Origin: Candidatus Aenigmatarchaeota archaeon
GTDB lineage: Archaea; Thermoplasmatota; Thermoplasmata; Halarchaeoplasmatales; Halarchaeoplasmataceae
Direction: 5' to 3'
Length of the DNA: 64,000 nucleotides
Assembly (NCBI GenBank): GCA_046537845.1
Contig: JBKHKA010000004.1
Location: 24,586 to 88,585, forward strand
Part shown: piece after piece, positions 1-64,000 of the stretch
How positions within the stretch are numbered: the first letter of the stretch is position 1
Layout: each line of letters starts with the position of its first letter
Program-made: the position numbers and the translations under genes
Notes under the pieces: model-generated
Seen by the model: only the letters and a program-made list of their open reading frames with translations
Database searches by the model: none
Told to the model about the DNA's origin: nothing

Positions 1-175
1 CATATTACCACCATCTTAATACTTTATTTTGATATTTCAAGGTCATTCATGATCTCTCTTCTTTATCATCATCAAATGGGATTACCCCTATATTTGACTC
101 AACCATAATAAGTTTTTTCTCTAAATGAAACATCATAATAAGATATATTTTTTTTAAAGATAGCTCATAGATAAA

Positions 176-1291
176 TCATCTTTTATCTATATTCCATATC
201 ACATACAAAGGCTTATCTTCAAAGTCGGTTACCAAGGCGAGTCTTCCCTTCAGCGATATATCCTCCCCGTCTTGACTCATTCCCGTAACTTCTAGACTTT
301 TTTCTTCTAGTTCTCTTTTGAACATCAGGTCTAGATGTTCTTCGAATTTTTCCGCATCATCTCCCTTGAGGAGATCACTGCATTCTTTATTTGAAAGTGT
401 ATTTTCAGGATAGCCGAAGAGCTCACAAAAATTATCGTTCACTTCTTTACATTTACCCTCTTGACCCACAACTGCCACTGCGTCAAAACTCCTTTCAAAA
501 AGCCTTCGGAAAGCTTCTTGGCTCTCCCTCATCGTTTCGAATCTCTTGCGTTCCTCGGTGACGTCGATGAGCGAAACGATGCTCTTTTTATCGTCAGGCA
601 TCATACCCACCTGCATTATCACTTCTCGGGCGTCACCAAACTTATTGATCAGGGTAAAATTATAACGTTCAGGGATCTCTTCTAGATTTTCACGCCTCTC
701 TCGGTGATATTTTTCCATACGATCTAGGTCCGATCCACTCACCAATTCAGTCCATTTTTTCTCACCTTCTAGTTCTTCTTTAGGATACCCTGTCAGTTTT
801 TCGACTTCGTCGTTCGCCATCGAGATGGTCTTATTTTCTTCGATTATAGCCATAGCGGTGCCGGTGTTTTCAAAGATAGCTCTATATTTCTTCTCACTTT
901 CTTTCAATTTTTTTTCCATCCTTTGTTTATATAGCGCCATTTCTATATTGCTAGCGAGCTCTCTCTTCCGGTAGGGTTTGAGGATATACCCGTAAGGTTC
1001 GGTGACTTTAGCTCTCTCCAATCTTTTATCATCGGAATAGGCGGTCAAGTAGATGATGGGGATGTCGAATTCAGACCCGATCTTTTCGGCGGCTTCTACA
1101 CCGTCAATCTCACCTTTCAATACTATATCCATCAATATCAAATCGGGTACTTTTTCTCTCGCCAACTCTATCGCTTTTTCTCCCCTGCTCGTTATCCCGA
1201 CCACTCTGTGTCCTATGTCTTTCAAAGACTCTTTGATGTCTTCAGCTACTACCATCTCATCTTCAACGACGAGTATCTCTGCCTCAACCAT
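176..1291 (-). CDS. Response regulator: N-terminal REC receiver domain plus two PAS domains, no DNA-binding output domain
   Basis: The ORF-track protein has REC motifs (ILVVEDE...DLILMDIVL...YLTAYSD), followed by PAS-like blocks. The start is taken at MVEAEIL (ATG 1291..1289), which overlaps the kinase stop as ATGGTTGA. The ORF-track start at 1336 is an alternative. Confidence 0.8.
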
Positions 1292-4200
1292 CGTTCTCAC
1301 TCTCCTTTTCAAATCTGATCTCAAAAATCGTACCATCCTCTCTCTTCAACTCAACCTCTCCATCCAACCGGTCTTCGACCAGCATCCTTATCAGCCGAAA
1401 ACCGAAGCTCCTAGGGTCCTCTAGAGTTACATCTTCTGGCACACCTATCCCGTTGTCACCCACAATTATTTCAACTTCACTGTCATCGTGCAGCGAAGTC
1501 GATATATTCAACTTCTTCTGCCCCTCATGGTCCTCAGGAAAAGCGTGTTTCAGAGAATTCGAAACTATCTCGTTGATCACCTGTATACAGGGGGTGGCTT
1601 GATCGATGCTGAGTTCGATATCTTCCATATCTTTTTCCAATTGGACTTCCTCATAATTTACATCGTAGGCTTGATAGATGCTTCTAACTAATTCATTTAT
1701 GTACTTGGACAGATGGATATTCGCTACGTCCTCTGACCTGTGCAGCATCTCATGTATCAGTGCCATAGATTGGATCCGGTTCTGTCCTTCCTGTAAGACT
1801 CTCACCGTTTTCTTATCTTCTTCTTTACTAGCTTGGAGACTCAACATACTGGATATCACTTGAAGGTTATTCTTGACTCTATGGTGGATCTCATCTAAAA
1901 GGACTTCTTTTTCCTTCAAAGAACTCTTCAATTTTTCCTCCGCCTCTATCTTATTTTTAGCCATAGCCAAGTCCCCAGCTACCTCTTTAATAAGACCCAG
2001 CTCTTCTTCATCCATCTCTTTATCTACCTTAACGGCGAGAATCCCCTCGATCTGCTTATCTATCATGGGTGTAAAGATGTTTGTGTGATCTTCCTCTTTA
2101 GTCTTGATCACTCTCTCCGTTTTCTTGATCTCTTCTATTCTAGATTCCAAATCCTTTATCCTCATGTTCCCGACCCTTTTGCTGATATCCTCCTCCTTAT
2201 CAGTTATGAGTATAGATACATCTAGATAACCCCGCATTTTCATCAACACTTCTCTGGATTCTTTCATCAATTCCGATAGATCGTCTTCTTTTGTGATGAG
2301 TTGATTGATCTCCCTTATAGACCGTAATAAACTGTTCAGGTGCTCTATCCTTTCTTCCCTTTTCTTACGCTGCGTGATGTCGAAAACGATCCCGACAAGG
2401 TTCTCTATCTCACCATCTTTTCGGACAGCATCCCCGTATTCCTCCAACCAGCGGATCTCACCATCGGCATCGATTATACGATAGATCAGGTGGAATGGGT
2501 TATTTTCATCGAGTGCTTTATCTACCTCCGAGTAGACATTATCATGGTCTTCTGGATGATAAAGTTCATAGAAACTTATTTCGTCCTTTAAAAAGGAGTC
2601 TTTTGGATAACCCGTTATATCTTCTACCGCATCATTTGTATAGATCATGGGCCACCGCTTCTCGTATCTGCATAGATAGATTATGGCCGGAGCGTTTTTT
2701 CCCAACAGCCGGAAGTGCTTTTCTTTCCTTTGAAGTTCCTCTTCTCTTTCCTTACGCTCCGTGATATCGTGGACCAAACCGAATACTTCTTTTTTTTCTT
2801 TCACAGTTTCTATCGCCGATGTTATGTTCAAAAGATCTCTTGTAGTTCCATCCTTTCTCATGATCTTTATCTCTTTCCGTTCTTCTAGCTCTATGGGTTC
2901 TTCACCATATCCTCCTCTACTATCGAGTTCTTCCTTCGAATCGGGATGTAATAACTCTCTCGATTTCATACCTATGAGTTCATCTTTTTCATATCCGTGG
3001 ATCTCTGCAAATTTCTCATTGACGTACGTTATCGTGCCGTCGATATCTCTGATGTATATTCCCTCTTGAGCCTTGGATATCAACGTTTCAAATCGCTGTT
3101 TACTCCTTCTTAATTTCTCCTGGTACCTGAGCCTTTCGAGTACCTGGACCATGTGGGAGATAAGGGTTTCAGCCATCTCCAGATCGAATTCGTCGAAGTA
3201 TCCTCTTTCATAAGACATGGCTTGGAATACACCCTCGTCCTTTATCGGCACACTGATAGTAGATCTAAAATCAGGATCGGAAGGCTGTGCTTCTTCCCAT
3301 TCTGACAGATCTTCTAAAAGGTAAGAACGTTTATTTTGGTAAGTTAGTCCTCTTATACCTTCATCTGCCGGAAATATATCTCCAACCTTTACGTTTTCAG
3401 CGTTTGCTGCTTTTACCACCAGATCACCGTCTTCCATAATCTTGATGCTGCTAGATCTGAACCCTAAGATATCTTTTGCCGCCTCTAGAGTCACTTCAAA
3501 CACTTCCTCTTCCGATCTGCATCTTTCAAATTTTATGGTCGCCTGGTAAAGGGCCTTGACCTTTTCTTCTCTCTTTTCCTGTAAATTTTCGGCACTTTTC
3601 CGCTCGGTTATATCTCGAAATACCACTTGTATCGATGTTTTCCCGTCGAGCTTCACCGGGGCGGCAGCCACTTCTACCTCTATGGGTTCGTGGTTGTCGA
3701 TCCTTACAAATTTTTCTTCAGCCAAAGGTACTTCTTGGCCTTCCTCCACCATCTTTGAGATCCGTTTTTTTACCGTATCTCGATGATCGGGGTGCACCAC
3801 CTTCATTATTGAGTCCCCTATGTGCTCCTCTCTGTTATCTACGTCTATACCCAACATCTTCGCTCCAGAAGGATTGAGATATTGAAGACGGCCGTTCTGA
3901 TGGATGCATATACCGTCTGGGCAGAGTTCTAAAAATCGTCTATATTTCTTTCTGTTCTTTTCGAGTGTTCTTTCCAACTCTTCTACCTCTGTGATATCTC
4001 TCCCGATCACCACGTTTAAGAGTTTACCCTCCTCGCTATCGATGGAAGACGATTTTAGATTCACATATTTTTTTTCGCCATCTTTCGATTTTATCGGAAC
4101 GGTCACGGCTTTATTCGAATTTCCCTCTAGAGCCTTTTCTCCCATGATCTTCATAGCTCTTTCCTGATATCCCTCTTCCATGAGCTCCTTGTACACATCT

Positions 4201-4388
4201 GCAACATCCTCATCCCTCACCTCCTCTTCGGAATAACCAGTCATCTCTTCGAAGCCTTCGTTGACCTTTAAGACGCGGCCATCCGTATCGGTAACGAGTA
4301 TCCACTCATCCATGGATTCGATCAGTTGTAAAGCGCCCTTTCCCAGCGGATCTAGCGGATGGCTACCTTTCACTTCTTCTTTTCCCAT
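1284..4388 (-). CDS. Multi-PAS/GAF sensor histidine kinase with a HisKA_2-type H-box and HATPase_c domain
   Basis: 1034 aa. It has repeated PAS blocks, and the H-box [17 protein letters not shown] is typical of HisKA_2. The C-terminal ATPase has [12 protein letters not shown] and GDNGIGVP motifs. Confidence 0.85.
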
Positions 4389-4426
4389 CTTCCTCCTCTC
4401 CCATAATTATCACCTTTCTATCTTAT

Positions 4427-5017
4427 TCATACGTTCTCGAATTCAGAGGCTATCTCTTTCAATTTTTCATTCATTGTCTCATCATTTTCTATTTTTATGA
4501 TCTCTGCTAAGAACTTCGCTAGGATCAAGGAAAAGAAATCAGCATCTTCTGGATCTGAGAGAGATTCACCCATATCCATCGTCACTTCCTCGTCCACTTT
4601 TCCAAATAGCTTGATCAGTTTATCGGCCACTTCGCTCTTCTCCTCACATTCGAACCCGGCTTTTTCCAAGATCCCCAAACACCTCTTTATCCTCTCCTTT
4701 TTCCATTCTAAACCCAGGCCTGAAGGTTTATTTTTATCCATCGGTTCAGGCGCCAGAAGAAAAACTTCTGCCGTTCTCCCGTAGATCTTTTCCGGTATAT
4801 GGTATTCCTTCCTTTCTGATGTGACTTCGATGAATCCGGCTTCTTCCAATTTTTTTACATGCCTATAGATGGTGGATTGATCCTTGCCTAAAGCCTCAGC
4901 GAGCTGAGAGATCGTCATATCCTTGACTTTTAAGATATCTAGGATTTTCTTTCGGGTCTCCTCGAGCCCGATCTTGAGATCCATTGGATCCTCAAATAAG
5001 CGGACATCTTTTTTCAT
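4427..5017 (-). CDS. ArsR-family winged-HTH transcriptional regulator with an acidic C-terminal domain
   Basis: The N-terminus DMTISQLAEALGKDQSTIYRHVKKLEEAGFIEV is a classic ArsR/SmtB HTH. Confidence 0.7.
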   Translation of the reverse strand: MKKDVRLFEDPMDLKIGLEETRKKILDILKVKDMTISQLAEALGKDQSTIYRHVKKLEEAGFIEVTSERKEYHIPEKIYGRTAEVFLLAPEPMDKNKPSGLGLEWKKERIKRCLGILEKAGFECEEKSEVADKLIKLFGKVDEEVTMDMGESLSDPEDADFFSLILAKFLAEIIKIENDETMNEKLKEIASEFENV

Positions 5018-5206
5018 TTTTTTTCACATCATCTATATTTCCGCTTACCATCTTTCTTGCCTATCGTATACAATGTGCTTTAGGATATTTATAGATTCGC
5101 TTGATTTTTCATATTATATCTTTGTACTTAATTTCCTTTTTTCAACCAATAATCCGCTTCGAATCCGAATATTTTTTAATCAACCTGTAGATTATCTACC
5201 GGTAAA

Positions 5207-5836
5207 ATGATAGATGTAGCGGTGATGGCCTCTGGAGGAGGAACCGATTTTCAATCAATAATAGATGCCGGTGAAGCCGGAAAGATAGACGCTAGAGTGG
5301 TTCTGTTGGTGACGAATGAGCCGGACGCTTATTGTATAGAAAGGGCAAAAAAGCACGACATAGACCATACGGTGATCGATCATCGCGGTAAAGAGAGGGA
5401 GGAGCATGAAAGGGAGATTATAGACATCTTGGAGAAGTATGATCCCGATCTCATAGTGATGGCGGGATACATGAGGATATTGACCGATGAATTCGTTGAT
5501 AGGTATCATGGAAGATTGATCAATATCCACCCCGCGCTGCTCCCCCTGTTTGGGGGAAAAGGGATGTACGGAGAAAAAGTCCACAGGGCTGTATTGGACG
5601 CGGGTATGAAACGATCTGGTTGCTCTGTGCACTTCGTAACCAACGAAGTGGACGGAGGGCCTATAATAGATCAGAGGTGTGTACCCGTAAAGAAGGACGA
5701 CGATCCTCACAGCTTGTCGGAAAGGGTGAAAGAAAAAGAGCACGAACTTTTACCTTCAGTGGTCGGTGCTTTTGCCGAGGACAGAGTGAAATTGGAAAAC
5801 GAAAAAGCCTGTGTCCTGCCCAAAAAAGATAATTAG
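5207..5836 (+). CDS. purN: Phosphoribosylglycinamide formyltransferase
   Basis: MIDVAVMASGGGTDFQ...HPALLP..G and the 10-formyl-THF-binding region are present. Length is 209 aa. Confidence 0.85.
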   Translation: MIDVAVMASGGGTDFQSIIDAGEAGKIDARVVLLVTNEPDAYCIERAKKHDIDHTVIDHRGKEREEHEREIIDILEKYDPDLIVMAGYMRILTDEFVDRYHGRLINIHPALLPLFGGKGMYGEKVHRAVLDAGMKRSGCSVHFVTNEVDGGPIIDQRCVPVKKDDDPHSLSERVKEKEHELLPSVVGAFAEDRVKLENEKACVLPKKDN

Positions 5837-5894
5837 TTATACTCTATTACCGCTACAACTATCAAATAAAAGACGTTTTGGAGGAGTATATCAG

Positions 5895-6749
5895 ATGCCC
5901 ACCTTAAATGGATCGAGTATAGAAGAGTTAGAGGAGATCGCACGAAGAGTAAGGGTTCACATAGTCAAAAGCACCCATGAAGCTGGATCGGGCCATCCAG
6001 GAGGATCGCTATCAGCTACGGACATCCTGACCGCTCTGTATTTCGAGATAATGGAGCATAGACCGGATGAACCGGACTGGCCGAAAAGAGATAGGCTGGT
6101 GTTGAGCAAAGGTCATGCGGCCCCGGCTCTCTACGGCGTGTTAGCGGAATCGGGTTATTTTCCTGTAGAGGAATTGATGACCCTAAGGAATTTAGGTTCA
6201 CGGTTACAGGGACATCCACATGTGAAAGCTACACCGGGTGTGGATGCTTCCACAGGTTCGTTAGGACAGGGCATTTCCATAGCGGCGGGCATGGCCTTGG
6301 CAGCAAAACTAGACAGGGAATCGTATAGAGTGTTCGCTATCTGTGGAGACGGGGAGATGCAGTCAGGCCAGATATGGGAAGCTGCGATGTTCGCCAGCCA
6401 TCAGAAGTTGGATAACCTGATAGTGTTTTTGGATAGGAACAATCTTCAGATCGACGGCTCGACCGAAGAAGTGATGTCCATAGAACCCATAGTTTCTAAA
6501 TGGAACGCCTTCGGTTGGCACGTCCTGGAGATAGAAGGCCACGAGATGGACCAGGTCGTAGATGCGGTTGAAAGAGCCGAAGAGATCCATGGTCAGCCTT
6601 CTATCATCATAGCCCACACCATAAAAGGTAAAGGTGTGCCTTTCATGGAGGGTTCTCTAGCTTTCCACGGTAAAGCCGCCAACGAAAAACAGTTGGAAGT
6701 GGCGCTAAAGGCCCTAGGAGAAAAAGACAACGACGAAGGAGGTGAGTGA
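5895..6749 (+). CDS. tktA-N: Transketolase, N-terminal (TPP-binding) subunit of a split transketolase
   Basis: HIVKSTHEAGSGHPGGSLS and GDGEMQSGQIWEAAMFASH are TPP-binding motifs. The ATG at 5895 is preceded by GAGGAG. The ORF-track frame begins at 5811. Confidence 0.85.
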   Translation: MPTLNGSSIEELEEIARRVRVHIVKSTHEAGSGHPGGSLSATDILTALYFEIMEHRPDEPDWPKRDRLVLSKGHAAPALYGVLAESGYFPVEELMTLRNLGSRLQGHPHVKATPGVDASTGSLGQGISIAAGMALAAKLDRESYRVFAICGDGEMQSGQIWEAAMFASHQKLDNLIVFLDRNNLQIDGSTEEVMSIEPIVSKWNAFGWHVLEIEGHEMDQVVDAVERAEEIHGQPSIIIAHTIKGKGVPFMEGSLAFHGKAANEKQLEVALKALGEKDNDEGGE

Positions 6750-7695
6750 GATGTGGGAGATGGCTAAGCAGAGAGATGCCTACGGAGAAGCCTTAGTTGA
6801 ATTGGGGAGAGAAAAAGATGACATTGTTGTTGTGGGTGCCGACCTTTGCGGTTCCTGCCGAGTAAAGAAATTTGGAAGTGAATTTCCTGAGAGGATGTTC
6901 AATACCGGTATCGCTGAACAGAACATGACGGGAGTCTCTGCTGGTCTTGCACTGTCTGGAAAGACCGTATTCACCAGCACTTTTGCTGTTTTTGCTACGG
7001 GTAGAGCTTATGATCAGGTCAGACAGAGTGTCGCCTATCCCGAGTTGGATGTAAAGATAGTTTCCACCCACGCCGGTATAACCGTCGGAGGAGACGGCGC
7101 TTCTCATCAGATGCTGGAAGACATAGCGTTGATGAGGGTACTTCCGAACATGAAGGTGGTCGCTCCAGCGGATTATCACGAGAGCAGAAAGGCGACTTTC
7201 GCCGTGGCTGAAGAAGAAGGACCCTTTTACCTGCGGATGGGCCGTTCCAGCATTCCCATCGTGACGGAGGAAGACGATCCTTTTGAGATTGGAAAGGCAA
7301 CTGTCCTCAGAGAAGGTGATGATGTAACGCTCATAGGCACGGGTATAATGGTATCCGAGTGTCTGAAGGCGGCCGAGATGCTCGACAAGCAGAACGAGGT
7401 CGATGCAAAAGTGTTGAATATGAGTACCATAAAGCCATTAGATGAAGAGAGCATAGTAAAATCAGCTAGAGATACAGGGGGTATCGTTACCGCTGAAGAG
7501 CACGTGGTGAGTCAGGGCATGGGCAGCGGCATATCACAAGTTTTAGCCGAGAGCGATTACCATGTGCCGATGAAGAGAGTCGGGATACCCAACGTGTTCG
7601 GTGAGTCCGGCGAAAGCGACGAACTGATGGAAAAGTACGGCCTGACCGCCGAACACATCGTAGAGAGCGTACATGACGTTTTGGAAAGAAGATAA
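6742..7695 (+). CDS. tktA-C: Transketolase, C-terminal (pyrimidine-binding/C-terminal domain) subunit
   Basis: It lies immediately after the N-subunit stop (6747..6749) and has a transketolase Pyr domain with FNTGIAEQNMTGVSAGLA. The start is GTG 6742 or ATG 6751. Confidence 0.85.
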   Translation: MSEMWEMAKQRDAYGEALVELGREKDDIVVVGADLCGSCRVKKFGSEFPERMFNTGIAEQNMTGVSAGLALSGKTVFTSTFAVFATGRAYDQVRQSVAYPELDVKIVSTHAGITVGGDGASHQMLEDIALMRVLPNMKVVAPADYHESRKATFAVAEEEGPFYLRMGRSSIPIVTEEDDPFEIGKATVLREGDDVTLIGTGIMVSECLKAAEMLDKQNEVDAKVLNMSTIKPLDEESIVKSARDTGGIVTAEEHVVSQGMGSGISQVLAESDYHVPMKRVGIPNVFGESGESDELMEKYGLTAEHIVESVHDVLERR

Positions 7696-7719
7696 GATAG
7701 AAAACAAAAAGGTGATATT

Positions 7720-8622
7720 ATGGATATATTTGTAGATACCGCGGATCTAGATGAGATAAAAGAAGCCGAGTCTTGGGGAATCTTGGACGGCGTCACGACA
7801 AACCCTTCGCTCATAAAGAAAGCTGTCGATACCGCCGAAGGGGAGATCAGCCTGAAAGACCATATAACTGAGATATTGAAAACTGTCGACGGACCGGTGA
7901 GTCTAGAAGTGACCGAGATAGAGCACCAGAAGATGGTGGAAGAAGCTCAGACGCTGTACGACGAATTCAATCAGGTGAATGACAACGTGGTCGTAAAGAT
8001 ACCGGTGAATACAGCCATGGAAGAAGATGACGATGATTTTGAAGGTGTGAAGGCGATAAAAACTTTGAGTGGGATAGGTATACCTGTGAACTGCACCTTG
8101 GTTATGAAGCCTAACCAGGCTCTGATGGCGGCTAAAGCTGGAGCTGAGTACGTGAGTCCATTCCTCGGAAGGATAGACGATCATATCCGGGAGCTGATAG
8201 GACTAGAGAGAGGAGAAGATTATCCGAAAGGGACATATTATCCTTCAGAACTGACCGAGAGGATCAGGAATTCCGAACTCCAACGAAGGGTAGCCGAGAA
8301 AGGACCAGAGGATATAATCTATCGAGACCAGGAGACCATGAGGTTTTTCGAGTGGGGTAACGATAACGGCGTGCTTTCAGGGGTGGATCTAGTATGGTCT
8401 ATAAAAAATATCCTCGACAACTATTCCTATGGAACAGAGATAATAGCCGCCAGTGTCAGGACCTCCAGGCAGGTCAGACAGTGTGCCGAAGTCGGAGTTG
8501 AGATAGCCACCATACCTTTCAACGTTATCGAGGACATGATGGTGCACTACAAAACGAGTGAAGGGATGAAAGCCTTTGACGAAGACGTGATCCCCGAGTA
8601 CAAAACTCTCCTAAAAAGTTGA
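7720..8622 (+). CDS. tal: Transaldolase / fructose-6-phosphate aldolase family (TalC/FSA-like) with about 80 aa of insertion
   Basis: MDIFVDTADLDEIKEA...GVTTNPSLIKKA...VKIPV...SPFLGRIDD is the TalC/FSA signature. At 300 aa it is longer than the roughly 220-aa canonical forms. Confidence 0.8.
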   Translation: MDIFVDTADLDEIKEAESWGILDGVTTNPSLIKKAVDTAEGEISLKDHITEILKTVDGPVSLEVTEIEHQKMVEEAQTLYDEFNQVNDNVVVKIPVNTAMEEDDDDFEGVKAIKTLSGIGIPVNCTLVMKPNQALMAAKAGAEYVSPFLGRIDDHIRELIGLERGEDYPKGTYYPSELTERIRNSELQRRVAEKGPEDIIYRDQETMRFFEWGNDNGVLSGVDLVWSIKNILDNYSYGTEIIAASVRTSRQVRQCAEVGVEIATIPFNVIEDMMVHYKTSEGMKAFDEDVIPEYKTLLKS

Positions 8623-8660
8623 AAAGAGTTGAAAAGTCTCTGATTTAGAATGATATCAAG

Positions 8661-9350
8661 GTGGTATTCATCGCTGAAAGGATCGATCTCTCCGAATTGA
8701 GAGAATTTGAATTTGGACCTGAAGGTATGGATGTAAGAAGTGAACATATCGACGAATACATCGATACGATAACACAAAAGGTCGAAGATGAATTTTCCGA
8801 GCATCCTGATTATCATCCCGCGACCCTGGGCAGAGAGAGTGGAAGAAAACTGTATTTTCTCCTATTGAAAAAAAAGCCGGACATCGTGGTGGAGACCGGG
8901 GTGTGCAACGGCTTCTCTTCAGCCGTTATCCTGAAAGCTTTGGATGAGAACCAGAACGGACGATTGTTCTCGGTGGACCTCCCCGTTTCTATAGATGAGG
9001 TGGAAGAGGGGATGGGCGCTGTGATACCTCCCGGAAAAGATTCCGGTTGGGTTATACCTGACGAACTCCGAGACCGCTGGACACTCAGGGAAGGAGACAC
9101 ATATTACCAACTCCCTAAAGTATTTGAAGATCTCTCGGGCGGAGTGGACATCTTTCTGCATGACAGCGGACATTCTTACGAGACCATGATGTTTGAATTC
9201 GCCATAGCTTGGCGGCATCTGAAAGAGAAGGGTTTACTGCTAGCCGACAACATCGATCACAGCCGTGGCTTTTCAGACTTCGTAGAGGCTAAAGAGGTCG
9301 TTCCTTATCGGTTGGGGAACTTAGGGCTGATGAAGAAGACAAGGATATGA
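8661..9350 (+). CDS. Class I SAM-dependent methyltransferase-like protein (TylF/CmcI-like O-methyltransferase fold)
   Basis: VVETGVCNGFSSAVIL resembles motif I of the Methyltransf_24/CmcI family, and there is a downstream D/E-rich loop. The start could be an internal Met. Confidence 0.5.
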   Translation: MVFIAERIDLSELREFEFGPEGMDVRSEHIDEYIDTITQKVEDEFSEHPDYHPATLGRESGRKLYFLLLKKKPDIVVETGVCNGFSSAVILKALDENQNGRLFSVDLPVSIDEVEEGMGAVIPPGKDSGWVIPDELRDRWTLREGDTYYQLPKVFEDLSGGVDIFLHDSGHSYETMMFEFAIAWRHLKEKGLLLADNIDHSRGFSDFVEAKEVVPYRLGNLGLMKKTRI

Positions 9351-9396
9351 AGGAAAATGGGATAAGATCAGAATGGTCTTGGTCTTACTTCCATCT

Positions 9397-10224
9397 TTAT
9401 TCAGGCCTCTCATCGGATTTGTATTTATCCAGCACTTTCTTCACCACTGAGGCGGAGTACCTGTCACCCTCCTCTTCGTAATGACTTTTCAAACTATTTC
9501 CAAAGGAAATAATCTTATCTTCATTGAATTCGAACTTTTTCCCTATCTCTTTCCTGGGTATACCACTCTTTTCCAGCATATTTATCAGCTGTGGTTGAGA
9601 AAGGTTTCCCAGATCAGATCCACAAAGGAATAAGGCATCGAGAAGGTCACCAGTAGTCTCTATAGATCTCCTCTTGATTATATCTCCAGCATCCTCGATA
9701 TCCAGCGATAGATTCAGAGCTACTTCTCTGGCGAGTTTACTGAAGACATACTCCACGTTTCGACCGGTTTTTGCTGAAGTGAAGATAAGTTTTTCAAAAT
9801 TATTGGATAGCCTTGAGGGAGAGACCTCATCGAGAGGTGCCTCTTCTATGAGGTCAAATTTATTCACCACTGGGATTATGGGGTTGTCCCCACCTGCGAT
9901 CTTTTTGTATTTAGGTACCCATTCTTCTTTCAAGCTTTTCATCGTATCTAATCTGGTCAAATCCGATATGGCGATAGCTCCCGTAGAACCCGTAAACGCA
10001 CCTGTTTTCACAGCCTCATAATCCTTTTTCCCCATGATATCGTAGATTATCAATTTGACCTTCCCCTCGCTGAACTCGACTTCCTTCGAGTACACGTTGC
10101 TCCCGATAGTTTTCAGGTATTCTTCTCCGAATATATTCTTCACGAATTTCAGGATTAACGACGTCTTCCCTACAGCTGGGTCTCCCAATAGATTTACTTT
10201 TTTCTTCAGTAGTTTGTCTCCCAT
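9397..10224 (-). CDS. Ras-superfamily small GTPase (Rab/Roc-like) with a roughly 100-aa C-terminal extension
   Basis: It has the P-loop LGDPAVGKTSL, a G4 NKFDL motif and a SAK G5-like motif. The total is 275 aa. Confidence 0.7.
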   Translation of the reverse strand: MGDKLLKKKVNLLGDPAVGKTSLILKFVKNIFGEEYLKTIGSNVYSKEVEFSEGKVKLIIYDIMGKKDYEAVKTGAFTGSTGAIAISDLTRLDTMKSLKEEWVPKYKKIAGGDNPIIPVVNKFDLIEEAPLDEVSPSRLSNNFEKLIFTSAKTGRNVEYVFSKLAREVALNLSLDIEDAGDIIKRRSIETTGDLLDALFLCGSDLGNLSQPQLINMLEKSGIPRKEIGKKFEFNEDKIISFGNSLKSHYEEEGDRYSASVVKKVLDKYKSDERPE

Positions 10225-10422
10225 CTATTAAAACACCTTCGTTTTTGATCGTAGATAATTACTTTTCCTTCCACTTTCTTCCATTTTTATCTAACTTTCC
10301 GGCTTATATATATAGAGGACCACAAGGATATAAGAGTTGTGATTTATCAGATGGAACTTACCGCTCTTTCCATCCGGAAAAAATATATACCAATAATATA
10401 TTTATGAGCCCGAAGGGAGAAA

Positions 10423-11082
10423 ATGAAAACGAAAGCCGTGATAGGAGCAGGCGTAGCCATCGCCGCTATCATCCTGTTGATGTTCGCCTTCACCATCCCA
10501 TGGTATAATTACAGTGCTGAAAATGTTGAGCAGGGAGAAGAGACGGTCGATATAGAGAGGGATTTTCATCTGGACGAAGCCGAGGTCAAGCAAGATAGCC
10601 AAAGTACTACTTATGATTACCAAGAGGAGGACCTCGATGCGCTCGATTCTACTTTTGGAACCACTGAGATGTTCGTAATGATAGCGGTGATAGGGACCAT
10701 CCTTGGATTGATCGGAGCGATACTCGTGGCTTTCGGCATATTGAATCCGAAGATAGGCTCTTACTTGGCTGTTGTAGGTATCATCTTTGCCTTCGTGGCC
10801 CCCCTTTACCTTTGGGTGTATTTGCCCGGCGCCTTTGAGGAGGACATGGAATGGGGTGAAGTGGGCCCCCATCAAGGACCGCTTTATTTTGCTGGAGGAG
10901 GTTCTGTTGGCCAAGAAGAAAGGACCTGGGGTCCGGCGATAGGCTGGTTTTTACTACTGGTTGCGGGTATATTGAACGTGGTGGTCTTCAGGCTCACAGG
11001 TGCTTGTAGAGCTTCGCCCTCTTCTGAACCCGTCGAGGAAGAAGAATATCAGCCGATGGAAGAAGATGAATATATAGAATAA
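10423..11082 (+). CDS. Hypothetical integral membrane protein (about 4 TM helices) with an acidic C-terminal tail
   Basis: Hydrophobic segments include AIGAGVAIAAIILLMFAF, VMIAVIGTILGLIGAILVAFGIL and AVVGIIFAFVAPLYLWVYL. The C-terminus is EPVEEEEYQPMEEDEYIE. Confidence 0.55.
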   Translation: MKTKAVIGAGVAIAAIILLMFAFTIPWYNYSAENVEQGEETVDIERDFHLDEAEVKQDSQSTTYDYQEEDLDALDSTFGTTEMFVMIAVIGTILGLIGAILVAFGILNPKIGSYLAVVGIIFAFVAPLYLWVYLPGAFEEDMEWGEVGPHQGPLYFAGGGSVGQEERTWGPAIGWFLLLVAGILNVVVFRLTGACRASPSSEPVEEEEYQPMEEDEYIE

Positions 11083-11221
11083 CCGAACCAAGAAACTCTC
11101 TGCCTTTTTGCTTGCATGATAGGATGAAGGGGAGTATACTTGAATACCAAAAGACCAAAAACGTACCAAGACAATCCTTAAATATATAAAACACCGTTGA
11201 CAATTGAGAGGTAATTTTCAT

Positions 11222-11380
11222 ATGAAGAAGATCAAAAAGTGTCCTTCATGCGGGGGATACACGCTCGCAGAGTACTGCGATAGGTGTGACGAGAAGACGG
11301 TGTCACCTAAACCACCGAGCTATTCACCTGAGGATAGGTATGGAGAGTATAGAAGAAAGCAGATCAAAAGATCAAGATGA
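11222..11380 (+). CDS. nop10: H/ACA ribonucleoprotein complex subunit Nop10
   Basis: I translated it by hand: MKKIKKCPSCGGYTLAEYCDRCDEKTVSPKPPSYSPEDRYGEYRRKQIKRSR. It has a Zn-ribbon CxxC..CxxC and the SPEDRY motif characteristic of archaeal Nop10. At 52 aa it falls below the ORF-track cutoff. Confidence 0.8.
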   Translation: MKKIKKCPSCGGYTLAEYCDRCDEKTVSPKPPSYSPEDRYGEYRRKQIKRSR

Positions 11381-11415
11381 TATTGATAGTAGAAGAGAAA
11401 AGTTGAGATGATAAG

Positions 11416-12192
11416 ATGGATGATATAATCATAGATTTCGTAAAGAAGCCGGAACTTGAGGAAGCGATCCTCATCGAGGGTCTGCCAGGAGTAGGAAATG
11501 TAGGCAAAATAGCAGTGGAACACCTGATCGAAGAGATAGACGCGGAGAAATGTGCAGATATCTATTCGGTCTACTTTCCTCCACAGGTATTGGTAGATGA
11601 GGAGGGCCTATCGAACCTGGTGAATAACAGGCTTTACCACAAAAAAGATGTGGGGGAAAGTGATATCGATATCTTACTGCTCACTGGAGATTACCAGGGG
11701 ATGACCCCTCAGGGCCAGTATCAGCTTACCGACAAGATACTTTCGGTTGCAGAAGAGATAGGCGTGGACAGTGTGTTCTCATTAGGGGGTTACAGCAAAG
11801 GAGAGATGATCGAAGTGCCGGAAGTATTGGGTGCAGCCACGACACCTCAAAAGATCGAGGAGATGAAAGGATTGGGAGTGAAATTTTCAGAAGAGCACCC
11901 CTCCTCCGGTATCGTGGGGGCCAGCGGTCTTCTGCTTGGGCTCGGTGAAAAGCTCTACGACATGAGTGGTGTATGCCTGATGGGAGAAACATCGGGTTAC
12001 TTTGTCGACCCTGCCGCGGCTAGGGCCGTGTTGAAGAAATTGGTCAAATATATCGATCTCGAGATAACTTATGAGAAACTGGACCAGAAAGCTGAAGAAG
12101 TGGAAGAGTTGACCAACAAAGTCAAAGATATGGATATGGGGGGGCTTCAACAGCAGGAAGGTGGAACTGAAGACTTGAACTATATAGGTTGA
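11416..12192 (+). CDS. PAC2-family (proteasome assembly chaperone 2-like, COG1938) protein
   Basis: LIEGLPGVGNVGKIAVEHL is the conserved PAC2 N-terminal motif. Length is 258 aa. Confidence 0.7.
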   Translation: MDDIIIDFVKKPELEEAILIEGLPGVGNVGKIAVEHLIEEIDAEKCADIYSVYFPPQVLVDEEGLSNLVNNRLYHKKDVGESDIDILLLTGDYQGMTPQGQYQLTDKILSVAEEIGVDSVFSLGGYSKGEMIEVPEVLGAATTPQKIEEMKGLGVKFSEEHPSSGIVGASGLLLGLGEKLYDMSGVCLMGETSGYFVDPAAARAVLKKLVKYIDLEITYEKLDQKAEEVEELTNKVKDMDMGGLQQQEGGTEDLNYIG

Positions 12193-12241
12193 TGAGATCT
12201 GAAGGTCGACACCACTTCGACTGATTGGAACAAGTGATAGG

Positions 12242-12988
12242 ATGGATAAAGATAAGAGGATGAAGGTATATCTCAAAGGATATAAAGAGGGTCAGGAAGA
12301 GGCTTGGGCCGATATAAAGAGTATGCTCTCTAAGTTCGATGGATGGGAACTCAAAAGCAGGGTGGAAAGCAGGATAGGAACTCTTTATCAAGAGGTAGAA
12401 TCAAAGAAAGAAGAGTTGAAGGAGAACGAAGAGAAACTTATATTTGAGGAAGAGGGCCTGGAGGAAGAGGGAGAAAAAAGGACTACAGATGTCCCGTGGA
12501 GACCTGGGGATGCTTACCTTTTTGTGGAGAATAGATTAAAAGCGGGCATAGAGGTTTTCGACCAAGTGGTAAGGGGCGGAAATCCGATCTTACTGATCGT
12601 GAGGGATCCCCCATCTAAAGTCATGGATGGATTCGATGATATTTTGACTGGAGATAATTTGAAGTTCGTTTGGCTGTCTAGAAAGAAGAACCACGATGAG
12701 CAGAGAGATGAAAATGAGATCGAAAGGATATCTCCAGGTGATCTATCGGGGCTATCTCAGGTGATAGGAGATTTTTTTGGTTCGCACGAAAGAGCCGTGG
12801 TCCTGCTTCATGGGATACCATTCTTACTCAATTATAATGACGAAAAGAAGGTCCTCAAATTACTTCACTTCACCCACGACGAGGCTACAGAGAACAACGG
12901 TTGTGTGGTTGCCTCAATATCAGGAAATGCAGTGGAGGAGAAATTTTTAGAAAAAGTGAAGGGCGATTTTGATCGCAGCTTTGAATAA
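12242..12988 (+). CDS. Hypothetical acidic protein (weak resemblance to archaeal DUF835-type proteins)
   Basis: It is a 248-aa ORF with coding-like composition. I cannot recognise a defined catalytic motif. Confidence 0.45.
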   Translation: MDKDKRMKVYLKGYKEGQEEAWADIKSMLSKFDGWELKSRVESRIGTLYQEVESKKEELKENEEKLIFEEEGLEEEGEKRTTDVPWRPGDAYLFVENRLKAGIEVFDQVVRGGNPILLIVRDPPSKVMDGFDDILTGDNLKFVWLSRKKNHDEQRDENEIERISPGDLSGLSQVIGDFFGSHERAVVLLHGIPFLLNYNDEKKVLKLLHFTHDEATENNGCVVASISGNAVEEKFLEKVKGDFDRSFE

Positions 12989-14349
12989 TGAGGAAGAATG
13001 AGACGATGTATATCTTCTACGGCGAAGGGGAACTCCTTGACAAGATCGAAAAGTCCGCAGAAAAAAGAAAAGAAAGGATAGAATGCTCCGATCATCGAGA
13101 AGTAAAAAAAGAGGGCCTATCAGGATTTGTCAAGGATAATATTTCAGAGGTAGACGTGGTAACATTCATCTATTTAGAAGAGGAAGAACTGCGGGCAGTA
13201 TCGAGCGAGGTAAAAGATATATCTCCTGAGATAAAACAGCTCGCACTCCTGAAAGAAGGGGCTGAAAAGGAAGATGGGGAACTTTCAGTGGATAGTGTTC
13301 TTGTTAAAGACGACCTTTTGTGCGATTCTCTTTTCAACACAATAGATCATCTTTTTTTGGAGAAGAAGAGCGAGGATTTGAAAAAGGCGATATCCAAGAC
13401 CGACGGAAAGATATCGATCTTTATCCATGACAACCCAGATCCGGATGCTATAGCGTCAGCTATCGCTTTGGAAGAGGTCTGTGCCTTAGAGGAGATAGAA
13501 GTCATGACTTACTTTGGAGGTTCCGTGGGGCATCCGGAAAATGAGATACTCCTGCAGAATACCGATTTTTATATTAAAAATATCGATAGTTCTTCAGTAA
13601 AAGAGGTCCTTGAAACTTCTCAGAAGATAGTGTTCATAGATTTTGCTGATCCATCTGTAACGAACATACTACCGGAGGACGTGGAACCAGATATCGTCAT
13701 CGATCATCACTACACGAGCAAGGATATCAGGGCTGTAGAGTACGGTGAGATAAGGAACGATGTTGGGGCTACCGCGACCATCATGACGAAACATCTTCAA
13801 AACCTCGATATCTCCATCGACCCTTTACTGGCCTCCGCGTTGTTGATAGGTATAAAAGTGGATACACACGATTTCACCAAAAATATATACCCTGCAGATT
13901 ACAGGGCCATATCTTATCTTTCCGCATTGGCTGACAAAGACATCTTGGACCTGCTAAAGGAACCAGCTATCTATCCAGAAACTCTAGATGCTATGGGAAG
14001 AGCGCTCACGGATAGAAAAGTGAAGGATACTGTTCTTACCGCTTACGCTGGAGAATTATCTCATCGAGACGACCTCCCTCAGATAGCGGAATATCTGCTG
14101 AGAGAAAGAGATATACTGACCGTTTTAGTCTACGGGATAAAGGATGGCAAAATACATATGTCAGCTCGAAGTAAAGACATGCAGATAAACGTTGGTAAGG
14201 TGATGGAAAGCGCTTATTCAGAGTCGGGACAAGGTGGCGGGCATAGACACGCAGCAGGCGGTACCGTCCCACTCTATAGGTTCGATGACGAAGAAGAGGC
14301 GGTAAAAAAGATAAGAAAATTGTTCATCGAAGAGGTGTTCAGAACATGA
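12988..14349 (+). CDS. DHH-DHHA1 family phosphoesterase (NrnA/RecJ-like) with a roughly 130-aa N-terminal extension
   Basis: IFIHDNPDPDAIAS is DHH motif I, VIDHH is the DHH motif, and GGGHRHAAGG is the DHHA1 GGGH motif. Confidence 0.8.
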   Translation: MRKNETMYIFYGEGELLDKIEKSAEKRKERIECSDHREVKKEGLSGFVKDNISEVDVVTFIYLEEEELRAVSSEVKDISPEIKQLALLKEGAEKEDGELSVDSVLVKDDLLCDSLFNTIDHLFLEKKSEDLKKAISKTDGKISIFIHDNPDPDAIASAIALEEVCALEEIEVMTYFGGSVGHPENEILLQNTDFYIKNIDSSSVKEVLETSQKIVFIDFADPSVTNILPEDVEPDIVIDHHYTSKDIRAVEYGEIRNDVGATATIMTKHLQNLDISIDPLLASALLIGIKVDTHDFTKNIYPADYRAISYLSALADKDILDLLKEPAIYPETLDAMGRALTDRKVKDTVLTAYAGELSHRDDLPQIAEYLLRERDILTVLVYGIKDGKIHMSARSKDMQINVGKVMESAYSESGQGGGHRHAAGGTVPLYRFDDEEEAVKKIRKLFIEEVFRT

Positions 14350-15008
14350 GGCCGGCATATTCCCAAGTGAGTTATCAAAAGAAAGAAGGGTTGAGCGGCA
14401 CTGAGAAGAGGCATCTAGCCATAGCATTGGGCGTACTCACCTTAGCCTTCGCCATAAGCTTTTCGGGTGGATATAGGGGTATAACTTCGGGCGGCTTTCC
14501 TCTCCTGTTATTGGTCTCGTTCATCTCCGTTGGAACCGCCTTTTTGTTCCATGAATTGGCCCATCGAAAGCTCGCGAGGCAGTACGGCTGTTGGGCCGAA
14601 TTCAGGATGTGGCGGTGGGGTCTGATGATGGCCCTTTTGTTCAGCTTGTTCGGTTTTGTTTTTGCAGCTCCTGGAGCGGTGGTGATAAGAGGAAATATCA
14701 CTAAAGATCAAAATGGTAAGATCAGCGCTGCCGGCCCCGCGACGAACTGGGGAGTCGGTGCCGGATTTTTGGCTGCCTCCTTCATCTTGAAATTTTCCGG
14801 CATACCCTATTTCTCGCTGCCGTTCATCCTTGCCTTCGTGGCATTCGTGAACCTCTTCATAGGGGGTTTCAATCTCTTACCTTTCGGCCCCCTCGATGGT
14901 AGAAAGATATTCAGCTGGAGTGTGAAAAATTATTTTCTGCTGGTGGTTCTGATCGTGGGCACTTTAGCAGGAGGGTATCTTCTCGGGCCTTTCTCAAGTT
15001 TCCTCTGA
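14346..15008 (+). CDS. Site-2-protease-like M50 family membrane zinc metalloprotease
   Basis: HELAH lies inside a TM segment, and there is a downstream FNLLPFGPLDG motif. The protein has multiple TM helices. Confidence 0.7.
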   Translation: MRPAYSQVSYQKKEGLSGTEKRHLAIALGVLTLAFAISFSGGYRGITSGGFPLLLLVSFISVGTAFLFHELAHRKLARQYGCWAEFRMWRWGLMMALLFSLFGFVFAAPGAVVIRGNITKDQNGKISAAGPATNWGVGAGFLAASFILKFSGIPYFSLPFILAFVAFVNLFIGGFNLLPFGPLDGRKIFSWSVKNYFLLVVLIVGTLAGGYLLGPFSSFL

Positions 15009-15033
15009 GACCTCTTAAACCGCTTGAACCGCT

Positions 15034-15654
15034 TCACTTCCTAGCTCTTCCCCAGCAGTATATGAACTCGTACTCGAAAACTTTTCCGGGGCACCTTTCG
15101 CTGTGGAATATCTCGAAAAGATTCAATCTTTCTTTGATCTCATCTAAGGTGTAATATGTGTAGTAGCGTTCGTGTTCATCTATCACACTGGTCTCGAACC
15201 CTTCTTTTTCGCCTTCTTTGAAGCTGAAGCAGAATACACCGCCGGGCTCGAGTATCCTGTACACTTCCTTTTCGACGTGAGAGAGCTCCGACTTTGGAAT
15301 ATTTACGATCGAAGCGTTAGCCCAGGCCCCATGAAAAGTATCGTCGGGGAAAACGGTGTCTCTCATATCTGACTGGAGAAAACTAGCCTTGGGATATTTT
15401 TTTCTGGCTAGAGAGATCATACCTTTTGAAAGATCGATCCCTACAACATCCGCTCCTTTATTCCTCAAGTACTCGGTATCTCTCCCATCTCCACAACCCA
15501 GGTCTATCACTCTGGGCTCGGGGCCTAGACGAGCTAAAGTTTTATCGAGCATCTTTTTCTGGAACTCTCTGTTCCCTTCTTCTTCTGTCTGCTCACAATA
15601 TTCTTCAGCTATCTCGTCGAAAGCTTTTCTGGTCTTTTCTATCGGATCCATCAT
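15034..15654 (-). CDS. Class I SAM-dependent methyltransferase
   Basis: AFDEIAEEY, motif I VIDLGCGDGRD and the post-I acidic residue are present, along with LEPGGVFCF. The 5' end overlaps the upstream radical-SAM gene by about 50 nt. Confidence 0.75.
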   Translation of the reverse strand: MMDPIEKTRKAFDEIAEEYCEQTEEEGNREFQKKMLDKTLARLGPEPRVIDLGCGDGRDTEYLRNKGADVVGIDLSKGMISLARKKYPKASFLQSDMRDTVFPDDTFHGAWANASIVNIPKSELSHVEKEVYRILEPGGVFCFSFKEGEKEGFETSVIDEHERYYTYYTLDEIKERLNLFEIFHSERCPGKVFEYEFIYCWGRARK

Positions 15655-16627
15655 CTGCCTCTACTTTTTGTTTCTTCATTTTTCCTATCCCTAGTTCCCC
15701 TATAATTCTTTCCATCTCGTCTTCCGTAGGTTCTCGAGGATAGTTGCGATGTTCTTTTCTCGGTGACGAAGTATAATATGGTCGGTTGCAGTCGGGGCAT
15801 CCTCTGGTTTGAAATGCTTTCTTGGCATCCACTTTTTTGAGAGCCTCCTCCGGTTCGTTTAATACCATCTGGAGAGTTTCCTTGACTTCCAGCCCTTGCG
15901 CCAAAAGAGCTCTTGTTAGTTGAGCTTGTCTGTAGTATTTAAGATCGACTTCTTCTTCTTTCTTCTTATAGGAGAACAGGGAGACTTCAGCACCGACTTT
16001 CATACATTTTTTTACCGCCAGGCCCAACTCTTCTAGATTTTCCCCCAATCCAACGATGATATGAGCCGTTGCCTTTCCTTTTCCAAATATATCCACGGCG
16101 CTACCTAAATAGTGCCAAAACACTATGGGATCGTAGTTAGGCTTTTTTTCTTTCCTGATCTCGTTGGTGGCTGCGTCGATCCCAACTCCTATCCTATCCA
16201 CTAGACCTTTGATATCTTTTAGGGTTTTCTTTTCTAGAGGCGGAGCGGAGAGAGAGATGGGTTTTTCCATCCCATCCTCCTGTAAGCTTTTGAGTACAGC
16301 CTCGGATTTACTCTCGTAGTCTGGAACATCGGGTATTTGTATACAGATCCGGGAGAGGTCCGAATCTTTTATCTTCTCCCTGACTTCGTTGATCTCGAAA
16401 AGAGGCCAAGAGACTCTTGAAAGCCATCTTTGGTTCCCTTTCGATTGTGGGCAGAAGGTGCATCCCCCTCGACATCCTTGTTCTTCACCTGTCAGCATCA
16501 AGTAAGCGGTCGTGGTTTCCTCTTTACTTTTCCCCGGCTTCAAACGAAGTCTCTGTGCTGTCCCGTAGGAAACCCTTATTTTCTCTTCAGAATTCAATAT
16601 TGATCCCACTCCCTTTCGTAAGTCCAA
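15605..16627 (-). CDS. Radical SAM protein (possible LipS-type lipoyl synthase component, given the adjacent lipoate ligase)
   Basis: CRGGCTFC is a CxxxCxxC radical-SAM cluster motif. A C-terminal CPDC pair is also present. It sits next to an LplA-family gene. Confidence 0.65.
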   Translation of the reverse strand: MDLRKGVGSILNSEEKIRVSYGTAQRLRLKPGKSKEETTTAYLMLTGEEQGCRGGCTFCPQSKGNQRWLSRVSWPLFEINEVREKIKDSDLSRICIQIPDVPDYESKSEAVLKSLQEDGMEKPISLSAPPLEKKTLKDIKGLVDRIGVGIDAATNEIRKEKKPNYDPIVFWHYLGSAVDIFGKGKATAHIIVGLGENLEELGLAVKKCMKVGAEVSLFSYKKKEEEVDLKYYRQAQLTRALLAQGLEVKETLQMVLNEPEEALKKVDAKKAFQTRGCPDCNRPYYTSSPRKEHRNYPREPTEDEMERIIGELGIGKMKKQKVEADDGSDRKDQKSFRRDS

Positions 16628-17451
16628 CTTTTGGAGGCGTATTTATCTTCTAAAGTCGATGCCAGCTTTTTTTCTTCCTCGCTCAGACCTCTTTCTTCCA
16701 CTTCGCCCCCAAAATGCTTTTCGTATTCTTCCTTCATCATATATATCAGCTCATCGGGGTCAGGCTTTTCTCCTTTCTCTTTCTGTATAGTGGTCACTAG
16801 GTCCAAAAAATTTTTGGCCCCTTTTTCCTTCATTTTTTTCTCATCCAATTTTAAGATCTTGGAGAGCTCTTTCAGGTCCGTACCATACATCAATGTGCCG
16901 TGCTGAAGCATGCCTTTTTTACCCCTTCTCTGGGCACTGCCAGATATCTTTTTATTTCCAACCAATATATCATTATATGGCTTGAATTTCGCATCCAATC
17001 CCAATCTTTGAAGCGTATTTATTATCGGCTGCAGATTTTCTTTGAAGCTCTTCTCGATGTCGCCGTGTTCTTTTTCAGTCACCATCGAGTAGGTTATCTC
17101 GCCGTGATAATCGTGGAAAACCGTGCCTCCACCGGTGATCCTCCTCACGTAAGGTATCTCTTTTTCCTTACACCGTTCTGCATGGATCGTCTCATCCACC
17201 GGTTGAGTGTAGCCCAAAGTTATCGCAGAAGGTTTGAAACGGAAGAACCGGAATATAGGCTCTTGCCCTTTCTCGTCGTAGTATCTAAGCAGCGCTTCGT
17301 CTATAGCCATCTGTTTCTCTGCTCCAGCTTCTATCAGCGGTATGTATCTAGCTTTCATAGGCCATGAATCATCTTTTCGATTATAATTTTTTCTTCTTAA
17401 AACTGAATTCTCCCAAACAAAAGTAAAATAAAGGTCATCTTTTATCTCCAA
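16594..17451 (-). CDS. lplA: Lipoate--protein ligase A family protein (LplA/LipB/BirA fold)
   Basis: MAIDEALL...FRFFRFKPSAITLGYTQ...RRITGGGTVFHD are LplA catalytic-domain motifs. The true start is probably MKARYIPL, near 17358. Confidence 0.75.
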   Translation of the reverse strand: MEIKDDLYFTFVWENSVLRRKNYNRKDDSWPMKARYIPLIEAGAEKQMAIDEALLRYYDEKGQEPIFRFFRFKPSAITLGYTQPVDETIHAERCKEKEIPYVRRITGGGTVFHDYHGEITYSMVTEKEHGDIEKSFKENLQPIINTLQRLGLDAKFKPYNDILVGNKKISGSAQRRGKKGMLQHGTLMYGTDLKELSKILKLDEKKMKEKGAKNFLDLVTTIQKEKGEKPDPDELIYMMKEEYEKHFGGEVEERGLSEEEKKLASTLEDKYASKSWTYEREWDQY

Positions 17452-17469
17452 TAAAGGAGTTCGTTATAT

Positions 17470-18624
17470 ATGAGGAGAAGAGAGAGAGATCGAAATTACT
17501 ATCTCACGTCAGAGTCAGTTACTGAGGGCCATCCAGATAAGATGGCGGATAAGATCAGCGATTCGATACTGGATGAATTGATCGAACAGGACCCGGATTC
17601 CAAAGTGGCCTGCGAAACTATCTTGACCAACGGTATAGCTTTTGTAGCCGGTGAGATATCCAGCAGTGGCTATGTTGATGTAAATGAGGTGGTTAGAGAT
17701 ACCATAGAAAAGATCGGATACACCGAGCCGGAGTATGGATTTGAAGCCGATTCCTGTGGAGTGATGACCGCTATACATTCTCAGAGTCCTGACATCGCCC
17801 AGGGCGTTGAAAAGGAAGATCAGGGTGCGGGAGACCAGGGTATAATGTACGGCTATGCTACAGATGAAACCCAAGAGATGATGCCCGTACCTATAGTTTT
17901 GGCGCACAAACTCTGTAGGAGACTCACCGAAGTGCGGAAACAGGGGCTTATAGACTACCTACGACCGGACGGAAAGTCTCAAGTCACCGTCGAATACGAA
18001 GGTACTGAAGCTAAAAGGATAGATGACGTGGTCATCGCGGCTCAGCACGATCCAGATGTAGAGAGTGAAAAGCTGAGGGAGGATATAATAAGCGAAGTCA
18101 TCGAACCGATATGTGGAAATATGGTGGACGACAATACGAGTTTCAACATAAATGAAACCGGTAGATTCGTGATCGGAGGGCCTCAAGCCGATACCGGATT
18201 GACGGGGAGGAAGATAATAGTGGACAGTTACGGCGGACATGGAAGTCATGGGGGTGGATGTTTTTCCGGCAAAGATCCCTCTAAAGTAGACCGTTCGGGC
18301 ACATACATGGCTAGGTACGTAGCCAAAAACATCGTCGCCGCGGAACTCGCAGAAAAATGTGAAGTCCAACTGAGCTATGCGATAGGTGTTCCGGGGCCGA
18401 CCAGCGTCTTCATCAACACCTACGGCACCAACGAGCTGGATGAGAGAGAGATAGAGGAGTTGGTGCGTGAAAAATTTCCTCTAAAACCCAGAGATATAAT
18501 AACCCACCTAGACCTGTTGAGGCCGATCTACGAGCAAACGGCTGCCTACGGCCACTTTGGAAGAGATGAACCCGGGTTCACGTGGGAAAATACAGACCTA
18601 GTCGACGAACTCAAGCGGCGGTAA
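17470..18624 (+). CDS. metK: S-adenosylmethionine synthetase, bacterial/eukaryotic (MetK) type
   Basis: [25 protein letters not shown] and the DPxKVDRSG region align closely with E. coli-type MetK. This is not the distinct archaeal MAT family. Confidence 0.9.
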
Positions 18625-18666
18625 AAAGTAAAAGATGGTGCGTTGAAGTTTAAATACCCGTTTTCC

Positions 18667-19215
18667 TCAATCTAAGAGCCCGGCCTTTTTGAGCTCTTCT
18701 TTTATCTTTTCCACTCCATCTTCCAGCTGTTCTTCGTTCTTCCCTCCGGTGCAGACCATCCTTCCGGATCCGAAAAGGAGCAGAACCACCGGTGAGTCAT
18801 CTAACCTATAGACCAGACCTGGGAACTGCTCGGGCTCATATTCAACTCTTTCCAATCCAAGTGTGATAGCCACAGAGTTAAGATTCAGGTCTGTATCTAA
18901 CTCATAAGAAGCTACGATGTTTTGGATCTCAGCCTTAACTTCATCTGCGGTATCTATTCCTCCTTCGTTCAAAAGTCTCTTTATCTTATCTACACTCTTT
19001 TGAGGTTCATCGAGTGTGACACCGCCAGTGCAGACCATCTTTCCGCTGGAGAAAAGCAGAAGAGAGGTATTCGGTTCGTCCATCTTGTAAATGAGTCCGG
19101 GGAACTTATCTGGATCGTATTCTGAACCTTCGAGCGCTTCGTGCACGTCCCAGAGATCCAATTCTTTTCCTATCGAGGAAGAAGCTACTACGTTTTCGAT
19201 TGTGAGACCTTCCAT
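18667..19215 (-). CDS. tbp: TATA-box binding protein
   Basis: It has two direct repeats, with ...VASSSIGKELDLWDV... and ...SGKMVCTGG/SGRMVCTGG. Length is 182 aa. Confidence 0.9.
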   Translation of the reverse strand: MEGLTIENVVASSSIGKELDLWDVHEALEGSEYDPDKFPGLIYKMDEPNTSLLLFSSGKMVCTGGVTLDEPQKSVDKIKRLLNEGGIDTADEVKAEIQNIVASYELDTDLNLNSVAITLGLERVEYEPEQFPGLVYRLDDSPVVLLLFGSGRMVCTGGKNEEQLEDGVEKIKEELKKAGLLD

Positions 19216-19371
19216 ATATTATCACTCTCTTCAACCTAAATATAAAGCCCTATTTAAAGGCAAGGGTCAACCCTAGCGTATATGTACAAATCACTCCTCA
19301 AAAGGTCTAGACTATTGACGAATAAATAATTCGACAATTTTATATACTCCCTTATCATAAACTCCCTCGAC

Positions 19372-20043
19372 ATGACGGAGTTGAATGAAAAGATAGCTGG
19401 AGAGATAACCGTTTCTGAGAACCCGGGAGAGATCATAAAAAAATGGAGGGAGATGTTCGATGTGTCTCAGACAGACCTAGCCGGTCATATGGGTGTGGCT
19501 CCGTCGGTGGTCAGCGATTATGAAAAAGGGCGACGGATGCCGGGAACCCCCCTAGTAAAAAAGATCGTTGGCTCTCTTATAAGTATAGATAAAGAGAGGG
19601 GAGGCGAAGTGATCGAACGTTTTTCTAAGCCGGGCCAGGAAGGTATATTGAGTATAGAAGAATACGCCAACCCCGTTTCTTTGATAGAATTAGTGGAAAG
19701 GATTCGAGGAGATATAGTATCCCAAGGGAAGTGGGAACGTGAGATCTATGGTTATACGGTTATAGACAGCATAAGAGCTATCTTGTCAATGAAATCTTTC
19801 GATTACCTCAGCATATACGGCTGGAGCACCGAACGGATACTCTTCTTTGCAGGAGTAGAATATGGGAGGTCGCCGTTGGTGGCGATACGGTCAACTCCTC
19901 TAACTCCAGCAGCCGTAGCTTATGTGAAGCCTAAAAAGATCGATGACCTATCACTAAAATTAGCCGAAGAAGAAGGCGTTCCTTTGATCAGGATCGATCT
20001 TGATGTTGATGAATTGATAAAAAAATTGAAAAAAAGGTCGTGA
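19372..20043 (+). CDS. XRE-family (Cro/C1-type HTH) transcriptional regulator with a C-terminal domain (archaeal COG1395-like)
   Basis: IKKWREMFDVSQTDLAGHMGVAPSVVSDYEKGRRMP is an HTH_3 motif. Confidence 0.65.
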   Translation: MTELNEKIAGEITVSENPGEIIKKWREMFDVSQTDLAGHMGVAPSVVSDYEKGRRMPGTPLVKKIVGSLISIDKERGGEVIERFSKPGQEGILSIEEYANPVSLIELVERIRGDIVSQGKWEREIYGYTVIDSIRAILSMKSFDYLSIYGWSTERILFFAGVEYGRSPLVAIRSTPLTPAAVAYVKPKKIDDLSLKLAEEEGVPLIRIDLDVDELIKKLKKRS

Positions 20044-20049
20044 TGTAGT

Positions 20050-21114
20050 ATGAAACCGAAGGAAGATGTAGGTATAAAAGGATATGCAGGTTATGTACCC
20101 AAATACAGGATAACCCCCAAGGAGATAGGTGAAGTATGGGGGAAAGACGGAGAGATGATGGGAAAAGGTCTCCGGATAAAGAGTAAATCGGTACCTTCTC
20201 CTGATGAGGACGTGGTCACCATAGCTACACAGGCTGCCAAGTGGGCCGTGCAGAGAACGGAGATAGAGAGTAAGGACCTAGAGGCGATCTACGTTGGTTC
20301 GGAGTCACATCCTTACGCGGTGAAGCCAACAGCTACCATCGTTGCGGCTTCTCTAGCCGCTTCGCCGGACCTTACAGCGGCCGACTACGAGTTCGCCTGT
20401 AAAGCAGGAACTGCTGCATTCCAGACGTGTATGGGTCTCGTGGCTTCCGGCATGATCAAGAACGGTATGGCCATAGGAGCAGACACCTCTCAGGGTGCCC
20501 CGGGAGACGCGCTCGAGTATTCCGCCGCTGCGGGAGGAGCCGCCTACATAATCGGCTCCGAAAATATATTGGCTAAGATCGAGCACACCTGTTCTTACAC
20601 CACAGACACCCCCGACTTCTGGCGCAGAGAAGGAGAAAAATATCCTCAGCACGGTGGAAGGTTCACTGGTAAGCCAGCGTATTTCAAACATATCACGAAC
20701 TGTACGAACAAACTTTTAGAGGAGACGGGAAAGGAACCGGAAGACTATGATTATGCGGTCTTCCATCAACCCAATGGTAAGTTCCCGATGAAGGCGGCAA
20801 AGAAGATGGGTTTTTCACAGGAACAGATAGATCCAGGACTCCTGGTTCCCAGGATTGGTAACACCTATTCAGGTGCGGTACCGCTTGGCTTAGCCGCAAC
20901 TCTAGATCAGGCTGAACCAGGTGATGATATATTGGTAACTTCGTACGGCTCCGGTGCAGGTTCTGACAGTTTCGATATCAAGGTCACCGAGAACATAGAG
21001 AATGTAAAAAGTCAGGCCGTACCCGCCATACAAGAAGTGATCGCTGAAGAAGAATTCATAACTTATTCGAAATACGCAAAATTTAGAGAAAAGATACACG
21101 AAGGAGGTGCATAA
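20050..21114 (+). CDS. hmgS: Hydroxymethylglutaryl-CoA synthase (archaeal type)
   Basis: [11 protein letters not shown]...[17 protein letters not shown]...[12 protein letters not shown] matches archaeal HMGCS. It is the first gene of the conserved HMGCS/thiolase/DUF35 trio. Confidence 0.9.
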
Positions 21115-22279
21115 TTTGAGAGACGTAGCTATAATCGGTGTTGGTGAGACTCAGATCGGCGAACTTTGGGACAAGTCACTGAGAGAACTCGGGATCGAAG
21201 CCGGTCTGAAGGCCTTGAAAGATGCGGGTTTGAAAGGAGATGAAGTCGAGAAACTTTATGTTGGTAACATGTCCGCGGGTAAGCTGATAAATCAGGAACA
21301 TGTGGCACCTTTGATAGCGGATTATGCCGGTTTCAGTGATATCCCATCTATCAGGATAGAATCAGGAAGCGCCTCGGGTGGAATGGCCCTTGCAGAGGGT
21401 TACAAGGCTGTTGCCTCCGGGATGGAAGACCTCGTGGTGGTGGGAGGAGCAGAGAAGATGACCGACGTGGGCGAACAGGAAGCCAAAGACATACTTTCTT
21501 CTACCGCGGACCAGGAATGGGAGACCGTCTTTGGATCCACTTTCGATTCATTGTATGCTATGATGGCCCGGTATCATATGAACGAATTCGGAACCACGAA
21601 GGATCAGTTAGCTCAGGTCGCTGTGAAGAACCATTCCAATGCGGCAAAGAACCCCAATGCGCAGTACCCCCGTGAGACTTCGAAAGATTTCGTAAAAAAC
21701 GCGCCCATGGTCGCTGATCCGTTGGGTATGTTCGACTGCGCTCCGATCTCCGACGGTGGTGCGGCAGTGGTCCTATGTCCCGCTGACCGGGCTGACACTT
21801 TCCGAGGAGAGCCGGTGAGCATCGTCAGTCTGGGCCAAGGCGGCGATTATATGGCCGTTCACGAAAGGGAAAATATAGGTACCATGGAAGCCACGAAAAG
21901 GGCCGCCAAAAAAGCTTACCAGAGAGCCGGTATAGCTCCAAAAGACATCGACTTCGCAGAGGTCCACGATAACTACACCATAACTGAAATAATGTCCATT
22001 GAGGATCTGGGATTCTTTGAAAAAGGTGAGGGCGGACCTGCGACTGAAGAAGGAAAAACTGAACTCAACTCTGAGATCTCTATCAACATATCCGGCGGTC
22101 TTAAAGCGAAAGGACGTCCTGTGGGTGCCGTTGGCCTCAACCAAGCGGTGGAAGCTGTTCTGCAGTTGAGAGAGGATGCCGGTGGGAGGCAGGTAGAAGA
22201 CCCTGATTACGGGATGATCCACAACATCGGAGGGACCGGAGCAAGTGCCATAGTCCATATTTTGAGGAGGTGGTCATGA
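21107..22279 (+). CDS. Archaeal-type acetoacetyl-CoA thiolase (SCP-x-like thiolase)
   Basis: [12 protein letters not shown]...GGAEKMTD matches the thiolase fold. It overlaps the HMGCS stop. GTG start. Confidence 0.85.
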
Positions 22280-22698
22280 TGCCTATACCGAGGTTCTGGA
22301 GAGAGATCAAGCAGAGGTATAAAGGGATTGGTTCGCGGTGCAAAAATTGTGGAGTGATATACTTCCCCCCCAGGAAGATCTGTCCTGAGTGCAGGAGAGA
22401 GAGTTTCCAGAACATGGAAGAATATGAATTGGAAGGAAAAGGTGAAGTGGTCACTTTTACAGAAATACACGAACCTCATCCGGAATTCGAGATGCTCACC
22501 CCTTATATCATGGCGATAGTCGAGATGGAAGAAGGCGTGAGACTTACAGGACATCTTGTTAATGTGGAGATGGGAGACGTTGAGCCAGGTATGAAAGTGG
22601 AGGCGACCATGAGAAAACTCGGAGAAGAGAGCAGTAAAGGTCTGATATACTATGGATACAAGTTTTGGCCTCTTGAATCCAAGAAGAACGACGACTGA
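22270..22698 (+). CDS. DUF35 OB-fold/Zn-ribbon protein (scaffold of the thiolase/HMGCS complex)
   Basis: A CKNCGVIYFPPRKICPEC zinc ribbon is followed by an OB-fold. The probable ATG is at 22276. Confidence 0.85.
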   Translation: MVMMPIPRFWREIKQRYKGIGSRCKNCGVIYFPPRKICPECRRESFQNMEEYELEGKGEVVTFTEIHEPHPEFEMLTPYIMAIVEMEEGVRLTGHLVNVEMGDVEPGMKVEATMRKLGEESSKGLIYYGYKFWPLESKKNDD

Positions 22699-22746
22699 AA
22701 AGGTCACACAGTAAAATTTAAAAATTCATGCATCTTCTCCTCCGCC

Positions 22747-23235
22747 ATGGATGTAATAGATGCGATCAGGGAAAGAAGGAGTATCAGGGATTATACAGGC
22801 GAAGCGATAGAACAAGAGGACCTAGAACAGATGTTGGATGCCGCTAGACGGGCTCCATCCGCGAAGAACTTACAGCCGTGGAAATTCGTCGTGGTTATCG
22901 ATCCATATGTGCTTGAGGATCTCGTTCCCGCGTGCCGCAATCAAGCTTTCGTGAAGGATGCAGGTGCTTTCATAGTCGGATTGATAGAGGACAAAAAATG
23001 GGCCGAGATCGACCTCGCTATAGCCCTAGATCATTTATCACTTGAAGCGGTCGAACTGGGATATGGTAGCTGCTGGATAGGAGCTTTCAAGGAAGAAGCT
23101 TTGCGGGAAAAATTGGATATACCTGAGGATCACCAGATAAAGGTCTGTATGACCATCGGCGTACCGGGCGAGTCACCTCGTCCACCGACGAAGAAAACGA
23201 TGGATGAACTGGTGGACTGGGTGGAGATAGAATAG
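22747..23235 (+). CDS. Nitroreductase family protein
   Basis: IRERRSIRDY...SAKNLQPWKFVVV matches the nitroreductase N-terminal signature. Confidence 0.8.
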   Translation: MDVIDAIRERRSIRDYTGEAIEQEDLEQMLDAARRAPSAKNLQPWKFVVVIDPYVLEDLVPACRNQAFVKDAGAFIVGLIEDKKWAEIDLAIALDHLSLEAVELGYGSCWIGAFKEEALREKLDIPEDHQIKVCMTIGVPGESPRPPTKKTMDELVDWVEIE

Positions 23236-23245
23236 GGTTATACCA

Positions 23246-25273
23246 CTACTCTGATCCTAGATACTTGTCGAACCAGTCTATCATCTCTTGTAATCTTTTC
23301 ATCCTCTGTTTTGGTCTACCGTTCCTTGAAAGGTCGTGATTTTCATCTTCGAAGAGGATCACCTTGCTCTCAACGCCGTGGAGTTTCATGGCTGTGAACA
23401 TCTGGAGAGGCTCGCTTTCCCAGCACCTGTAATCTTTTCTAGAATGGATGAACAATATGGGTGTACCGGCTTCGTCCGCATGTTTCAAAGGGGATCTATC
23501 CCAAAGCTCTTCAAAATCAGTCCAGGGCGTTTCTTCCAATTGGTCCTCAACGAAGTAATAGCCGATATCGGTGGTACATCCCATGGAGATCCAATTGGAT
23601 ATACTCCTTTGTGAAACGGCAGCTTTGAATTTATCGGTTTGAGTAATGATCCAATTCGTCATGTACCCTCCGTAAGAACCGCCGGTCACGCCCAAGTTTT
23701 CCTCGTCGATAAAGTCAAAATTCTCTTCCGCAGCTTCCACGACGTTCATGAGGTCCTCGAAATCTTCTCCGCCGTATTTTCCGAGTATATCAGCAAACTG
23801 ATTGCCTTTCCCCGAACTGCCCAAGATGTTGGATAGAACGACCACGTAGCCGTGCTCCGCCAGAACTTGAAGTTCGTGGAACAGGATCTCTCCAAAAACT
23901 GTTTTTGGTCCTCCATGGATTTCGAGTATGGTGGGATAGCTCTTATCCTTGTTTTCATCGAAATCCACTGGTTTAATAATCCATGCATCGATCTCCTTTC
24001 CGTTGGATTCTACTGTGAAATGTTCTTGTGGGGCGATCTTTTTTTCTACCCCGTTGAAGTCGGTTATCCGTTCTTCATCTTTTAGTTCGATGTCTAGTCT
24101 GTAGAGCTCTTGGGGTCTCTGGTCTTTAAAGCTTATATGAGCCACTTCATCTTTTTGGATATCAAAGAAATCGACGGTACCTCTAAAGTCGGTGAGCTTT
24201 TTTACTCCTTCCTTCAGATCGAATCTGTACAGATTCACAAAGTGGTCTTCGGTCGCTGTGAAATAATATCTTTCGTCTTCTACCCGGGCGGAATCTCCAC
24301 CACCGAATCTCAAGTCCGTGAGAACTTTATTACCTATGTCTTTGTTCATCTGGGTCTCCTGCTCCATCCTTTCTTCTTCAAGATCGTAGATGTAGAGTTC
24401 TTTATTGGTGTTCAGCCCCATCTCTTCCATGTCCGTAGCTTCAAAGATTATCTTATCTCGTTTCAAAAATCTCACTCGTTCTATGGTCAGTTCTTCCTCG
24501 GTCAGTTTTGATAGTTCATCTTTCTCCAGGTCCAAGTGGTAGATGTAATTCACGGGCTCCATCTTATCTTTGTATTCGACCATGTTCAGACAGATCTGCT
24601 TTTCTTTCACGTCGAAGTCCTGTATGCTTTTATAACCCCCTAAAAGGAGCTGCATCTCTTTTGTTTCAAGGTCATATGAGTATAAGTGGTTCCTCTTTTT
24701 GTTGCTGAAGCCGGTTTCATTGGACCAGAAAGGTATTTCATCTAATTCATGGTAATCTTCGCCTTCTTTGAGTTCGCTCTCTTCTTTTTCTTCCTCTTTT
24801 TTCTCTTCTTCCTTCTTTTCTTCTTCAGCTTTGACTCCCTCGTCCTCTATTTTTTCTTGGACCGTGAGATATAGAGAGGAATCGTGTATCTTCATGCTGG
24901 AGACATTCTTTTTTATTGTATCGAGGTGCTGAGCTTCTCCTCCACGTATGTTTATCTTGAAAAGTTTAGTTTTTTCCGCTGTTTCTTTTTCCTCTTTTTC
25001 TTCCTTTTTTTCGCCCTCCACACCCATATCTCTTTCGGATATGAACAATATCTCTTCTTCGCTCAGCCATACGAAATCTTTGTCCTTCCCGCTGTTGGTC
25101 AACTGCCAAAGTTCTTTTTCTTCCTCTTCAAAGATCCATATATTGCTTTTGTATTCGTTCTCCTTCATATCCATAGTGTGTTTATTGAAGGCAATGTGAC
25201 ACTTATCAGGAGAGAATCGAACGTTCGAGAGAAAGTCAAAATCTTCTAGGTCCTCGATATCTAAACCCGTCAT
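23246..25273 (-). CDS. S9 family serine peptidase (acylaminoacyl-peptidase / prolyl oligopeptidase-like) with EK-rich low-complexity insertions
   Basis: The C-terminal alpha/beta hydrolase has GGSYGGYMT (GxSxGG nucleophile elbow). The N-terminal region is a beta-propeller. Runs such as KKEEKEEKE and EEEKKEEEKKEEEKEE are inserted. Confidence 0.8.
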   Translation of the reverse strand: MTGLDIEDLEDFDFLSNVRFSPDKCHIAFNKHTMDMKENEYKSNIWIFEEEEKELWQLTNSGKDKDFVWLSEEEILFISERDMGVEGEKKEEKEEKETAEKTKLFKINIRGGEAQHLDTIKKNVSSMKIHDSSLYLTVQEKIEDEGVKAEEEKKEEEKKEEEKEESELKEGEDYHELDEIPFWSNETGFSNKKRNHLYSYDLETKEMQLLLGGYKSIQDFDVKEKQICLNMVEYKDKMEPVNYIYHLDLEKDELSKLTEEELTIERVRFLKRDKIIFEATDMEEMGLNTNKELYIYDLEEERMEQETQMNKDIGNKVLTDLRFGGGDSARVEDERYYFTATEDHFVNLYRFDLKEGVKKLTDFRGTVDFFDIQKDEVAHISFKDQRPQELYRLDIELKDEERITDFNGVEKKIAPQEHFTVESNGKEIDAWIIKPVDFDENKDKSYPTILEIHGGPKTVFGEILFHELQVLAEHGYVVVLSNILGSSGKGNQFADILGKYGGEDFEDLMNVVEAAEENFDFIDEENLGVTGGSYGGYMTNWIITQTDKFKAAVSQRSISNWISMGCTTDIGYYFVEDQLEETPWTDFEELWDRSPLKHADEAGTPILFIHSRKDYRCWESEPLQMFTAMKLHGVESKVILFEDENHDLSRNGRPKQRMKRLQEMIDWFDKYLGSE

Positions 25274-25372
25274 CTTATCCCTATCCGAGAAAGACTTGCC
25301 CCTTTTAATCCTTTTCGAAATTTATCGGAGTAAAAATGAACAAAAAGATTATTATCTTTCTCACCTAATCTG

Positions 25373-28300
25373 TTGATGATGTCCCAACCGGATCTAGATA
25401 TCAAGGAACTCATCCTCCTTCATCTGAAAATGTATGAAAAAAAGAAGTCCTCAGAGAACGAAAGGAGCGATAAAGTCCCTCTTCATCTCTCAGAATCGAG
25501 TATAGCGGATTCCATAAATAAAAATCCGACCGAAGTTTCTGAAGCACTTCAAGAACTGCAAACAGAGAGGTTGATAGAACCCTCAGTGGAGAAGATCAGG
25601 GGTAAGGACCGGAAGAGAAGGGTATATTCTCTCTCTGACCAGGGATCGGAAAAAGTCAGCAAGCTTTGGAAAGAGATCAAAAGAGAATCCATCAAAGTGG
25701 AGACAGGGAGCGGCCAAAAAGAGATCCGGCTTGAAGAATTGGATACATACATAGGCAAAAAAGATGCTTTTGCCTCTGCACTCTCGAAGCTCGATCAAGA
25801 AGGGGTATTAGACCTTTCAGATATGAATGAAAAAGACAAAGAGACATTCGTGGGACGTAAGGAAGAGCTGGAAGAACTCGCGGATGAACTCGACGATGTT
25901 AAAAGAAAAGGATCCCGTGTTCTTTTCATAGAGGGTGAAGCTGGAGTCGGAAAGACGACCCTTATAAACGAGTTCAAACCTTTTGCCCTAAAAGAGGATT
26001 TTGATTTTCTACACGGGGGTTGTTACAGCGATATCTCCGAGCCCTTTTTGCCCTTCAAGGAAGCCTTCGAAGATTACATGGAAAATGAGTCGGAAGAAGA
26101 TGTGTCTCCTCTATCCTTTATTGGTGCTCCAAAAGGACCAGAGATAGAAGATAAAAAGATGTTCGACGCACAGAGGCAGGCCACTTTCCATAAGACGACT
26201 CAGGAGATCAAGAAGATCGTCTCTCAAAATCCTTTGGTGATCTTTTTAGACGATATGCATTGGACAGATCAGGCGACTCTACAGATTTTGGGTTACATTG
26301 TTGATAATCTTCAGGAAGAGAGTATATTGTTCATCTGCACCTATAGGCCTGAGGACGTCGAAGAAGGTCATCCTTTGAAAGAGATGATACACCGATTGAA
26401 AAGGAGAGACTTATCTGAAAAGCTGACTCTTTCACCTTTGGGTGAGAGAGCTACAAGAGATATAATAGTAGATGAGACCGGCGTGAGTAAAAAACACATC
26501 CCAGAAAGATTTGTTAAGACGATCCATCATAAAACTGACGGCAATCCCCTGTTCGTCAAAGAGTATATGAACGAGATGATAGAAAGAGGCGCTATCGAGC
26601 CCGAAAAGAGAGTCTTTCCTGGGTCTGTAGAAGATATGGACGTTCCAGATGTAGTTCTGAGTGTGATAGAGAGGAGAGTAGATAGACTAGACGATAAAAC
26701 CAAGAAGGTTCTTGAATTAGGCAGTATAATCGGTGAGGAGATACCTTTTTCTCTCCTTCTCAAAACTTCTTCTATGGATGAGTTTGACCTGTTGGATCAT
26801 ATAGATGTGCTGACAGAGAACAGATTGTGGCATGAATCTATAGAGGGGGGTAGATTCTATTTTCATCATGACCTGATAAGGGATGCAGTCTATCACGCGC
26901 TGATGGACAGGAAAAGGAGAGTATACCATAAAAAGGTGGCCGAAAATATAAGAGAAGTATATTCTGAGGATATAGAACAAAAATACTTACCATTGGCTAG
27001 GCACTATGAAAGGGCTAAAGAGTTTAAACAGGCTTTAGATCATTACCTTAAAGCAGGGAAAAAAGCAGAAGGAGTCTATGCTCATGAAGACGCCATCGAA
27101 TGTTATAAGCAGGCATTGAGTGTAGGGGAGCAACTGTCCGAGGAAGATGTCAAGGAAGAGGGAAGAGAAAAGATAATTGAAACCTTGGAAGAGCTCGGAA
27201 ACGCTTTCCAGATAATCGGAAAAGGGGGAAAAGCTGTAGAGACTTATCGAAGAGCTTTGAGAAAAGTGGAGAGGTCTCAAAAGGAAGCCGATCTGCACCG
27301 AAAGATAGCGGAAGTTCGAGAAAAAGAGGCCGAGTATGATAAAGGTTTAGAACGATGTGAGAAGGGGATGAAAGCCGCGGAGAGAGATGCAGAAGAGGTT
27401 GTAGAGCTACTGAACACGAAAGGCTGGATATTTTTCAGAAAAGGGTCCTACGATGAAGCTGAAAAATTTTTGAACGAAGGTATGGAGATCGCCGAAGAAG
27501 TGGGGAACGAAAAACTCATCGCGGAGACACTCCACAAGCTTGGATCAGTACACTTTGGAAAGGGAGATTACGAGAGGGCATTAGAGCACCTCAAAGAGGC
27601 ATTGAGCATCAGGAAGAGTATAGGGGATGAAGCGGGGATGGCAAAATCCATCAATAACATAGGGACCGTGTATTGGAACAAAGGAGACCTAGATAAAGCT
27701 CTACAGCTCTTCAAACAGAGCTTGGAACTCGAGAGGAAGATAGGGAATAAACAGGGCATAGCTCAATCTCTCAATAATATCGGGACCATCTATTGGAACA
27801 AAGGCGAGCTCGACCGGGCCCTTGAGAATTATGAGAAGAGTCGAGAGATATCTAAGGAGATCGGGGATGAAGCAGGTATAGCGAATACACTCCATAATAT
27901 GGGATTGATCCATTATAACAAAGGAGACTTAGAGAAGGCTCTCCAAGACTATAAAAGGAGTGTTGAGATCAAAGAGAATATAGGTGATAAAGAGGGGCTT
28001 ACAGGGTCTCTTACGGGCATTGGAGATGTGTATGCTGAGAAAGAAGAGTTCGAAAAGGCAGAGGAAAATTACTGGAAGAGCATCGAGATCTGTTCTGAGA
28101 TAGGAAATAAGGTAGAACTGGTATCGAATCACACTGGATTGGGAGAGGTAAAAATAGAGAAAGAGAATATGGAGGATGCGCTCAGACACGCAAAACAAGC
28201 GGTCGAGTTATCCACTGAGCTCGGCATGAAAAATAAAGAAGGTATGAGCCGCCGTGTTTTGGGGACGGTTTATCGAGAAAAGGGAGACTTAGAGAAAGCG

Positions 28301-28546
28301 GTCGAGGAGTTCAAAGAGGCCATGAAGACCCTACATGGGATCGGCAGCCAGGTGGAGAAGGCGAAAGCCACATATGAATATGCTCACACCTTCAAGGAGA
28401 AAGATGAAGATTCTCTCGCTGAGGGTTATTTTAGCAACGCTCTCGAATCGTTTGAGAAGATGGGCATGGGTCTATGGAAGGAAAGGTGCGAGGAAGCTCT
28501 AGCAGAACTAGATACTAATGGATTTCAAAAAAATAAAAAAGAATAA
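25373..28546 (+). CDS. STAND-class NTPase: N-terminal winged HTH, AAA_16-type P-loop ATPase and a C-terminal TPR repeat array
   Basis: FVGRKEELEELADELDDVKRKGSRVLFIEGEAGVGKTTL is the Walker A context. The C-terminus has at least 8 TPR_12-like repeats (IGDEAGMAKSINNIGTVYWNKGDLDKALQLF...). Confidence 0.8.
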   Translation: MMMSQPDLDIKELILLHLKMYEKKKSSENERSDKVPLHLSESSIADSINKNPTEVSEALQELQTERLIEPSVEKIRGKDRKRRVYSLSDQGSEKVSKLWKEIKRESIKVETGSGQKEIRLEELDTYIGKKDAFASALSKLDQEGVLDLSDMNEKDKETFVGRKEELEELADELDDVKRKGSRVLFIEGEAGVGKTTLINEFKPFALKEDFDFLHGGCYSDISEPFLPFKEAFEDYMENESEEDVSPLSFIGAPKGPEIEDKKMFDAQRQATFHKTTQEIKKIVSQNPLVIFLDDMHWTDQATLQILGYIVDNLQEESILFICTYRPEDVEEGHPLKEMIHRLKRRDLSEKLTLSPLGERATRDIIVDETGVSKKHIPERFVKTIHHKTDGNPLFVKEYMNEMIERGAIEPEKRVFPGSVEDMDVPDVVLSVIERRVDRLDDKTKKVLELGSIIGEEIPFSLLLKTSSMDEFDLLDHIDVLTENRLWHESIEGGRFYFHHDLIRDAVYHALMDRKRRVYHKKVAENIREVYSEDIEQKYLPLARHYERAKEFKQALDHYLKAGKKAEGVYAHEDAIECYKQALSVGEQLSEEDVKEEGREKIIETLEELGNAFQIIGKGGKAVETYRRALRKVERSQKEADLHRKIAEVREKEAEYDKGLERCEKGMKAAERDAEEVVELLNTKGWIFFRKGSYDEAEKFLNEGMEIAEEVGNEKLIAETLHKLGSVHFGKGDYERALEHLKEALSIRKSIGDEAGMAKSINNIGTVYWNKGDLDKALQLFKQSLELERKIGNKQGIAQSLNNIGTIYWNKGELDRALENYEKSREISKEIGDEAGIANTLHNMGLIHYNKGDLEKALQDYKRSVEIKENIGDKEGLTGSLTGIGDVYAEKEEFEKAEENYWKSIEICSEIGNKVELVSNHTGLGEVKIEKENMEDALRHAKQAVELSTELGMKNKEGMSRRVLGTVYREKGDLEKAVEEFKEAMKTLHGIGSQVEKAKATYEYAHTFKEKDEDSLAEGYFSNALESFEKMGMGLWKERCEEALAELDTNGFQKNKKE

Positions 28547-28568
28547 GGTTGTTGAGATAGAGAATATC

Positions 28569-30254
28569 TTAGTACGGCAGTTCGTCGTGCTCTTCTAAGT
28601 ACTCTTCTTCCGCTCTATCTCTTAGTTCGGTCCGCCGGATCTTACCGCTTATCGTTTTGGGCAGTTCATCCAAGAATTCGATCTCTCTCGGGTACTTGTA
28701 AGGAGCGGTGACCTCTTTAACGTGATCCTGGAGTTCTTTGACCAGTTCTTCACTCGGCTCGTATTCATCGTTCAGGATTATGTACGCTTTCACTATCTTT
28801 CCCCTGACCTCGTGAGGAGCTCCTATGACTGCGGGTTCCTGTACGGCCGGATGTTCCTGAAGAGCGCTTTCGACCTCGAAGGGACCGATCCTGTAACCGG
28901 AAGCTTTGATGACCTCGTCGGCTCGACCGACGAACCAGAAGTATCCGTCTTCGTCCTTGTAGGCTCTGTCTCCCGTATAGTACCAATCACCTTCGAAGAC
29001 GCTAGCGGTCTTATCTTCGTCCTTCCAGTACTCTTTGAAAAGACCCGGTGGTCTTTCAGGTTTCACCTTAAGACCGATATGGCCTTCCTCTCCGGGAGGT
29101 AACCTTTCCTGGTTATCATCTATTATGTCTACTTCGTGCCCCGGAGTGGGTTTACCCATAGATCCGGGTTTGACCTCCATCGTTGGATAATTAGCTACGA
29201 GTGCTACACTTTCCGTCTGACCGTAATAATCGTAGATGCGCAAGCCGGTGTAATCTTCCCACTTATCTATCACATCGGGATTTAGAGGTTCGCCGGCACT
29301 GAGACAGTGACGGAGGGAGCTGAGATCGTAACTTTCTACGTCCTCGTTGATCATCATCTTGTATATGGTGGGTGGGACGCAGAAAGTCGTTACGTTATAA
29401 TCCTGGATGATCTTGAGGGCTTTTGTTGGATCGAACTTACCTGTTATGTTCTGCTGTACCACCGTTGCACCGACGATCCACTGGCCAAAAAGTTTGCCCC
29501 AGACAGCTTTTGCCCAGCCATTATCGGCTATGGTCCAATTGATGTCCTCTTTACGGAGATCTTGGACGTACCTCGCCGTGACTTCGTGACCCAAAGGATA
29601 GGAATGTGTATGCAGGACCATCTTCGGCTTCCCGGTAGTGCCAGAAGTGAAGTATATGAGTAAAGGATCGTCGCTCTTCGTGGGTTCGACTTCTTCCCTA
29701 TCTAAGTCGGAAGACGCCCTGGCCATCAGATCTTCGTAATTTTCCCAACCGTCCTTATCTTCCTCAGAGTTAATGAGGATAAAGTTCTCTAGTGAAGACA
29801 TCTCCCCTTCATCTCTGACTTTTTCTACCTTTTCATGATTCGACCAGTCCGTCACGATAGTACTCGCCTCTGACCTTTCGATCCTGTAAGTGATATCTTC
29901 AGGAACAGCTAGATTGGGCGTCGGGATGGGAACCACCCCGATCTTCATCATGCCAAGCATGACCACGTACCACTCAGGGATCCTGTGGATGAGGACCTTC
30001 GCTCTATCTCCCTTCTTCATCCCCTTCTCTCTGAGGACATTCGCAAATTTATTGGATAGCTCACTGAGTTCTTTGAAGGTGTGCCGCTGAACTTTTTCTC
30101 CTGAATTGTCTATAGATATCAGCGCGTCTTTGTCCGGCATCTCCTTAGCTCTTTCATCTACCTCATCAAAAGCGAAATTGTAGTACTCTGGAATATCCCA
30201 TTCAAATTCCTCTGTCACCTTTTTATAATCATACATATTATGTTCTTCTGTCAT
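28569..30254 (-). CDS. AMP-forming acyl-CoA synthetase (medium-chain fatty acid--CoA ligase family)
   Basis: YFTSGTTGKPKMV is the AMP-binding motif. YGQTE and the C-terminal region TGDRAYKDEDGYFWFVGRADEVIK are also present. Confidence 0.85.
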   Translation of the reverse strand: MTEEHNMYDYKKVTEEFEWDIPEYYNFAFDEVDERAKEMPDKDALISIDNSGEKVQRHTFKELSELSNKFANVLREKGMKKGDRAKVLIHRIPEWYVVMLGMMKIGVVPIPTPNLAVPEDITYRIERSEASTIVTDWSNHEKVEKVRDEGEMSSLENFILINSEEDKDGWENYEDLMARASSDLDREEVEPTKSDDPLLIYFTSGTTGKPKMVLHTHSYPLGHEVTARYVQDLRKEDINWTIADNGWAKAVWGKLFGQWIVGATVVQQNITGKFDPTKALKIIQDYNVTTFCVPPTIYKMMINEDVESYDLSSLRHCLSAGEPLNPDVIDKWEDYTGLRIYDYYGQTESVALVANYPTMEVKPGSMGKPTPGHEVDIIDDNQERLPPGEEGHIGLKVKPERPPGLFKEYWKDEDKTASVFEGDWYYTGDRAYKDEDGYFWFVGRADEVIKASGYRIGPFEVESALQEHPAVQEPAVIGAPHEVRGKIVKAYIILNDEYEPSEELVKELQDHVKEVTAPYKYPREIEFLDELPKTISGKIRRTELRDRAEEEYLEEHDELPY

Positions 30255-30450
30255 AGTAATCGGCGGTTAATTCAATGAAAGTGATAGATAAATTTTTTCC
30301 TTTAGATGGGGCGAAAAATGTAAGGTCTCTATGTTTGATGGAGAGGAGATATATCCCATACACCAGATATGACCGCCCTATCCGCAGGGCTCTGCACGAG
30401 GATAAAGTGGATGTGGATCCTCGTTCCAGTCGGTCGAGTATAATAAAATT

Positions 30451-31389
30451 TTATCTTTTTGATTGATGATCCCGTTTTTCAAGATAAACTAGAACTCCTT
30501 CTGTATTCATCCTGAAAATATGTTGTATCCTCTCATTGCCTCCCTCTCCTCTTTCCTTCACTAGGTGTCTGTATTTTCTCGTCATCTCCTCGATGATATC
30601 TTTTTTATCGTCTAGATCAACAGTAGCCTGCTCTATCTCATTTACCCATTCCTCCAATAAATTCTCATACCTGCTTAATTTTCCGTAAGGCTCACTGGTC
30701 CATCCTTTATGAGAGTAGAATAGGCGATCCAAGTCGAGGCCTTTGAGCTTAGAGAGACTCTCTTTGTTCTTCTCTAAATCGAAATTTGGAGGAGGTGTAG
30801 TGGGGAAAAACATGTCCTCTTCGGGATAATATCGACCCGCAACATCTCCTACCGCTAAGGACTTAGTCTTTCTTTCATAGTAACATGTATGGTGGGGAGC
30901 GTGGCCGGGAGTATATATGACCTGGATAGAGTGGCCTGCCCCCAAGTCGAATCTCTCTCCTCCAGTGACGGGCACTATATTCTCATCAGGGATAGGTTTG
31001 ATATCTCCAAAGTATTTGAAGGCTTTGCCGGTAATCTCCTCGACACTCTTTTTCAATCTTGTTGGATCAACCAGATGTTCACTCCCCGATTCATGGACCA
31101 CGACTTCAGCGTCAGGATATCTATCTAAAAGAAATCCAGCCCCACCGGAGTGGTCCATATGGATGTGAGTAAGCATTATGTAATCTAACTCTTGAACCCC
31201 AATATTGGATAGATCTTCGGCTATCTTCCTGACGGCTAGGGAATTACCCGATTCGAGGAGGACGTTCTTTTCTGCATCTATCAAAAAACAAGATCCTTCG
31301 CTGAGCCCATAACGGTCCTTTCCGACTACATATATATTATCGAGGGCGTCCACCATTTTCAATTTTTTTCTAACCATGCTATTTTTCAC
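30451..31389 (-). CDS. MBL-fold metallo-hydrolase
   Basis: LTHIHMDHSGG is the HxHxDH metallo-beta-lactamase motif. Confidence 0.75.
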   Translation of the reverse strand: MKNSMVRKKLKMVDALDNIYVVGKDRYGLSEGSCFLIDAEKNVLLESGNSLAVRKIAEDLSNIGVQELDYIMLTHIHMDHSGGAGFLLDRYPDAEVVVHESGSEHLVDPTRLKKSVEEITGKAFKYFGDIKPIPDENIVPVTGGERFDLGAGHSIQVIYTPGHAPHHTCYYERKTKSLAVGDVAGRYYPEEDMFFPTTPPPNFDLEKNKESLSKLKGLDLDRLFYSHKGWTSEPYGKLSRYENLLEEWVNEIEQATVDLDDKKDIIEEMTRKYRHLVKERGEGGNERIQHIFRMNTEGVLVYLEKRDHQSKR

Positions 31390-31479
31390 TTCCTTTTATT
31401 TTCCTTTGATCAAGGGAGTCGGGAAAGTAGGTTAAAGACCTTTTATAGTCAAAGACACGACTTTCTTTTAATTTTCAAG

Positions 31480-31640
31480 TGTTCTTGACTAGTTGTGGAT
31501 GACGAAGTGGAAGTAAACCTCCACATACTCGCAAGACACCTGTCTTGCTCACGCAACGCAATTACAAATAATCACGAGTGTCTTCGACCGAGTGAGGACG
31601 AGGGAAATATTCCTCAAAGTTGCGTTTTCCACTATAATTC
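31480..31640. other. Structured segment inside a 446-nt non-coding spacer: two strong local hairpins plus a long-range 7-bp pairing. Possible leader or ncRNA.
   Basis: GTGGAagtaaaccTCCAC runs 31507..31524. GCAAGACAccTGTCTTGC runs 31531..31548. AACGCAA (31555..31561) pairs with TTGCGTT (31620..31626). Confidence 0.2.
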
Positions 31641-31835
31641 TTAAGTGGACCTCCTCCATTCTAGATTGATAAATGATGGCCCACTATATAGGTATTTTTA
31701 TCCTTATGGTAAGAGCTGGATGGTAGTTTTTTTGGTGGACGATATTTATTGTTTGATTACAGGGAAAAAAAACTCACCAATAACTTTATTTCACCCTTTC
31801 ATAATAAAGGAATAACTCTAAAAGGAGTGTTAGAT

Positions 31836-32234
31836 ATGGACAGGAAGATTAGAGTATTGATAGCGAAACCAGGGTTGGACGGGCACGATAGAGGGGCGAA
31901 GGTGGTGGCCCGGGCACTGAGAGATTCAGGCATGGAGGTCATATACACTGGTCTTCACCAGACGGCCGAACAGATCGTGGAGGCCGCGATCCAAGAAGAC
32001 GTTGACGTTATAGGATTATCGCTCCTTTCGGGCGCTCATATGACATTATTCCCCAAGGTTTTAGAGTTATTAGAAGAAAATGACGCTGAGGACATCATGG
32101 TCCTAGGGGGAGGCATAATACCAGAAGAAGACGAGGAAGAACTCAAGGAAATGGGGATAAGTGAAGTATTCGGACCTGGGACTCAGACGGATAAGATCGT
32201 TGACCACATCCGAGAGAACGTCGATACAGGGTAA
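31836..32234 (+). CDS. mcmB: Methylmalonyl-CoA mutase, small (B12-binding) subunit
   Basis: [23 protein letters not shown] is the B12-binding DxHxxG region. The ATG at 31836 is preceded by AAAGGAG. Length is 132 aa. Confidence 0.85.
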
Positions 32235-32245
32235 GGGCGGCAGAG

Positions 32246-33199
32246 ATGGCATCAAAGATAGTACCTCGAATCCTAAATGGCGATAGGAGGGCGGTAGCTA
32301 GACTTATGACGATGGTCGAAAATTTCGACCCAGAAGCTAAAAATGCCCTGGCCGAGTTGCATTCACATACGGGAAACGCCCACATAATCGGGATAACGGG
32401 CCCCCCAGGATCGGGGAAAAGCACTGTAGTTGACAAATTAGCCATGAATTTTAGAGAGAAAGGTATGAGTATTGGAATCATCGCAGTCGATCCCACCTCT
32501 CCCTTCACAGGAGGGGCCCTCCTCGGAGATAGGGTCAGGATGAGCGAAGTTTCCTCGGATAAGGAGGTGTTCATAAGGAGTATGGGGACGAGGGGGCACC
32601 TAGGAGGACTTGCGACCACGACCAATGAGATTATAAAGATACTAGATGCCTTCGGAAAGGATATCATACTGGTAGAAACCGTGGGGGCGGGACAGTCAGA
32701 GGTCGAAGTCGTTAAGACAGCGCACACCACCATAATCGTGGAGGTCCCAGGGTTAGGAGACGATATCCAGGCTATCAAGGCGGGCATATTAGAGATAGGA
32801 GATATATTCGTGGTCAATAAGGCAGATAGGAAGGGCGCTACAAATACAGCCCGGGAACTAGAAACGATGTTGGAGATGGGAAGGTCCGACGAGGGATGGA
32901 AACCTAAGATCATCAAGACAGTCGCCACGAAGAACGAAAACATAGCTGAACTGGCCGAGATCTTAGAGGAACATATGGATTATCTGAAAGAGAGCGGAGA
33001 ACTGGCCGATGTAGAAAAAGAAAAGACCCGGGAGGAATTTTTAGAGTTGCTGAGAGAAAAGATCAATTCCTATATTAAGGAATATACTGGCGAGAAAAAG
33101 ATCGACGAGACCGTCGAAAAGATTACAGAAGGTGAGATCGACCCTTATCGCGCCGCTGAAGAGCTGTGCGAGCCCCTAGATGAGGTCTCAGATGAATGA
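32246..33199 (+). CDS. meaB: Methylmalonyl-CoA mutase-associated GTPase MeaB/ArgK
   Basis: It has the P-loop GITGPPGSGKST and an NKAD G4 motif. Confidence 0.85.
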   Translation: MASKIVPRILNGDRRAVARLMTMVENFDPEAKNALAELHSHTGNAHIIGITGPPGSGKSTVVDKLAMNFREKGMSIGIIAVDPTSPFTGGALLGDRVRMSEVSSDKEVFIRSMGTRGHLGGLATTTNEIIKILDAFGKDIILVETVGAGQSEVEVVKTAHTTIIVEVPGLGDDIQAIKAGILEIGDIFVVNKADRKGATNTARELETMLEMGRSDEGWKPKIIKTVATKNENIAELAEILEEHMDYLKESGELADVEKEKTREEFLELLREKINSYIKEYTGEKKIDETVEKITEGEIDPYRAAEELCEPLDEVSDE

Positions 33200-33228
33200 A
33201 GTATGATCTCAAATTTCACTTCACTACA

Positions 33229-34908
33229 CTAATAGATCAAAGGTTCGTCGTACTCCCCAAAGACGTCCTTCAGCACCGAGGTGATCTCTCCTAAAGTTCC
33301 GTAAGCTTTGGCGCACTTCAAAATAGCGGGCATAGTGTTCTCATCTCCTTCCGCCACTTCTCTCAGGTTATCTAACGTCTCCTTGACTTTTTCGCTATCT
33401 CTCTCCTCTTTAAGCTTGTTCAACCGTTCGATCTGCCTGCGTTCTCCTTCCTCGTCCATCTCCAAGAGCGGTATCTCGATGTCCTCGTCCAACTCGTATT
33501 CGTTTACACCAACGACTGTCCTTTTATTCTCTTCAATCTCTTTCTGGTACTGGGCTGAAGCGTCCGCTATCTCTTTCTGGAAGAAACCTTTTTCTATCGC
33601 AGGGACTACACCTCCTAAACTCTCTATCTTGTCAAAGTACTTGTAGGCTTCTTCTTCCATATAGTCCGTCAACCATTCTACGTAGTAAGAACCCCCCAAT
33701 GGGTCGATAGTATTGGGGACTCCAGATTCGTGAGCTATAACTTGTTGGGTCCGCAGAGCCAATCTTACTGCCTTCTCCGAGGGAAGGGCTAAAGCCTCGT
33801 CCATCGAATTGGTATGGAGGGATTGAGTTCCTCCCATAACAGCCGCTAGTGCTTGTATCGTTACCCTGATGAGGTTCACCTCCGGCTGCTGCTCGGTAAG
33901 AGTGCATCCCGCGGTCTGGGTATGGAATCTCATCCACATAGAGCGTTCCTTTTCCGCCCCAAAAGTTTCCTTCATCTCTCTAGCCCATATCCTTCGAGCG
34001 GCTCTGTATTTGGCAATCTCTTCAAAAAGGTCATTATGGGCGTTGAAAAAGAAAGAGAGACGGGGGGCGAATTCATCAACATCTAGTCCTCTTTCCATGG
34101 CAGATTTCACGTATTCAAAACCGTCAGCGAGAGTAAACGCTAATTCCTGTATTGCCGTCGCTCCTGCCTCTCTGATGTGATACCCCGAGATGGAGATAGT
34201 ATTCCATTTGGGGACGTGCTTCGAACCGTACTCGAACGTATCTACGATCAGCCGCATGGAAGGCTCAGGGGGGAATATAAAAGACTTCTGAGCTATATAT
34301 TCCTTCAAGATATCGTTCTGTATGGTTCCTCTTAACTTCTCTTTAGGTACACCCTTTTTCTCCGCCATGGCTATATAAAAGGCCCAGAGTATGGAAGCAG
34401 GGCCGTTGATCGTCATAGAGGTGCTTATCTTCCCTGGGTCTATGCCATCGAAGAGTATCTCCATGTCTTTCAAAGAAGACACAGCAACTCCACATTTTCC
34501 AAATTCACCTTCAGCTTCCGGGTCGTCCGTGTCGTAACCGTATAAAGTGGGATAATCAAAAGCGATAGACAGTCCGGTTTCACCGTGGTCGAGGAGATAT
34601 TTGAACCTCTCGTTAGTTTCTTCAGCAGTTCCAAAACCCGAGAACTGACGCATTGTCCAGAGCCTACCTCGATACATCGTCGGGTGGATTCCTCGGGTGA
34701 ATGGATATTGACCCGGAAAATTCAAATCTTCCAGATAATCGTGGTCTTCTAGATCATCAGGAGTATAGAGTCGATCCACCGATTCGCTCGAAGTGGTGAT
34801 AAACTCATCTCTACGCTCAGGGTGTTTTTCTAAAACAGGATCTAAACATTCTTCCTTCCACTTCTCCTTCGCCTTCCTTACCTTCTTCTTGTCATACATC
34901 TTATCCAT
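33229..34908 (-). CDS. mcmA: Methylmalonyl-CoA mutase, large (catalytic, substrate-binding) subunit
   Basis: [24 protein letters not shown] and RFHTQTAG are MCM catalytic-barrel motifs. Length is 559 aa. Confidence 0.9.
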
Positions 34909-35188
34909 CTCCTCTGGGCTTTCTCCTCGGACCTTCAGGTATCCTTGGTCATGAATCCGGGATTTAAGTTTAGAGCAGAACCAGGATATAAAAGAACCAA
35001 CATAAAGTTTTTGTTTGTTTTAGAATAAAATAAAGTATGCCCATAAACTATCCTCTCTTCGCAGGAAGTCCACATCACCAGTCCTGATTACATGCCTGCT
35101 ATCTTCGTCCTTTAAATGGATGTCAAAAAAGACATCTCTTCAGACATGCTTACTAAAATATATATACTCCTGTTTTATCTAATAAGAC

Positions 35189-35722
35189 TCAAAACTCGAT
35201 CCCCTTTCTTGCTTCAATACCCTCTTGATAAGGGTGCTTTATCTCCTTCATCTCTGTTACTAAGTCCGCCAACTCGATTATTTCCTCAGGGGCCTTCCTG
35301 CCCGTGAAAACTAGTTCCACTCCTTCGGGTGCATCTTCTACCAGATCCACTAGTTCCTCTAATGAGAGGAGATTAAAATGATGGGCAACGCAGATCTCGT
35401 CCGCTATAACAACATCGAATTTCCCAGAGTTCAATGCATCTTTTATCTTCTGTAAACCTCTTTTCGCCATTTTAATCTCTTCCTCCGATGGCGAATCGGT
35501 GACATGTAAACCCTCCTCACCATATTGTTCTAGGGTTATTTCCTCATCAAATCTCTCAAGTGCGATTTGCTCACCATATTCAGTCCCTTTCATAAACTGG
35601 CCAAAATAAATATTAAGATCTCTACCAGCAGCCCTCACCGCTAAACCTATGGCAGCAGTTGTTTTCCCTTTTCCATCGCCAGTATACACTTGGAACAAAC
35701 CAGGTCCTTTTTTTTCACTCAA
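35189..35722 (-). CDS. cobA: ATP:cob(I)alamin adenosyltransferase (CobA/CobO/BtuR type)
   Basis: QVYTGDGKGKTTAAIGLAVRAAG is a P-loop-like motif typical of CobA. Length is 177 aa. Confidence 0.8.
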   Translation of the reverse strand: MSEKKGPGLFQVYTGDGKGKTTAAIGLAVRAAGRDLNIYFGQFMKGTEYGEQIALERFDEEITLEQYGEEGLHVTDSPSEEEIKMAKRGLQKIKDALNSGKFDVVIADEICVAHHFNLLSLEELVDLVEDAPEGVELVFTGRKAPEEIIELADLVTEMKEIKHPYQEGIEARKGIEF

Positions 35723-36010
35723 ATCAAAGCACCTCTTTCTATTTCTGCTTGGGGTATGGGTTGTTGATTCATATATTTTTTGTTCTCAAAAGCCGCAAAA
35801 CGGCTAAAAAATATATATCCTTATTTCCCCTAACATCTATAAGTAGAATAATCACCCTTATTGCTTTACCTGTCTCTGATCTAGTTTTGGTTTTTGAGCC
35901 TACTTACAGCCTACTTACGATGATAGATAATACTGAACAAAGACTACCGAAGACCTTTTTTTTAACCAGCCTGCAAAAAAGATTTATAAGCAGTTTCAAT
36001 AAGGTCTATC

Positions 36011-36532
36011 ATGACGTTATACGAGTTCGAAGGGAGAAGACCCAATGTGGCCGATAGTGCATATGTAAGTGGGAGTGCAGAAGTTGTCGGTGATGTGACG
36101 ATCGGTGAGGACTGCTTCATAGGACCAGGTGCCAAGATAAAAGGGGATTACGGCACCGTGGTCATCGGAGATAATACGAACATACAAGAAAATTGTGTCG
36201 TTCACGCCAGACCTGGAAAGAAAACAGTTATAGGCGACTGGGTCACCATAGGGCACGGAGCGATAATCCACGGACCGGAGATCAAGGACTACGCGGTCAT
36301 CGGGATGGGAGCTATAATAAGTGATTTCGCAGTTATCGGCGAGTGGAGCGTCGTGGGAGAAGGAGCTTTAGTTACAAACGAGAAGGAGATACCTGATGAG
36401 AAGGTAGCCGTGGGCGTACCCGCTAAAATAGTGAAAGAGGTAGATGAAGAATACAAGAAAACGTGGCGAGAGTATAAAGAGATCTACAAGGAACTTTCGA
36501 CTCGATACGAAGAGAATCTGACTAAGTTGTGA
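36011..36532 (+). CDS. Gamma-class carbonic anhydrase / hexapeptide-repeat (LbH) protein
   Basis: It has left-handed beta-helix hexapeptide repeats and the His ligands of gamma-CA-like proteins (VHAR...HGAIIHG). Confidence 0.75.
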   Translation: MTLYEFEGRRPNVADSAYVSGSAEVVGDVTIGEDCFIGPGAKIKGDYGTVVIGDNTNIQENCVVHARPGKKTVIGDWVTIGHGAIIHGPEIKDYAVIGMGAIISDFAVIGEWSVVGEGALVTNEKEIPDEKVAVGVPAKIVKEVDEEYKKTWREYKEIYKELSTRYEENLTKL

Positions 36533-36628
36533 CCGAACTGTCTAGCAATCATTTGGTTATGTAGCATATTCTCTCCCCTGACCGCGAGGGACGAAAATTT
36601 TATTTAGTGCAGTAATATTGGCGACAAC

Positions 36629-37768
36629 ATGAACTTCGAACTGACCGATAATCAGAAGATGGTCCGTAATATGGTGAAAGATTTTGCAGAGAATGAGATC
36701 GAACCAGTAGCTGATGAATTGGATGAAGAAAGGGAATATCCTCACGAGATACTCGATAAGATGTCCGATCTCGGCCTTCTCGGGATCATGATCCCCGGGG
36801 AGTATGATGGAGCTGGGATGGATACCGTTAGCTTCGCCATAGTGATCGAGGAGATATCGAGAAAGTGTGCGGCTACTGGCGTTATAACCGAAGTCCATAA
36901 CTCATTGGTCGCCAGCCCTATAATGCATTATGGGACGGAAGAACAGAAAGAAAAATATTTACCGATGTTAGCGAACGGTGAAAAGATCGGTGGATTCGGC
37001 GGTACAGAACCGGACGCCGGGACTAATCTCGGTGCCATGCAGACTACCGCCGAGAAGGACGGCGACAAATACATAATCAATGGCCAGAAAACATTCATAA
37101 CCAGCGGCAGCGAAGCGGGGCTTTTTCTAATCTTCGCAGTGACCGACAAAAGCAAGGGTCGGAAGGGGATAAGTGCATTCATCGTCGAAAGCGATACGGA
37201 CGGATTTGAAGTAGGGGACGTTTTCGATAAGATGGGTATCCACGCCAATAAGGTTTCTGAGCTCTTCTTCGAAGATATGGAAGTTCCCGAGGAAAATCTG
37301 CTTGGAGAAGAGGGCGAGGGGTATAAGATAGCCCTCAGTGCCCTCGATCACGGGAGGATAGGGATAGGTGCTCAGGCTGTCGGGATCGCCCAGGCTGCTC
37401 TTGACGAAACCATCGAATACTCTCAACAGAGAGAGCAATTCGGTAAGCCTATATCTAATTTTCAAGCGATACAGTTCAAATTAGCCGACATGGAAACCAG
37501 GACTCAAGCTGCGAGGTTGCTCGTCTATAACGCCGCGGACGCTGCAGACCGTGGTGAAAGGTTCACGAAAGAGGCTTCTATGGCCAAGTTGTTCGCCTCT
37601 GAAGTGGCGATGGATGCCGCAGATGAAGGTGTCCAAATCCATGGAGGCTATGGTTATATAGAGGAATACAAGGTAGAGCAGCTCTTCAGGGACGCGAAGA
37701 TAACCGAAATTTATGAAGGTACTTCGGAAGCTCAAAAAATGGTGATCGCAAGAAGTCTTTTAAGTTGA
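36629..37768 (+). CDS. Acyl-CoA dehydrogenase (short/medium chain type)
   Basis: ELTDNQKMVRNMVKDFAE, the FAD/CoA-binding core and the C-terminal EIYEGTSEAQKMVIAR are all present. Confidence 0.9.
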   Translation: MNFELTDNQKMVRNMVKDFAENEIEPVADELDEEREYPHEILDKMSDLGLLGIMIPGEYDGAGMDTVSFAIVIEEISRKCAATGVITEVHNSLVASPIMHYGTEEQKEKYLPMLANGEKIGGFGGTEPDAGTNLGAMQTTAEKDGDKYIINGQKTFITSGSEAGLFLIFAVTDKSKGRKGISAFIVESDTDGFEVGDVFDKMGIHANKVSELFFEDMEVPEENLLGEEGEGYKIALSALDHGRIGIGAQAVGIAQAALDETIEYSQQREQFGKPISNFQAIQFKLADMETRTQAARLLVYNAADAADRGERFTKEASMAKLFASEVAMDAADEGVQIHGGYGYIEEYKVEQLFRDAKITEIYEGTSEAQKMVIARSLLS

Positions 37769-37769
37769 G

Positions 37770-38549
37770 GTGGTAGAGATGAATATTGCGGTCTGTGCGA
37801 AGGAAGTTGTCGACGTCTCTGAGATTAAGATAGATGAAAAAACGAATGAGCCTATCTTAGAGGGTATCTCAAGGGAAGTCAGCGATATAGAAAAAAGTGC
37901 TGTCGAGGAAGCTATAAAGATAAAAGAGGAGTACGGCGGAAAGATAACTGTTTTGACCGTTGGATCCGTGGAGAACATGGAGAATATCAAGGAGTTACTT
38001 GCCATGGGGGCAGACGAAGCGGTGATAATATATCCTCCTAGGGAAACTGATTATACGGTGGTGTCGGAGCTGTTAGCCGGTGCGATAAAAGAGATCGGCG
38101 ATATCGAACTAGTGCTGTGCGGTGAAGCCTCGATTGATCTGTTCTCTGGCCAGGTCGGTCCCAGGATAGCTGAATTACTCGATATCCCACAGGTTACTTA
38201 TGCCGAGAACCTTGAAGTTGAAGAAGAAAAGATAATTGGGGAAAGGGATGTCGGCGGAAACAAGGTCATGACGGTAGAATCACCTTATCCTGTGGTGGTC
38301 ACCGTGACCAAGGAGATAAACGAGCCGCGGTTACCGAGTCTTCAGGAGATTCTAGGGGCGGCGAATAAACCTATAAATGAATGGGAGCCGGAGGAATTCA
38401 TGGACCATGAGTTAGAACCTACCACTGAGACGAGGAACATAAGAGGAGTTTCTATGGAACGCAAGAACATGATATTTGATGAGGACGAACTTGAGGATTC
38501 TGTCAAAAAACTTGCCGAGAGCCTTGCCAAGGAAGGTCTACTGGGGTGA
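37770..38549 (+). CDS. etfB: Electron transfer flavoprotein, beta subunit
   Basis: MNIAVCAKEVVD matches the EtfB N-terminus. The probable ATG is at 37779. It lies 1 nt after the ACAD stop. Confidence 0.9.
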   Translation: MVEMNIAVCAKEVVDVSEIKIDEKTNEPILEGISREVSDIEKSAVEEAIKIKEEYGGKITVLTVGSVENMENIKELLAMGADEAVIIYPPRETDYTVVSELLAGAIKEIGDIELVLCGEASIDLFSGQVGPRIAELLDIPQVTYAENLEVEEEKIIGERDVGGNKVMTVESPYPVVVTVTKEINEPRLPSLQEILGAANKPINEWEPEEFMDHELEPTTETRNIRGVSMERKNMIFDEDELEDSVKKLAESLAKEGLLG

Positions 38550-38555
38550 AAAAAG

Positions 38556-39530
38556 ATGGTGTTGATATATTCCGACGACGAAGATATAACCAAAGAGTTG
38601 ATAGCTAAAGGAAAGGAGTTAGCGGATGAGAAAGGTAGTGGTAGTAAGGTTACTTCGGTAATCATCGGCGAAGAAGATGAAAGCGTAACTGATGAGTTAG
38701 CTAATGAGTTGATCCATCGTGGTTCCGATGAAGTCATCATCGCCAGTGCGGAGATAGACCAGTTCAAGGCAGAAGAGTACGCCCAGGTTTTGAACCAACT
38801 GGTAGAAAAGACCGATTCGGAGATCGTATTGATCGGTTCCGATAAGACCGGAAAGGAATTAGCCCCAAGACTGGCGGCAAAGCTAAAGACGGGCTGCGTG
38901 ACCGATTGCACGGACCTTTACTTTGAGGACGGAACCCTGATCACGGAGAGGATAGCTTACAGCGGAAACGCGGTCGCCGTACAAAATTTCATCTCAGAAC
39001 CTTACGTGCTGACGATCCCGGCGAAGAACTTCGATCCTCTGCCCAAGGACGAGGGTAGAGAAGGGGAGATAACTCGGGAAGAACTGGAAGTCATAGAGGC
39101 TGAGTCAAAAATCATAGATATCAAGGAAAAAGAGGGTGAGGCGGTCAACGTCGAGGATGCGGAGATAATAGTCTCCTGCGGTCGGGGTTTCGACAATAGG
39201 GAAGACCTCGACCTTGCAGAGGACCTTGCGGGAGTCCTCCAGGGAGGAACTATGGGTTGCTCCAGGCCGGTCGCTGCCGATCTTAAATGGCTGCCGGAGG
39301 ACCACTGGATAGGACTTTCGGGACACGAAGTGAAGCCCAATCTTTACGTGGCCATAGGGATATCGGGTCAGATCCAGCACATAGCAGGCATGCGTGATTC
39401 TGGGACTGTAGTTGCTATAAATAAGGACGAGGACGCGCCCATCTTTGAATCCGCCGATTATGGGATAGTGGGCGATCTCTACGAAGTCCTGCCGAAATTG
39501 GTCGAGGCGATAAACGAGGAAAGAGGCTGA
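38556..39530 (+). CDS. etfA: Electron transfer flavoprotein, alpha subunit
   Basis: VAIGISGQIQHIAGM matches the FAD-binding C-terminal domain. Confidence 0.9.
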   Translation: MVLIYSDDEDITKELIAKGKELADEKGSGSKVTSVIIGEEDESVTDELANELIHRGSDEVIIASAEIDQFKAEEYAQVLNQLVEKTDSEIVLIGSDKTGKELAPRLAAKLKTGCVTDCTDLYFEDGTLITERIAYSGNAVAVQNFISEPYVLTIPAKNFDPLPKDEGREGEITREELEVIEAESKIIDIKEKEGEAVNVEDAEIIVSCGRGFDNREDLDLAEDLAGVLQGGTMGCSRPVAADLKWLPEDHWIGLSGHEVKPNLYVAIGISGQIQHIAGMRDSGTVVAINKDEDAPIFESADYGIVGDLYEVLPKLVEAINEERG

Positions 39531-39632
39531 TAACGGCTGATCCTTGAATGGGCTCACTAGGTTAATTAATATTTGAACTCGAGGAGAACCATCACTTTAT
39601 CCTCTTCACCAATCTTAAATAATTGTAATCTA

Positions 39633-39656
39633 TACCACCTATGCAATCGAAGAGTT
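39633..39656 (+). promoter_or_regulatory. Candidate operator: TACCACCTATG box abutting an AATCGAAGAGTT box, 23-46 nt upstream of the thiolase ATG
   Basis: The same 11-mer, TACCACCTATG, recurs at 52957..52967. AATCGAAGAGTT recurs at 48890..48901, preceded by CACCCCTATTCAA at 48864..48876. Confidence 0.35.
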
Positions 39657-39678
39657 GATAGTTAAAGGAGAGATATAC

Positions 39679-40857
39679 ATGAAAAATGCTGTAATAGTTT
39701 CTGCTGTAAGAACACCGATCGGCAAATTTGGAGGAACCCTGAAGAACGTACGAGCCCCTAAACTGGGTAGTATAACGATCGACGAGGCGGTCGATAGAGC
39801 AGGGATAGAAAAAGGAGACGTTGACGAGGTACAGATGGGATTGGTTTTGTCGGCGGGCATGGGACAGAATCCGGCCCGTCAAGCCGCGCTTGAAGCTGAG
39901 ATCCCTGTAGATGTCGGAGCCGTGACTGTAAACAAGGTCTGCGGCTCAGGACTCAAGACCGTTATGAACGCCGCTAACAGCATCAAAGCCGGGGAGTATG
40001 AAACTATAGTTGCCGGAGGAATGGAAAATATGGATAAGGCTCCCTATATCTTGAGGAAGGCAAGATACGGCTACAGGATGAACGACGGGGACCTTGTCGA
40101 TGCGATGGTCTACGACGGGCTATGGGATTATTTCAACGATTTTCATATGGGTATAACCGGTGACAGGATAGCCGAAAGATTTGATTTGAGCAGAGAGGAT
40201 ATCGATAGATTCGCTCTCCGGAGTCATCAACTCGCTGCCGAAGCAAGGGAGGAGGGAAAATTTGATGATGAGATAGTGCCTGTAGAGGTTCCCCAGAGGA
40301 GAGGTGACCCGATTCTTTTTGAGGAAGACGAAGGTATACGGCCCGATACTTCGCTAGAACAACTCAGCAAACTTTCACCGGCTTTTCAAGAAGACGGATA
40401 TATCACCGCGGGAAATGCTTCACAGATTTCCGCTGGTTCTTCTGCTACAGTCGTGACGAGTGAGGAGAATGCAGAAGAAAAAGGAATCGAGCCCATGGCC
40501 AAGATAGTCGATTATTACACGTCTGGAGTTAAACCTGAGAACGTCATGGAAGCCCCTATACCCGGTATAAGAACAATCCTTGAGAGAAATGATCTTGACA
40601 TCGCTGATTTAGACTTGGTAGAGCATAACGAGGCTTTCGCCTCCGCTTCTGCAGCTATACAGAATGAATTCGAGATTCCTGATGAAAAATTAAACGTTCA
40701 CGGCGGAGCGGTAGCGTTGGGCCACCCCATAGGGTGCAGCGGAACCAGGATTTTGACCACTCTTCTCTATGCATTGAAACAGAGAGGGGGAGGAAGAGGT
40801 CTGGCAACCGCCTGCCTAGGCGGCGGAAATGCTGTCACGATGATTGTTGAGATGTGA
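39679..40857 (+). CDS. Acetyl-CoA C-acetyltransferase (thiolase II, bacterial type)
   Basis: MKNAVIVSAVRTPIGKF, NKVCGSGLK (active Cys) and the C-terminal GGGNAV are present. The ATG at 39679 is preceded by AAAGGAGAG. Confidence 0.9.
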   Translation: MKNAVIVSAVRTPIGKFGGTLKNVRAPKLGSITIDEAVDRAGIEKGDVDEVQMGLVLSAGMGQNPARQAALEAEIPVDVGAVTVNKVCGSGLKTVMNAANSIKAGEYETIVAGGMENMDKAPYILRKARYGYRMNDGDLVDAMVYDGLWDYFNDFHMGITGDRIAERFDLSREDIDRFALRSHQLAAEAREEGKFDDEIVPVEVPQRRGDPILFEEDEGIRPDTSLEQLSKLSPAFQEDGYITAGNASQISAGSSATVVTSEENAEEKGIEPMAKIVDYYTSGVKPENVMEAPIPGIRTILERNDLDIADLDLVEHNEAFASASAAIQNEFEIPDEKLNVHGGAVALGHPIGCSGTRILTTLLYALKQRGGGRGLATACLGGGNAVTMIVEM

Positions 40858-40897
40858 AGATTGAATACAAAATGGAATAGAAAAAGAGGTAGATAAA

Positions 40898-41749
40898 ATG
40901 GATATAGGAAAAATAGGAGTAGTCGGCGCGGGAACCATGGGTCACGGTATAGCACAGGTTTCAGCCGCTAATGGATATCAAGTGGTAATGAGAGACATCA
41001 AACAGGAATTTTTAGATAACGGCATGAAGGGGATAAAGAGATCGCTGTCTAAAGGAGTAGAAAAAGATAAGATCTCGGAAGAAGAGAAAGAGGAGATGCT
41101 GGAAAGGATCGAGACCACCCTCGAACTGGAGGACTTGAGCGATTGCGATCTCATCATAGAAGCGGTGGTAGAGGACTTCGATATAAAGAAAGATGTATTC
41201 AAGGAACTGGACGAACTGTGCGGTCCGGATACGATTTTTGCCTCTAATACCTCGACGATCCCGATAACTAAGATGGCTGGGATCACCGACAGGCCGGAGA
41301 AGTTCATCGGGATGCACTTCATGAACCCGGTCCCAAAGATGGCTCTTGTAGAGGTGATTCGATCACTGACCACTTCGGATGAAACCACGAATACCATAAT
41401 CTCCGTGGCTGAAGAGATGGGAAAAGAACCCGTGGAAGTGAACGATTCCCCCGGTTTCGTCTCTAACCGGGTCTTGATACCCATGATCAACGAGGCGATC
41501 TACTGCGTTCAGAACGGCATCGCTGACCCAGAAGATGTCGACAAAGTAATGAAACTAGGTATGAATCATCCCATGGGGCCGTTAGAATTAGGTGACCTGA
41601 TTGGTCTGGATACCGTACTCCATATAATGGAGGTCCTTTACGAAGAGTTCAACGACTCGAAGTATCGATCGTGTCCCCTCTTGAAGAAAAAGGTTAGAGC
41701 CGGAGAACTGGGTAGGAAGAGCGGAAAAGGATTTTACGACTACAGTTGA
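40898..41749 (+). CDS. hbd: 3-hydroxyacyl-CoA / 3-hydroxybutyryl-CoA dehydrogenase
   Basis: [16 protein letters not shown] is the NAD-binding Rossmann motif, in the HADH family. Confidence 0.9.
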
Positions 41750-41750
41750 G

Positions 41751-42521
41751 GTGATCTTCATGATCGAGATAGAGAGAGAGGGCGACATCACTATAATCAA
41801 ATTGGACAATCCCCCGGTAAATGCGGTATGTACTGAACTTTTGGACGAATTGGATGAGAAGTTGGACGAGGTTAAGAACGACGACAGCAGAGCGGTCATA
41901 ATGACCGGTAAGGGCAAGGCCTTCGTCGGGGGAGCAGATATCAAAGAGATGAAGGAGATGGACCCGAAAGAGGCGAACCAGTTCTCCCAAAAAGGTCAGT
42001 CCGTTTTGAACTGGATAGAGAACCTTCCTAAGCCCATAATAGCGGCCGTCAACGGCTTCGCCCTCGGTGGAGGTTCCGAGCTCGCGATGAGCTGTGATTT
42101 CATCATCGCTTCGGAGAAGGCAAAGTTCGGTCAGCCTGAAGTGGGACTAGGGCTCATCCCAGGGTTCGGCGGGACCCAGCGTTTAGCACGGTTGATAGGT
42201 ATGGGTCCTGCGAAAGAATTGATATTTACCGGTAAACAGATCGGCGCCGAAGAGGCCGAAAGATTGGGATTGGTAAATCACGTAGTGGAAGCGGACGAGT
42301 TGATGGATTTCTGCCGAGAGATAGCCGAGGAGATATCATCTAACGGGCCGTTAGCTGTTCGCTACGCTAAATTATCGATGAACGACGGGATCAAGGTTCC
42401 TCTCGACGAAGGCTTGAAAATAGAATCTGAACAGTTCGAAAGATGTTTTGAAACCGAGGATCAGGAAGAAGGTTTGGAGGCATTTATAGAAAAAAGGGAA
42501 GCCAAATTTAAAGGAGAATGA
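41751..42521 (+). CDS. crt: Enoyl-CoA hydratase (crotonase)
   Basis: AAVNGFALGGGSELAMSCDFIIASEKAKFGQPE is the crotonase-fold signature. The probable ATG is at 41760. Confidence 0.9.
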   Translation: MIFMIEIEREGDITIIKLDNPPVNAVCTELLDELDEKLDEVKNDDSRAVIMTGKGKAFVGGADIKEMKEMDPKEANQFSQKGQSVLNWIENLPKPIIAAVNGFALGGGSELAMSCDFIIASEKAKFGQPEVGLGLIPGFGGTQRLARLIGMGPAKELIFTGKQIGAEEAERLGLVNHVVEADELMDFCREIAEEISSNGPLAVRYAKLSMNDGIKVPLDEGLKIESEQFERCFETEDQEEGLEAFIEKREAKFKGE

Positions 42522-43064
42522 GTGAGTGAAACGATGAGCTTGATAGATCTAACCTCCATGGCGGAACCAGACGAAGAGCTGCAGGAAAAGATAGAGGAAA
42601 CTTTAGAAGGGTTAAGAGAGGATATACCTGATTTCTGCTACCAGTGCGGTAAATGTACATCTGGATGTGAAGCTTTTATCTTATTGGAACTGGAGCCCCA
42701 TTCAATCATGGGAAAATCAAGGGCCGGTTTTATAGACGAACTAGTGAATTCAGACGAGATCTGGACCTGCATGCAGTGTTTCAAGTGTCAAGAGAGGTGT
42801 CCGCAGGATCTTTCCCCGGTCAGGATGATTTTTGCACTTAAGAACCTCGCCGTGGCCTCGGGAAAAGAGATACCCAGCGGTTATCAGAAGATGCTACAGT
42901 CGGTTCTCGGCAACGGGCTGATCCAGCAGACCAAAGAGGTGCTGAACCGGGCGAACAATACCAGAAAGAGAGATGATTATGACCTCCCCCCCGTTCCCCA
43001 GCCTGAAGATATGGATAAAGTCCAGCAGATATTGATTAAAGCGACCCAGGAGAAACTGAGGTGA
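42522..43064 (+). CDS. hdrC: Heterodisulfide reductase subunit C
   Basis: It has two ferredoxin-type motifs, CYQCGKCTSGCEA and CMQCFKCQERCP. It starts at the nucleotide after the crt stop (GTG 42522 or ATG 42534). Confidence 0.85.
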   Translation: MSETMSLIDLTSMAEPDEELQEKIEETLEGLREDIPDFCYQCGKCTSGCEAFILLELEPHSIMGKSRAGFIDELVNSDEIWTCMQCFKCQERCPQDLSPVRMIFALKNLAVASGKEIPSGYQKMLQSVLGNGLIQQTKEVLNRANNTRKRDDYDLPPVPQPEDMDKVQQILIKATQEKLR

Positions 43065-43948
43065 TTATGATGGAGAAGCTTGGCTTATATCTTGGATGTG
43101 TTATCCCGACAGAACAGTATGCCTATGAGATGTCCATCAGGGAAGTACTTCCCCGATTTGATATAAAATTGACGGACCTGGACGAAGCCACTTGCTGTGG
43201 AGCTCCTCTCAGAAATATAAACTTGTTCACGACTATGTACCTTTCCGCGAGGAACATGGCGCTCTGTGAAAAGGAGGGCATAGATCTCTACGCTCCCTGC
43301 CCGATATGTCACCTGGCTTTGACCGAGGCAAAGGAGAAGTTGGAAGAAAATCAAGAGTTGAAAGACAAGATAAATTCAAAGCTGGAGGAAGAGGACTTAC
43401 GATACGAGGGAACTACGGAACTATATCATACACTGGATCTACTGCATGACGTGATCGGGTTGGACGAGATAAAAGATAAGGTGGAGGAACCTTTAGAAGA
43501 TATCACCTTCGCAGCTCACTACGGTTGTAATTCCATCCGACCTAACGCTCTTCCGAGACCCGATGATTCCGAAAATCCCCGAAAGCTGGAAGAACTTATG
43601 GAGGGGATCGGGATGAAAACGGAAGATTATCCGGAGAAACTCAACTGCTGCGGGGGTCAAGTAATATTGGATTACAACGAATCAGCCCTGACCAAGGCCG
43701 GCGAAAAAATCGAGGCGGTGCAGAATCAGGGATTCGATGGCATGTCGACGGTCTGCCCGTGGGGTCACAGGATGCTTGATTCTAAACAGGACAGCGCCGC
43801 CGATACCATAGGAGGATCCTTGGACCTGCCGGTGTTGTATTATATTCAACTCTTGGGGATAGCGATGGGCATCGATCAATCTAAGTTAGGACTAGAATTA
43901 AACCTGAGTCCTATAGATAAATTAGATATCATCGAGGAGGTTGAATGA
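43061..43948 (+). CDS. hdrB: Heterodisulfide reductase subunit B (two CCG domains)
   Basis: CCG domain cysteine patterns are present (..ATCCGAP.., ..NCCGG..). It overlaps the hdrC stop. Confidence 0.85.
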   Translation: MIMMEKLGLYLGCVIPTEQYAYEMSIREVLPRFDIKLTDLDEATCCGAPLRNINLFTTMYLSARNMALCEKEGIDLYAPCPICHLALTEAKEKLEENQELKDKINSKLEEEDLRYEGTTELYHTLDLLHDVIGLDEIKDKVEEPLEDITFAAHYGCNSIRPNALPRPDDSENPRKLEELMEGIGMKTEDYPEKLNCCGGQVILDYNESALTKAGEKIEAVQNQGFDGMSTVCPWGHRMLDSKQDSAADTIGGSLDLPVLYYIQLLGIAMGIDQSKLGLELNLSPIDKLDIIEEVE

Positions 43949-43949
43949 T

Positions 43950-45932
43950 ATGTCAGGAATAGGCGTCTTTATCTGTCACTGCGGGACAAATATAGCGGGA
44001 AGTGTGGATGTGGAAGAATTGACGGAATATGCATCTAATTTGAACGGAGTGACCTTTGCAACCAATTACAAATACATGTGTTCGGACCCTGGCCAAGAAT
44101 TGATCAAAGAGAATATCGAAGAGCACGACCTGGACGGTGTGGTCGTTGCGGCTTGCTCACCCAGGATGCACGAACCGACGTTCCAAGCCGTCCTCGAAGA
44201 TGCTGGTTTAAACCCCTATCGCTTTCAGATGGCCAATATAAGGGAACACTGTGCTTGGGTCCACAGCGATGATATGGAAAAAGCTACGGAGAAGGCAGAA
44301 CATTTGGTAAAGATGAGCGTGGAGAAAGCTCGCTTATCTGAAGACCTTGAAAAGACCGAGATAGATGTCAATTCAGATGCGTTAGTCATCGGTGGAGGGA
44401 TTGCCGGGATACAGGCCGCACTAGATCTCGCGGATCAGGGTAAAAAAGTCTATCTTGTCGAACGAGAACCCAGTATAGGTGGAAAGATGGCCCAATTGGA
44501 CAAGACTTTCCCCACTTTAGACTGTTCCTCCTGTATCTTGACTCCTAAGATGACCGACGTGGCTCGTAATCCGAATATCGAATTACTCACTTATTCAGAA
44601 GTCGAAGAGGTCGATGGCAGCGTAGGAGACTTTGAGGTAAAGGTGAAGAAGAAGGCCACCTACGTCGATTGGGACAAGTGTACCGCATGTGGAGAGTGTG
44701 CAGAAGTGTGCAGGATGGAAGGCCAGATCGCCGACGAGTTCAACGAAGAGCTGGATAAACGCTCCGCTATCTATACGCCCTTCCCGCAGGCGGTACCCGC
44801 CGCGTATACCATCGATCCGGAGAACTGCCTGTATGTCCAGACAGGAAAGTGCGGTGATTACCCGCCCTGTAAAGAAGTATGTGATCTCGACGCTATAGAC
44901 CACGAAGACGAGGACGAGATAGTAGAACTGAACGTCGGCTCCATCATCGTAGCTACTGGCTACGACCTCATGGACCCGGAGAAGATGTACGAGTATGGTT
45001 ATGGTAAATCCGAAAATGTAATCACAAATCTAGAATTGGAGAGGATAATAGACGCTTCGGGACCCACCGAAGGTGAGATACATAGGTTATCGGATGGAGA
45101 AGAAGTGGAAAGCGTGACCTTCATCCTATGCGTCGGGTCTAGAGACGAGGAATTACAGTCTTACTGCTGCAGGATAGGCTGTATGGGCGCCCTGAAGCAC
45201 GTACACCTGTTGAGAGAACACCTGGACGAAGATGTGGACATAAACATCTGCTATACTGATATCCGATCCTTCGGAAAGGGCTATGAAGAGTTCTACAGGA
45301 GGACGAGAGGATTAGACGTGAACTTCGTTCGTGGGAGGCCTTCGGAGGTCAGCGTTCGAGAAGAGAAGGTAGAACTGAACGTCTTCGATACTACCATGGA
45401 TAAGCTCCTTCAGATGGAATCCGATCTGGTCGTTTTGGTCCCTGCACTACTTCCGAGCGAGGGTACCGAAGAACTGTCGAGGCAGCTGCGGATAACCCGT
45501 TCTGGGGACGGCTTCCTTCAAGAGGCGCACCCCAAGTTGAGACCCGTGGACACTTTCACGAACGGGATATTCATAGCGGGATGCTGTCAAGGGCCAAAAG
45601 ATATACCAGATTCAGTATCACAGGCTTCTGGAGCGGCTGCAAAGGCTTCTACCATTTTGTCCAAGGAAAAATTACAATCCGAAGCCACCATAGCCTCCAT
45701 AGACGAGGATATCTGTAGCGGATGTAAGATGTGCATATCGGTCTGCCCCTACGAGGCCATAGAATACGATGAAGAAGACGAAGTTGCGAAGGTTACCGAC
45801 GTGCTCTGTATGGGGTGCGGTTCCTGCGCGAGTGTTTGTCCTTCAGGCGCTATCGAGCATAAAGGATTTAAAGATGAGATGTTAGAGGCGATGATAGAAG
45901 CAGGCCTGTCAGAAGGCGAGGCGATAGAATGA
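43950..45932 (+). CDS. hdrA: Heterodisulfide reductase subunit A (FAD, multiple Fe-S clusters)
   Basis: IGVFICHCGTNIAG, the FAD-binding GGGIAGIQAALDLA and several CxxCxxCxxxC clusters are present. The ATG at 43950 follows GAGGAGG. The ORF-track frame begins at TTG 43941. Confidence 0.9.
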   Translation: MSGIGVFICHCGTNIAGSVDVEELTEYASNLNGVTFATNYKYMCSDPGQELIKENIEEHDLDGVVVAACSPRMHEPTFQAVLEDAGLNPYRFQMANIREHCAWVHSDDMEKATEKAEHLVKMSVEKARLSEDLEKTEIDVNSDALVIGGGIAGIQAALDLADQGKKVYLVEREPSIGGKMAQLDKTFPTLDCSSCILTPKMTDVARNPNIELLTYSEVEEVDGSVGDFEVKVKKKATYVDWDKCTACGECAEVCRMEGQIADEFNEELDKRSAIYTPFPQAVPAAYTIDPENCLYVQTGKCGDYPPCKEVCDLDAIDHEDEDEIVELNVGSIIVATGYDLMDPEKMYEYGYGKSENVITNLELERIIDASGPTEGEIHRLSDGEEVESVTFILCVGSRDEELQSYCCRIGCMGALKHVHLLREHLDEDVDINICYTDIRSFGKGYEEFYRRTRGLDVNFVRGRPSEVSVREEKVELNVFDTTMDKLLQMESDLVVLVPALLPSEGTEELSRQLRITRSGDGFLQEAHPKLRPVDTFTNGIFIAGCCQGPKDIPDSVSQASGAAAKASTILSKEKLQSEATIASIDEDICSGCKMCISVCPYEAIEYDEEDEVAKVTDVLCMGCGSCASVCPSGAIEHKGFKDEMLEAMIEAGLSEGEAIE

Positions 45933-46375
45933 CAGAAAATAAAGATTTCGAGCCGAAGATAATAGCTTTTCTATGCAACTGGTGCAGCTACGCCGGGGCC
46001 GACCTGGCCGGTGTGAGTAGAGAACAGTATCCTCCAAACATTTTGAACATGAAGGTCATGTGTTCTTCGAGAGTTTCTCCAGAACATATTTTCGACTCAT
46101 TTCAGAAAGGTGCCGACGGTGTTCTCATCGCGGGATGTCACCCCGGCGACTGCCACTATATCGACGGAAATTATAAGACCATCAGGAAAACAGAACTGAT
46201 GTGGAAGATGCTGGAGGATTTTGGTATAGATCCTCACAGATTGAGACTGGAATGGATATCATCCGCTGAAGGAGGCAAGTTCGCTAGCATGATGAGAGAG
46301 ATGACAGAGGACATACGGGAATTGGGTCCGCTGGAGATGAACGGTCATTCCAAGGGAGAGGATAAAGATGAGTGA
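45929..46375 (+). CDS. mvhD: Methyl-viologen-reducing hydrogenase delta subunit
   Basis: IIAFLCNWCSYAGADLAG matches the MvhD signature. Its ATG overlaps the hdrA TGA (ATGA). Confidence 0.9.
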   Translation: MTENKDFEPKIIAFLCNWCSYAGADLAGVSREQYPPNILNMKVMCSSRVSPEHIFDSFQKGADGVLIAGCHPGDCHYIDGNYKTIRKTELMWKMLEDFGIDPHRLRLEWISSAEGGKFASMMREMTEDIRELGPLEMNGHSKGEDKDE

Positions 46376-47348
46376 AGACAAGAAAACCATAGGATTTTAC
46401 TGGTGCGCATCTTGTGGCGGGTGCGAGATCAGTGTGTTAGATATAGACGAGATGATCTTGGACGTGGTCGAGAAGGCCGACATCAAATTTTGGCCGTGTG
46501 CCATGGATCCAAAATATGATGACGTAAGAGCCATGAACGACGATGAGTTCGATTTCATATTCATAAACGGCTCCATACGCTCCGAGGAGAACGAGGAGAT
46601 GGTAAAACTGCTGCGGAAGAAAGCCAAAAACGTGGTGGCTTACGGCTCCTGTTCCAGTATTGGCGGATTGTTCGGTTTGGGTAATCTTCACAGCAGTCAG
46701 GAACTGCTTGATAAAGGCTACAATACTAGATCTACTGACGAAGGTCCGATGCCTAAAAAAGTAAGTAAAGTTGAAGAAGGGGAATTGGAACTTCCAGAAT
46801 TGACACTTCATGTGACTCCACTAGAGGACGTCATAGAGGTCGATTATTATATCCCCGGATGTCCTCCCCTGCCGGTCCAACTTGAGGAGGCGTTCCCGGC
46901 GCTTTTGGACGACGATACCGAAGTGGGGAAATACGATTTCATCTCGGAAAAGAGCGTATGCGACGAGTGCCCCATGGAGAGAGAAGAGAAGAATATAGAG
47001 AGGTTGATCCCGATACAGGAGAAAATGGACATCGACCCGGTGGAATGTTTGCTGGACCAGGGTGTCCTATGCATGGGTCCCGCTTCGGCAGGTATGTGTG
47101 AAGCTGCCTGCCCCTCGGTTGGTCATCCCTGCATCGGCTGTAACGGACCTACAAGAGAAGTTGCGGACCAGGGAGGAAGGATGGCTTCGGCCTTGGCGTC
47201 CGTGATCGCTATCGAGGGAGAAGAGAGAAAGACGGAAGAGGATATCAGAGATGCGATGGAGAGTGTGAGAGATCCGACTGGATCGTTCTATAGATTCAGT
47301 CTTCCGACCAGCATCTTGAGATATAAAAGAGGGGATACCGATGAGTGA
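46368..47348 (+). CDS. mvhG: F420-non-reducing [NiFe] hydrogenase small subunit
   Basis: FYWCASCGGCEISVLD is the proximal Fe-S cluster motif of NiFe hydrogenase small subunits. Confidence 0.85.
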   Translation: MSEDKKTIGFYWCASCGGCEISVLDIDEMILDVVEKADIKFWPCAMDPKYDDVRAMNDDEFDFIFINGSIRSEENEEMVKLLRKKAKNVVAYGSCSSIGGLFGLGNLHSSQELLDKGYNTRSTDEGPMPKKVSKVEEGELELPELTLHVTPLEDVIEVDYYIPGCPPLPVQLEEAFPALLDDDTEVGKYDFISEKSVCDECPMEREEKNIERLIPIQEKMDIDPVECLLDQGVLCMGPASAGMCEAACPSVGHPCIGCNGPTREVADQGGRMASALASVIAIEGEERKTEEDIRDAMESVRDPTGSFYRFSLPTSILRYKRGDTDE

Positions 47349-48801
47349 AAAGAAGAAGATATCCATAGATCCTATAACGAGGTTAGAAGGCCACGGTAAG
47401 ATAGAGATATTTTTGGATGATGAGAAAGAAGTGGAGAACGCCTATCTTCAGGTACCGGAGTTCAAGGGCTTTGAAAAGTTCTGTCAGGGAAGAAGGGCAG
47501 AGGACATGCCCACCATAACTAGCAGGATATGTGGTGTATGTCCGGTAGCCCATCATCTTGCTTCGACAAAAGCTTTAGATGCTGCCTATAACGTAGAACC
47601 GCCCGAGCCGGCGGAGAAACTGAGAGAACTCTTCTATAACGGCTATATCTATGCGGATCATCTTTTACACTTCTACTATCTAGCCAGTCCCGATTTCCTG
47701 GTCGGCACGGACGCCCCGAAAGAAGCGAGGAACATATTGGGGGTTATAGAGGAAGTTGGAGTCGATATAGGAAAGAAGGTCATCAAACAGAGGGGCAAGG
47801 GTCAGGAGATCATCCGCATGCTGGGGGGAAAGGCGGTACATCCGAGCTTCGGTGTCCCCGGTGGCGTGGTGAAATCACTAGATAACGAAGAGAGAGAGGA
47901 ACTGATAGAGTTGTCCGACGATATGGTCGATTTTGCAGAGTTCACTCTTGACCTGTTCAAAGATGAAGTGCTGAGTGAGTTTGAAGAGCCGATAAAAGAA
48001 GATCGTTTGGAGACCTATAGCATGGGTCTGACCGAGGACGGAGAACTCAGCCATACCGGAGGTATCGTGAATGTGGTGACCCCGGATGGTGAAGATCTTA
48101 CCGATTTCTCTGGCGAAGATTATCTTGACGTTATCAGAGAACATAAGGAATCCTGGAGTTATATGAAATTCCCGTATCTGAAAGAGGTGGGATGGGAAGG
48201 ATTCGTGGATGGTGAAGATTCAGGTGTGTACCGTGTCGGCCCGTTGGGCAGAGTGAACGCATCCGAGGGCATGAAAACTGAGAAGGCCCAGGAAGGATAT
48301 GAAGAACTCTTCGAAATGTTGGGATATCCGGTCCACTCGACATTGGCTTACCACTGGGCCAGGTTGATAGAGGTCCTTCAAGCCGCTGAGTTGGTTCAGA
48401 AATTGGCACACGACGAGGACCTGGAAAGCGATAACATCCGGAACGAGCCCGGGGAACCGGGAAAGGGTGTAGGTATCGTGGAAGCGGCGAGAGGGACGCT
48501 GATCCACGATTACGAATTGGACGAAGATGGATTGGTTAAAGATCTCAATCTTATTGTAGCTACCACCCACAATGCGGCACCTATATCGATGAGTATCAGA
48601 GATGCTGCCAAAAAGTATATCGACGCAGGAGATGTTCAAGAAGGGATGCTCAACAGCGTCGAGAGAGCTTTCAGGGCTTACGATCCGTGCCTGGCCTGTG
48701 CTACACACTCCGCGATGGGAGAGACGCCCTTGAAGGTCAATATCTATGACAAGGACGGAAAAAATTTGAAGGAGGTCACCCAGGGGATAGGTGAAAGCTA
48801 G
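47341..48801 (+). CDS. mvhA: F420-non-reducing [NiFe] hydrogenase large subunit
   Basis: The N-terminal RICGVCPVAHHLAS and the C-terminal DPCLACATH are NiFe-ligating CxxC pairs. A roughly 30-aa C-terminal tail after His suggests maturation-protease processing. Confidence 0.9.
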   Translation: MSEKKKISIDPITRLEGHGKIEIFLDDEKEVENAYLQVPEFKGFEKFCQGRRAEDMPTITSRICGVCPVAHHLASTKALDAAYNVEPPEPAEKLRELFYNGYIYADHLLHFYYLASPDFLVGTDAPKEARNILGVIEEVGVDIGKKVIKQRGKGQEIIRMLGGKAVHPSFGVPGGVVKSLDNEEREELIELSDDMVDFAEFTLDLFKDEVLSEFEEPIKEDRLETYSMGLTEDGELSHTGGIVNVVTPDGEDLTDFSGEDYLDVIREHKESWSYMKFPYLKEVGWEGFVDGEDSGVYRVGPLGRVNASEGMKTEKAQEGYEELFEMLGYPVHSTLAYHWARLIEVLQAAELVQKLAHDEDLESDNIRNEPGEPGKGVGIVEAARGTLIHDYELDEDGLVKDLNLIVATTHNAAPISMSIRDAAKKYIDAGDVQEGMLNSVERAFRAYDPCLACATHSAMGETPLKVNIYDKDGKNLKEVTQGIGES

Positions 48802-48995
48802 AATAGGTAGTATATATTTAAATCATGAACAAGTGATGGGGACATTTCGAAAGATGGTCTGTGCACCCCTATTCAAGTAGATTCTATCAAATCGAAGAGT
48901 TTAAATCTATCTTTCATAATTTGAAAGCGGTTTTACATAAAAAAACAAATTGGATTAGTTGGGTAAAACTTGGAAGAACAAAAAAGGTGAAAAAA

Positions 48996-50891
48996 ATGGA
49001 TGAATATGAGAAAGTATATGAAGAATCATTAGAGAACCCTAGATCATTTTGGGCAGACGCGGCTGAAGATATAGAATGGGATGAAAAATGGGATCACGTT
49101 TTAGATGAGTCTAACAAACCGTTCTATAGGTGGTTTTCAGGAGGAAAGCTCAATACCTGTTATAATGCAGTCGATTATCATATCAAAGATGGCAGAGGTG
49201 ATCAAGATGCTATCATATATGATAGCCCAGTAACAGATACGATAGAGAAATATTCCTTCGAAGAGTTGAAAGAGCGGGTTTCAAAGATCGCGGGATTCCT
49301 GAGAGAACTCGGGGTCGAGAAGGGCGATACGGTAGTTATCTACATGCCCATGATACCCGAGTCTCTAATGGCCATGTTAGCGTGCGCACGGATAGGCGCC
49401 GTTCATTCCGTCGTGTTCGGCGGTTTTGCATCCAATGAACTGGCGATCAGAGTGGATGATGCCGAACCCGACGTTATACTTTCTGCATCATGCGGGATCG
49501 AACGGGACGAGGTCATAGAGTACAAACCTCTTCTTGACGAGGCGATAGAACTGGCGGAGAACAAGCCCACGAAGTGCGTTATCAAGCAGAGACCCGAGTA
49601 CGAAGGCGAACTTATCGAGGGGAGAGACTATGATTGGGACGAGCTGGAAGAAGAGGCCGAACCCGCAGACTGCGTCTCTGTAGGTGCTAATGATCCTCTT
49701 TATGTGTTGTATACTTCTGGAACCACGGGTAAGCCCAAGGGAGTCGTCAGAGATAATGGCGGACACGCCGTGGCATTGAAATGGTCTATGAGAAATGTTT
49801 ATGGGGTAGAACCCGGAGACGTTTACTGGGCCGCTTCAGATGTCGGCTGGGTCGTGGGTCATTCTTATATCGTCTATGCACCGCTCTTGATCGGCGCTAC
49901 CACGGTCATGTACGAAGGTAAACCTGTTGGAACTCCTGATCCAGGTGCGTTTTGGCGGGTCATCTCTCAGCATGACGTCGACGTGTTGTTCACAGCTCCT
50001 ACAGCCATCAGGGCTATAAAAAGAGAGGATCCAGAGGCGGAGTACTTTGAAGATTACGATGTTTCCGGTTTGGATTCGCTCTTCCTAGCGGGTGAAAGGA
50101 CCGATCCCGATACCTATCATTGGGTTTCCGATCTGCTGCAAGTCCCGGTTATCGACCACTGGTGGCAGACGGAGACAGGGTGGCCAATCGTAGGGAACTT
50201 CAGAGGATTAGAGCAGTTCCCGATCAAACCGGGTTCGGCGACCAAACCTATGCCCGGATATGACCTTCAAATATTGGATCCCCAGACTGGAGAGGAGTTA
50301 CCTCCTGGCGAGACCGGAGTGATCGCGATCAAGCTTCCTTTACCACTAGGGAACTTCATCACTTTGTGGAATAACGATGAGAAGTTCAAGCAGGAATATA
50401 TGGATCCCTTCCCGGGCTATTATTTCACCGGCGACGCAGGCTTCGTCGACGAGGATGGCTATGTGTCCATCATGGGGCGGGTAGATAACGTCATCAATGT
50501 AGCTGGACATAGACTCTCTACCGGCAGTATGGAAGAAGCAGTCGCGAAGCATGATGCGGTAGCGGAGTGTGCAGTGGTAGGTATCAATGACGAGTTGAAG
50601 GGTGAAGTGCCCCTTGGCTTCCTGGTATTGAAGTCGGGTGTCGATCAAGATCATGAGGAAATAAAATCGGAAGTTATACAGATGGTCAGGGATGAAGTGG
50701 GTCCAATTGCGTCTTTCAAGAAGGTGCTGATCGTCGACGAGCTGCCAAAGACACGATCTGGTAAGACGCTGAGAGGGACCATGAAGAAGATAGCCGACGG
50801 TGAAGATTACTCCGTACCTTCAACTATCGCGGACGAGGGAGCTTTAGATACTATAGAAGAGGCGATAGAGGAAGAAGGGGTAGAAAAGTAA
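48996..50891 (+). CDS. prpE: Propionate--CoA ligase / acetyl-CoA synthetase family (PrpE-like)
   Basis: YTSGTTGKPKGVVRDNGGHAVAL resembles the PrpE variant of the ACS motif. The ATG at 48996 follows AAAAAGGTGA. The ORF-track frame starts upstream at 48861. Confidence 0.8.
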   Translation: MDEYEKVYEESLENPRSFWADAAEDIEWDEKWDHVLDESNKPFYRWFSGGKLNTCYNAVDYHIKDGRGDQDAIIYDSPVTDTIEKYSFEELKERVSKIAGFLRELGVEKGDTVVIYMPMIPESLMAMLACARIGAVHSVVFGGFASNELAIRVDDAEPDVILSASCGIERDEVIEYKPLLDEAIELAENKPTKCVIKQRPEYEGELIEGRDYDWDELEEEAEPADCVSVGANDPLYVLYTSGTTGKPKGVVRDNGGHAVALKWSMRNVYGVEPGDVYWAASDVGWVVGHSYIVYAPLLIGATTVMYEGKPVGTPDPGAFWRVISQHDVDVLFTAPTAIRAIKREDPEAEYFEDYDVSGLDSLFLAGERTDPDTYHWVSDLLQVPVIDHWWQTETGWPIVGNFRGLEQFPIKPGSATKPMPGYDLQILDPQTGEELPPGETGVIAIKLPLPLGNFITLWNNDEKFKQEYMDPFPGYYFTGDAGFVDEDGYVSIMGRVDNVINVAGHRLSTGSMEEAVAKHDAVAECAVVGINDELKGEVPLGFLVLKSGVDQDHEEIKSEVIQMVRDEVGPIASFKKVLIVDELPKTRSGKTLRGTMKKIADGEDYSVPSTIADEGALDTIEEAIEEEGVEK

Positions 50892-50892
50892 T

Positions 50893-50920
50893 CTTCGAGC
50901 GCCCCTTCGAGCGCTTTTCA
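50893..50920 (+). terminator. Hairpin (AGCGC-cccttcga-GCGCT) followed by a TTTT run, directly after the prpE stop
   Basis: TTCGAGCGCCCCTTCGAGCGCTTTTC. Archaeal termination commonly occurs at T-runs. Confidence 0.3.
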
Positions 50921-51098
50921 ATTGGATCACACATATCATCATTACATACTCGGTAGACCGAGATAAAAGTGTGATGTCTTCCGTAAAGTCTTCACTTCCT
51001 GTAGTGTCAAGTTCGTCACTTGGAAGACCTGATCTGTCCAGGTATGGAGATCCATTGCGAACAGCAAAATAAAAATAAGAGAAATATATTGGCCCTTT

Positions 51099-51713
51099 AT
51101 GGATGAAAAAGATCAGCTCGAGCCTCGTACGATAATCAAGAAACCGCCGCCCAAGATAGCTGATCCCGCTTGTTTGGGTTTGATCGGTCTTGCCATAGCT
51201 GCTTTGGTACTAGCTTTTACAGACCTAGGTTTTGCCTCGAGCAAAATGGAATCCCTGATTATCCCTTGGACTCTGTTTCTAGGAGCTACGGCCCAGTTGG
51301 TAGCTGGAATAATGGATTTTAAGAGAGATAACATATTTGGAGCTACTGCATTCACAACATATTCTATGCTCTGGTATTCTGTTTCACTCACGTTGTTCAT
51401 AACTATATTCACGTCCATCGATTTTGATCTCACGCATTATGCGCACGGGCTGCTAGGATTTTTGATCTTCAGTATCATATTGACAGGCGCCTCGTTGATG
51501 ACGAATAAAACTCTCCTGGCAGTCCTTATATCTATCGACGTCGCCATTCTGGCTCTCGTCTCTCATATCTTGGTCGGTACAGGAGCGGTTCCTGTGGGTG
51601 TTTCGCTTCTTTTTGTCTCGATATTCTCTTTCTACGGAGCCGCCGGAGTGCTGCTCAACAATATGGCGGAAAAGGAGATATTGCCTTTAGGGGAACCTCT
51701 CTGGGAGCCATAG
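51099..51713 (+). CDS. satP: GPR1/FUN34/YaaH (SatP) family acetate/succinate channel
   Basis: ADPACLGLIGLAIAAL resembles the NPAPLGLxGF signature. It has six TM helices. Length is 204 aa. Confidence 0.7.
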   Translation: MDEKDQLEPRTIIKKPPPKIADPACLGLIGLAIAALVLAFTDLGFASSKMESLIIPWTLFLGATAQLVAGIMDFKRDNIFGATAFTTYSMLWYSVSLTLFITIFTSIDFDLTHYAHGLLGFLIFSIILTGASLMTNKTLLAVLISIDVAILALVSHILVGTGAVPVGVSLLFVSIFSFYGAAGVLLNNMAEKEILPLGEPLWEP

Positions 51714-51751
51714 ACCGTTAAGGGTTGGAAAAGGGGTCAAAAGTTTCGGAT

Positions 51752-52915
51752 TCATATGACCCCACGATCCTCCAATCTTTCTATTTCCTCCTCGGTGTAA
51801 CCCGCATCATTCAGTATCTCTCGCGTATGTTCACCTTTTTGAGGAGGCGGTGTTCTGAATTCATCAATATCCTTCTTTGATCTAGCGGGAAATCCTATCT
51901 GATCGATCTCCATCCCAGAGAAGTCCAATGAACCGATCAGATCTCTCTCTTCGACATGTTGACTTTCGAAGACTTCTTTCAAATTATTTACAGGAGATAT
52001 CATCACTTCGTTTTCTTTTGATATCTTCTTCCATTCCTCGAAAGTTTTCTTCTTGAATTCTTCCTCGATTATCTTTCTGATCCTTTCCTTCTTCTCGGAA
52101 AACTGCTGGTCTTTAAATTCTTCTCTCCCTATCAATTCACAAAAATTCTTCCAATATTTTTCTTCATAGGCAGCTAGGGCGAAGTATCGCCCGTCCTTTG
52201 TCTCATAGATATCATAAAAGGGATATCTTCCCGTCAATTCTGTCTCTCTCGCTCGCGGGACTTCCTCCTCCAAGAGAGGCTGCCAGGCGATGCCCGTGGA
52301 GAACGAAATCAGACAATCCAAGATGGAGATGTCTATATACTCTCCCCTGGAGTCATTGAGTTCTCTATCAAGGAGTGCGTTGATTATGGAAAAGGCGGAA
52401 AAGAGTCCCGCGGTCATCACCGATATGGGAAAGCCAGGGATCGCAGGTTTACCATCCTTCGACCTGGTGATATCGATAAGGCCTCCTTCGGAAGCATAAT
52501 TTAGATCGTGGCCGCCTTTATCCTTTAGTGGACCGGTCTGGCCATAACTGGATAAAGAGCAGTAGATTATATCCGAGTTGACCTCTCTCACCGAGTCGTA
52601 ATCCACCTTCAGTTTTTCGACGACGCCGGGACGGAACTGTTCAAAGACCACGTCGGCGTCTTCGGCGAGGTTCATGAATATCTCTTTACCTTCTTCTTTT
52701 TTAAGATCGATCTCAATTGCCTTTTTATTCCTGTTCAGCATCAAGAATGGGGCTCCTTCTCCCCCGATGGAAGGTTCCATGTCTCTAGCATAGTCTCCTG
52801 TTTCTGGGTCCTCTATCTTTATAACTTCCGCTCCCAGGTCGGCCAAAAGCATTGTAGCGTAGGGACCAGGGATCAATCTAGTCATGTCCAAGATCTTGAT
52901 TCCCTCTAATCTCAT
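51752..52915 (-). CDS. Family III CoA-transferase (CaiB/BaiF/Frc family)
   Basis: The N-terminus MRLEGIKILDMTRLIPGPYATMLLADLGAEVIKIE is diagnostic of CoA-transferase family III. Confidence 0.85.
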   Translation of the reverse strand: MRLEGIKILDMTRLIPGPYATMLLADLGAEVIKIEDPETGDYARDMEPSIGGEGAPFLMLNRNKKAIEIDLKKEEGKEIFMNLAEDADVVFEQFRPGVVEKLKVDYDSVREVNSDIIYCSLSSYGQTGPLKDKGGHDLNYASEGGLIDITRSKDGKPAIPGFPISVMTAGLFSAFSIINALLDRELNDSRGEYIDISILDCLISFSTGIAWQPLLEEEVPRARETELTGRYPFYDIYETKDGRYFALAAYEEKYWKNFCELIGREEFKDQQFSEKKERIRKIIEEEFKKKTFEEWKKISKENEVMISPVNNLKEVFESQHVEERDLIGSLDFSGMEIDQIGFPARSKKDIDEFRTPPPQKGEHTREILNDAGYTEEEIERLEDRGVI

Positions 52916-52956
52916 GTTCTCGATCGTTTATAGGATGAGAGCCTTTTATAGATTAC

Positions 52957-52967
52957 TACCACCTATG
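52957..52967 (+). promoter_or_regulatory. Second copy of the TACCACCTATG box, in the divergent spacer between the CoA-transferase (-) and the phasin-like genes (+)
   Basis: It is an exact 11-nt match to 39633..39643. Confidence 0.3.
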
Positions 52968-53114
52968 TATAAGACTGTCCATCGATGGCTATAAAACTAC
53001 GGCTCAATCATAGTCTTTGTATCATAACGCAAGCGGATATATAAAAAAGTTTATAAAGCTTATGGGACATATTATACTTTGAGTACCTTTAGAAGAGGGA
53101 AGAGGAGAGATAAT

Positions 53115-54326
53115 ATGAAGCAAGAAAAAGACCCTATAGAGAAGTACGTATCTGCGTACGAAGAAGCTAACGACGACGAAGAGTGCAAGAAAAAAGTGGC
53201 CAACAGACTGCTAAAAGACGAGTTGATCGAAGTAGCCGGAGAGAACGGATTAGATGTCAGTAAAAATCAGACCAAAGATGAGATAGCAGAGAAGCTGATA
53301 AAACCGGAAGTCTACAATCAGATAGTCAGCGAAAGAGAAATTTCCCAGGAGGTAGGGGAAAAGAAAGAAGGAATTGAAGGCGAACTTACTCCCCCAGAGC
53401 CGCCTGAGGTCAAAACAGAGGTCCTCGAACCCTTATCGGACCTAATATCCGATTCAACCTTGAAAGGATCCGAAAAGGTTAACGAGTTATGGATAGACGG
53501 GATGAAAGGGATCGAAGAGAACTTGGAAGGAGTAACGGAACAGAACCTCGAATACTGGGAGGAACTTGAAGATGAATGGATGGAAAAGGCAACTGAATTC
53601 CAGGAACAGATCGACGAACTAAGAGAGAGATCCGTCCTGCCAGAGGACAAGACGAAAGAACTATCGGTGATATGGAGGAACTTCTTCAATAAGATGATGG
53701 CCAGAGTGAAAAAGGCAAATCAGCGTACAAGGGAAAGGCATGAATCTTTAACTCAGCTCGTAGAAAAACATACGGAAAAAGCAAGAGAGACCTTCGATGA
53801 AGAGAGCGAGAGTATAGATACGGGGAAACTACTTGGTCTTTGGTCGGATTTTTCAAAAGATTTGGGAAGCGAGTTAGAGAAGACATTGGATAACTATAGG
53901 AGAGATTACGAGGCAGTAGAAGAGACATGGAAAAATTTTGCCGATAAGACAGAGGATCTCATCGACGATCTCCAAGAAAGTCAAGAGGAACAGGTAGAAG
54001 AACTCTATGAAATGTGGAATTCAAATTTTGAGTTCGTACAAGATAACGTGGAAAAAGGGTTTGAAGATTATATGGATGCCTATGAAATCACGAGAGAGGA
54101 ATTCGAAAGACATAGCCGGAAGGTGACAGAATCTCTTTTTGAATTGGCGGAGAACGTAGAAGAAAATTATTCCAGGTTGATGGAGAGCTACCAGAAAACC
54201 TTAGACGAAGGGTACAGCGGTATGTTTTCCATGGCAAACCCATTAGTTCCAAAAAAGGATGAAAAAGAGTTGGAACGACTCAAAGAAAGAGTGGAAAAAT
54301 TAGAAAAGAAAATAGAGGAGGATTGA
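53115..54326 (+). CDS. Phasin-like acidic coiled-coil protein A, with an N-terminal SAP/Rho_N-like helix-hairpin motif
   Basis: The ATG at 53115 follows GGGAAGAGGAGAG. The ORF-track frame starts at 53079. The motif LLKDELIEVAGENGLDVSKNQTKDEIAEKLI is present. It has repeated E[ED]LYxxW blocks (VEELYEMWNSNF). Confidence 0.6.
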   Translation: MKQEKDPIEKYVSAYEEANDDEECKKKVANRLLKDELIEVAGENGLDVSKNQTKDEIAEKLIKPEVYNQIVSEREISQEVGEKKEGIEGELTPPEPPEVKTEVLEPLSDLISDSTLKGSEKVNELWIDGMKGIEENLEGVTEQNLEYWEELEDEWMEKATEFQEQIDELRERSVLPEDKTKELSVIWRNFFNKMMARVKKANQRTRERHESLTQLVEKHTEKARETFDEESESIDTGKLLGLWSDFSKDLGSELEKTLDNYRRDYEAVEETWKNFADKTEDLIDDLQESQEEQVEELYEMWNSNFEFVQDNVEKGFEDYMDAYEITREEFERHSRKVTESLFELAENVEENYSRLMESYQKTLDEGYSGMFSMANPLVPKKDEKELERLKERVEKLEKKIEED

Positions 54327-54331
54327 GAATA

Positions 54332-55171
54332 ATGGACGAAAAAAACCGAGGAGATAGAAATCTGTTCAGATCCATGGATTATCTTTCCAGCATGGATTTC
54401 AGTGGATTCACAAGAGAATTCGTAGATCAACAGGAAAGGTACATGACCGACGTAGACCAACTGTTAAACCAGTCTTCAGAATTTGGTAAGGACGTGAGGA
54501 AAGTGGTCGAAGAGACCAATGATCAGTATGAAGAACTGATGGACCTGTGGTCCGATCTTTCCGACATGTCCGAAGAATTGGTCGAGAAGAACGTTAAGGA
54601 AGGATTTCAAGAGGATATCCAAGAGTATAACAGGGAGGTTGGTGAGAAGCTGAAAGAACTGGTCAAATCCAGTTATCAAGATGCTGAAGAACTCTATTCG
54701 GCGTGGACAAAGATGTCCGATAGCATTTTCAAGGGCATCAAAGCTGGAACGGGTCCGGATCCTGAGGAGATAACCGAGGCGACGGCAGATTTCCAGGAAG
54801 CTGCTCTTCATATAGCAAAAAGAAACATAGAGGAAAACAACGAATCATTGAGAGAGCTGAGAGAGACACTCGAAGAGATCGCAGAAGAGAGTTCGAACCG
54901 GTTGAAAGAGAACGCTGAATCTAGCGGAGAAGGGTACGAAAAGATGGTGAAGGGCTGGCTTAATACCATCGACGAGATGGAAAGCAAGACTGATAGTTAT
55001 TTAGAGGACCTGAGGGAGAGCTACCTTTCAGCATTCAAACCGTATTTTGGAAGGGGATGGATCTTTCCCTTGTTCCCTTGGCAGCCATCTAGGAAGATGA
55101 GTGAATACGAAAGCGATATAGAGGACCTGAAGAAAAAGATCGAAGAGCTAAAAACTAAGGTGGAGGAATAA
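54332..55171 (+). CDS. Phasin-like acidic coiled-coil protein B (paralog of A)
   Basis: YEELMDLWSDL and AEELYSAWTKM are repeat blocks. The ATG at 54332 follows GAGGAGG. The C-terminus is coiled-coil (EDLKKKIEELKTKVEE). Confidence 0.6.
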   Translation: MDEKNRGDRNLFRSMDYLSSMDFSGFTREFVDQQERYMTDVDQLLNQSSEFGKDVRKVVEETNDQYEELMDLWSDLSDMSEELVEKNVKEGFQEDIQEYNREVGEKLKELVKSSYQDAEELYSAWTKMSDSIFKGIKAGTGPDPEEITEATADFQEAALHIAKRNIEENNESLRELRETLEEIAEESSNRLKENAESSGEGYEKMVKGWLNTIDEMESKTDSYLEDLRESYLSAFKPYFGRGWIFPLFPWQPSRKMSEYESDIEDLKKKIEELKTKVEE

Positions 55172-55204
55172 AACCTCCATCTTTATTTTTTGAGGTAGAT
55201 AACC

Positions 55205-56050
55205 ATGGATAGAGATATTGATATGGAAGATTATTATAAAGAGTTGAGAGAAGATATGCTGACGGTCTGGGAAGATTTTTCTTCTGAGATGGAAGATTTT
55301 CTGGGAGAATTACAGGAGGAAAACGTTGAAGCTTACGAGGAGATGTACGAGGAATGGAAGGACTTCAGCGAACAGATGATGAATCAGAAGAAAAATTTTG
55401 GAGACATCGAGAACTACGTTTCTCTCGCAGATCTTTTTCAACGGTGGGTAAGAGCTTCAAAGGACTTCAGAAATGTAGTCCAGGAAAAGAGCGGAGAAGA
55501 TATCCCCGTCGCTGATTTCGATAATATCTTCTCGGAGTATATGGAAAACCTGAGACTTCTGTTAGGTGAGACCATCGAACTCGGGATGGAACGACAGAGA
55601 AAGGAACAGGAAGATCTTTATGACCTGTGGATGGACGCTTGGTCTAGTCTGGGTGAAGAAGAAGGAGAAAGCATCCCGGACGTGGTCAAGGACGTTCAAA
55701 GTGAATGGATAAAGTCCTCAACCGACCTTTTAAAGATGTGGTCGGAAAGTTTAGAGGAAGGTCAAGCCGAGGACCTTTTCCAGAAAACACAGAAAGAGAT
55801 GCTCAAAAACGCCTCGAACAGCATGGAAGAACTCTTGAGCTCCGAGCCTTATGCTATGTTCCAGGGCAGCTATCTAGATAACTTGCTTGATACGAAGATC
55901 ACGCAGAAGGAACTGCTGAACACCTATCTCGAATCCTTTGGGGTCCCCACTCGGGACGATATACTGAAAGTATACGAATCTATCCACGAGCTGACCTCTA
56001 GAATCAGAGATCTGGAGAGAAGAGTAGACGAGCTCTCAGTAGAGAAGTGA
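55205..56050 (+). CDS. phaE: PhaE-like subunit of class III PHA synthase (paralogous to the phasin-like proteins)
   Basis: It lies directly upstream of phaC. It has EEMYEEWKDF and EDLYDLWMDAW blocks. The C-terminal FGVPTRDDILKVYESIHELTSRIRDLERRVDEL resembles the conserved PhaE C-terminal box. Confidence 0.5.
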   Translation: MDRDIDMEDYYKELREDMLTVWEDFSSEMEDFLGELQEENVEAYEEMYEEWKDFSEQMMNQKKNFGDIENYVSLADLFQRWVRASKDFRNVVQEKSGEDIPVADFDNIFSEYMENLRLLLGETIELGMERQRKEQEDLYDLWMDAWSSLGEEEGESIPDVVKDVQSEWIKSSTDLLKMWSESLEEGQAEDLFQKTQKEMLKNASNSMEELLSSEPYAMFQGSYLDNLLDTKITQKELLNTYLESFGVPTRDDILKVYESIHELTSRIRDLERRVDELSVEK

Positions 56051-56068
56051 ACAGGTGGGGGATATTAT

Positions 56069-57337
56069 ATGAACGAAAATCCTGATCTCACTGATCTACC
56101 GTCCCAAAAATGGATGGAAGGACAGATACAATACATGAAAGACCTTACAAAGAACGTAAAGAAGTTGAATGATGCTCTTGAACTCCTAGCTTCTCAACCC
56201 GAGGTGGAAGTCGGTCAAACTCCAGCTGAAGTGATCTGGGAAGGTGATCTCGCAGAACTTTTACATTTTAAGCAGGAGAACGTGGAGCAAAAACCGCCGG
56301 TACTTTTGGTCTACGCTTTGATTAACGAGGAGTACATATTGGACCTTCAACCGGGCAGGTCGGTCGTAGAATCGTTGTTGAACGAAGGATTAGACGTGTA
56401 CATGATCAATTGGTACAAGCCGGATAAACGTCATCGGTTTGAAACTTTGAACGATTACGTGAATTATTTTATGGACGTCTGCGTGGACAAAGTCAGGAAG
56501 AAAAGGAACAGGGATTCGATCAATATCCTGGGATACTGTATGGGAGGCACGATGTCTTCGATGTATGCCGCTTTATACCCGGAGAAAGTCAAGAGCTTGA
56601 CTTTGATGGCCGCTGGATTGGATTTCGAGGAGGATGAAGGATTATTGAGTCATTGGGCGAACTCCGATTATTTCGACCCAGAAAAAGTGGTCGAGGCCTT
56701 TGGTACCTGTCCTGGAGATTTCCTGGACGGGGCATACCTTGCTTTAGCACCGGTCAATAACACCGTGGGAAAACTTTTGAATCTGGCAGATAACGCTGAA
56801 GACGAGGAATTCGTCAAGATGTTCTTCAGGATGGAAAAATGGATACACGACAGTAAGGATATACCGGGACCAGCTTTCTCAAAATTCGTAGGAGATCTCT
56901 ACCAAAAAAACAAGCTCATAAAAAATGAATTCCATATCGGAGGTGAACATGTAGATATTAACAATATCACCATGCCCCTGCTAACTATTATCGGAGAGTA
57001 CGATACCTTGGTACCTCCAGAAAGCAGTCTTCCCTTCAAAGATAAGGTTCCGAGTGAGAAGACCGAGGTGATGAAAGCGCCGGTAGGTCACATAGGACTC
57101 TCTGTGAGTTCCAAGGTTCATCCGGATTTATGGGGGAAAGCCGCCGAGTGGATAAAAGAGCACGATAGAATCCCATTGAAGAGCATCAAAGGCATCGGCG
57201 AAAAAACGGCGGAAAAATTGAAAGAAGCTTCGGTTAAAGATGGAACAGACCTGAAGCGAGCGGATACAGAAGAATTGTCTGAAAAGACAGGCATCTCTGA
57301 AAATAGGATCGAAAAATGGAAAAAGAGGGCAGAGTGA
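56069..57337 (+). CDS. phaC: Class III poly(3-hydroxyalkanoate) synthase catalytic subunit PhaC with a C-terminal (HhH)2-like extension
   Basis: The alpha/beta hydrolase has the lipase-box GYCMGG (catalytic Cys). Downstream are Asp (GEYDTLV) and His (VGHIGL). The C-terminus is SIKGIGEKTAEKLKEASVKDGTDLKRADTEELSEKTGISENRIEKW. Confidence 0.85.
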   Translation: MNENPDLTDLPSQKWMEGQIQYMKDLTKNVKKLNDALELLASQPEVEVGQTPAEVIWEGDLAELLHFKQENVEQKPPVLLVYALINEEYILDLQPGRSVVESLLNEGLDVYMINWYKPDKRHRFETLNDYVNYFMDVCVDKVRKKRNRDSINILGYCMGGTMSSMYAALYPEKVKSLTLMAAGLDFEEDEGLLSHWANSDYFDPEKVVEAFGTCPGDFLDGAYLALAPVNNTVGKLLNLADNAEDEEFVKMFFRMEKWIHDSKDIPGPAFSKFVGDLYQKNKLIKNEFHIGGEHVDINNITMPLLTIIGEYDTLVPPESSLPFKDKVPSEKTEVMKAPVGHIGLSVSSKVHPDLWGKAAEWIKEHDRIPLKSIKGIGEKTAEKLKEASVKDGTDLKRADTEELSEKTGISENRIEKWKKRAE

Positions 57338-57341
57338 TAAG

Positions 57342-58112
57342 ATGGTTGGTGACAGCGAACCCTACAGGGACCGATTCAAAGACAGGAATGCCCTAGTGAC
57401 CGGAGCATCAAGAGGAATCGGAAAAAAAATTACGAACACACTAGCAGAGTACGGCGCGGATGTGGTCGTCAATTACAACACGAGCCACGAAGAAGCGAGC
57501 GAAACAGCCACGACCGTAGAGTTGGCTGGCGAAGATAGTTGGGTCTATCCGGCAGATATCAGCTCTTTTAAAGAAGTCGAAGAGATGAAAGAAAACATTG
57601 AAGAGAATTTTGGAAAGATAGATATACTGGTGAATAACGCTGGTATAAACAAAGATAAGTTCTTTGCTAAGATGGAAAAAGACGATTGGGAAAAAGTTTT
57701 GTCTGTGAACCTTGACGGAGTTTTCAACTGCTCCAAGATATTTTTAGATGATCTAAGGAGATCCGAATCGGGAAGGATAGTGAACATTTCTTCGGTTGTA
57801 GGCCAAAGGGGTAACCAAGGACAGGTCAATTACGCCTCATCCAAGGCAGGCATTATAGGATTCACCAAGGCGTTAGCGAGAGAGTTGGTGAGAGATGACG
57901 TAACTGTTAACGCTGTTGCCCCGGGATTCATCGCTACGGAGATGGTATTGAACATGCCAGAAAAAATCCAGGAGAAGATAAAAAGTGATATACCCATGGG
58001 ACGCTTTGGAGACCCGAAAGAGGTGGCCGAGACGGTAGCGTTCCTTGCCTCTTCGGATGCATCTTACATCACAGGGGAAGTTTTAAAAGTCAACGGTGGT
58101 TTCTACATCTGA
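57342..58112 (+). CDS. phaB1: SDR family acetoacetyl-CoA reductase / 3-oxoacyl reductase (PhaB/FabG-like) 1
   Basis: ALVTGASRGIGKKI matches TGxxxGIG. NNAG and the YASSKAG YxxxK catalytic motif are present. Confidence 0.8.
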   Translation: MVGDSEPYRDRFKDRNALVTGASRGIGKKITNTLAEYGADVVVNYNTSHEEASETATTVELAGEDSWVYPADISSFKEVEEMKENIEENFGKIDILVNNAGINKDKFFAKMEKDDWEKVLSVNLDGVFNCSKIFLDDLRRSESGRIVNISSVVGQRGNQGQVNYASSKAGIIGFTKALARELVRDDVTVNAVAPGFIATEMVLNMPEKIQEKIKSDIPMGRFGDPKEVAETVAFLASSDASYITGEVLKVNGGFYI

Positions 58113-58134
58113 ATCTATCGAAAGAGGGATACAT

Positions 58135-58965
58135 ATGAAAAGCGATGAAGACCAACAGTTAAAGCTAAAATCATATTTTGAAAACGACGACATAGAAAAC
58201 CTAGATCCCAGCAGTAACCGTTTGGAGGGATTGAATGCACTCGTAACAGGCGGAGGACAGGGCATCGGCAGAAGGATATCACTAGAGTTCGCAAACGAGG
58301 GGGCTAACGTGGCTATAAACGACTTGAGCTCGCAGAAAGATAAGGCGGATAGGGTAGCCCAATATATAGAAGGAGAATTGAACAAAAATACATGGATAGC
58401 CGAAGGAGACGTTTCGGACTTGGACGATATGAAAAAGGTCAAGGAGCAGGTAGAGGAAAATCTAGGTAAGATTGACATATTGGTGAATAATGCTGGGATC
58501 AATAGAGATTCTTTATTCATAAAGATGGACAAAGAAGAGTGGGATCAGGTCTTATCGGTGAATCTTGATGGGGCTTTCAACACCACTCATGTGTTTCTAG
58601 ATCATCTCCGAGAGTCCGATCAGGGCAGGATAATCAATATGTCCTCTGTTGTAGGAGAAACTGGAAATATCGGTCAGGTGAATTACGCCTCCTCAAAAGC
58701 CGGATTGATAGGGTTCACTAAAGCTCTAGCTAGAGAGTTGGTGAGGGATGAAGTCACCGTCAATGCTGTAGCTCCGGGTTTCGTGGATACCCTGATGGTA
58801 AAAAATATGCCTGAGAAAGTCAAGAAGAAAATCCTCGATCAAATACCGATGGGGCGTTTTGCGGAGCCCAAAGAAGTGGCGAAGGTCTTCTGCTTTTTAG
58901 CATCAGAAAAAAGCTCGTACATCACCGGAGAGGTGATAAGGATGAACGGAGGTTTTTACCTATAA
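58135..58965 (+). CDS. phaB2: SDR family acetoacetyl-CoA reductase (PhaB/FabG-like) 2, a paralog of the preceding gene
   Basis: ALVTGGGQGIGRRI, NNAG and YASSKAG are present. The ATG at 58135 follows AGAGGGA. The ORF-track frame begins at 58096, overlapping the phaB1 stop. Confidence 0.8.
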   Translation: MKSDEDQQLKLKSYFENDDIENLDPSSNRLEGLNALVTGGGQGIGRRISLEFANEGANVAINDLSSQKDKADRVAQYIEGELNKNTWIAEGDVSDLDDMKKVKEQVEENLGKIDILVNNAGINRDSLFIKMDKEEWDQVLSVNLDGAFNTTHVFLDHLRESDQGRIINMSSVVGETGNIGQVNYASSKAGLIGFTKALARELVRDEVTVNAVAPGFVDTLMVKNMPEKVKKKILDQIPMGRFAEPKEVAKVFCFLASEKSSYITGEVIRMNGGFYL

Positions 58966-59295
58966 CCACTTAGAGGATCAAAAAACAAGAGGGATGACCG
59001 ACCGAAGGGGGGTCAAATACCCACAGCTTTCGAGGAATTTTTGAAAATTCCTTTGTATCACGAAGAGTTATTCTGAGTGAGAAGAGGAATTCATTTCCTC
59101 TGTATTGCTGGAATCATATTCCACCTATCTCTAGAAATCCTAGGGATTTCAAGAAATTTGCTGGAAAATCTTATTTCCCATCAATTGATGGAATCTCTGA
59201 TTCTAGACAATATCACAGGAAAGCTAACTTTCCTGTTAGTTTCGGCTGTGGGAAAGGATCATCAAACGTAGAAACCCAAAATTTTTGCACACTTC

Positions 59296-59903
59296 CAAAA
59301 AACTCTATAGAAAGATCTCTGTCCAAAGCGGTGGAAAAAGACAAGCTGTCCGCTGAAAAGTAAGAAAAAATCCTCTCCAAGATCGAAACGACCCTTGATA
59401 TAGAGGACCTCCAGGATTGTGACGGTGTGATCGGAGCGGTCAACGGCTACGCCCTCGGAGGCGGTCTTGAATTGGCCTTGAGTACTGACTTTTTGATAGC
59501 CTCTGAAGCGGCTAAATTCGGTCAACCAGAGGTCGGTTTAGGAGTGATACCCGGTTTCGGCGGCACCTTTTTACTAGCCCGGCAGATCGGACCTGCACGA
59601 GCTAAGGAATTGATTTTTACAGGTAAAAGGATAGATGCCGAAGAGGCAAAGGATATAGGGATAGTCAATCATACCGTTGAAAAGGAAGAACTGATGAACG
59701 AAGCCCAGGAGATCGCCCAAAATATAGCCGATAATTCCCCTGTTGCTTTGGACCATGCTAAAAGAGCCATAGAGCATGGAACGGATCATTCGAAGAAAGA
59801 GGCACTCCTGCAGGAAAGCGCTAACTTCAAGGAGTGTTTTGAGAGCGAAGACCAAAAAGAAGGTATGGAAGCTTTCCTAGAAAAGAGAGAACCCGACTTT
59901 TGA
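59296..59903 (+). pseudogene. Fused remnant of a second hbd-crt pair: HADH residues about 47-85 with an in-frame TAA, joined directly to the C-terminal two-thirds of an enoyl-CoA hydratase
   Basis: I translated it by hand: RSLSKAVEKDKLSAEK*EKILSKIETTLDIEDLQDCD|GVIGAVNGYALGGGLELALSTDFLIASEAAKFGQPEVGLGVIPGFGGT...EAFLEKREPDF. Compare hbd (40898) [38 protein letters not shown], and crt (41751) [33 protein letters not shown]...EAFIEKREAKF. Confidence 0.75.
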
Positions 59904-60083
59904 ATAAGTACCGTTAACCGTCGACTGGACCTACTGAATTTCTGTCTCGTGGTAGAACTGCCTGTTTTAGCCTAGATAAATATATCTTTTTTCGAGACTT
60001 GTATACCGACGAAAATTTTAATCCGAAGATATAAATATTCGAACTCCGATGAGCTCGCCGAAAAATCTTATGGAGGTAAGAAA

Positions 60084-63000
60084 GTATGAGTTTAAATGAG
60101 AGTAAATCAAGGATAGCCCTGGTAGGGCTTACAGTCTGTATTTTGATCGCTGCCGGTTTTGGAAGTACATTTATGGGCAGCGCCGAAGGACCGACAACAT
60201 CGTCGGATGGGATCGGTGTTGAGGAGAAAGGTCCTATTGAGAAGGTGCGTGAAGTAGAAAGCACAGAGTCCGTTCAAGACAGAAAAAATAAGTACATTTC
60301 TACCGACATGAGAGATGCTGCTGAAGAAGAAAACTTATCCCTTAAGTTCGATCAAAGCTATGAGAACGGTTCTATCGCCGCTACCAGCGTATATGAACCG
60401 GATCCTTATGGCACCGATGATCCAGAGTTACTCGATATGGAAGCAGCCGAGAACTTCTGGAGTGCGTCAGGGACCATAAGAAAGATCGGAGTTTACGGTC
60501 TAGCCTTATATTGGGATTATGAAGCTGAAGAATGGCGTGAAGAGACCCCCGACCTTTATGAGCCCTTCGATGTACGATTTTATGAGGGTGCCGGACCCAA
60601 CGCTGGGGAACCGGATTGGGACAACCCCGATAAAGAATGGAATCTCGATGGAGAGAGATTCGTTGAAGATGATGATTGGCACTGGGAAACCGCCGATGTC
60701 CTATACAGGTACGAGATCGAGCTGCCTGAACCACTCACTTGGGACGAAGGCTGGGTATCGGTCCAGATGGACAACGAGGAGAGTGTAACTAACTCCTGGA
60801 TACTATGGATGGAATCACCGGGTGAAGGCGACGGCCAGGGTTGGCAGCGGGCTAGAAAGATAGAAGGAGGCGAGGGTTCTACAACATACGACCAACTATC
60901 GTACGACCTAGCCTTTGAGTTATGGGGAGATGAAATAAGAACTGAACCCGCGGCGGCCTTGGACCTGAACAATGCAACCTTGAAAGGAAACCTTACCGGC
61001 TTAGCCGAAGGCGATGAAGCGGATGTATTTTTCAGATACAGAAGAGCTGGAGACACCGAATGGTCTGAAACTCCACCGGTGACCAAAAGTGATCCGGGTA
61101 CTTTCACTGAGAACTTGACCGATCTCTCGCCTATGCAGGAATACGAGTTCCAAGCGGTAGGTGAAGTTGAAGGAGTCGAATTCACTGGAGATATACTTTC
61201 ATTCACACCCGCTACTGTTTCTTCTACGACGCAGCTCGAAGAAGAATGGAAAAATTATGAAGAGATGAACTCGCTAAAAACCGTCGAAGACGACCTCGCT
61301 CTAGATGCGGTAGAAGTGGGCAGCGAAACATTCAATTTCACTGGCGAAAAGGAAACCGTCGATGTATCGGGATACTCCCAAATGAAAGTCGAGATGTGGG
61401 GTGCCGGAGGCGGTGGTGAAGACGGCGATGATTACTATGCCGGCGGCGATGGGGGTTATGTTGAAGCCCTGCTGAACGTCTCCGAATTTGATGAGCTCGA
61501 TATCTGGGTGGGAGAAGGTGGAGGATACGGCGGTCCAGGCGGTTGGGGCCGCCACAACGGTGGAGACGGCGATACCAATACTGGGGGAGGCGGCGGCTCT
61601 ACGGAGATAGTGGCCGACGACGGTACGTTTTTAGCCGCAGCTGATGCTGGAGGAGGAGCAGGCTATTTAGGGTGGATTATTGATTATGAAGGTGGGGGGG
61701 GAGCCCGAGGCGGCGAAGGTTACAACGACGGCGAAGGTGAAGGCCGCGGCGGTGACGGCGGTATAGGCGGTTCAGACGGAGCTCCTGGAAGCGGCGAGAT
61801 CAATTTCGACCTGCTGTTGGATGAAGCAGAGATAACAAGAGGAGATGGATCCAGCGGCGGCCTCGGCGGAGATGGCAGCGACGGGTTGATATCTACCACT
61901 TATTATGCGAACGAATACGAAGGAGAGCGCATTTCCGAGCCTATATCACTCGACGAGATCGAGAGCGTAGGAGATAATGTCATAGATTGGACTGAAGAAA
62001 TTCAGGAAGGTACCAACGTTACCGTCTATACGGGAATATCTGGCGACAGCGAAGCACTTCCTGAAACTTGGGATCATGCGGAAAAAGGTGAACCGATCCC
62101 GAGCATAGACGAGGGTGAAGACCTCACGGGCCGGTACCTGTGGACAAGACAAGTATTGACCACTACCGATGCTTCAGTCACTCCCCGTCTGTCCGATCTG
62201 AGGATTGGAATAATAGACGGATTAGAGACCCTGAATCTCGAAGTGAGATCAGAAAAAGGCGGCACAACGGATCCCGCCCCAGGAAATTATACCTATATGG
62301 TTGGTGATGAGGTCACCGTACAGGCCCTTCCGGACGACGGTTGGATATTCGACAACTGGACGGGAGATGTATCACAAGGCGAAGAAGACCAAGACGAGAT
62401 AACCATGACGATGGATACAAACAAGGAAGTAACCGCCCACTTTTTAAAAGAAGCAACCTTCGAGGTAGAGATCCTCTCGCCTGAAGACGGCGATAGGTTC
62501 ATCGAGAATGAAAGCGTAGAGGTGGAATACCGGGTGAACAATACAGGGGACTTCAACGATACGCAGACGATAGCATTAGAAGTAGATGATGAACAGATAG
62601 ATACTAATGAAGTCACCCTTGAAAGCGGTGAGAGCTATACCGACACGTTCACTTGGGAGCCTAGTGAGAATTTCATAGGTGAGAATAACGTGTTCGTGAG
62701 CAGCGATGATGATCAGGATAACATCTCCGTTACCGTGTTAGAGGAAGGTATATTCTATACTGAGATAATCGACTCTGATGAAGAAGTAGTAGAGGGAGAG
62801 TCAGCTAGTGTGACGAGCGAGATAACCAATACAGGTAATGAGGAAGTGACTCAGGATGTATCCTTTGTGGTTTATGATCAGGACGATGTCGTTTACGAAG
62901 ATACAGAGACCGTAACACTTCAAGGTGAAGAGACCTCCGTTGAGGCCTTTACCTGGCAGACAGAGGAAGGAGAAGCTGGAGAGTATGAAACCGTAGTGGC

Positions 63001-64000
63001 GAGTGAGGGATCTGAAGATAGAGTCAATCTAACGGTCCTAGAAGACGCCTATTTTGATCTAGATATAGTAGACTTTGACGAAGAAGTGCTCGAGGGCGAT
63101 ACCGCCTATGTGAATTTCACGGTCATGAACACGGGAGAAGTAGAGGGTACAAAGGATGTCGAAATAAGTATTTATGATGAAAATGGAGAGAGCGTCGTAG
63201 AAGAACATCTTGAGATAACTCTAACGGCTGGAGAAGAAAAAGAAGTATCCTTTCCATGGGAGACCGAAGAAGGAGACGCTGGCAATTATGATGCGGTGAT
63301 ATCGAGTGAAGATGCCGAGCAAAGCGTTGAGATGGTGGTCCTACCTCAGATTTATTTCGAAGTAGAGATGATCGATTACGAGGATAATATCGTTGAAGGT
63401 GATGATCTCGAAGTGACCGTAGAAGTAGAAAATACGGGCGTGGTAGAGGCTACCCAGGACATAAAGCTTTTAGATTTCAACGGAGATGTAGCGGATGTAG
63501 AAGGGGACGTGGAGCTAGGGCCAGGAGAATCTACAGAAATAACCTTGACCTGGCAGATCGAAGAAGGAGATGAAGGAACCGATGAGATAACGGTGGCTAG
63601 CGAAGACGAAACGGTCAGTCAACAGGTAACGATAGAAACTAGAAGTCCTCATTTTGAAGTGGAAGTAACCGATCACGATGAAGAAGCGGTCGAAGGAGAA
63701 GAGCTCCTTGTCAATTATACGGTCACCAATACTGGAAATGTAGAAGACACTCAGACAATAGAGGTGAGTTTAGACGGCGCATTAGAAGATAGTGAGGAAG
63801 TCACACTGGGTCCTGGTGAAGATCATGACGGTGAGTTCAGCTGGCAGACGGAAGAAGGCGATGCAGGAGAGTACGATATCGTGGTAGCCAGCGAGGACGA
63901 GGAAGCGGAGATCACAGTTACCGTGATGGAGCCCGCATTTTTCGAGGTCGAAATAGAGGATTACGACGAAGAAGTGGTCGAAGGAGAAGAGATCGTGATA
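60084..64000 (+). CDS. Very large secreted/cell-surface protein (more than 1305 aa, 3' end beyond the window): signal/TM anchor, glycine-rich domain, divergent InlB-B-repeat-like domain and tandem CARDB-like repeats
   Basis: I translated it by hand from the ATG at 60084 (preceded by GGAGGT) and found no stop through 64000. The N-terminus RIALVGLTVCILIAAGF is hydrophobic. The Gly-rich block is MWGAGGGGEDGDDYYAGGDGGYVEA...VGEGGGYGGPGG. The protein is extremely acidic. Confidence 0.8.
62446..64000 (+). repeat. About six tandem coding repeats with a period near 300 nt (about 100 aa), CARDB-like domains
   Basis: The units begin near 62446, 62738, 63038, 63341, 63641 and 63926. The shared pattern is FEVE..D.DEEVVEGE...V.V.NTG.VE.TQD..V.L.......V.L..GE.....F.WQTEEGDAGEYD.VVASED. 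Confidence 0.7.

Follow-up and report, generated by a model that had tools for sequence, protein, structure and literature searches.

We found a twelve-gene array on the forward strand of a 64-kb stretch of DNA from an uncultured Thermoplasmatota archaeon (the window; array at 36629-48801, Table 1) that, with about even chances, encodes a soluble, cytoplasmic electron-bifurcating or -confurcating system, in which an MvhADG-HdrABC chassis would take enoyl-CoA/acyl-CoA as its high-potential couple through a canonical electron-transfer flavoprotein (Etf), and not a heterodisulfide. The genes run in the order acd, etfB, etfA, thl, hbd, crt, hdrC, hdrB, hdrA, mvhD, mvhG, mvhA, and by motif and domain analysis all parts of the system are present, intact and soluble. 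The twelve same-strand ORFs listed in the first-pass annotation are all there, Pfam agrees with each of the family names it gave them, and both the ATGA overlap of hdrA with mvhD and the abutment of the crt stop (42521) on the hdrC GTG are real in the sequence. Its description of the junctions as tight holds for most of them (-8 to +10 nt), but not for gaps of 148 and 40 nt; with RBS-supported starts, the junctions in gene order are 10, 6, 148, 40, 10, 0, 5, 1, -4, -8 and -8 nt. The earlier starts were those of the longest ORFs, and the RBS-supported ones are marked in Table 1; those of HdrB (292 aa) and HdrA (660 aa) agree with independent public gene calls on an identical contig. The alternative hdrC start would leave 12 nt after crt.

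Table 1. Features of the array and its flanks, in window coordinates
Feature	Coordinates	Strand	Evidence or remark
Hexapeptide-repeat protein (PaaY / CaiE / gamma-carbonic-anhydrase family)	36011-36532	+	Pfam Hexapep; immediately 5' of acd
Candidate archaeal promoter	36588-36612	+	BRE-like GAAAA and TATA-like TTTTATTTA at 36598-36606, ~27 nt before the acd ATG
acd, short-chain (butyryl-CoA-type) acyl-CoA dehydrogenase, 379 aa	36629-37768	+	Pfam Acyl-CoA_dh_N/M/1, all three domains
etfB, Etf beta, predicted canonical (AMP-type, without beta-FAD)	37779-38549	+	Pfam ETF; RBS-supported start
etfA, Etf alpha	38556-39530	+	Pfam ETF and ETF_alpha
Candidate internal promoter	39614-39622	+	TATA-like CTTAAATAA, within the 148-nt etfA-thl gap
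thl, acetyl-CoA C-acetyltransferase (thiolase)	39679-40857	+	Pfam Thiolase_N/C; RBS-supported start
hbd, 3-hydroxybutyryl-CoA dehydrogenase	40898-41749	+	Pfam 3HCDH_N/3HCDH
crt, short-chain enoyl-CoA hydratase (crotonase)	41760-42521	+	Pfam ECH_1; RBS-supported start
hdrC, two-[4Fe-4S] electron-relay subunit	42522-43064	+	Pfam Fer4_17/Fer4_8 dicluster; start GTG 42522 or ATG 42534
hdrB, two-CCG-domain subunit	43070-43948	+	Pfam CCG x2; 9/10 canonical cysteines; RBS-supported start
hdrA, FAD- and Fe-S-containing bifurcating subunit	43950-45932	+	FAD/Fer4 HdrA domains; RBS-supported start
mvhD, [2Fe-2S] adaptor between hydrogenase and HdrA	45929-46375	+	Pfam FlpD, 178 bits; NCBIfam VhuD, 121 bits
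mvhG, [NiFe]-hydrogenase small subunit	46368-47348	+	Pfam Oxidored_q6; NCBIfam best VhuG, 201 bits, under cutoff
mvhA, group-3 (Mvh/Vhu-like) [NiFe]-hydrogenase large subunit	47341-48801	+	Pfam NiFeSe_Hases
AMP-forming short-chain acyl-CoA (acetate/propionate-type) ligase	48861-50891	+	Pfam ACAS_N and AMP-binding; true start uncertain
SatP/YaaH-family acetate (succinate) channel	51099-51713	+	Pfam Gpr1_Fun34_YaaH

The acyl-CoA dehydrogenase Acd retains the YEGTSE catalytic-base motif and has its best solved match in the Bcd of the Clostridioides difficile Bcd-EtfAB complex (5ol2_C, 455 bits), its best NCBIfam match being AcrC, under cutoff. The first-pass annotation had proposed that Acd and Etf form a candidate bifurcating or confurcating unit with the Hdr-like hydrogenase complex; the EtfB sequence does not support an Etf of the bifurcating Bcd-EtfAB type. 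EtfB is overall nearest to CarD and C. difficile EtfB, and it carries GEASIDLFSGQ in place of the beta-FAD motif GRQAIDGDTAQ, with Leu121 at the Gly123 position (DLFS vs DGDT). The Gly of this motif serves as a criterion for a bifurcating Etf (PMC12630350) and is present in all five structurally characterised bifurcating Etfs; because the window EtfB has Leu at this invariant position, we consider the Etf probably canonical and non-bifurcating, a call made from one diagnostic position and the divergence of the motif in sequence and not from a flavin measurement. EtfA is without an N-terminal ferredoxin domain and finds its best solved matches, over the core region only, in CarE and C. difficile EtfA. 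Without the beta-FAD Gly, such an Etf could not itself bifurcate with NADH and would need an external partner. The array encodes HdrA as its only bifurcating-type flavoprotein and no other external partner, and with a probably canonical Etf any bifurcation would have to sit on HdrA as the sole bifurcating flavin. Of the enzymes acting on the intermediates, Thl (TIGR01930, 452 bits vs cutoff 240) and Hbd (PRK05808, 451 vs 408) exceed their NCBIfam cutoffs, while the best match of Crt, the short-chain enoyl-CoA hydratase PRK05809, falls below it (332 vs 394).

The Hdr-like genes are true relatives of HdrABC, as first annotated: HdrA aligns end-to-end with solved methanogen HdrA (8rvu_a, 5odc_A; 756 bits; best NCBIfam match HdrA2, 862 bits, under cutoff), and HdrB scores 175 bits against its solved counterpart and lower against TfrB and SdhE-type CCG proteins. 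HdrC has eight Cys in two CX2CX2CX3C motifs and no detected hydrophobic segment, with CoB_CoM_SS_C (77 bits, under cutoff) as its best NCBIfam match. The assignment of the hydrogenase to the Mvh/Vhu type likewise stands, with the NiFe motifs of MvhA (as defined in PMC6085437), RICGVCPVAHH and AYDPCLACATH, both intact; its best solved matches are the large subunits of the bifurcating NiFe-HydABCSL (7t2r_D, 403 bits) and of Mvh (MvhA, 5odc_F, 382 bits). The departure from convention lies in HdrB, in which comparison of the cysteine columns places Gly233 at Cys234 of the C-terminal non-cubane cluster, the N-terminal CCG site being wholly intact. The roles of Cys81 and Cys234 in HdrB are those given in PMC13083937; Cys234 is the bridging cysteine at a catalytic iron with which the disulfide reacts. 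The loss of Cys234 fits a site no longer engaged in standard heterodisulfide chemistry, and the glycine is kept in all crt-linked loci; it also occurs in loci without beta-oxidation genes (L099, L123, L128, L135, L138 and L158). The set of ten HdrB cysteines is complete in the Etf-linked loci of the Cys type (L119, L101, L111, L005), which could therefore still reduce a disulfide.

From the gene identities, cofactor motifs and synteny, we infer the following Etf-HdrB contact, stoichiometry and direction. H2 would be oxidised at MvhA and its electrons passed through MvhG and MvhD to the FAD of HdrA, where the pair would be split, one electron going uphill to ferredoxin through the ferredoxin-like domains of HdrA and the other downhill through the two cubane clusters of HdrC and the CCG clusters of HdrB to the alpha-FAD of EtfAB. 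[quoted passage not shown] The enoyl-CoA step would be tied to acetate/acetyl-CoA by the acetate channel, the acyl-CoA ligase and the three enzymes Thl, Hbd and Crt. Precedent for the HdrB-to-Etf step comes from the HdrBC-like BamD of class II benzoyl-CoA reductase, which accepts the high-potential electron of an HdrA-type flavin and hands it on to ETF; in vitro, ETF reduced by BamD, together with butyryl-CoA dehydrogenase, then reduced crotonyl-CoA, and EtfD/EMO takes electrons from ETF. Counting against the model, the altered cluster of HdrB would, by analogy with EtfD numbering, be the one nearer HdrC, whereas in BamD and EtfD the distal one is degenerate. At the H2 levels of sediments, the overall route (2 acetate + 2 H2 = butyrate) is near equilibrium; the system is therefore probably reversible, and we lean only slightly towards the H2-consuming, ferredoxin-reducing direction.

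The same architecture might instead work oxidatively, in syntrophic growth on butyrate or fatty acids by beta-oxidation, with electrons from acyl-CoA (~-10 mV) and reduced ferredoxin confurcated at HdrA to H2 via Mvh. A soluble system would then stand in for the reverse electron transport that Syntrophomonas and Syntrophus carry out at the membrane with EMO and menaquinone. We judge this oxidative role rather unlikely, even though a canonical, non-bifurcating Etf is the usual beta-oxidation type, an acd-linked EtfB of Syntrophomonas (L031) shares the divergent beta-FAD motif of the window, the thl-hbd-crt-acd set is full and joined by extra acyl-CoA ligases (28569-30254; the ligase of L119, L101 and L005), and a confurcating Mvh-Hdr is reportedly proposed for other non-methanogenic archaea. 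H2 would have to stay below ~0.4 Pa (calculated with E0' of ~-10 mV for crotonyl/butyryl-CoA and ~-500 mV for ferredoxin), and, because butyrate oxidation yields no reduced ferredoxin, energy would need to be invested elsewhere. Moreover, the AMP-forming acetate/propionate-CoA ligase usually runs toward acyl-CoA, the nearest characterised relatives of Acd are the reductive Bcd and AcrC, and the downstream PHA-synthesis cluster also speaks against oxidation.

The flanks of the array recur with it. The co-oriented genes extend past mvhA to the short-chain acyl-CoA ligase (NCBIfam acetate-CoA ligase subfamily, 676 vs cutoff 657; PrpE, 769 vs 955), a conserved cluster member directly 3' of hdrA in L081, L084 and L088, and then to the SatP/YaaH channel, the only membrane protein of the set, which is 98% identical in L002 and sits between etfA and thl in L081. 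The hexapeptide-repeat gene (PaaY, 151 bits, and CaiE, 131 bits, both under cutoff) is likewise 5' of acd in L002 and L081. The window contains a further acyl-CoA ligase at 28569-30254 and, downstream of the array, a PHA-synthesis cluster.

Judged across loci, the array order is more than chance, recurring both in the closely related L001-L003 and, at only 59-71% identity, in the relatives L081, L082/L086, L084, L087 and L088. In these lineages, at least six in number, thl-hbd-crt leads directly into hdrCBA, with crt and hdrC 0-72 nt apart on the same strand and identity down to ~59% for HdrB and 67% for HdrA. The survey of related genomes that the first-pass annotation had proposed for the twelve-gene synteny bore out the linkage of acyl-CoA genes with HdrCBA, in several arrangements, but found MvhDGA in line only in the clade of the window and in L119; L081 and L088 carry it on the other strand, and L082 has NAD(P)H/F420-type modules instead. 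By this comparison, HdrCBA is what the acyl-CoA genes are constantly paired with. L119, from a different Thermoplasmatota lineage, has a tightly packed acd-ligase-etfB-etfA-x-hdrC-hdrB-hdrA-mvhD-mvhG-mvhA-hycI without thl/hbd/crt, L101 has ligase-etfB-etfA-hdrCBA and L005 has acd-ligase-etfBA...HpaB/AbfD-like-hdrCBA, their Acd/Etf being orthologous to those of the window (54-70% identity). Among bacteria, Verrucomicrobiota/Planctomycetota loci have etfBA embedded in hdr-mvhDGA clusters, and one cluster of this type (L069) includes an EtfD-like CCG protein. In 10 of 56 loci of the same HdrCBA family, GlpA-like flavoprotein dehydrogenase sets occupy the equivalent upstream position, which suggests that HdrCB is modular and serves flavoprotein dehydrogenases.

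Two promoters rather than one are probable, given a TATA-like element in the etfA-thl gap that stands out as conserved between the window, L001 and L002 and is followed by a Shine-Dalgarno sequence, AAAGGAGAG, at 39664-39672 before thl; acd-etfBA probably have their own promoter, with thl through mvhA under the second. The candidate acd promoter, a functional prediction from archaeal promoter architecture, would by its position give a leaderless or near-leaderless transcript, and a 25-nt block upstream of acd, GGGACGAAAATTTTATTTAGTGCAG, is identical in L002 between diverging flanks. No T runs of six or more occur within 36-52 kb, and the crt-hdrC junction in the window leaves no room for a promoter. 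The acyl-CoA and Hdr/Mvh modules may be co-transcribed and physically coupled.

Set against such coupling are the roughly three quarters of HdrCBA-family loci with enough flank that have no Acd/Etf nearby, the ten-cysteine Etf-linked loci, the probable internal promoter and L084. In L084, the acd-etf genes lie on the opposite strand, transcribed divergently from thl...acs, and encode another Etf, one of the bifurcating type with Fer4-EtfA and the Gly in place, yet thl-hbd-crt-hdrCBA-acs is kept; the conserved link there is with thl-hbd-crt and not with a canonical Etf. Two independent systems may be merely co-located and co-regulated under H2- or fatty-acid-rich conditions, Acd/Etf being relieved of electrons by an EtfD/EMO-, FixCX- or ETF-QO-like acceptor whose gene lies elsewhere and Mvh-Hdr bifurcating conventionally from H2 to ferredoxin and a (hetero)disulfide, CoA-based or protein, for instance. 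The solitary family members, the probable internal promoter and the variable position of Mvh suit this account, as do the conventional HdrA, HdrC, MvhD, MvhG and MvhA, the nine of ten HdrB cysteines with the whole N-terminal CCG site, and a literature in which the substrate of such complexes in non-methanogens is mostly taken to be an unknown disulfide. We nevertheless hold it unlikely: Acd/Etf or thl-hbd-crt adjoins hdrC in several gene orders and lineages, bacteria included, crt and hdrC lie close together, in the window without a gap large enough for a promoter, the crt-linked clade as a whole lacks one catalytic bridging cysteine, and the Etf is probably non-bifurcating with no other acceptor found within the 64 kb (~47 larger ORFs scanned). 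Coupling through a diffusible small thiol, in which an Acd/Etf-dependent thiol:enoyl-CoA reductase analogous to the thiol:fumarate reductase TfrAB makes a disulfide that Mvh-Hdr re-reduces with H2 while reducing ferredoxin, would explain the conserved co-location without protein-protein contact and accords with the TfrB/SdhE-type matches of HdrB and the complete disulfide site of the Cys-type Etf-linked loci, but is very improbable, as no thiol-oxidising partner or thiol-cofactor biosynthesis gene was recognised among those ~47 ORFs (~15 in 1-17.5 kb being outside the scan), standard disulfide cleavage at two clusters fits poorly with a window clade that has lost Cys234, and direct ETF docking, shown for BamD, is more parsimonious.

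The preferred reading, with the acyl-CoA couple reached through a canonical Etf, suggests that in this non-methanogen an Hdr-hydrogenase complex trades electrons with acyl-CoA via Etf and not with the disulfide of methanogens.

We found that the twelve genes on the plus strand stand in the order proposed by the first-pass annotation, with open reading frames whose Pfam families agree in succession: acyl-CoA dehydrogenase (acd), ETF beta (etfB), ETF alpha (etfA), thiolase (thl), then hbd and crt, a two-cluster ferredoxin-like protein (hdrC), a two-CCG-domain protein (hdrB), a FAD/Fe-S protein (hdrA), FlpD (mvhD), and the small (mvhG; Oxidored_q6) and large (mvhA) subunits of a [NiFe]-hydrogenase. 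The coordinates of that annotation were those of the longest ORFs; when recomputed with starts lying behind GGAGG/GAGGTG-like sites, the junctions from acd to mvhA measure, in order, 10, 6, 148, 40, 10, 0, 5, 1, -4, -8 and -8 nt. The ATGA overlap of hdrA and mvhD is real in the sequence, as is the direct abutment of the crt stop and the hdrC start, the latter claim being softened by a possible alternative hdrC start 12 nt further on. Independent public gene calls on an identical contig concur with our lengths for HdrB (292 aa) and HdrA (660 aa). An AMP-forming acyl-CoA ligase of the acetate/propionate type, and then a SatP acetate channel, extend the array in the same orientation.

Coordinates of the array, its neighbors and selected features of homologous loci (window, the stretch under study; L-numbers, retrieved homologous loci)
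Sequence	Position	Strand	Feature
Window	18667-19215		TATA-binding protein gene
Window	25373-28546		1057-aa AAA_16 + TPR (STAND-like) protein, upstream of the array
Window	31749-34908 and 35189-35722		B12-binding domain protein, MeaB GTPase, acyl-CoA (methylmalonyl/isobutyryl-type) mutase large subunit and corrinoid adenosyltransferase, flanking the array
Window	36011-36532		PaaY/CaiE/gamma-carbonic-anhydrase-family hexapeptide protein, directly 5' of acd
Window	36629-48801	+	Twelve-gene array, acd to mvhA
Window	about 45162-45185	+	HdrA residues 405-412
Window	53079-59903	+	Polyhydroxyalkanoate (PHA) cluster, downstream of the array: 415-aa ORF without Pfam match, apolipoprotein-like (possibly phasin) ORF, PhaE (weak match), class III PhaC, two FabG/PhaB-like SDRs, enoyl-CoA hydratase
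Window	59427-59903		Enoyl-CoA hydratase ORF, covering Pfam profile positions 92-248 only; stops break the in-frame sequence upstream
Window	61202-64000		ORF of >930 aa, extending past the 3' end of the window
L069 (Verrucomicrobiota)	1881-15101		hdrC-hdrB-etfB-etfA-(733-aa Fer4+CCG EtfD-like)-x-(403-aa Fer4+CCG HdrD-like)-hdrA-mvhD-mvhG-mvhA; two-component system ahead
L081	14017-14651		PIN/VapB toxin-antitoxin pair between acyl-CoA ligase and inverted mvhAGD, where gene order departs from the window
L082 (= L086)	11967-21965		hdrA, 1502-aa FAD/Fer4_20/Pyr_redox_2 protein, MvhD, FrhB-like protein, ferredoxin, 1017-aa HdrA-like protein, second MvhD; no hydrogenase
L167 (MBG-D-type Thermoplasmatota, e.g., SG8-52-1)	4430-10974	same for all genes	GlpA-like DAO/Fer2_BFD dehydrogenase, second FAD oxidoreductase and DUF1667 protein directly 5' of hdrCBA

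The TATA-binding protein gene in the window is an archaeal mark, and a scan for sigma-70 promoters and intrinsic terminators, uninformative for an archaeal host, returned counts equal to the shuffled expectation. A 25-nt block, GGGACGAAAATTTTATTTAGTGCAG, stops 16 nt short of the acd ATG, is identical amid diverged flanks in L002 (a close relative of the window), and fits the BRE/TATA promoter of a leaderless mRNA. The 148-nt gap between etfA and thl holds a second conserved TATA-like island, CTTAAATA, plus a conserved AAAGGAGA ahead of thl. Given these conserved elements before acd and in the etfA-thl gap, we expect two transcription starts, one reading from acd and one from thl, with read-through possible. 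The crt-hdrC junction is too tight for any promoter, and no run of at least six T occurs across the whole array. Neither Rfam families nor tRNAs were found when the window was scanned for them.

The hdr-like genes were correctly recognized as relatives of HdrABC, with HdrA scoring 756 bits and HdrB 174-175 bits against solved methanogen subunits. Much of the methanogen MvhADG-HdrABC complex (5ODC, 8RVU) is retained: all six subunits are recognizable, HdrA aligns end to end (residues 4-655 to 8rvu_a/5odc_A, 755-756 bits) with a conserved thioredoxin-reductase-like FAD domain, and the hdrCBA-mvhDGA order is shared together with its overlapping stops and starts. The contiguous hdrC-hdrB-hdrA genes (gaps of 1-5 nt) join an HdrA-type flavoprotein to an HdrBC-like CCG module, in which HdrC displays two CX2CX2CX3C motifs (Cys 39/42/45/49 and 83/86/89/93). 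MvhA features the L1 (RICGVCPVAHH) and L2 (AYDPCLACATH) motifs of the Mvh type (defined as ICGxCxxxH and AYDPCxxCATH; PMC6085437) and, with MvhG and MvhD also encoded, belongs to group 3c by its motifs. Unlike the methanogen complex, the one studied here comes from a non-methanogenic member of the Thermoplasmatota and is attached to an acyl-CoA/Etf module in place of methanogenesis genes; neither methanogenesis nor cofactor genes were found among the ~47 larger window ORFs, a scan that excluded ~15 ORFs in 1-17.5 kb. The [4Fe-4S] motifs of HdrA are conserved save for a shift of one cluster-ligand cysteine, with YCCRIGCM (core CCRIGC) standing against YCS[RK]xCCM (core CSRxCC) in methanogen and bacterial HdrA. 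This variant is present in 63/63 retrieved Thermoplasmatota-type HdrA proteins, and a locus-specific adaptation was hence rejected in favor of a motif common to the entire Thermoplasmatota HdrA family; Thermoplasmatota MAGs are the source of the nearest relatives of the window HdrA (89-95% identity). All Hdr/Mvh subunits score under the NCBIfam equivalog cutoffs and, judged by sequence, are relatives rather than orthologues of the methanogen enzymes. Hydrophobic segments are absent from all twelve array proteins (e.g., maximum Kyte-Doolittle 19-residue averages of 0.81 for HdrC and 1.45 for HdrB, with no TM helix), indicating that the system is soluble.

Two departures in sequence matter, and one of them lies in HdrB. 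Nine of its ten CCG cysteines are in place; the tenth, Cys234, aligns with Gly233, and no further cysteine follows Cys230. In catalytic HdrB each non-cubane cluster has a catalytic iron with a bridging cysteine, Cys81 or Cys234, which is displaced on disulfide binding (PMC13083937). By the loss of Cys234, the window Hdr falls outside the canonical heterodisulfide reductases. Gly233 is found in all loci with hdrC after crt, and just four positions, three of them (9, 228 and 233) adjoining cluster cysteines, separate the HdrB of these crt-linked loci from relatives with all ten cysteines (Cys-type). The Gly233 clade is mostly monophyletic and includes a sister group in which HdrA is fused to MvhD and acyl-CoA genes are lacking; one further independent origin was detected in L099. 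We considered Gly233 as an exclusive marker of β-oxidation-linked Hdr and rejected it when the metagenome scan recovered it in L099/L100 and the L123 group, where acyl-CoA genes are absent; it is thus a clade character without strict linkage.

The dehydrogenase and Etf genes are adjacent, with a Bcd/CarC-type dehydrogenase beside etfBA as in group 2 Etf systems, and Acd, EtfA and EtfB all find their best solved matches in the Bcd-EtfAB/CarCDE complexes of Clostridia and Acetobacterium woodii (5OL2, 6FAH; for Acd, 5ol2_C, the Bcd subunit from C. difficile Bcd-EtfAB, at 455 bits). The second departure lies in EtfB and sets this Etf apart from the bifurcating Bcd-EtfAB type. A small residue at EtfB Gly123 (A. 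fermentans numbering) is needed to fit the β-FAD isoalloxazine, where canonical ETFs have a bulky one (PMC12630350), and we confirmed this criterion on five solved bifurcating Etfs (6fah_B, 5ol2_B, 4kpu_B, 7qh2_B and 7koe_A). A DGDT motif is present in 5/5 structurally characterized bifurcating Etfs (CarD, C. difficile, A. fermentans, LctB and T. maritima FixA), whereas the window EtfB has DLFS in its place, with Leu121 at the Gly123 position, and EtfA has no ferredoxin domain. The residue at the Gly123 position places the window Etf outside the bifurcating family, and as L002, L005, L081 and L082 have the substitution in common with the window, we predict a canonical Etf binding one FAD and AMP and incapable of NADH bifurcation.

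Species-representative genomes were scanned with HdrA and metagenomes with an HdrB profile, the contexts of exactly matching proteins were looked up, and all 167 loci retrieved in this way were compared by tblastn with the window proteins. The linkage of the two modules recurs in relatives: thl-hbd-crt runs into hdrCBA in the window, L001-L003, L081, L082/83/86, L084/85, L087 and L088, with HdrB identities of 59-86% across these loci. What follows hdrA varies: mvhDGA continues in line in the window and L002; in L081 and L088 an acyl-CoA ligase is followed by mvhDGA on the opposite strand; in L084 a ligase and a hydrogenase maturation protease precede the contig end; and in L082, from a soda-lake lineage, there are very large FAD/Fer4_20/Pyr_redox_2 proteins, MvhD and an FrhB-like protein. 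In L082/L086, NAD(P)H/F420-type modules appear to have taken the place of the electron-input module. The notion of a dispensable or variable Mvh was toned down: Mvh lies in line or a few kb off in the window and in L002, L081, L088 and L119, and L082/L086 alone show its clear replacement. The PIN/VapB pair of L081 may mark a rearrangement. L002 and L003, two contigs of the MAG GSL_GSL3510_12, both carry crt-hdrC-hdrB-hdrA with 86-95% identity to the window, owing either to paralogy or to the binning of two strains together.

Etf genes are also linked to Cys-type hdrCBA. L119 displays overlapping genes in the order acd-ligase-etfB-etfA-x-hdrC-hdrB-hdrA-mvhD-mvhG-mvhA-hycI, and its acd-ligase-etfBA composition resembles the caffeate operon (carB-carC-carDE). 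L101 has ligase-etfB-etfA-hdrCBA, L111 and L110 have etf immediately 5' of hdrC, and L005 has acd-ligase-etfBA-DUF6125-...-HpaB-family protein-hdrCBA; the HpaB family includes 4-hydroxybutyryl-CoA dehydratase, whose product is crotonyl-CoA. Of the family loci, 56 extend 2.6 kb or more 5' of hdrB; among these, hdrC is preceded by crt in 9, directly by etfA in 3 (two more loci have it slightly further off), by a GlpA-like FAD dehydrogenase with a FAD oxidoreductase and DUF1667 in 10, and by hdrA-mvhD in 6; the other 28 share no single upstream partner, their contexts being heterogeneous or without an upstream ORF. The GlpA-like set, found as in L167 also in L089, L092, L094, L097, L129, L133, L140, L143 and L148, is by its position a possible second flavoprotein-dehydrogenase partner of the HdrCBA family. 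Beyond the archaea, Verrucomicrobiota and Planctomycetota have etfBA within hdr-mvhDGA clusters; L069 and the related layouts of L058, L061, L070, L072 and L079 look like a bacterial Etf-Hdr-Mvh cluster, of which no earlier description was found in the literature searched.

The simplest reading of the window array is a Mvh-Hdr chassis whose high-potential branch would end on ETF in place of heterodisulfide. Electrons from H2 would pass through MvhA/G and MvhD to the FAD of HdrA, from which one would go to ferredoxin and the other through HdrC, HdrB and EtfAB to Acd and crotonyl-CoA. Two recent structures make such an ETF-terminated branch credible. In the class II benzoyl-CoA reductase of Geobacter metallireducens, Bam[(BC)2DEFGHI]2, the flavin of the HdrA-type BamE bifurcates and the high-potential electron passes via the HdrBC-like BamD to an ETF, which was seen docked in situ beside two non-cubane clusters and which, with butyryl-CoA dehydrogenase, reduced crotonyl-CoA in vitro; BamD has a filled heterodisulfide pocket, and a cysteine substitution makes one of its non-cubane clusters degenerate (bioRxiv 10.64898/2026.04.10.717634). 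The window system shares with it the HdrA-type flavin and an HdrBC-like CCG module; the window module has lost a cysteine ligand too, but seemingly that of the other cluster than in BamD. It differs in its separate, methanogen-like HdrB and HdrC, in its proposed donor (H2 via MvhAGD, against reduced ferredoxin and NADH via BamGHI) and in its proposed low-potential acceptor (ferredoxin, against benzoyl-CoA at a tungsten site). The second structure, EtfD/EMO (DUF224), the ETF:(methyl)menaquinone oxidoreductase of mycobacteria and syntrophs, takes electrons from the β-oxidation ETF through an HdrBC-homologous Fer4+CCG module, the cluster ligands of which deviate from catalytic Hdr, and is a heme b-containing membrane protein that reduces menaquinone (PMC13083937). 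The window HdrC and HdrB are instead separate soluble proteins attached to HdrA and a hydrogenase, and the missing membrane anchor sets them apart from EtfD.

Two further systems help to place the locus. Bcd-EtfAB/CarCDE share with our proposal the enoyl-CoA/acyl-CoA couple as a high-potential sink coupled to ferredoxin reduction, and differ in that the donor here would be H2 through Hdr, not NADH. FlxABCD-HdrABC (Flox-Hdr), known from sulfate reducers and from syntrophs that include fatty-acid syntrophs, shares an HdrABC-MvhD-type bifurcating module in non-methanogens, and our HdrA search retrieved many Syntrophomonas loci; it differs in taking NADH via Flx rather than H2, in having no adjacent Etf, and in an HdrB with ~30% identity to that of the window and all ten cysteines. 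By analogy, then, the window locus would combine the chassis of MvhADG-HdrABC, the output of BamDE-ETF and the target couple of Bcd-EtfAB/CarCDE. We tentatively posit, with somewhat less than even confidence, a new type of flavin-based electron bifurcation: an H2-dependent, ferredoxin-reducing enoyl-CoA reductase (in reverse, acyl-CoA and ferredoxin yielding H2), with a canonical ETF replacing heterodisulfide at HdrB and the HdrCBA of benthic Thermoplasmatota acting as a plug-in hub for Acd/Etf and GlpA-like dehydrogenases.

The main rival is that Hdr-Mvh still reduces a disulfide and is merely co-regulated with the acyl-CoA genes, and it owes this standing to the weak points of the Etf-HdrB model. 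Most members of the HdrCBA family have no Etf nearby; the Etf-linked Cys-type HdrB proteins retain every cluster ligand and hence a complete disulfide site; and in L084 the Etf that accompanies thl-hbd-crt-hdrCBA is a different one, of the bifurcating type and on the opposite strand. If numbered as in EtfD, the HdrB cluster that has changed would be that closer to HdrC, which is not the case in BamD and EtfD, and the Etf-HdrB contact is itself proposed from gene adjacency. Against a retained disulfide reductase stands the missing Cys234 of the crt-linked loci.

As to the direction of an ETF-terminated Hdr branch, the standard potentials are about -10 mV for crotonyl/butyryl-CoA, -414 mV for H2 and -450 to -500 mV for ferredoxin. 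Calculated from these values, the forward reaction (H2, ferredoxin and crotonyl-CoA) releases more free energy than that of methanogens, and the reverse requires H2 below about 0.4 Pa and a supply of reduced ferredoxin. With ΔG0' about -48 kJ/mol for the formation of butyrate from 2 acetate and 2 H2, this route is near equilibrium at a few Pa H2, making a reversible system plausible. We lean slightly towards the H2-consuming direction, given the AMP-forming ligase beside the acetate channel, the reductive function of the nearest characterized Acd relatives and the PHA-synthesis genes downstream. The opposite, oxidative direction of the same system is favored by the canonical type of the Etf and by the presence of additional acyl-CoA ligases. 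A thiol-shuttle (Tfr-like) link between the acyl-CoA genes and Hdr-Mvh is a minor alternative.

Several neighbors of the array merit mention. The class III PhaC passes its NCBIfam cutoff (383 vs 365), and PHA genes beside C4-CoA genes are unusual in an archaeon of the Thermoplasmatota; the partial profile coverage of the enoyl-CoA hydratase ORF and the stops upstream of it suggest a possible frameshift, decayed gene or assembly error. In L081, MeaB and the B12-binding protein again stand beside acd, and L082 has the full trio of mutase components; the mutase would act on methylmalonyl- or isobutyryl/butyryl-CoA. The hexapeptide protein is kept in the window, L002 and L081; CaiE and PaaY are in bacteria companions of acyl-CoA dehydrogenase/Etf or CoA-thioester pathways. 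L081 also encodes a 950-aa TPR protein near the array.

The acd/etf-hdrCBA-mvhDGA cluster was not described in the full-text literature searched (subscription literature being outside its coverage), in which the recombination of known bifurcation modules into a set of H2, ferredoxin and enoyl-CoA via ETF is likewise without description. HdrABC-MvhADG is widespread in non-methanogenic archaea and bacteria without CoM-S-S-CoB, and reconstructions usually write "unknown disulfide" as the high-potential substrate. ETF with the enoyl-CoA/acyl-CoA couple offers a specific, testable candidate for the partner of Mvh-Hdr outside methanogens, and since a single array encodes every component and each is soluble, heterologous reconstitution is realistic. 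If the proposal is true, H2, ferredoxin and crotonyl-CoA would be a new donor/acceptor combination among the few bifurcating reactions, and the HdrA to HdrBC to ETF wiring of benzoyl-CoA reductase would be a general design. It would also change the modelling of butyrate/fatty-acid turnover and H2 cycling in abundant sediment Thermoplasmatota and give a concrete answer to the role of Mvh-Hdr complexes in non-methanogens.

Follow-up and report, generated by a model that had tools for sequence, protein, structure and literature searches.

A probable class III PHA synthesis operon with two PhaE-related accessory proteins in the halophilic archaeon Candidatus Natronoplasma

Introduction

Can an archaeon outside the haloarchaea make polyhydroxyalkanoate (PHA), a storage polyester, and with which proteins would it do so? 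The question is raised by a row of six genes, cc1-cc2-phaE-phaC-sdr1-sdr2, at 53115-58965 of a 64 kb stretch of archaeal DNA, here called the window. A sequence-only reading had described these genes as a class III PHA synthase locus. We conclude that they probably form a functional operon for PHA synthesis in an uncultured member of Ca. Natronoplasma, an anaerobe and extreme halophile.

Results

The six reading frames are intact, point in one direction and are separated by gaps of 4-33 nt (Table 1). The locus has a G+C content of 0.43-0.45, inside the range of the window, and encodes acidic proteins (D+E 16-27%, K+R 11-14%, pI 4.2-5.0). At the level of profile matches, support for PhaC, PhaE and the SDRs is far beyond chance, and the class III assignment of the locus stands.

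Table 1. Features of the window discussed in the text
Feature	Position	Strand	Description
MetK gene	17470-18624		bacterial-type
TBP gene	18667-19215		
Thiolase	39655-40857	+	bacterial-type; Thiolase_N E 3.8e-97, Thiolase_C E 4.8e-41; within bcd-etf-thl-hbd-crt-hdr-mvh array, outside operon
Acetyl-CoA synthetase	48861-50891	+	domain assignment; between Mvh genes and operon
AceTr-family acetate transporter	51099-51713	+	domain assignment; between Mvh genes and operon
Family III CoA-transferase	51752-52915	-	domain assignment; between Mvh genes and operon
Putative operon control region	53017-53058	+	palindrome and BRE/TATA-like element; predicted function
cc1	53115-54326	+	403 aa, pI 4.45; ATG at 53115
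cc2	54332-55171	+	279 aa; acidic amphipathic-helix protein, cc1 paralogue
Putative terminator/attenuator hairpin	55157-55194	+	terminator scan; G+C-rich, spans cc2 stop codon, followed by TTTATTTTTT
phaE	55205-56050	+	281 aa; class III PHA synthase, non-catalytic subunit
phaC	56069-57337	+	422 aa; class III PHA synthase, catalytic subunit
sdr1	57342-58112	+	256 aa; FabG/PhaB-type SDR
sdr2	58135-58965	+	276 aa; FabG/PhaB-type SDR; start set by orthologue alignment
Decayed hbd'-'crt fusion	59277-59903	+	pseudogene remnant (tblastn), just 3' of operon

PhaC passes the NCBI class III model TIGR01836 with 382.7 bits (cut-off 365.3, E 1.5e-114) and is also matched by PhaC_N, Abhydrolase_1 and HHH_5 (37.9 bits vs 27). 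The lipase box GYCMGG that had been read from the sequence occupies residues 155-160 (nt 56531-56548) with Cys157 as the nucleophile, and the predicted Asp and His are indeed found downstream, as Asp312 and His341; Trp258 lies in the alpha/beta-hydrolase core. A C-terminal HhH domain spans residues 370-421 (nt 57176-57331). Cys157, Asp312 and His341 are conserved in 165, 172 and 168 of 173 PhaC homologues. In the solved catalytic domain of Cupriavidus PhaC (5hz2) their aligned counterparts are the C of the lipase box, the D of 'EDHIVP' and the H of 'SGHIA', the catalytic triad C319/D480/H508 of that enzyme. The phaC gene call is not new, because a public MAG already auto-annotates a class III PhaC; this NCBI protein, labelled PhaC of Ca. 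Natronoplasma sp., is 100% identical to that of the window.

The protein directly upstream is PhaE-like, as had been proposed. It passes PF09712 (27.3 bits, gathering score 25.7) over profile positions 46-310 of 311, and the same model matches 12/12 of the PhaE orthologues (best E 7.6e-14), but it falls far under the cut-off of TIGR01834, the NCBI PhaE model (29.5 vs 154.95 bits). The orthologues share the C-terminal motif PYA..QG.Y.DN.LD..ITQ.EL...Y..S...PTRDD.L..YES.HELTSR; a search for a solved homologue of PhaE found none.

The two tandem SDRs after phaC carry the motifs TGASRGIG or TGGGQGIG, NNAG and YASSK and match adh_short_C2 with E 1e-64 to 1e-67, in agreement with their first description as PhaB-like. 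Both score slightly higher as FabG (TIGR01830, cut-off 297.75 bits: sdr1 311.2, sdr2 298.1) and stay just short of the acetoacetyl-CoA reductase model (TIGR01829, cut-off 302.1 bits: 293.2 and 279.6). Sdr2 is 58% identical to sdr1 and adds an acidic N-terminal extension of about 30 aa. With the PhaB linked to phaC in Halalkalicoccus they share 46-50% identity (sdr1 50%, Halalkalicoccus jeotgali), and haloarchaeal FabG paralogues are proven PHA-specific reductases (review PMC6631277). Every related locus has an sdr1 orthologue after phaC, and the tandem pair is kept in L001, L004, L005, L007, L008, L009 and L018. Sdr1 is therefore a probable acetoacetyl-CoA reductase giving (R)-3-hydroxyacyl-CoA; activity, substrate and cofactor are read here from homology.

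A bcd-etfBA-thl-hbd-crt-hdrCBA-mvhDGA array, with its end at 48801, lies 4.3 kb before the operon, close to the distance of 4 kb noted before. The earlier idea that this array supplies the 3-hydroxybutyryl-CoA does not hold. Hbd, of the 3HCDH family, yields (S)-3-hydroxybutyryl-CoA, and PhaC does not use the (S)-isomer. The intermediate common to both pathways is acetoacetyl-CoA, which the SDRs of the operon would turn into (R)-3-hydroxybutyryl-CoA; following the standard three-step pathway, the thiolase of the array likely supplies it. The CoA-transferase gene upstream of cc1 has counterparts (74-77% identity) immediately before cc1 in L001, L004 and L009.

The two genes in front of phaE encode, as had been seen, paralogous acidic coiled-coil proteins (hhalign probability 98%). 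The start of cc1 is the ATG in Table 1, from which the orthologues align and upstream of which lies a GGAG-type ribosome-binding site; both features rule out a TTG 12 codons earlier that was taken by the mechanical ORF call. The N-terminal part of cc1 consists of a conserved helical domain of about 75 aa followed by a disordered acidic/Pro linker, the C-terminal part of a long amphipathic-helix bundle with PhaE-type Trp repeats and then a coiled coil. Cc2 carries a conserved KAGTGP loop, and the motif PYFG...FPW...EYE..IE.LK precedes its C-terminal coiled coil. An AF2 model of cc1 (pLDDT 70 for the full protein, 82 for the N-terminal domain) gave no significant fold match in the PDB.

The label 'phasin-like' given to these proteins survives only in part. 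Against Pfam and NCBIfam neither reached a threshold: Phasin_2 scored 21.5 bits for cc1 and 23.3 for cc2, both under 24.9, and Apolipoprotein matched with E 4.5e-5 and 1.4e-7. Such sub-threshold matches recur among the cc orthologues (apolipoprotein 12/20, phasin 8/20), and BLAST found no similarity of cc1 or cc2 to haloarchaeal PhaP/PhaR. Profile comparison instead makes them relatives of PhaE, with hhalign probabilities of 94.5% (cc1) and 93% (cc2). Column-shuffled profiles gave at most 2%, but block-shuffled profiles reached up to 87%, and therefore the signal is partly a short repeated helical motif and not end-to-end homology. This motif is a Trp repeat of about 29 residues that is common to cc1, cc2 and PhaE and visible in haloarchaeal PhaE, too. 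The helical hydrophobic moments of all three proteins exceed those of 25 other window proteins (cc1 0.337 on average vs 0.187-0.276), and that of cc2 (0.391) is the highest in the window. By these measures cc1 and cc2 are strongly amphipathic PhaE relatives, and we infer that both are candidate granule-associated, phasin-like proteins.

It is possible, although we think it the less probable case, that they do not coat granules and are extra PhaE-like subunits or regulators, either as alternative partners of PhaC or in a PhaR-/PhaM-like control of initiation that tethers the synthase to DNA. Their kinship to PhaE and to no phasin family would fit such a role, as would the separate, conserved N-terminal domain of cc1 with its helix-loop-helix layout, which Rho_N (E 0.0048) and SAP (E 0.066) match weakly, in one orthologue each. 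A DNA-linked role would also suit the HhH domain of PhaC, which is of a DNA-binding type and whose counterpart in Caulobacter PhaH has been proposed to link granules to the nucleoid (PMC12028471). However, the N-terminal domain of cc1 has no significant fold or sequence match. The extreme amphipathicity, and the apolipoprotein and phasin matches that keep recurring, suit surface coating better, and the location before phaEC, with a terminator-like element after cc2, parallels the haloarchaeal phaRP-phaEC layout with its abundant phasin.

Six further, distinct MAG loci of Halarchaeoplasmatales carry the six genes in unchanged order. L001, L004, L005, L008 and L009 are complete and L002/L006 is cut inside sdr1, while only phaE to sdr2 are present in L007 and L018, which stop at a contig end. 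In the six loci cc1 (35-48% identity) and cc2 (37-53%) keep their positions. Across the related loci PhaC shares 60-71% identity with that of the window; L018 is excepted, as its sequence is that of the window itself. Such conservation of order and sequence argues for purifying selection. In a neighbour-joining tree, the deep nodes of which are unsupported, the PhaCs of Halarchaeoplasmatales group together as a separate clade (bootstrap 100) and fall outside a haloarchaeal-type clade with 33 members (bootstrap 83). A second cluster type, type B, is found in other Thermoplasmata, and its ccB is related to cc1 (hhalign 99%).

These data bear on whether a haloarchaeal subtype IIIA cluster entered Halarchaeoplasmatales by horizontal transfer in a shared hypersaline habitat, an origin that we regard as possible but less probable than one within Thermoplasmatota. 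Outside its own order all best named matches of PhaC are haloarchaeal (43-53% identity), but PhaCs of other Thermoplasmata are equally close (46-52%), and the separate clades speak against a haloarchaeal source. The C-terminal HhH domain is common to all haloarchaeal-type PhaCs examined and all Halarchaeoplasmatales PhaCs and is found in 0 of the other Thermoplasmata PhaCs; the phaE-phaC-phaB order agrees with Halalkalicoccus, and lineages of halophilic archaea reportedly exchange genes often (bioRxiv 10.1101/2023.07.03.547478). The accessory genes, however, differ: PhaP and PhaR are lacking, PhaE is long and cc proteins are common to the type-B Thermoplasmata clusters, and the G+C content does not depart from that of the window. 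Several genera of the order have kept the cluster, so that a transfer, if it took place, would lie far back in time.

Two putative control elements accompany the operon. Upstream of cc1 lie a degenerate palindrome TTGTATCATAACGCAA (53017-53032) and an A/T-rich BRE/TATA-like element ATATATAAAAAAGTTTATAAAG (53037-53058), about 58 nt before the ATG. The element ATATAAAAAGGTTTATAA is kept in 7/7 orthologous loci, and the exact palindrome TTGTAT-N4-ATACAA recurs at the equivalent position in L001, L004 and L009 (twice in L009); taken by itself, the window has no more matches to the palindrome than chance allows (3 vs 2.06 expected). The hairpin with T-run between cc2 and phaE is present at the equivalent place in 7/7 loci, and we infer that it ends part of the transcripts and so tunes how much structural protein is made relative to enzyme.

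That the operon is inactive, or that the PhaC-like protein is a hydrolase, a depolymerase or an enzyme of another polyester and no PHA is made, seems to us quite improbable. PHA is so far unreported for any member of Halarchaeoplasmatales, an order without cultured members, no phaC turned up when cultured Thermoplasmata genomes were screened (bioRxiv 10.1101/2025.05.06.652502), and there is local gene decay. Immediately 3' of the operon, Hbd residues 36-90 are joined straight to crotonase residues 96-253, with an in-frame stop at 59361-59363 in the Hbd part (56% identity to the window Hbd, E 3e-16; 61% to the window Crt, E 2e-62), and tblastn found nothing similar to the crotonase N-terminus upstream. 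The six operon frames themselves are intact, with order and sequence kept across the order Halarchaeoplasmatales, the nucleophile of PhaC is Cys and not the Ser of hydrolases in a complete triad, and PhaC reaches 36 bits against a PhaZ cut-off of 300. Depolymerase, PhaJ and PhaR genes were not seen by domain and HMM annotation of the 64 kb window.

The window comes from Ca. Natronoplasma (Halarchaeoplasmatales, Thermoplasmatota) and not from a haloarchaeon. Its HMG-CoA synthase has its best named matches in Natronoplasma and Thermoplasmatota (84% identity) and is matched at 100% by a fragment that bears the label Natronoplasma, and the Natronoplasma MAG locus L018 is 99.975% identical to window 55425-59454. 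Thirteen window genes have counterparts with 46-84% identity in Thermoplasmata MAG loci, and any one of L005, L001, L004 and L009 shares 9-12 of them in matching local order. The MetK is of bacterial type, as first described. The view that the host is unlike a haloarchaeon is right as to lineage, but the organism is an extreme 'salt-in' halophile with an acidic proteome (median pI 4.73 in 47 other window proteins), taxonomically far from Haloarchaea. Ca. Natronoplasma and haloarchaea share habitats. An origin from a DPANN archaeon (Aenigmatarchaeota), as given in the NCBI record and echoed by P0295, 100% identical to cc1 and named 'MAG: hypothetical protein [Candidatus Aenigmatarchaeota archaeon]', is hardly credible beside these matches, the further relatives of the HMG-CoA synthase (Saliniplasma, then Methanomassiliicoccales) and a rich central metabolism with transketolase, Bcd/Etf, Hdr/Mvh and methylmalonyl-CoA mutase that is unlike a reduced DPANN genome.

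Discussion

If the operon works as we propose, a thiolase from outside it, such as that of the array, would form acetoacetyl-CoA from acetyl-CoA, which could come from fermentation or from acetate via the adjacent transporter and acetyl-CoA synthetase. The tandem FabG/PhaB-type reductases would form (R)-3-hydroxybutyryl-CoA and possibly also a C5 monomer from 3-ketovaleryl-CoA. In the two-subunit PhaE-PhaC synthase, polymerisation would take place on Cys157 with the help of His341 and Asp312. Cc1 and cc2, abundant amphipathic proteins that may have arisen from PhaE-like Trp-repeat proteins, would coat the growing granule, and the conserved hairpin probably keeps them in excess over the enzymes. 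In a fermenter that has no terminal oxidase, PHA might both store carbon and act as a sink for reducing equivalents.

Compared with known systems, the enzyme core is ordinary, and its phaE-phaC-phaB order is the same in Halalkalicoccus. PhaE is longer than its haloarchaeal counterparts (281 vs about 185 aa), and cc1 and cc2 stand in the place that PhaP and PhaR occupy in haloarchaeal clusters. What is new here is the host lineage and the two helper proteins.

Operon structure and conservation

The genes cc1 and cc2, encoding two coiled-coil proteins, phaE, phaC, sdr1 and sdr2 form an operon with intergenic gaps of only 4-33 nt (positions are collected in the table below). Six further distinct loci from Halarchaeoplasmatales MAGs keep this order of six genes. 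The loci L001, L004, L005, L008 and L009 are complete, and L002 and L006 are one contig that ends inside sdr1. The locus of Ca. Haladaptatiplasma (L007) and the window's own sequence in a Ca. Natronoplasma MAG (L018) are cut by contig ends and cover the part from phaE to sdr2. With L018 left aside, the identities between the window and the related loci are 66-80% for the reductases, 60-71% for PhaC, 36-54% for PhaE, 37-53% for cc2 and 34-47% for cc1.

Upstream of cc1 lies an A/T-rich, promoter-like element resembling BRE/TATA (ATATAAAAAGGTTTATAA) that is kept in seven of seven loci. Also upstream of cc1 is a palindrome, TTGTAT-N4-ATACAA, of which three close loci carry perfect copies (L009 two of them) and the window a degenerate version. 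A regulator might use it as an operator, and no PhaR-like gene is found within the cluster. The idea of a palindrome regulon was discarded, since matches in the window are not above chance, leaving the positional conservation in the three close loci as what speaks for the palindrome. A G+C-rich hairpin with a T-run lies across the cc2 stop codon, also in seven of seven loci. This suggests partial termination between cc2 and phaE, so that cc1 and cc2 would outnumber the enzymes. No Rfam family or tRNA was detected by scans of the 64-kb window.

Positions of the operon, its control elements and other genes (window coordinates unless a comparison locus is named)
Feature	Position	Strand	Length	Remarks
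Small-GTPase protein	9397-10224	-	275 aa	Ras/Roc domain (Pfam Ras E 8e-29); C-terminal ~100 residues without assignment
MetK	17470-18624	+		bacterial/eukaryotic three-domain type (S-AdoMet_synt_N/M/C)
Archaeal TBP	18667-19215			adjoins metK
Archaeal thiolase/OB pair	21107-22698			beside HMG-CoA synthase
STAND-type AAA_16 NTPase	25373-28546	+	1057 aa	many TPR repeats, N-terminal HTH
Mutase genes	31749-35722			methylmalonyl-CoA mutase large subunit, MeaB GTPase, B12-binding subunit, CobA (corrinoid adenosyltransferase); 18 kb upstream
Mutase genes, L005	1103-4854			directly upstream of cc1
Bcd/Etf-Hdr/Mvh array	36629-48801	+		acyl-CoA dehydrogenase, EtfB, EtfA, thiolase, Hbd, crotonase, HdrC-like, HdrB, HdrA, MvhD, MvhG, MvhA
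Bacterial-type thiolase	39655-40857
Family III CoA-transferase	51752-52915	-
Family III CoA-transferase, L001	1877-3037	+
Family III CoA-transferase, L004	3628-4788	+
Family III CoA-transferase, L009	2808-3983	+
Palindrome and promoter-like element	53017-53058			palindrome degenerate
Palindrome and promoter-like element, L001	3210-3225
Palindrome and promoter-like element, L004	4943-4958
Palindrome and promoter-like element, L009	4137-4171
Operon, six genes	53115-58965	+
cc1	53115-54326	+	403 aa	ATG start backed by orthologue alignment and GGAG-type ribosome-binding site
cc2	54332-55171	+	279 aa
phaE	55205-56050	+	281 aa	stops 18 nt before phaC
phaC	56069-57337	+	422 aa
sdr1	57342-58112	+	256 aa
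sdr2	58135-58965	+	276 aa	start placed by orthologue alignment
Stretch matched by L018	55425-59454			L018 ends inside the hbd'-'crt remnant
hbd'-'crt remnant	59277-59903	+		in-frame stop at 59361-59363
158-aa "crotonase" ORF	59427-59903		158 aa	3' part of the remnant
Surface-type protein	60080->64000	+	>1300 aa	CARDB, InlB B-repeat-like and Ig-like domains; runs past the window end

The PhaE-PhaC synthase

PhaC reaches 382.7 bits on TIGR01836, the curated NCBI model of class III synthases (cut-off 365.3, E 1.5e-114), and stays far under the cut-offs of the class I and class II models. Its Pfam domains are PhaC_N, an alpha/beta-hydrolase core and a C-terminal helix-hairpin-helix (HhH) domain, HHH_5, at residues 370-421 (37.9 bits, threshold 27). 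The lipase-like box GYCMGG (G-X-C-X-G-G) occupies residues 155-160 with Cys157 as the nucleophile, followed by Asp312 and His341. These residues align to the C of the lipase box, the D of "EDHIVP" and the H of "SGHIA" in 5hz2, the solved catalytic domain of Cupriavidus necator PhaC, which we take to be the catalytic triad of that enzyme. Among 173 homologues Cys157 is kept in 165, Asp312 in 172 and His341 in 168, and Trp258 is invariant. The class III PhaC that had been read from the sequence by its box and the downstream Asp and His is hence borne out.

PhaE, claimed earlier as a PhaE-like protein directly upstream of PhaC, passes PF09712 with 27.3 bits (gathering score 25.7) over nearly the entire profile, and 12 of 12 PhaE orthologues also match, with a best E of 7.6e-14. 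It remains below the cut-off of the stricter TIGR01834 (29.5 bits against 154.95), and no relative with a solved structure was found. The length of the protein varies little among the orthologues (273-283 aa). As to the HMM searches proposed by the sequence-only reading, the class III PhaC model and PF09712 thus gave matches above threshold, while TIGR01834 and the phasin models did not. All features of class III synthases that are open to sequence testing are present in the locus, and PhaEC is predicted to be a class III PHA synthase that polymerises short-chain (R)-3-hydroxyacyl-CoA.

None of the 10 named haloarchaeal or the 11 Halarchaeoplasmatales sequences lacks the HhH domain of PhaC. 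Such a domain has been reported earlier for the PhaC of Haloferax, and a parallel to PhaH, the nucleoid-tethering phasin of Caulobacter, was proposed (PMC12028471).

The reductases Sdr1 and Sdr2

The two reductases are 58% identical to each other and both carry the TGxxxGIG, NNAG and YASSK (YxxxK) motifs. Both pass the FabG model TIGR01830 (cut-off 297.75), Sdr1 with 311.2 and Sdr2 with 298.1 bits. The acetoacetyl-CoA reductase model TIGR01829 is narrowly missed (293.2 and 279.6 bits against 302.1) and the PhaB model NF042966 is missed as well (229 and 219 bits against 436). The reading of these genes as two tandem PhaB-like reductases therefore stands with regard to the motifs and the linkage to phaC, and fails at the cut-off of the acetoacetyl-CoA reductase model. 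Reductase genes lie directly 3' of phaC in every related locus, and both proteins show 46-50% identity to the SDR encoded 3' of phaC in Halalkalicoccus jeotgali. The PHA-specific reductases of haloarchaea are themselves FabG paralogues (reviewed in PMC6631277). Given this, the identity to the Halalkalicoccus protein and the narrow miss of TIGR01829, an assignment of Sdr1 and Sdr2 as PhaB seems reasonable.

The coiled-coil proteins cc1 and cc2

The genes cc1 and cc2 had been described as two paralogous phasin-like genes. The paralogy is supported by an hhalign probability of 98%, and the amphipathic character is clear from the mean helical hydrophobic moments of cc1 (0.34), cc2 (0.39) and PhaE (0.32); all 25 other window proteins examined lie lower (0.19-0.28). 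A match to phasin models above threshold was not found, and a kinship with PhaE was found instead. No phasin model reached its threshold: Phasin_2 (PF09361) gave 21.3-23.3 bits against 24.9 and TIGR01985 18-23 bits against 99.7. BLASTP comparison with PhaP and PhaR of Halalkalicoccus gave no match at E <= 0.01. Among 20 members of the cc family, sub-threshold matches were obtained to Apolipoprotein (12), Phasin_2 (8), ApoLp-III (5) and PhaP_Bmeg (2).

The relation to PhaE is seen in hhalign probabilities of 94.5% for cc1, 93% for cc2 and 98% for the cc protein of the type-B clusters, a second PHA cluster arrangement in other Thermoplasmata; cc1 and the type-B cc protein match at about 99% (99.1%). 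Controls covered four pairs, cc1 with cc2 and the three with PhaE. Column-shuffled profiles gave at most 2% and reversed profiles at most 12%, but shuffling in blocks of 10 columns gave up to 87%, and hence the signal between the cc proteins and PhaE lies largely in a short repeated unit. A repeat of ~29 residues with the motif h-x-x-W-x-[DEKN]-[FLM]-[ST] occurs in at least three copies in cc1 and PhaE and at least two in cc2, and is also seen in the PhaE of Halalkalicoccus. The three proteins of the operon share a similar end, in which a Pro-[basic/acidic] segment is followed by a coiled coil.

In an AF2 model of full-length cc1 (pLDDT 70), a small helical domain at the N-terminus is followed by a disordered linker and by four very long helices; a fold search with it returned only generic long-helix bundles and BAR-type domains at E 0.1 or worse. 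We considered that the conserved N-terminal domain of ~75 residues could be a DNA-binder of the helix-extended-loop-helix type (HeH/SAP/Rho_N) and rejected this assignment except as a lead, as sequence and fold searches gave no support. Pfam matches were isolated and weak (Rho_N E 0.0048, SAP_new25 E 0.066, each in one of seven orthologues), a PDB profile search gave nothing, and the best Foldseek match of an AF2 model of the domain (pLDDT 82) had an E of 1.9.

We read cc1 and cc2 as candidate granule-surface proteins that may have evolved from PhaE-like repeats. That they are additional synthase partners or regulators instead of a granule coat appears somewhat unlikely to us. As relatives of PhaE they bear on the question of what role PhaE plays.

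Identity of the host

An NCBI protein from a "Candidatus Natronoplasma sp." MAG, annotated as class III PhaC, matches the PhaC studied here at 100% identity, and the 4,030-bp contig of that MAG (L018) is 99.975% identical to window 55425-59454. The best named matches of the HMG-CoA synthase are Ca. Natronoplasma/Thermoplasmatota (84%), Ca. Saliniplasma (78%) and Methanomassiliicoccales (65-68%), together with a 100% identical fragment labelled Natronoplasma. Thirteen window genes have counterparts with 46-84% identity in Thermoplasmata MAG loci, where 9-12 of them are shared per locus (L005, L001, L004, L009) in matching local order. In the NCBI taxonomy Natronoplasma belongs to the Halarchaeoplasmatales within the Thermoplasmata. 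These data agree with the earlier view that the host is not a haloarchaeon. The bacterial-type MetK mentioned in support of that view is indeed present and adjoins the archaeal TBP gene.

The Halarchaeoplasmatales were described from MAGs as "salt-in" halophiles (PMC11332174), and the Natronoplasma MAGs of Great Salt Lake as anaerobic fermenters without terminal oxidases (PMC11287216). In line with a salt-in lifestyle, 47 other proteins of the window have a median pI of 4.73. The host is thus an extreme halophile that shares the habitats of haloarchaea.

A 95.7-kb contig encoding P0295, a public protein identical to cc1, was deposited as "Candidatus Aenigmatarchaeota archaeon", while identical or near-identical PhaC, HMG-CoA synthase and DNA are found under Natronoplasma. 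Since marker similarity and synteny favour Natronoplasma, the contig was probably mis-binned or mislabelled as DPANN.

PhaC phylogeny

A phylogeny of PhaC had been set as a check. The tree was built by neighbour joining from 342 columns of the catalytic core in 173 sequences, with 100 bootstraps. It groups the Halarchaeoplasmatales proteins in one clade of their own (bootstrap 100), outside the haloarchaeal-type clade of 33 sequences (bootstrap 83). This tree, the HMG-CoA synthase matches and the synteny speak against a recent haloarchaeal origin or a haloarchaeal contig, and we dropped both readings. The grouping of the Halarchaeoplasmatales with other Thermoplasmata has a bootstrap of only 21, and deeper nodes are unsupported. 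The HhH tail points in the opposite direction, being present in all Halarchaeoplasmatales and haloarchaeal-type PhaCs and in none of the other Thermoplasmata. Because tree and domain architecture disagree, the deep history of PhaC could be either vertical descent or an old transfer.

Type-B clusters in other Thermoplasmata

The type-B clusters comprise eight MAG loci (L010-L017) with the full order sdr - cc (~315 aa) - phaE - phaC (~370-380 aa) - crotonase. Several of them are partial, being cut by a contig end or having no BLAST-detectable phaE or sdr. They differ from the operon studied here in having one cc gene instead of two, a single reductase upstream, a crotonase 3' of phaC and a PhaC without HhH domain. 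Identity of PhaC to the window protein is 46-52% in seven of the eight loci and 39% in L016, and the PhaE profiles of both groups match with an hhalign probability of 99.7%. The MAGs are assigned to other Thermoplasmata or to "Methanobacteriota" and come from sites that include cold-seep and South China Sea sediments. In a rough pI survey several type-B loci encode non-acidic proteins, hence PHA genes also occur outside the halophiles of the phylum.

A linkage to thl, hbd and crt is common to both cluster types. In L013 the type-B crotonase is followed by thl-hbd-crt and an acetyl-CoA synthetase, and the window retains a decayed remnant. There, residues 36-90 of Hbd, interrupted by an in-frame stop, are joined at "DCDGVIGAV" to residues 96-253 of a crotonase. 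Given this direct fusion with an internal stop, the 158-aa ORF is a pseudogene remnant, and we dismissed it as a seventh operon gene. The remnant looks like the outcome of a deletion within a former hbd-crt pair, an echo of the phaC-crt-thl-hbd-crt layout of L013.

Metabolic context

In the pathway that we propose, a thiolase would supply acetoacetyl-CoA, either the bacterial-type enzyme or the archaeal thiolase/OB pair. The reductases of the operon would turn acetoacetyl-CoA into the (R)-3-hydroxyacyl-CoA monomer, PhaE-PhaC would polymerise it, and cc1 and cc2 would coat the granule. Polymer synthesis would also use up reducing equivalents in this non-respiring host. The neighbouring genes of the beta-oxidation type had been suggested as the source of 3-hydroxybutyryl-CoA. 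This needs correction. Hbd of the 3HCDH family gives (S)-3-hydroxybutyryl-CoA, an isomer not accepted by PhaC, and the pathways are therefore linked at acetoacetyl-CoA and not at the hydroxyacyl-CoA.

The array upstream of the operon, all in one direction, combines a Bcd/Etf butyryl-CoA module with Hdr/Mvh. With the two physically coupled, electrons may be bifurcated or confurcated between crotonyl-CoA/butyryl-CoA and H2. The role of the group 3c hydrogenase in Natronoplasma MAGs was termed unclear (PMC11287216).

Further neighbours are an acetyl-CoA synthetase, an AceTr acetate transporter and a family III CoA-transferase, compatible with the storage of acetate-derived carbon. The CoA-transferase is found 5' of cc1 in L001, L004 and L009 too (74-77% identical), and the window copy is inverted relative to these. 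Among NCBIfam models it came closest to the succinyl-CoA:mesaconate and the succinate-glutarate CoA-transferases, both a long way short of the cut-offs. The mutase genes of the window have counterparts in L005, a locus from a soda-lake MAG, where mutase, MeaB and B12-binding subunit are 72-84% and the adenosyltransferase 46% identical. This hints at a supply of propionyl-CoA that might, speculatively, provide 3-hydroxyvalerate units as in Haloferax.

Novelty and implications

Archaeal PHA synthesis is documented for Halobacteria, Nitrososphaerales and Ca. Methanoperedens; the latest addition, the Archaeoglobaceae, is predicted only. We found no report of PHA synthesis genes from Thermoplasmatota in the searchable literature, a scope that does not extend to the founding paper of the order (Zhou et al. 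2022). Cultured Thermoplasmata were screened in 2025, with no PHA synthesis genes detected (bioRxiv 10.1101/2025.05.06.652502). The core enzyme is of the standard class III kind, and PhaC is correctly auto-annotated in GenBank, so the surprise is only moderate.

PHA production by the operon is a prediction. If the operon is active, it would add a new host at phylum level, an obligately anaerobic, fermentative extreme halophile, a lifestyle in which PHA producers are rare. It would also suggest that PHA serves as a sink for electrons in anoxic brine sediments, and would offer salt-adapted synthases and a new candidate family of granule proteins for bioplastic engineering.

A bolder proposal, improbable in our view when taken as a whole, is that the Halarchaeoplasmatales, and more widely the Thermoplasmata, have class III machinery of a third subtype. 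Its granule coat would consist of cc1 and cc2, duplicated PhaE-like proteins with Trp repeats, in place of unrelated phasins, the PhaC HhH domain and the cc1 N-terminal domain would tie granules to the nucleoid, and the polymer would chiefly be a redox sink competing with H2 and butyrate formation by the adjacent Bcd/Etf-Hdr/Mvh system. If true, PHA would be a significant hidden pool of carbon and electrons in anoxic hypersaline sediments.

Comparison with known PHA systems

The closest known arrangement is the haloarchaeal subtype IIIA (phaR-phaP-phaE-phaC with phaB) of Haloferax mediterranei, Haloarcula and Halalkalicoccus jeotgali (L003). Both are two-subunit class III systems with phaE directly 5' of phaC, a FabG-type reductase directly downstream, two small-to-medium non-enzymatic genes upstream, and acidic, salt-adapted proteins. 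The PhaC cores of the window and of Halalkalicoccus are 49% and the HhH domains 40% identical, and Cys, Asp and His are common to both. However, the PhaE described here has 281 aa; its Halalkalicoccus counterpart has 185 aa and that of Haloferax mediterranei a mass of 20.4 kDa (~20 kDa for the subtype). The upstream pair consists of PhaE-related proteins of 403 and 279 aa, where Halalkalicoccus has PhaP (155 aa) and PhaR (107 aa). There are two reductases in tandem instead of one. The PhaC tail measures 55 aa against 63-208 aa in haloarchaea and has no long disordered linker such as many haloarchaeal enzymes possess. Also the host, a strictly fermentative anaerobe, belongs to another phylum (PMC11287216). 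Thus, of the four features that define subtype IIIA, the C-terminal HhH extension on PhaC is present, and the small PhaE, phaR/phaP upstream and a PhaC inside the haloarchaeal clade are not.

With the bacterial subtype IIIB PhaEC of Allochromatium vinosum the locus shares the PhaC family as defined by TIGR01836, and its PhaE is nearer to the bacterial than to the haloarchaeal PhaE in size, with PF09712 spanning nearly the whole length. It differs in the divergent PhaE, which scores far below TIGR01834, in the added HhH domain of PhaC, reported to be absent from bacterial PhaC (PMC12028471), and in its other accessory proteins. Since the class III features are present, three of the four IIIA features are absent, and the HhH domain and the divergent PhaE are unlike IIIB, the locus is a new variant of class III.

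Bacterial phasins and nucleoid tethers (Phasin_2/PhaP, PhaF, PhaM and Caulobacter PhaH) are small to medium-sized, highly amphipathic, all-helical proteins encoded beside the synthase, as are cc1 and cc2. The system described here likewise includes a DNA-binding-type domain, which sits on PhaC; for the N-terminal domain of cc1, fold searches gave no support for DNA binding.

Follow-up and report, generated by a model that had tools for sequence, protein, structure and literature searches.

A putative PhaE-related family of phasin-type proteins in the PHA gene cluster of a Thermoplasmata archaeon

The window, the 64,000-nucleotide stretch of DNA analysed here, contains a polyhydroxyalkanoate (PHA) gene cluster in which A, B, phaE, and phaC are followed by a pair of reductase genes; its host is an uncultured halophilic Thermoplasmata archaeon. 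The question raised by this locus is what A and B are and how they relate to the phaE candidate, C, that follows them. The first-pass annotation had described A, B, and C as paralogous members of an expanded family of granule-associated proteins, one specialised as the synthase partner and another as a possible nucleoid tether. The best explanation for the locus as a whole, to which we assign a probability of roughly 55%, is that A and B are PhaE-related phasin-type granule proteins in a PHA cluster with PhaE and PhaC.

The gene cluster and its synthase genes

The ORF listing contains A, B, and C at the coordinates given in Table 1. Longer TTG starts are possible at 53079 and 54323; orthologue alignments favour the ATG starts of A (53115) and B (54332). 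The order A-B-PhaE-PhaC is found in six Thermoplasmata species (the window and loci L001, L002, L005, L013, and L015), with A orthologues 45-48% and B orthologues 49-54% identical in the syntenic loci. Elsewhere, single relatives of ~300 aa, some of them basic, lie directly upstream of phaE. Such a relative precedes phaE-phaC in L009 and L019, and one is present in L020, where the contig end truncates the next gene. No pha genes adjoin P0009 and P0011, two distant A-like proteins (24-26% identity), on their short contigs. The CoA-transferase gene is a conserved neighbour, divergent in the window and co-oriented upstream of A in related loci, and adjoins A in L001, L002, L003, and L005. Both short-chain dehydrogenase genes are also kept in related loci, the first one downstream of phaC. 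The product of the first is a putative acetoacetyl-CoA reductase, and the start of the second is uncertain (GTG at 58096 or ATG at 58135).

Table 1. Features of the PHA gene cluster in window coordinates
Feature	Position	Strand	Basis or remark
Family III CoA-transferase gene	51752..52915	-	PF02515, 350 bits
Degenerate palindrome copy TTGTATCATAACGCAA of TTGTAT-N4-ATACAA	53017..53032	.	Just 5' of promoter
Archaeal BRE/TATA-like promoter element AAAAAAGTTTATAAAG	53043..53058	+	~57 nt upstream of A start codon
Gene A	53115..54326	+	403 aa; ORF; AlphaFold model; syntenic orthologues; annotated hypothetical protein
HeH/SAP/Rho_N-like motif of A, residues 25-66, LLKDELIEVAGENGLDVSKNQTKDEIAEKLI	53187..53312	+	Conservation, model, family profile
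W-marked helical repeats of A, residues 119-372	53469..54230	+	Trp columns, hhalign internal similarity, model
C-terminal leucine zipper of A, residues 382-402, ELERLKERVEKLEKKIEE	54258..54320	+	Heptad spacing in sequence
Gene B	54332..55171	+	279 aa; ORF; annotated hypothetical protein
Hairpin over B stop codon, then T-tract	55157..55193	+	Terminator scan
Gene C (phaE)	55205..56050	+	281 aa; PF09712 above cut-off
phaC, class III PHA synthase	56069..57337	+	422 aa; TIGR01836 above cut-off
Short-chain dehydrogenase, FabG/PhaB-like	57342..58112	+	adh_short_C2, 226 bits
Second short-chain dehydrogenase, PhaB-like	58135..58965	+	adh_short_C2, 217 bits

The proposal that C is the synthase partner is borne out. 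C scores 27.3 bits on PF09712 (cut-off 25.7; model positions 46-310 of 311) and aligns with PhaE of Haloferax mediterranei (hhalign 89.6%; HMM 37.5-48.6 bits). All C orthologues carry PF09712, and one is named PhaE by NCBI. The cut-off of TIGR01834 is missed widely (29.5 vs 154.95). The gene ends 18 bp upstream of phaC, whose product passes TIGR01836 (382.7; cut-off 365.3), carries a GYCMGG lipase-box-like motif, and has a C-terminal helix-hairpin-helix domain (residues 370-421, nt 57176-57331; HHH_5, 37.9 bits). C is thereby recognised as PhaE, the subunit of class III PHA synthase that has no catalytic role. PhaE has been studied experimentally in H. mediterranei, Haloarcula, and bacteria such as Allochromatium and Synechocystis. 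The C-terminal half of C aligns with haloarchaeal PhaE, while its N-terminal part holds a W-repeat region like that of A and B. At 281 aa, C differs in length from haloarchaeal PhaE (182 aa); bacterial PhaE is ~40 kDa (PMC7137286).

Two DNA elements accompany these genes in every species with the full gene order. The element AAAAAGGTTTATAA occurs at the same position in 6/6 loci and, judged by its BRE/TATA-like sequence, is probably the promoter of A. A hairpin with a T-run is likewise present in 6/6 species (MFE z-scores -2.9 to -6.9), although the stem sequences differ, and is predicted to act like a terminator or attenuator that separates A-B from phaE-phaC.

Repeats and relatedness of A, B, and C

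A consists of an N-terminal five-helix domain, an acidic P/E-rich linker, four long amphipathic helices, which also appear in its AlphaFold model, and a C-terminal leucine zipper. B, its paralogue, is shorter and lacks the N-terminal domain; in B, a conserved hydrophobic patch, PYFG...PLFPWxP, precedes the zipper. The recurring blocks reported in A, B, and C mark a genuine repeat, as judged by their counts and by conserved Trp columns, and the seven peptide strings quoted from the proteins were all found where they had been placed. Across the three proteins, E[ED]LYxxW is seen three times against 0.002 expected from composition-preserving shuffles, and E[ED][LM][YM]xxW five times against 0.009, both patterns being post hoc. 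In the 11-member A-family alignment, Trp columns are invariant at A residues 126, 155, 187, 243, and 301 and 91% conserved at 148 and 272, with a spacing of ~29 or ~56-58 residues. Each of the four long helices of A opens with (E-E-L-Y)-x-x-W-x-x-F, and the basic period is ~29 residues. Profile-profile comparison matches the ~56-residue helical segments to one another, the clearer pairs scoring 35-49, whereas reversed controls give 16-21 and shuffled ones no more than 17; for 3/7 segment pairs tested, the score was not above the pair's own reversed control.

Two general descriptions of these proteins need qualifying. A, B, and C had been called coiled-coil proteins, but the canonical 3-4-3-4 heptad is visible nowhere except in their final ~20 residues. 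The helices are strongly amphipathic (z = 5-8 vs shuffles; hydrophobic moment of A residues 119-372, z = 7.6). P-x-K precedes the zipper of A, and equivalent modules end B and C. The module aligns between A and B and between A and C, and L389, R392, L396, and E397 are invariant in the A-family alignment. The three proteins are also strongly acidic, as described (pI 4.18-4.45; 25-27% D+E), but this is not peculiar to them: among the remaining 34 large ORFs in the window, the median pI is 4.71 and 79% lie below 5. Their acidity is a mark of the salt-in halophile lineage and not a family trait.

The claim of three paralogues is solid for A and B and less direct for C. In hhalign, A and B align with a probability of 96.7% (E 4e-10) and a score of 75, against 37 for the reversed control and a shuffled mean of 16 (maximum 22.5). 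A and C score 44 (reversed 33; shuffled mean 15, maximum 21.5), and B and C score 41 (reversed 20; shuffled mean 15, maximum 26.4). All pairs therefore exceed both kinds of control. On this evidence, A and B are clearly paralogues, whereas the kinship of C with either appears weak in direct comparison and is reinforced by intermediate sequences. The A profile alone retrieves PhaE-like proteins from 1.84 billion representatives (P0029, E 1.3e-6; P0040, E 5.2e-4), each of which reaches 94 bits with the PhaE HMM. P0012 and P0013 match the HMMs of A, B, and C (135, 71, and 47 bits). Domain mapping places the region common to A, B, and PhaE in the W-repeat part, beyond the zipper alone.

All three proteins are acidic and helical, coiled-coil and helical-bundle families give many weak matches, and the reversed sequences alone score 20-37. 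A, B, and C might on these grounds be unrelated acidic coiled-coil proteins whose blocks are a by-product of E/W-rich composition, but we regard this as extremely improbable. The block counts lie far above composition-preserving shuffles, the true profile scores lie above all controls, the Trp positions are invariant in 11 divergent sequences, and gene order is kept in six species. Because some single relatives upstream of phaE are basic, the similarity is not an artefact of acidic composition; P0013 and P0017 have pI values of 8.6-8.9, and relatives in this range match all three HMMs. Shuffling, reversal, synteny, and the basic relatives together effectively refute the compositional reading.

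A and B, both made up of ~29-residue Trp-marked amphipathic helical units, share the repeat unit and the C-terminal zipper module of C, but unlike PhaE neither has any PF09712 match, and A has an added N-terminal domain and linker. They miss the threshold of each phasin, PhaM, and PhaE model, including Phasin_2 (21.5 and 23.4 vs 24.9), PF05597 (E 0.52), and the PhaM model (E 0.44), and hhalign detects no homology of A or B to the haloarchaeal phasin PhaP (0.8% and 5%). Since they fail every phasin model, A and B constitute a PhaE-related family of their own, an unannotated and distantly related sister family to PhaE.

The N-terminal domain of A

A had been proposed to begin with a SAP/Rho_N-type DNA-binding motif, an identity that is supported only indirectly by sequence. 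In the AlphaFold model, residues 25-66 form a helix, a 10-residue loop, and a helix (H34-43 and H54-61; pLDDT ~90). K25, E36, and K54 are invariant among 11 family members, and L33, K34, and T53 are conserved in at least 90%. The two short helices with a ~10-residue loop, L-K-x-E at helix 1, and T-K where helix 2 starts resemble HeH motifs (SAP PF02037, LEM, HeH, and Rho_N PF07498). The A-family profile also matches two repeats of the actinobacterial L22 protein P0031 at 22-33 bits each (E 5.5e-6 over the whole library), aligning TKDELLxLAExAGxEVAKSxTKxxIAE with LKDELIEVAGENGLDVSKNQTKDEIAE. One of these repeats scores 29.0 bits on Pfam Rho_N (cut-off 24.9) and 22.1 on FANC_SAP. The commonest weak Pfam match of the A family is SAP_new25 (3/11 members).

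Unlike established HeH motifs, the motif of A has no direct model or structure match and sits inside a larger five-helix domain. Pfam gives no direct SAP or Rho_N match to A, and a PDB sequence search with A gives no match, though the PDB holds many Rho and SAP structures. Foldseek finds nothing significant for the N-terminal domain, and the motif segment is, family-wide, at least as acidic as the remainder of the protein. The domain could instead be a protein-protein docking module whose Rho_N/SAP likeness is a coincidence of a short helix-loop-helix. The lack of direct matches to SAP, Rho_N, LEM, and HeH models and structures, the equally negative net charge of the segment, and the absence of a significant structural neighbour for the five-helix domain fit such a module. 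A docking role is nevertheless unlikely, given the specific profile match to both P0031 repeats, the score of one of them above the Rho_N threshold, and the recurrence of HeH/LEM, SAP, and Rho_N proteins, which are enriched among the named, non-significant Foldseek matches (BFVD).

Possible roles of A and B

The locus resembles the haloarchaeal phaR-phaP-phaE-phaC cluster. In both, two small non-enzymatic genes lie directly upstream of phaE-phaC, the first encoding a DNA-binding module (putative in A), PhaC is of the HHH_5-tailed type (42-47% identical), and reductase genes are near. In H. mediterranei, phaRP is a separate and more highly expressed unit (PMC7137286), a split that the terminator-like element following B would reproduce here. 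However, A lacks the AbrB domain of haloarchaeal PhaR, and A and B have no detectable homology to PhaP (154 aa in H. mediterranei). In size they exceed PhaR and PhaP two- to threefold, and they are paralogous to one another and to PhaE.

The description of an expanded granule-protein family holds insofar as one extended family is tied to phaE-phaC clusters; it does not extend to recognised phasins, for A and B reach no phasin, PhaM, or PhaE threshold. We infer the phasin label from context, amphipathicity, and PhaE kinship rather than from membership. Sub-threshold matches to Phasin_2, apolipoprotein, apolipophorin-III, and perilipin models recur, and proven haloarchaeal PhaP itself reaches only 17.9 bits on Phasin_2. 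A leucine zipper is present in many phasins (PMC5658603).

A and B could alternatively contact PhaC itself, as extra PhaE-like subunits or activators of the synthase rather than as bulk coat phasins. A precedent is PhaM, which activates PhaC1. PhaE is the only detectable homologue of known function for A and B, the C-terminal P-x-[KR]-zipper module is common to all three, and A and B are strictly linked to phaE-phaC in six species. This role seems quite improbable, somewhat more so than docking by the N-terminal domain, because a conserved terminator-like element parts A-B from phaE-phaC, which suggests a different stoichiometry, as for abundant structural proteins. A and B also resemble the N-terminal repeats of PhaE and not the C-terminal core that aligns with minimal haloarchaeal PhaE.

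The phasin-like proteins PhaF (Pseudomonas putida) and PhaM (Ralstonia eutropha) tether PHA granules to the nucleoid. They bind DNA with C-terminal AAKP/PAKKA repeats, which are basic and histone-H1-like. A lacks these repeats, its candidate module being an N-terminal HeH/Rho_N-like helix-loop-helix, and it has no sequence relationship to either protein. Its proposed layout is nonetheless similar, as PhaF-type proteins carry on a single chain an amphipathic PHA-binding helix region, a leucine zipper, and a separate module for binding nucleic acid (PMC5658603). B beside A also recalls PhaI beside PhaF, a neighbouring paralogue without the DNA module. A may plausibly act as a nucleoid tether, and a PhaR-like regulatory role would fit equally well.

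Bacterial PhaR and haloarchaeal AbrB-type PhaR are granule-titrated autoregulators. A may likewise be a PhaR-like autoregulator and not a tether, binding as a zipper dimer to an upstream palindrome and being titrated by nascent granules so that A-B is de-repressed. A occupies the phaR position of the haloarchaeal cluster (PMC7137286) and brings together a putative motif for nucleic-acid binding, a region that putatively binds granules, and a zipper for dimerisation. Directly 5' of the BRE/TATA-like element, three related species have a perfect TTGTAT-N4-ATACAA (L001, L002, and L005, the last with two copies), and the others have a degenerate one. This palindrome is a candidate operator for a dimeric regulator. 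Nevertheless, the copy in the window has two mismatches and, alone, matches no better than chance, the palindrome could serve another regulator, and HeH/SAP-type motifs are generally not sequence-specific palindrome readers. Autoregulation in place of tethering is accordingly a doubtful account. The two roles are not mutually exclusive, and PhaF is both regulator and tether (PMC5658603).

If A and B are PhaE-related phasin-type proteins, they would coat the PHA granule surface through their amphipathic helices and serve as the phasins of this lineage, in the gene positions of haloarchaeal phaR and phaP. Their zippers would allow oligomerisation, possibly with PhaE, and the hairpin and T-tract after B would let A-B be made in excess of the enzyme genes. 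Most speculatively, the HeH/Rho_N-type motif of A, carried on a disordered acidic linker, may couple granules to nucleic acid. Such coupling could position or segregate the granules in the manner of PhaF and PhaM, or it could provide PhaR-like, granule-titrated regulation of the operon.

The PHA cluster and its host

C, the last of three consecutive ORFs (A, B and C), had been taken in the first-pass annotation for the partner of a polyhydroxyalkanoate (PHA) synthase, and profile match, gene context and homology agree in identifying it, at the level of sequence, as PhaE. C scores 27.3 bits on PF09712 (PHA_synth_III_E) against a gathering threshold of 25.7, its residues 8-270 cover model positions 46-310 of 311, and PF09712 is precomputed on all C orthologues. 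C falls below the curated cut-off of TIGR01834 (29.5 vs 154.95 bits); despite this miss, the orthologous protein P0051 was named PhaE by the NCBI pipeline. The gene lies directly upstream of a co-oriented class III phaC, with a gap of 18 bp, in an arrangement kept in six species. The C-terminal half of C aligns with the experimentally studied PhaE of H. mediterranei (hhalign 89.6%, 151 columns), and two haloarchaeal PhaEs reach 37.5 and 48.6 bits with the C-family HMM. C is longer than haloarchaeal PhaE (182 aa), and its tail, VPTRDD followed by a leucine zipper, matches the ends of PF09712, PF05597 and TIGR02132. The canonical "PhaE box" is reported missing in several bona fide haloarchaeal PhaEs.

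The adjoining PhaC scores 382.7 on TIGR01836 (cut-off 365.3) and carries a C-terminal HHH_5 domain (37.9 bits, cut-off 27). This tail was considered as a novelty and rejected, as it is present in haloarchaeal PhaCs and has already been described. The PhaCs of H. mediterranei and Haladaptatus have the identical architecture (class III plus HHH_5), and the haloarchaeal tail is a helix-hairpin-helix of the HHH_5 type, at 41-42 bits (loci L017, 3977-5455, and L018, 4001-5272). For haloarchaeal PhaC, this "longer C-terminal sequence" has been reported as indispensable for activity. Class III PhaCs with an HHH_5 tail were described as "type 4", from halophilic archaea (bioRxiv 10.1101/693432). A 2019 preprint confined the HHH-tailed type to Halobacteria; however, the tail is also found in the Thermoplasmata PhaC of the window and in the related locus L019, so the type is not confined to that class. 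The PhaE and PhaC assignments are ordinary, known parts.

Downstream of phaC are two FabG/PhaB-like reductase genes, and the genes between 47341 and 52915 (see table) would provide acyl-CoA precursors or reducing power. In the haloarchaeal cluster phaR-phaP-phaE-phaC (PMC7137286), the places of A and B are taken by phaR and phaP. Overall, the locus is well supported as a variant of the known PHA cluster. Orthologue alignments favor the ATG starts of A and B over upstream TTG options. An Rfam scan of the window gave no matches.

Features of the PHA locus (window coordinates unless another locus is named)
Feature	Position	Strand	Remark
[NiFe]-hydrogenase large-subunit-like ORF	47341-48801		upstream of A; judged on N-terminal sequence only
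Acetyl/propionyl-CoA-synthetase-like ORF (putative)	48861-50891		upstream of A
GPR1/FUN34/YaaH-family transporter	51099-51713		upstream of A
Family III CoA-transferase gene	51752-52915		upstream of A
Palindrome TTGTAT-N4-ATACAA	53017-53032		degenerate; immediately 5' of BRE/TATA-like element
Palindrome, exact copies in three species	L001 3210-3225; L002 7900-7915; L005 4137-4152 and 4156-4171
BRE/TATA-like element of A	53043-53058		conserved in 6/6 loci
A	53115-54326	+	403 aa ORF, head to tail with B
B	54332-55171	+	279 aa ORF, between A and C
Hairpin, then T-tract, then phaE ribosome-binding site	55157-55193		hairpin over B stop codon
Hairpin and T-tract in other loci	L001 ~5355-5400; L002 ~10018-10062; L005 ~6278-6322; L013 ~10023-10067; L015 ~9987-10031
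C (phaE)	55205-56050	+	281 aa ORF, last of the three
PhaC ORF	56069-57337
HHH_5 tail of PhaC	57176-57331		PhaC residues 370-421

Putative regulatory elements accompany the genes in the related loci that share the A-B-PhaE-PhaC order (L001, L002, L005, L013 and L015). The palindrome ahead of A, which has a symmetric variant in L015 (TTGCAT...ATGCAT), is a candidate operator for a dimeric regulator or for A itself. The hairpin and T-tract between B and phaE recur in all six species; the stems differ in sequence, and the MFE z-scores are -2.9 to -6.9 (each folded alone). RNAalifold returns a poor consensus for this spacer because the hairpins are out of register in the MAFFT alignment. The element looks like a conserved terminator or attenuator dividing A-B from phaE-phaC, which suggests unequal expression levels of A-B and phaE-phaC-SDR-SDR.

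Sequences identical to B, C and PhaC were deposited from MAGs named Candidatus Natronoplasma sp., a member of the Thermoplasmata, order Ca. Halarchaeoplasmatales. The same proteins are on deposit under both that name and "Candidatus Aenigmatarchaeota archaeon". Since every relative comes from Thermoplasmata, the Aenigmatarchaeota label of the MAG is probably a mis-assignment. The order is uncultured, and a salt-in strategy is thought likely (PMC11332174). The acidity of A-C (pI 4.2-4.5) is a property of the lineage, as the 34 other large ORFs of the window are also acidic (median pI 4.71), in keeping with a salt-in strategy. It was rejected as a trait of the family, being proteome-wide here and absent from non-halophilic relatives.

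A repeat family shared by A, B and PhaE

A, B and PhaE belong to one repeat family that is tied to PHA clusters. Every peptide string quoted in the first-pass annotation is present in A-C, and the shared blocks are real: A-C contain five copies of the pattern E[ED][LM][YM]xxW, where composition-preserving shuffles predict 0.009. These blocks anchor a true repeat. In an alignment of 11 A-family sequences, Trp 126, 155, 187, 243 and 301 are invariant and Trp 148 and 272 are conserved at 91%, with the conserved Trp residues spaced ~29 or ~56-58 residues apart. Helical segments of ~56 residues resemble one another in profile-profile comparison; the clearer pairs score 35-49 (16-21 reversed, at most 17 shuffled), and three of the seven pairs tested do no better than their own reversed control. 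The repeats could have been a by-product of E/W-rich composition, and both the shuffles and the existence of basic relatives (pI 8.6-8.9) exclude such an artefact.

The proposed three-way paralogy holds clearly for A and B (hhalign 96.7%, E 4e-10, score 75 vs 37 reversed and 16±3 shuffled), whereas direct comparison gives weak scores for A-C and B-C (44 vs 33 reversed and 41 vs 20 reversed, respectively). Relatives add to the pairwise scores. The A profile matched only 39 proteins in a library of 1.84 billion representative proteins. These include about ten more full-length A-like proteins, ~20 proteins of ~300 aa that align to A residues ~177-404, and three PhaE-like proteins (P0029, P0040 and P0036) that score up to 94 bits with the C-family HMM. 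The proteins P0012 and P0013 match all three HMMs (135, 71 and 47 bits). PhaE resembles A and B in its N-terminal W-repeat region; because this region matches relatives several times over, the kinship does not reduce to the zipper alone. A and B are accessory proteins drawn from the same stock as PhaE.

Six species-level Thermoplasmata genomes share the order A-B-PhaE-PhaC(HHH)-SDR-SDR, and A is 33-48% identical across them. Two other loci (L009 and L019) carry a single ~300-aa relative directly upstream of phaE-phaC. In a third, L020, the relative comes after a reductase gene, and the contig ends within the gene that follows. The distant A-like proteins P0009 and P0011 have no adjoining pha genes on their short contigs, and no pha genes were found next door to the distant A-like genes of L007 and L008. 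A non-halophilic Thermoplasmata MAG encodes two tandem 292-aa family members (L010, 1553-3330), with no PhaC on the 8-kb contig. Judging from L007, L008 and L010, not every member of the wider family is linked to PHA genes.

Phasin-like properties of A and B

The proposal that A and B belong to an expanded family of granule-associated proteins fares differently by line of evidence. Linkage to PHA genes and amphipathicity favor it, whereas phasin-model membership and homology to PhaP do not. The phasin models applied to A and B were Pfam PF09361, PF05597, PF09602 and PF09650. Phasin_2 scores are 21.5 bits for A and 23.4 for B, under the cut-off of 24.9; PF05597 reaches 10.8 (cut-off 28.8), and TIGR01985 23.3 and 18.4 (cut-off 99.7). 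The matched regions are also inconsistent from member to member of the family. However, the sub-threshold Phasin_2 score is not decisive, because the proven haloarchaeal PhaP itself scores only 17.9 bits. A and B as homologues of haloarchaeal PhaP were rejected, as the hhalign probability is 5.3% (B family) and 0.8% (A family).

A and B are therefore not phasins by model membership, but they are physically phasin-like. Their mean hydrophobic moment is 0.38-0.39 vs 0.21 in shuffled sequences (z = 7.6-8.2), the AlphaFold model of A contains long helices, and a C-terminal 3-4-3-4 heptad pattern (leucine zipper) is legible in both sequences. Leucine zippers are common in phasins (PMC5658603). A and B also give recurrent weak matches to apolipoprotein, apolipophorin and perilipin models. 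Foldseek with full-length A against the PDB was uninformative, as all matches were generic long-helix bundles, BAR domains or designed proteins. We infer that A and B would coat PHA granules.

Just ahead of its C-terminal zipper, B has a hydrophobic, proline-rich patch (residues 237-252, PYFGxxxxxPLFPWxP). The patch is invariant in the four closest orthologues (window, L001, L002 and L005); A (GY..F.M) and PhaE (YLESFGVPTR) have weaker versions of it. This patch may serve as a contact surface for PHA or PhaC.

The N-terminal domain of A and a possible coupling to nucleic acid

In the AlphaFold model, residues 1-76 of A are predicted to form five helices (pLDDT 84.6), with helices 34-43 and 54-61 flanking a 10-residue loop, and a disordered P/E-rich linker follows the domain. 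The helix-loop-helix motif is conserved through the A family. The SAP/Rho_N-like motif claimed for A finds no direct match; it is supported indirectly, through a transitive profile link to a repeat that scores as Rho_N. Pfam scans of A, of four and of 11 N-terminal domains gave no significant match to SAP, Rho_N, LEM or HeH (helix-extended loop-helix) models. With E allowed up to 10, the sole such match, and the most frequent weak one, was SAP_new25 (E 0.009-0.06, three of 11 members). Searched with profiles from three alignments (A4, A6 and A7), the PDB sequences yielded no Rho, SAP, LEM or HeH protein. Foldseek of the N-terminal model found nothing significant (best E 1.4 in the PDB and 0.29 in BFVD), and the named, non-significant BFVD matches include HeH/LEM, Rho_N and SAP, twice each.

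The transitive link runs through the protein P0031, which the A profile matches at E 5.5e-6 over 1.84 billion proteins. Both C-terminal repeats of P0031 score 22-33 bits on the A profile, and its residues 244-277 score 29.0 bits on Rho_N (cut-off 24.9) and 22.1 on FANC_SAP (cut-off 23). An HeH-type fold is likely for the N-terminal domain of A, as judged from profiles and the predicted model.

P0031 (320 aa) is a ribosomal protein L22 of actinobacterial type, with a long extension that is acidic and rich in Arg and Gly. Two Rho_N/SAP-like repeats in tandem close the sequence (residues 225-315, HTKDELLxLAExAGxEVAKSxTKxxIAxAI).

Nucleic-acid binding by A is possible. The net charge of the HeH-like segment was rejected as support for DNA binding, as it is not distinctive across the A family: it is 0 in the A of the window vs -0.15 elsewhere, and the family mean is the same as that of the remainder of the protein. 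The tethers PhaF and PhaM bind DNA through a basic, histone-H1-like tail of AAKP/PAKKA type, whereas no tail of this kind is present in A. With the PhaM model, A has no match and B has E 0.44. Lacking both the tail and the PhaM match, A would be at most an analogue of PhaF/PhaM and not a member of their family. In the most speculative steps of the scheme, A might couple granules to nucleic acid as a PhaF/PhaM-like tether or, as an alternative form of coupling, might act as a PhaR-like regulator titrated by granules.

These elements can be joined in a tentative reading, to which we give a probability of roughly 0.3. PhaE would be no lone "orphan" subunit but one specialised representative of a broader family of archaeal granule-binding proteins built on a Trp-marked ~29-residue repeat. 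In halophilic Thermoplasmata, duplication would have yielded B as a phasin and A as a coupler of granules to nucleic acid, the latter by fusion of an HeH/Rho_N-like domain to the repeat scaffold. If this reading is true, A would represent, for the first time in archaea, a counterpart of the bacterial PhaF/PhaM nucleoid tethers, independently evolved and with a different DNA-binding module.

To our knowledge, archaeal PHA granule biology is known almost only from haloarchaea, whose granule accessory proteins are PhaP and the AbrB-type PhaR. The uncultured Halarchaeoplasmatales have the same HHH-tailed synthase type as haloarchaea and entirely different, unannotated accessory proteins. Should A and B prove to be granule proteins, they would constitute a fifth phasin-like family and, being halophilic and strongly amphipathic, could also be of practical use as surfactants or affinity tags. 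They would also provide an evolutionary origin for the non-catalytic scaffold of PhaE, and a candidate, open to testing, for the coupling of granules to the nucleoid or for regulation by granule sensing in archaea.
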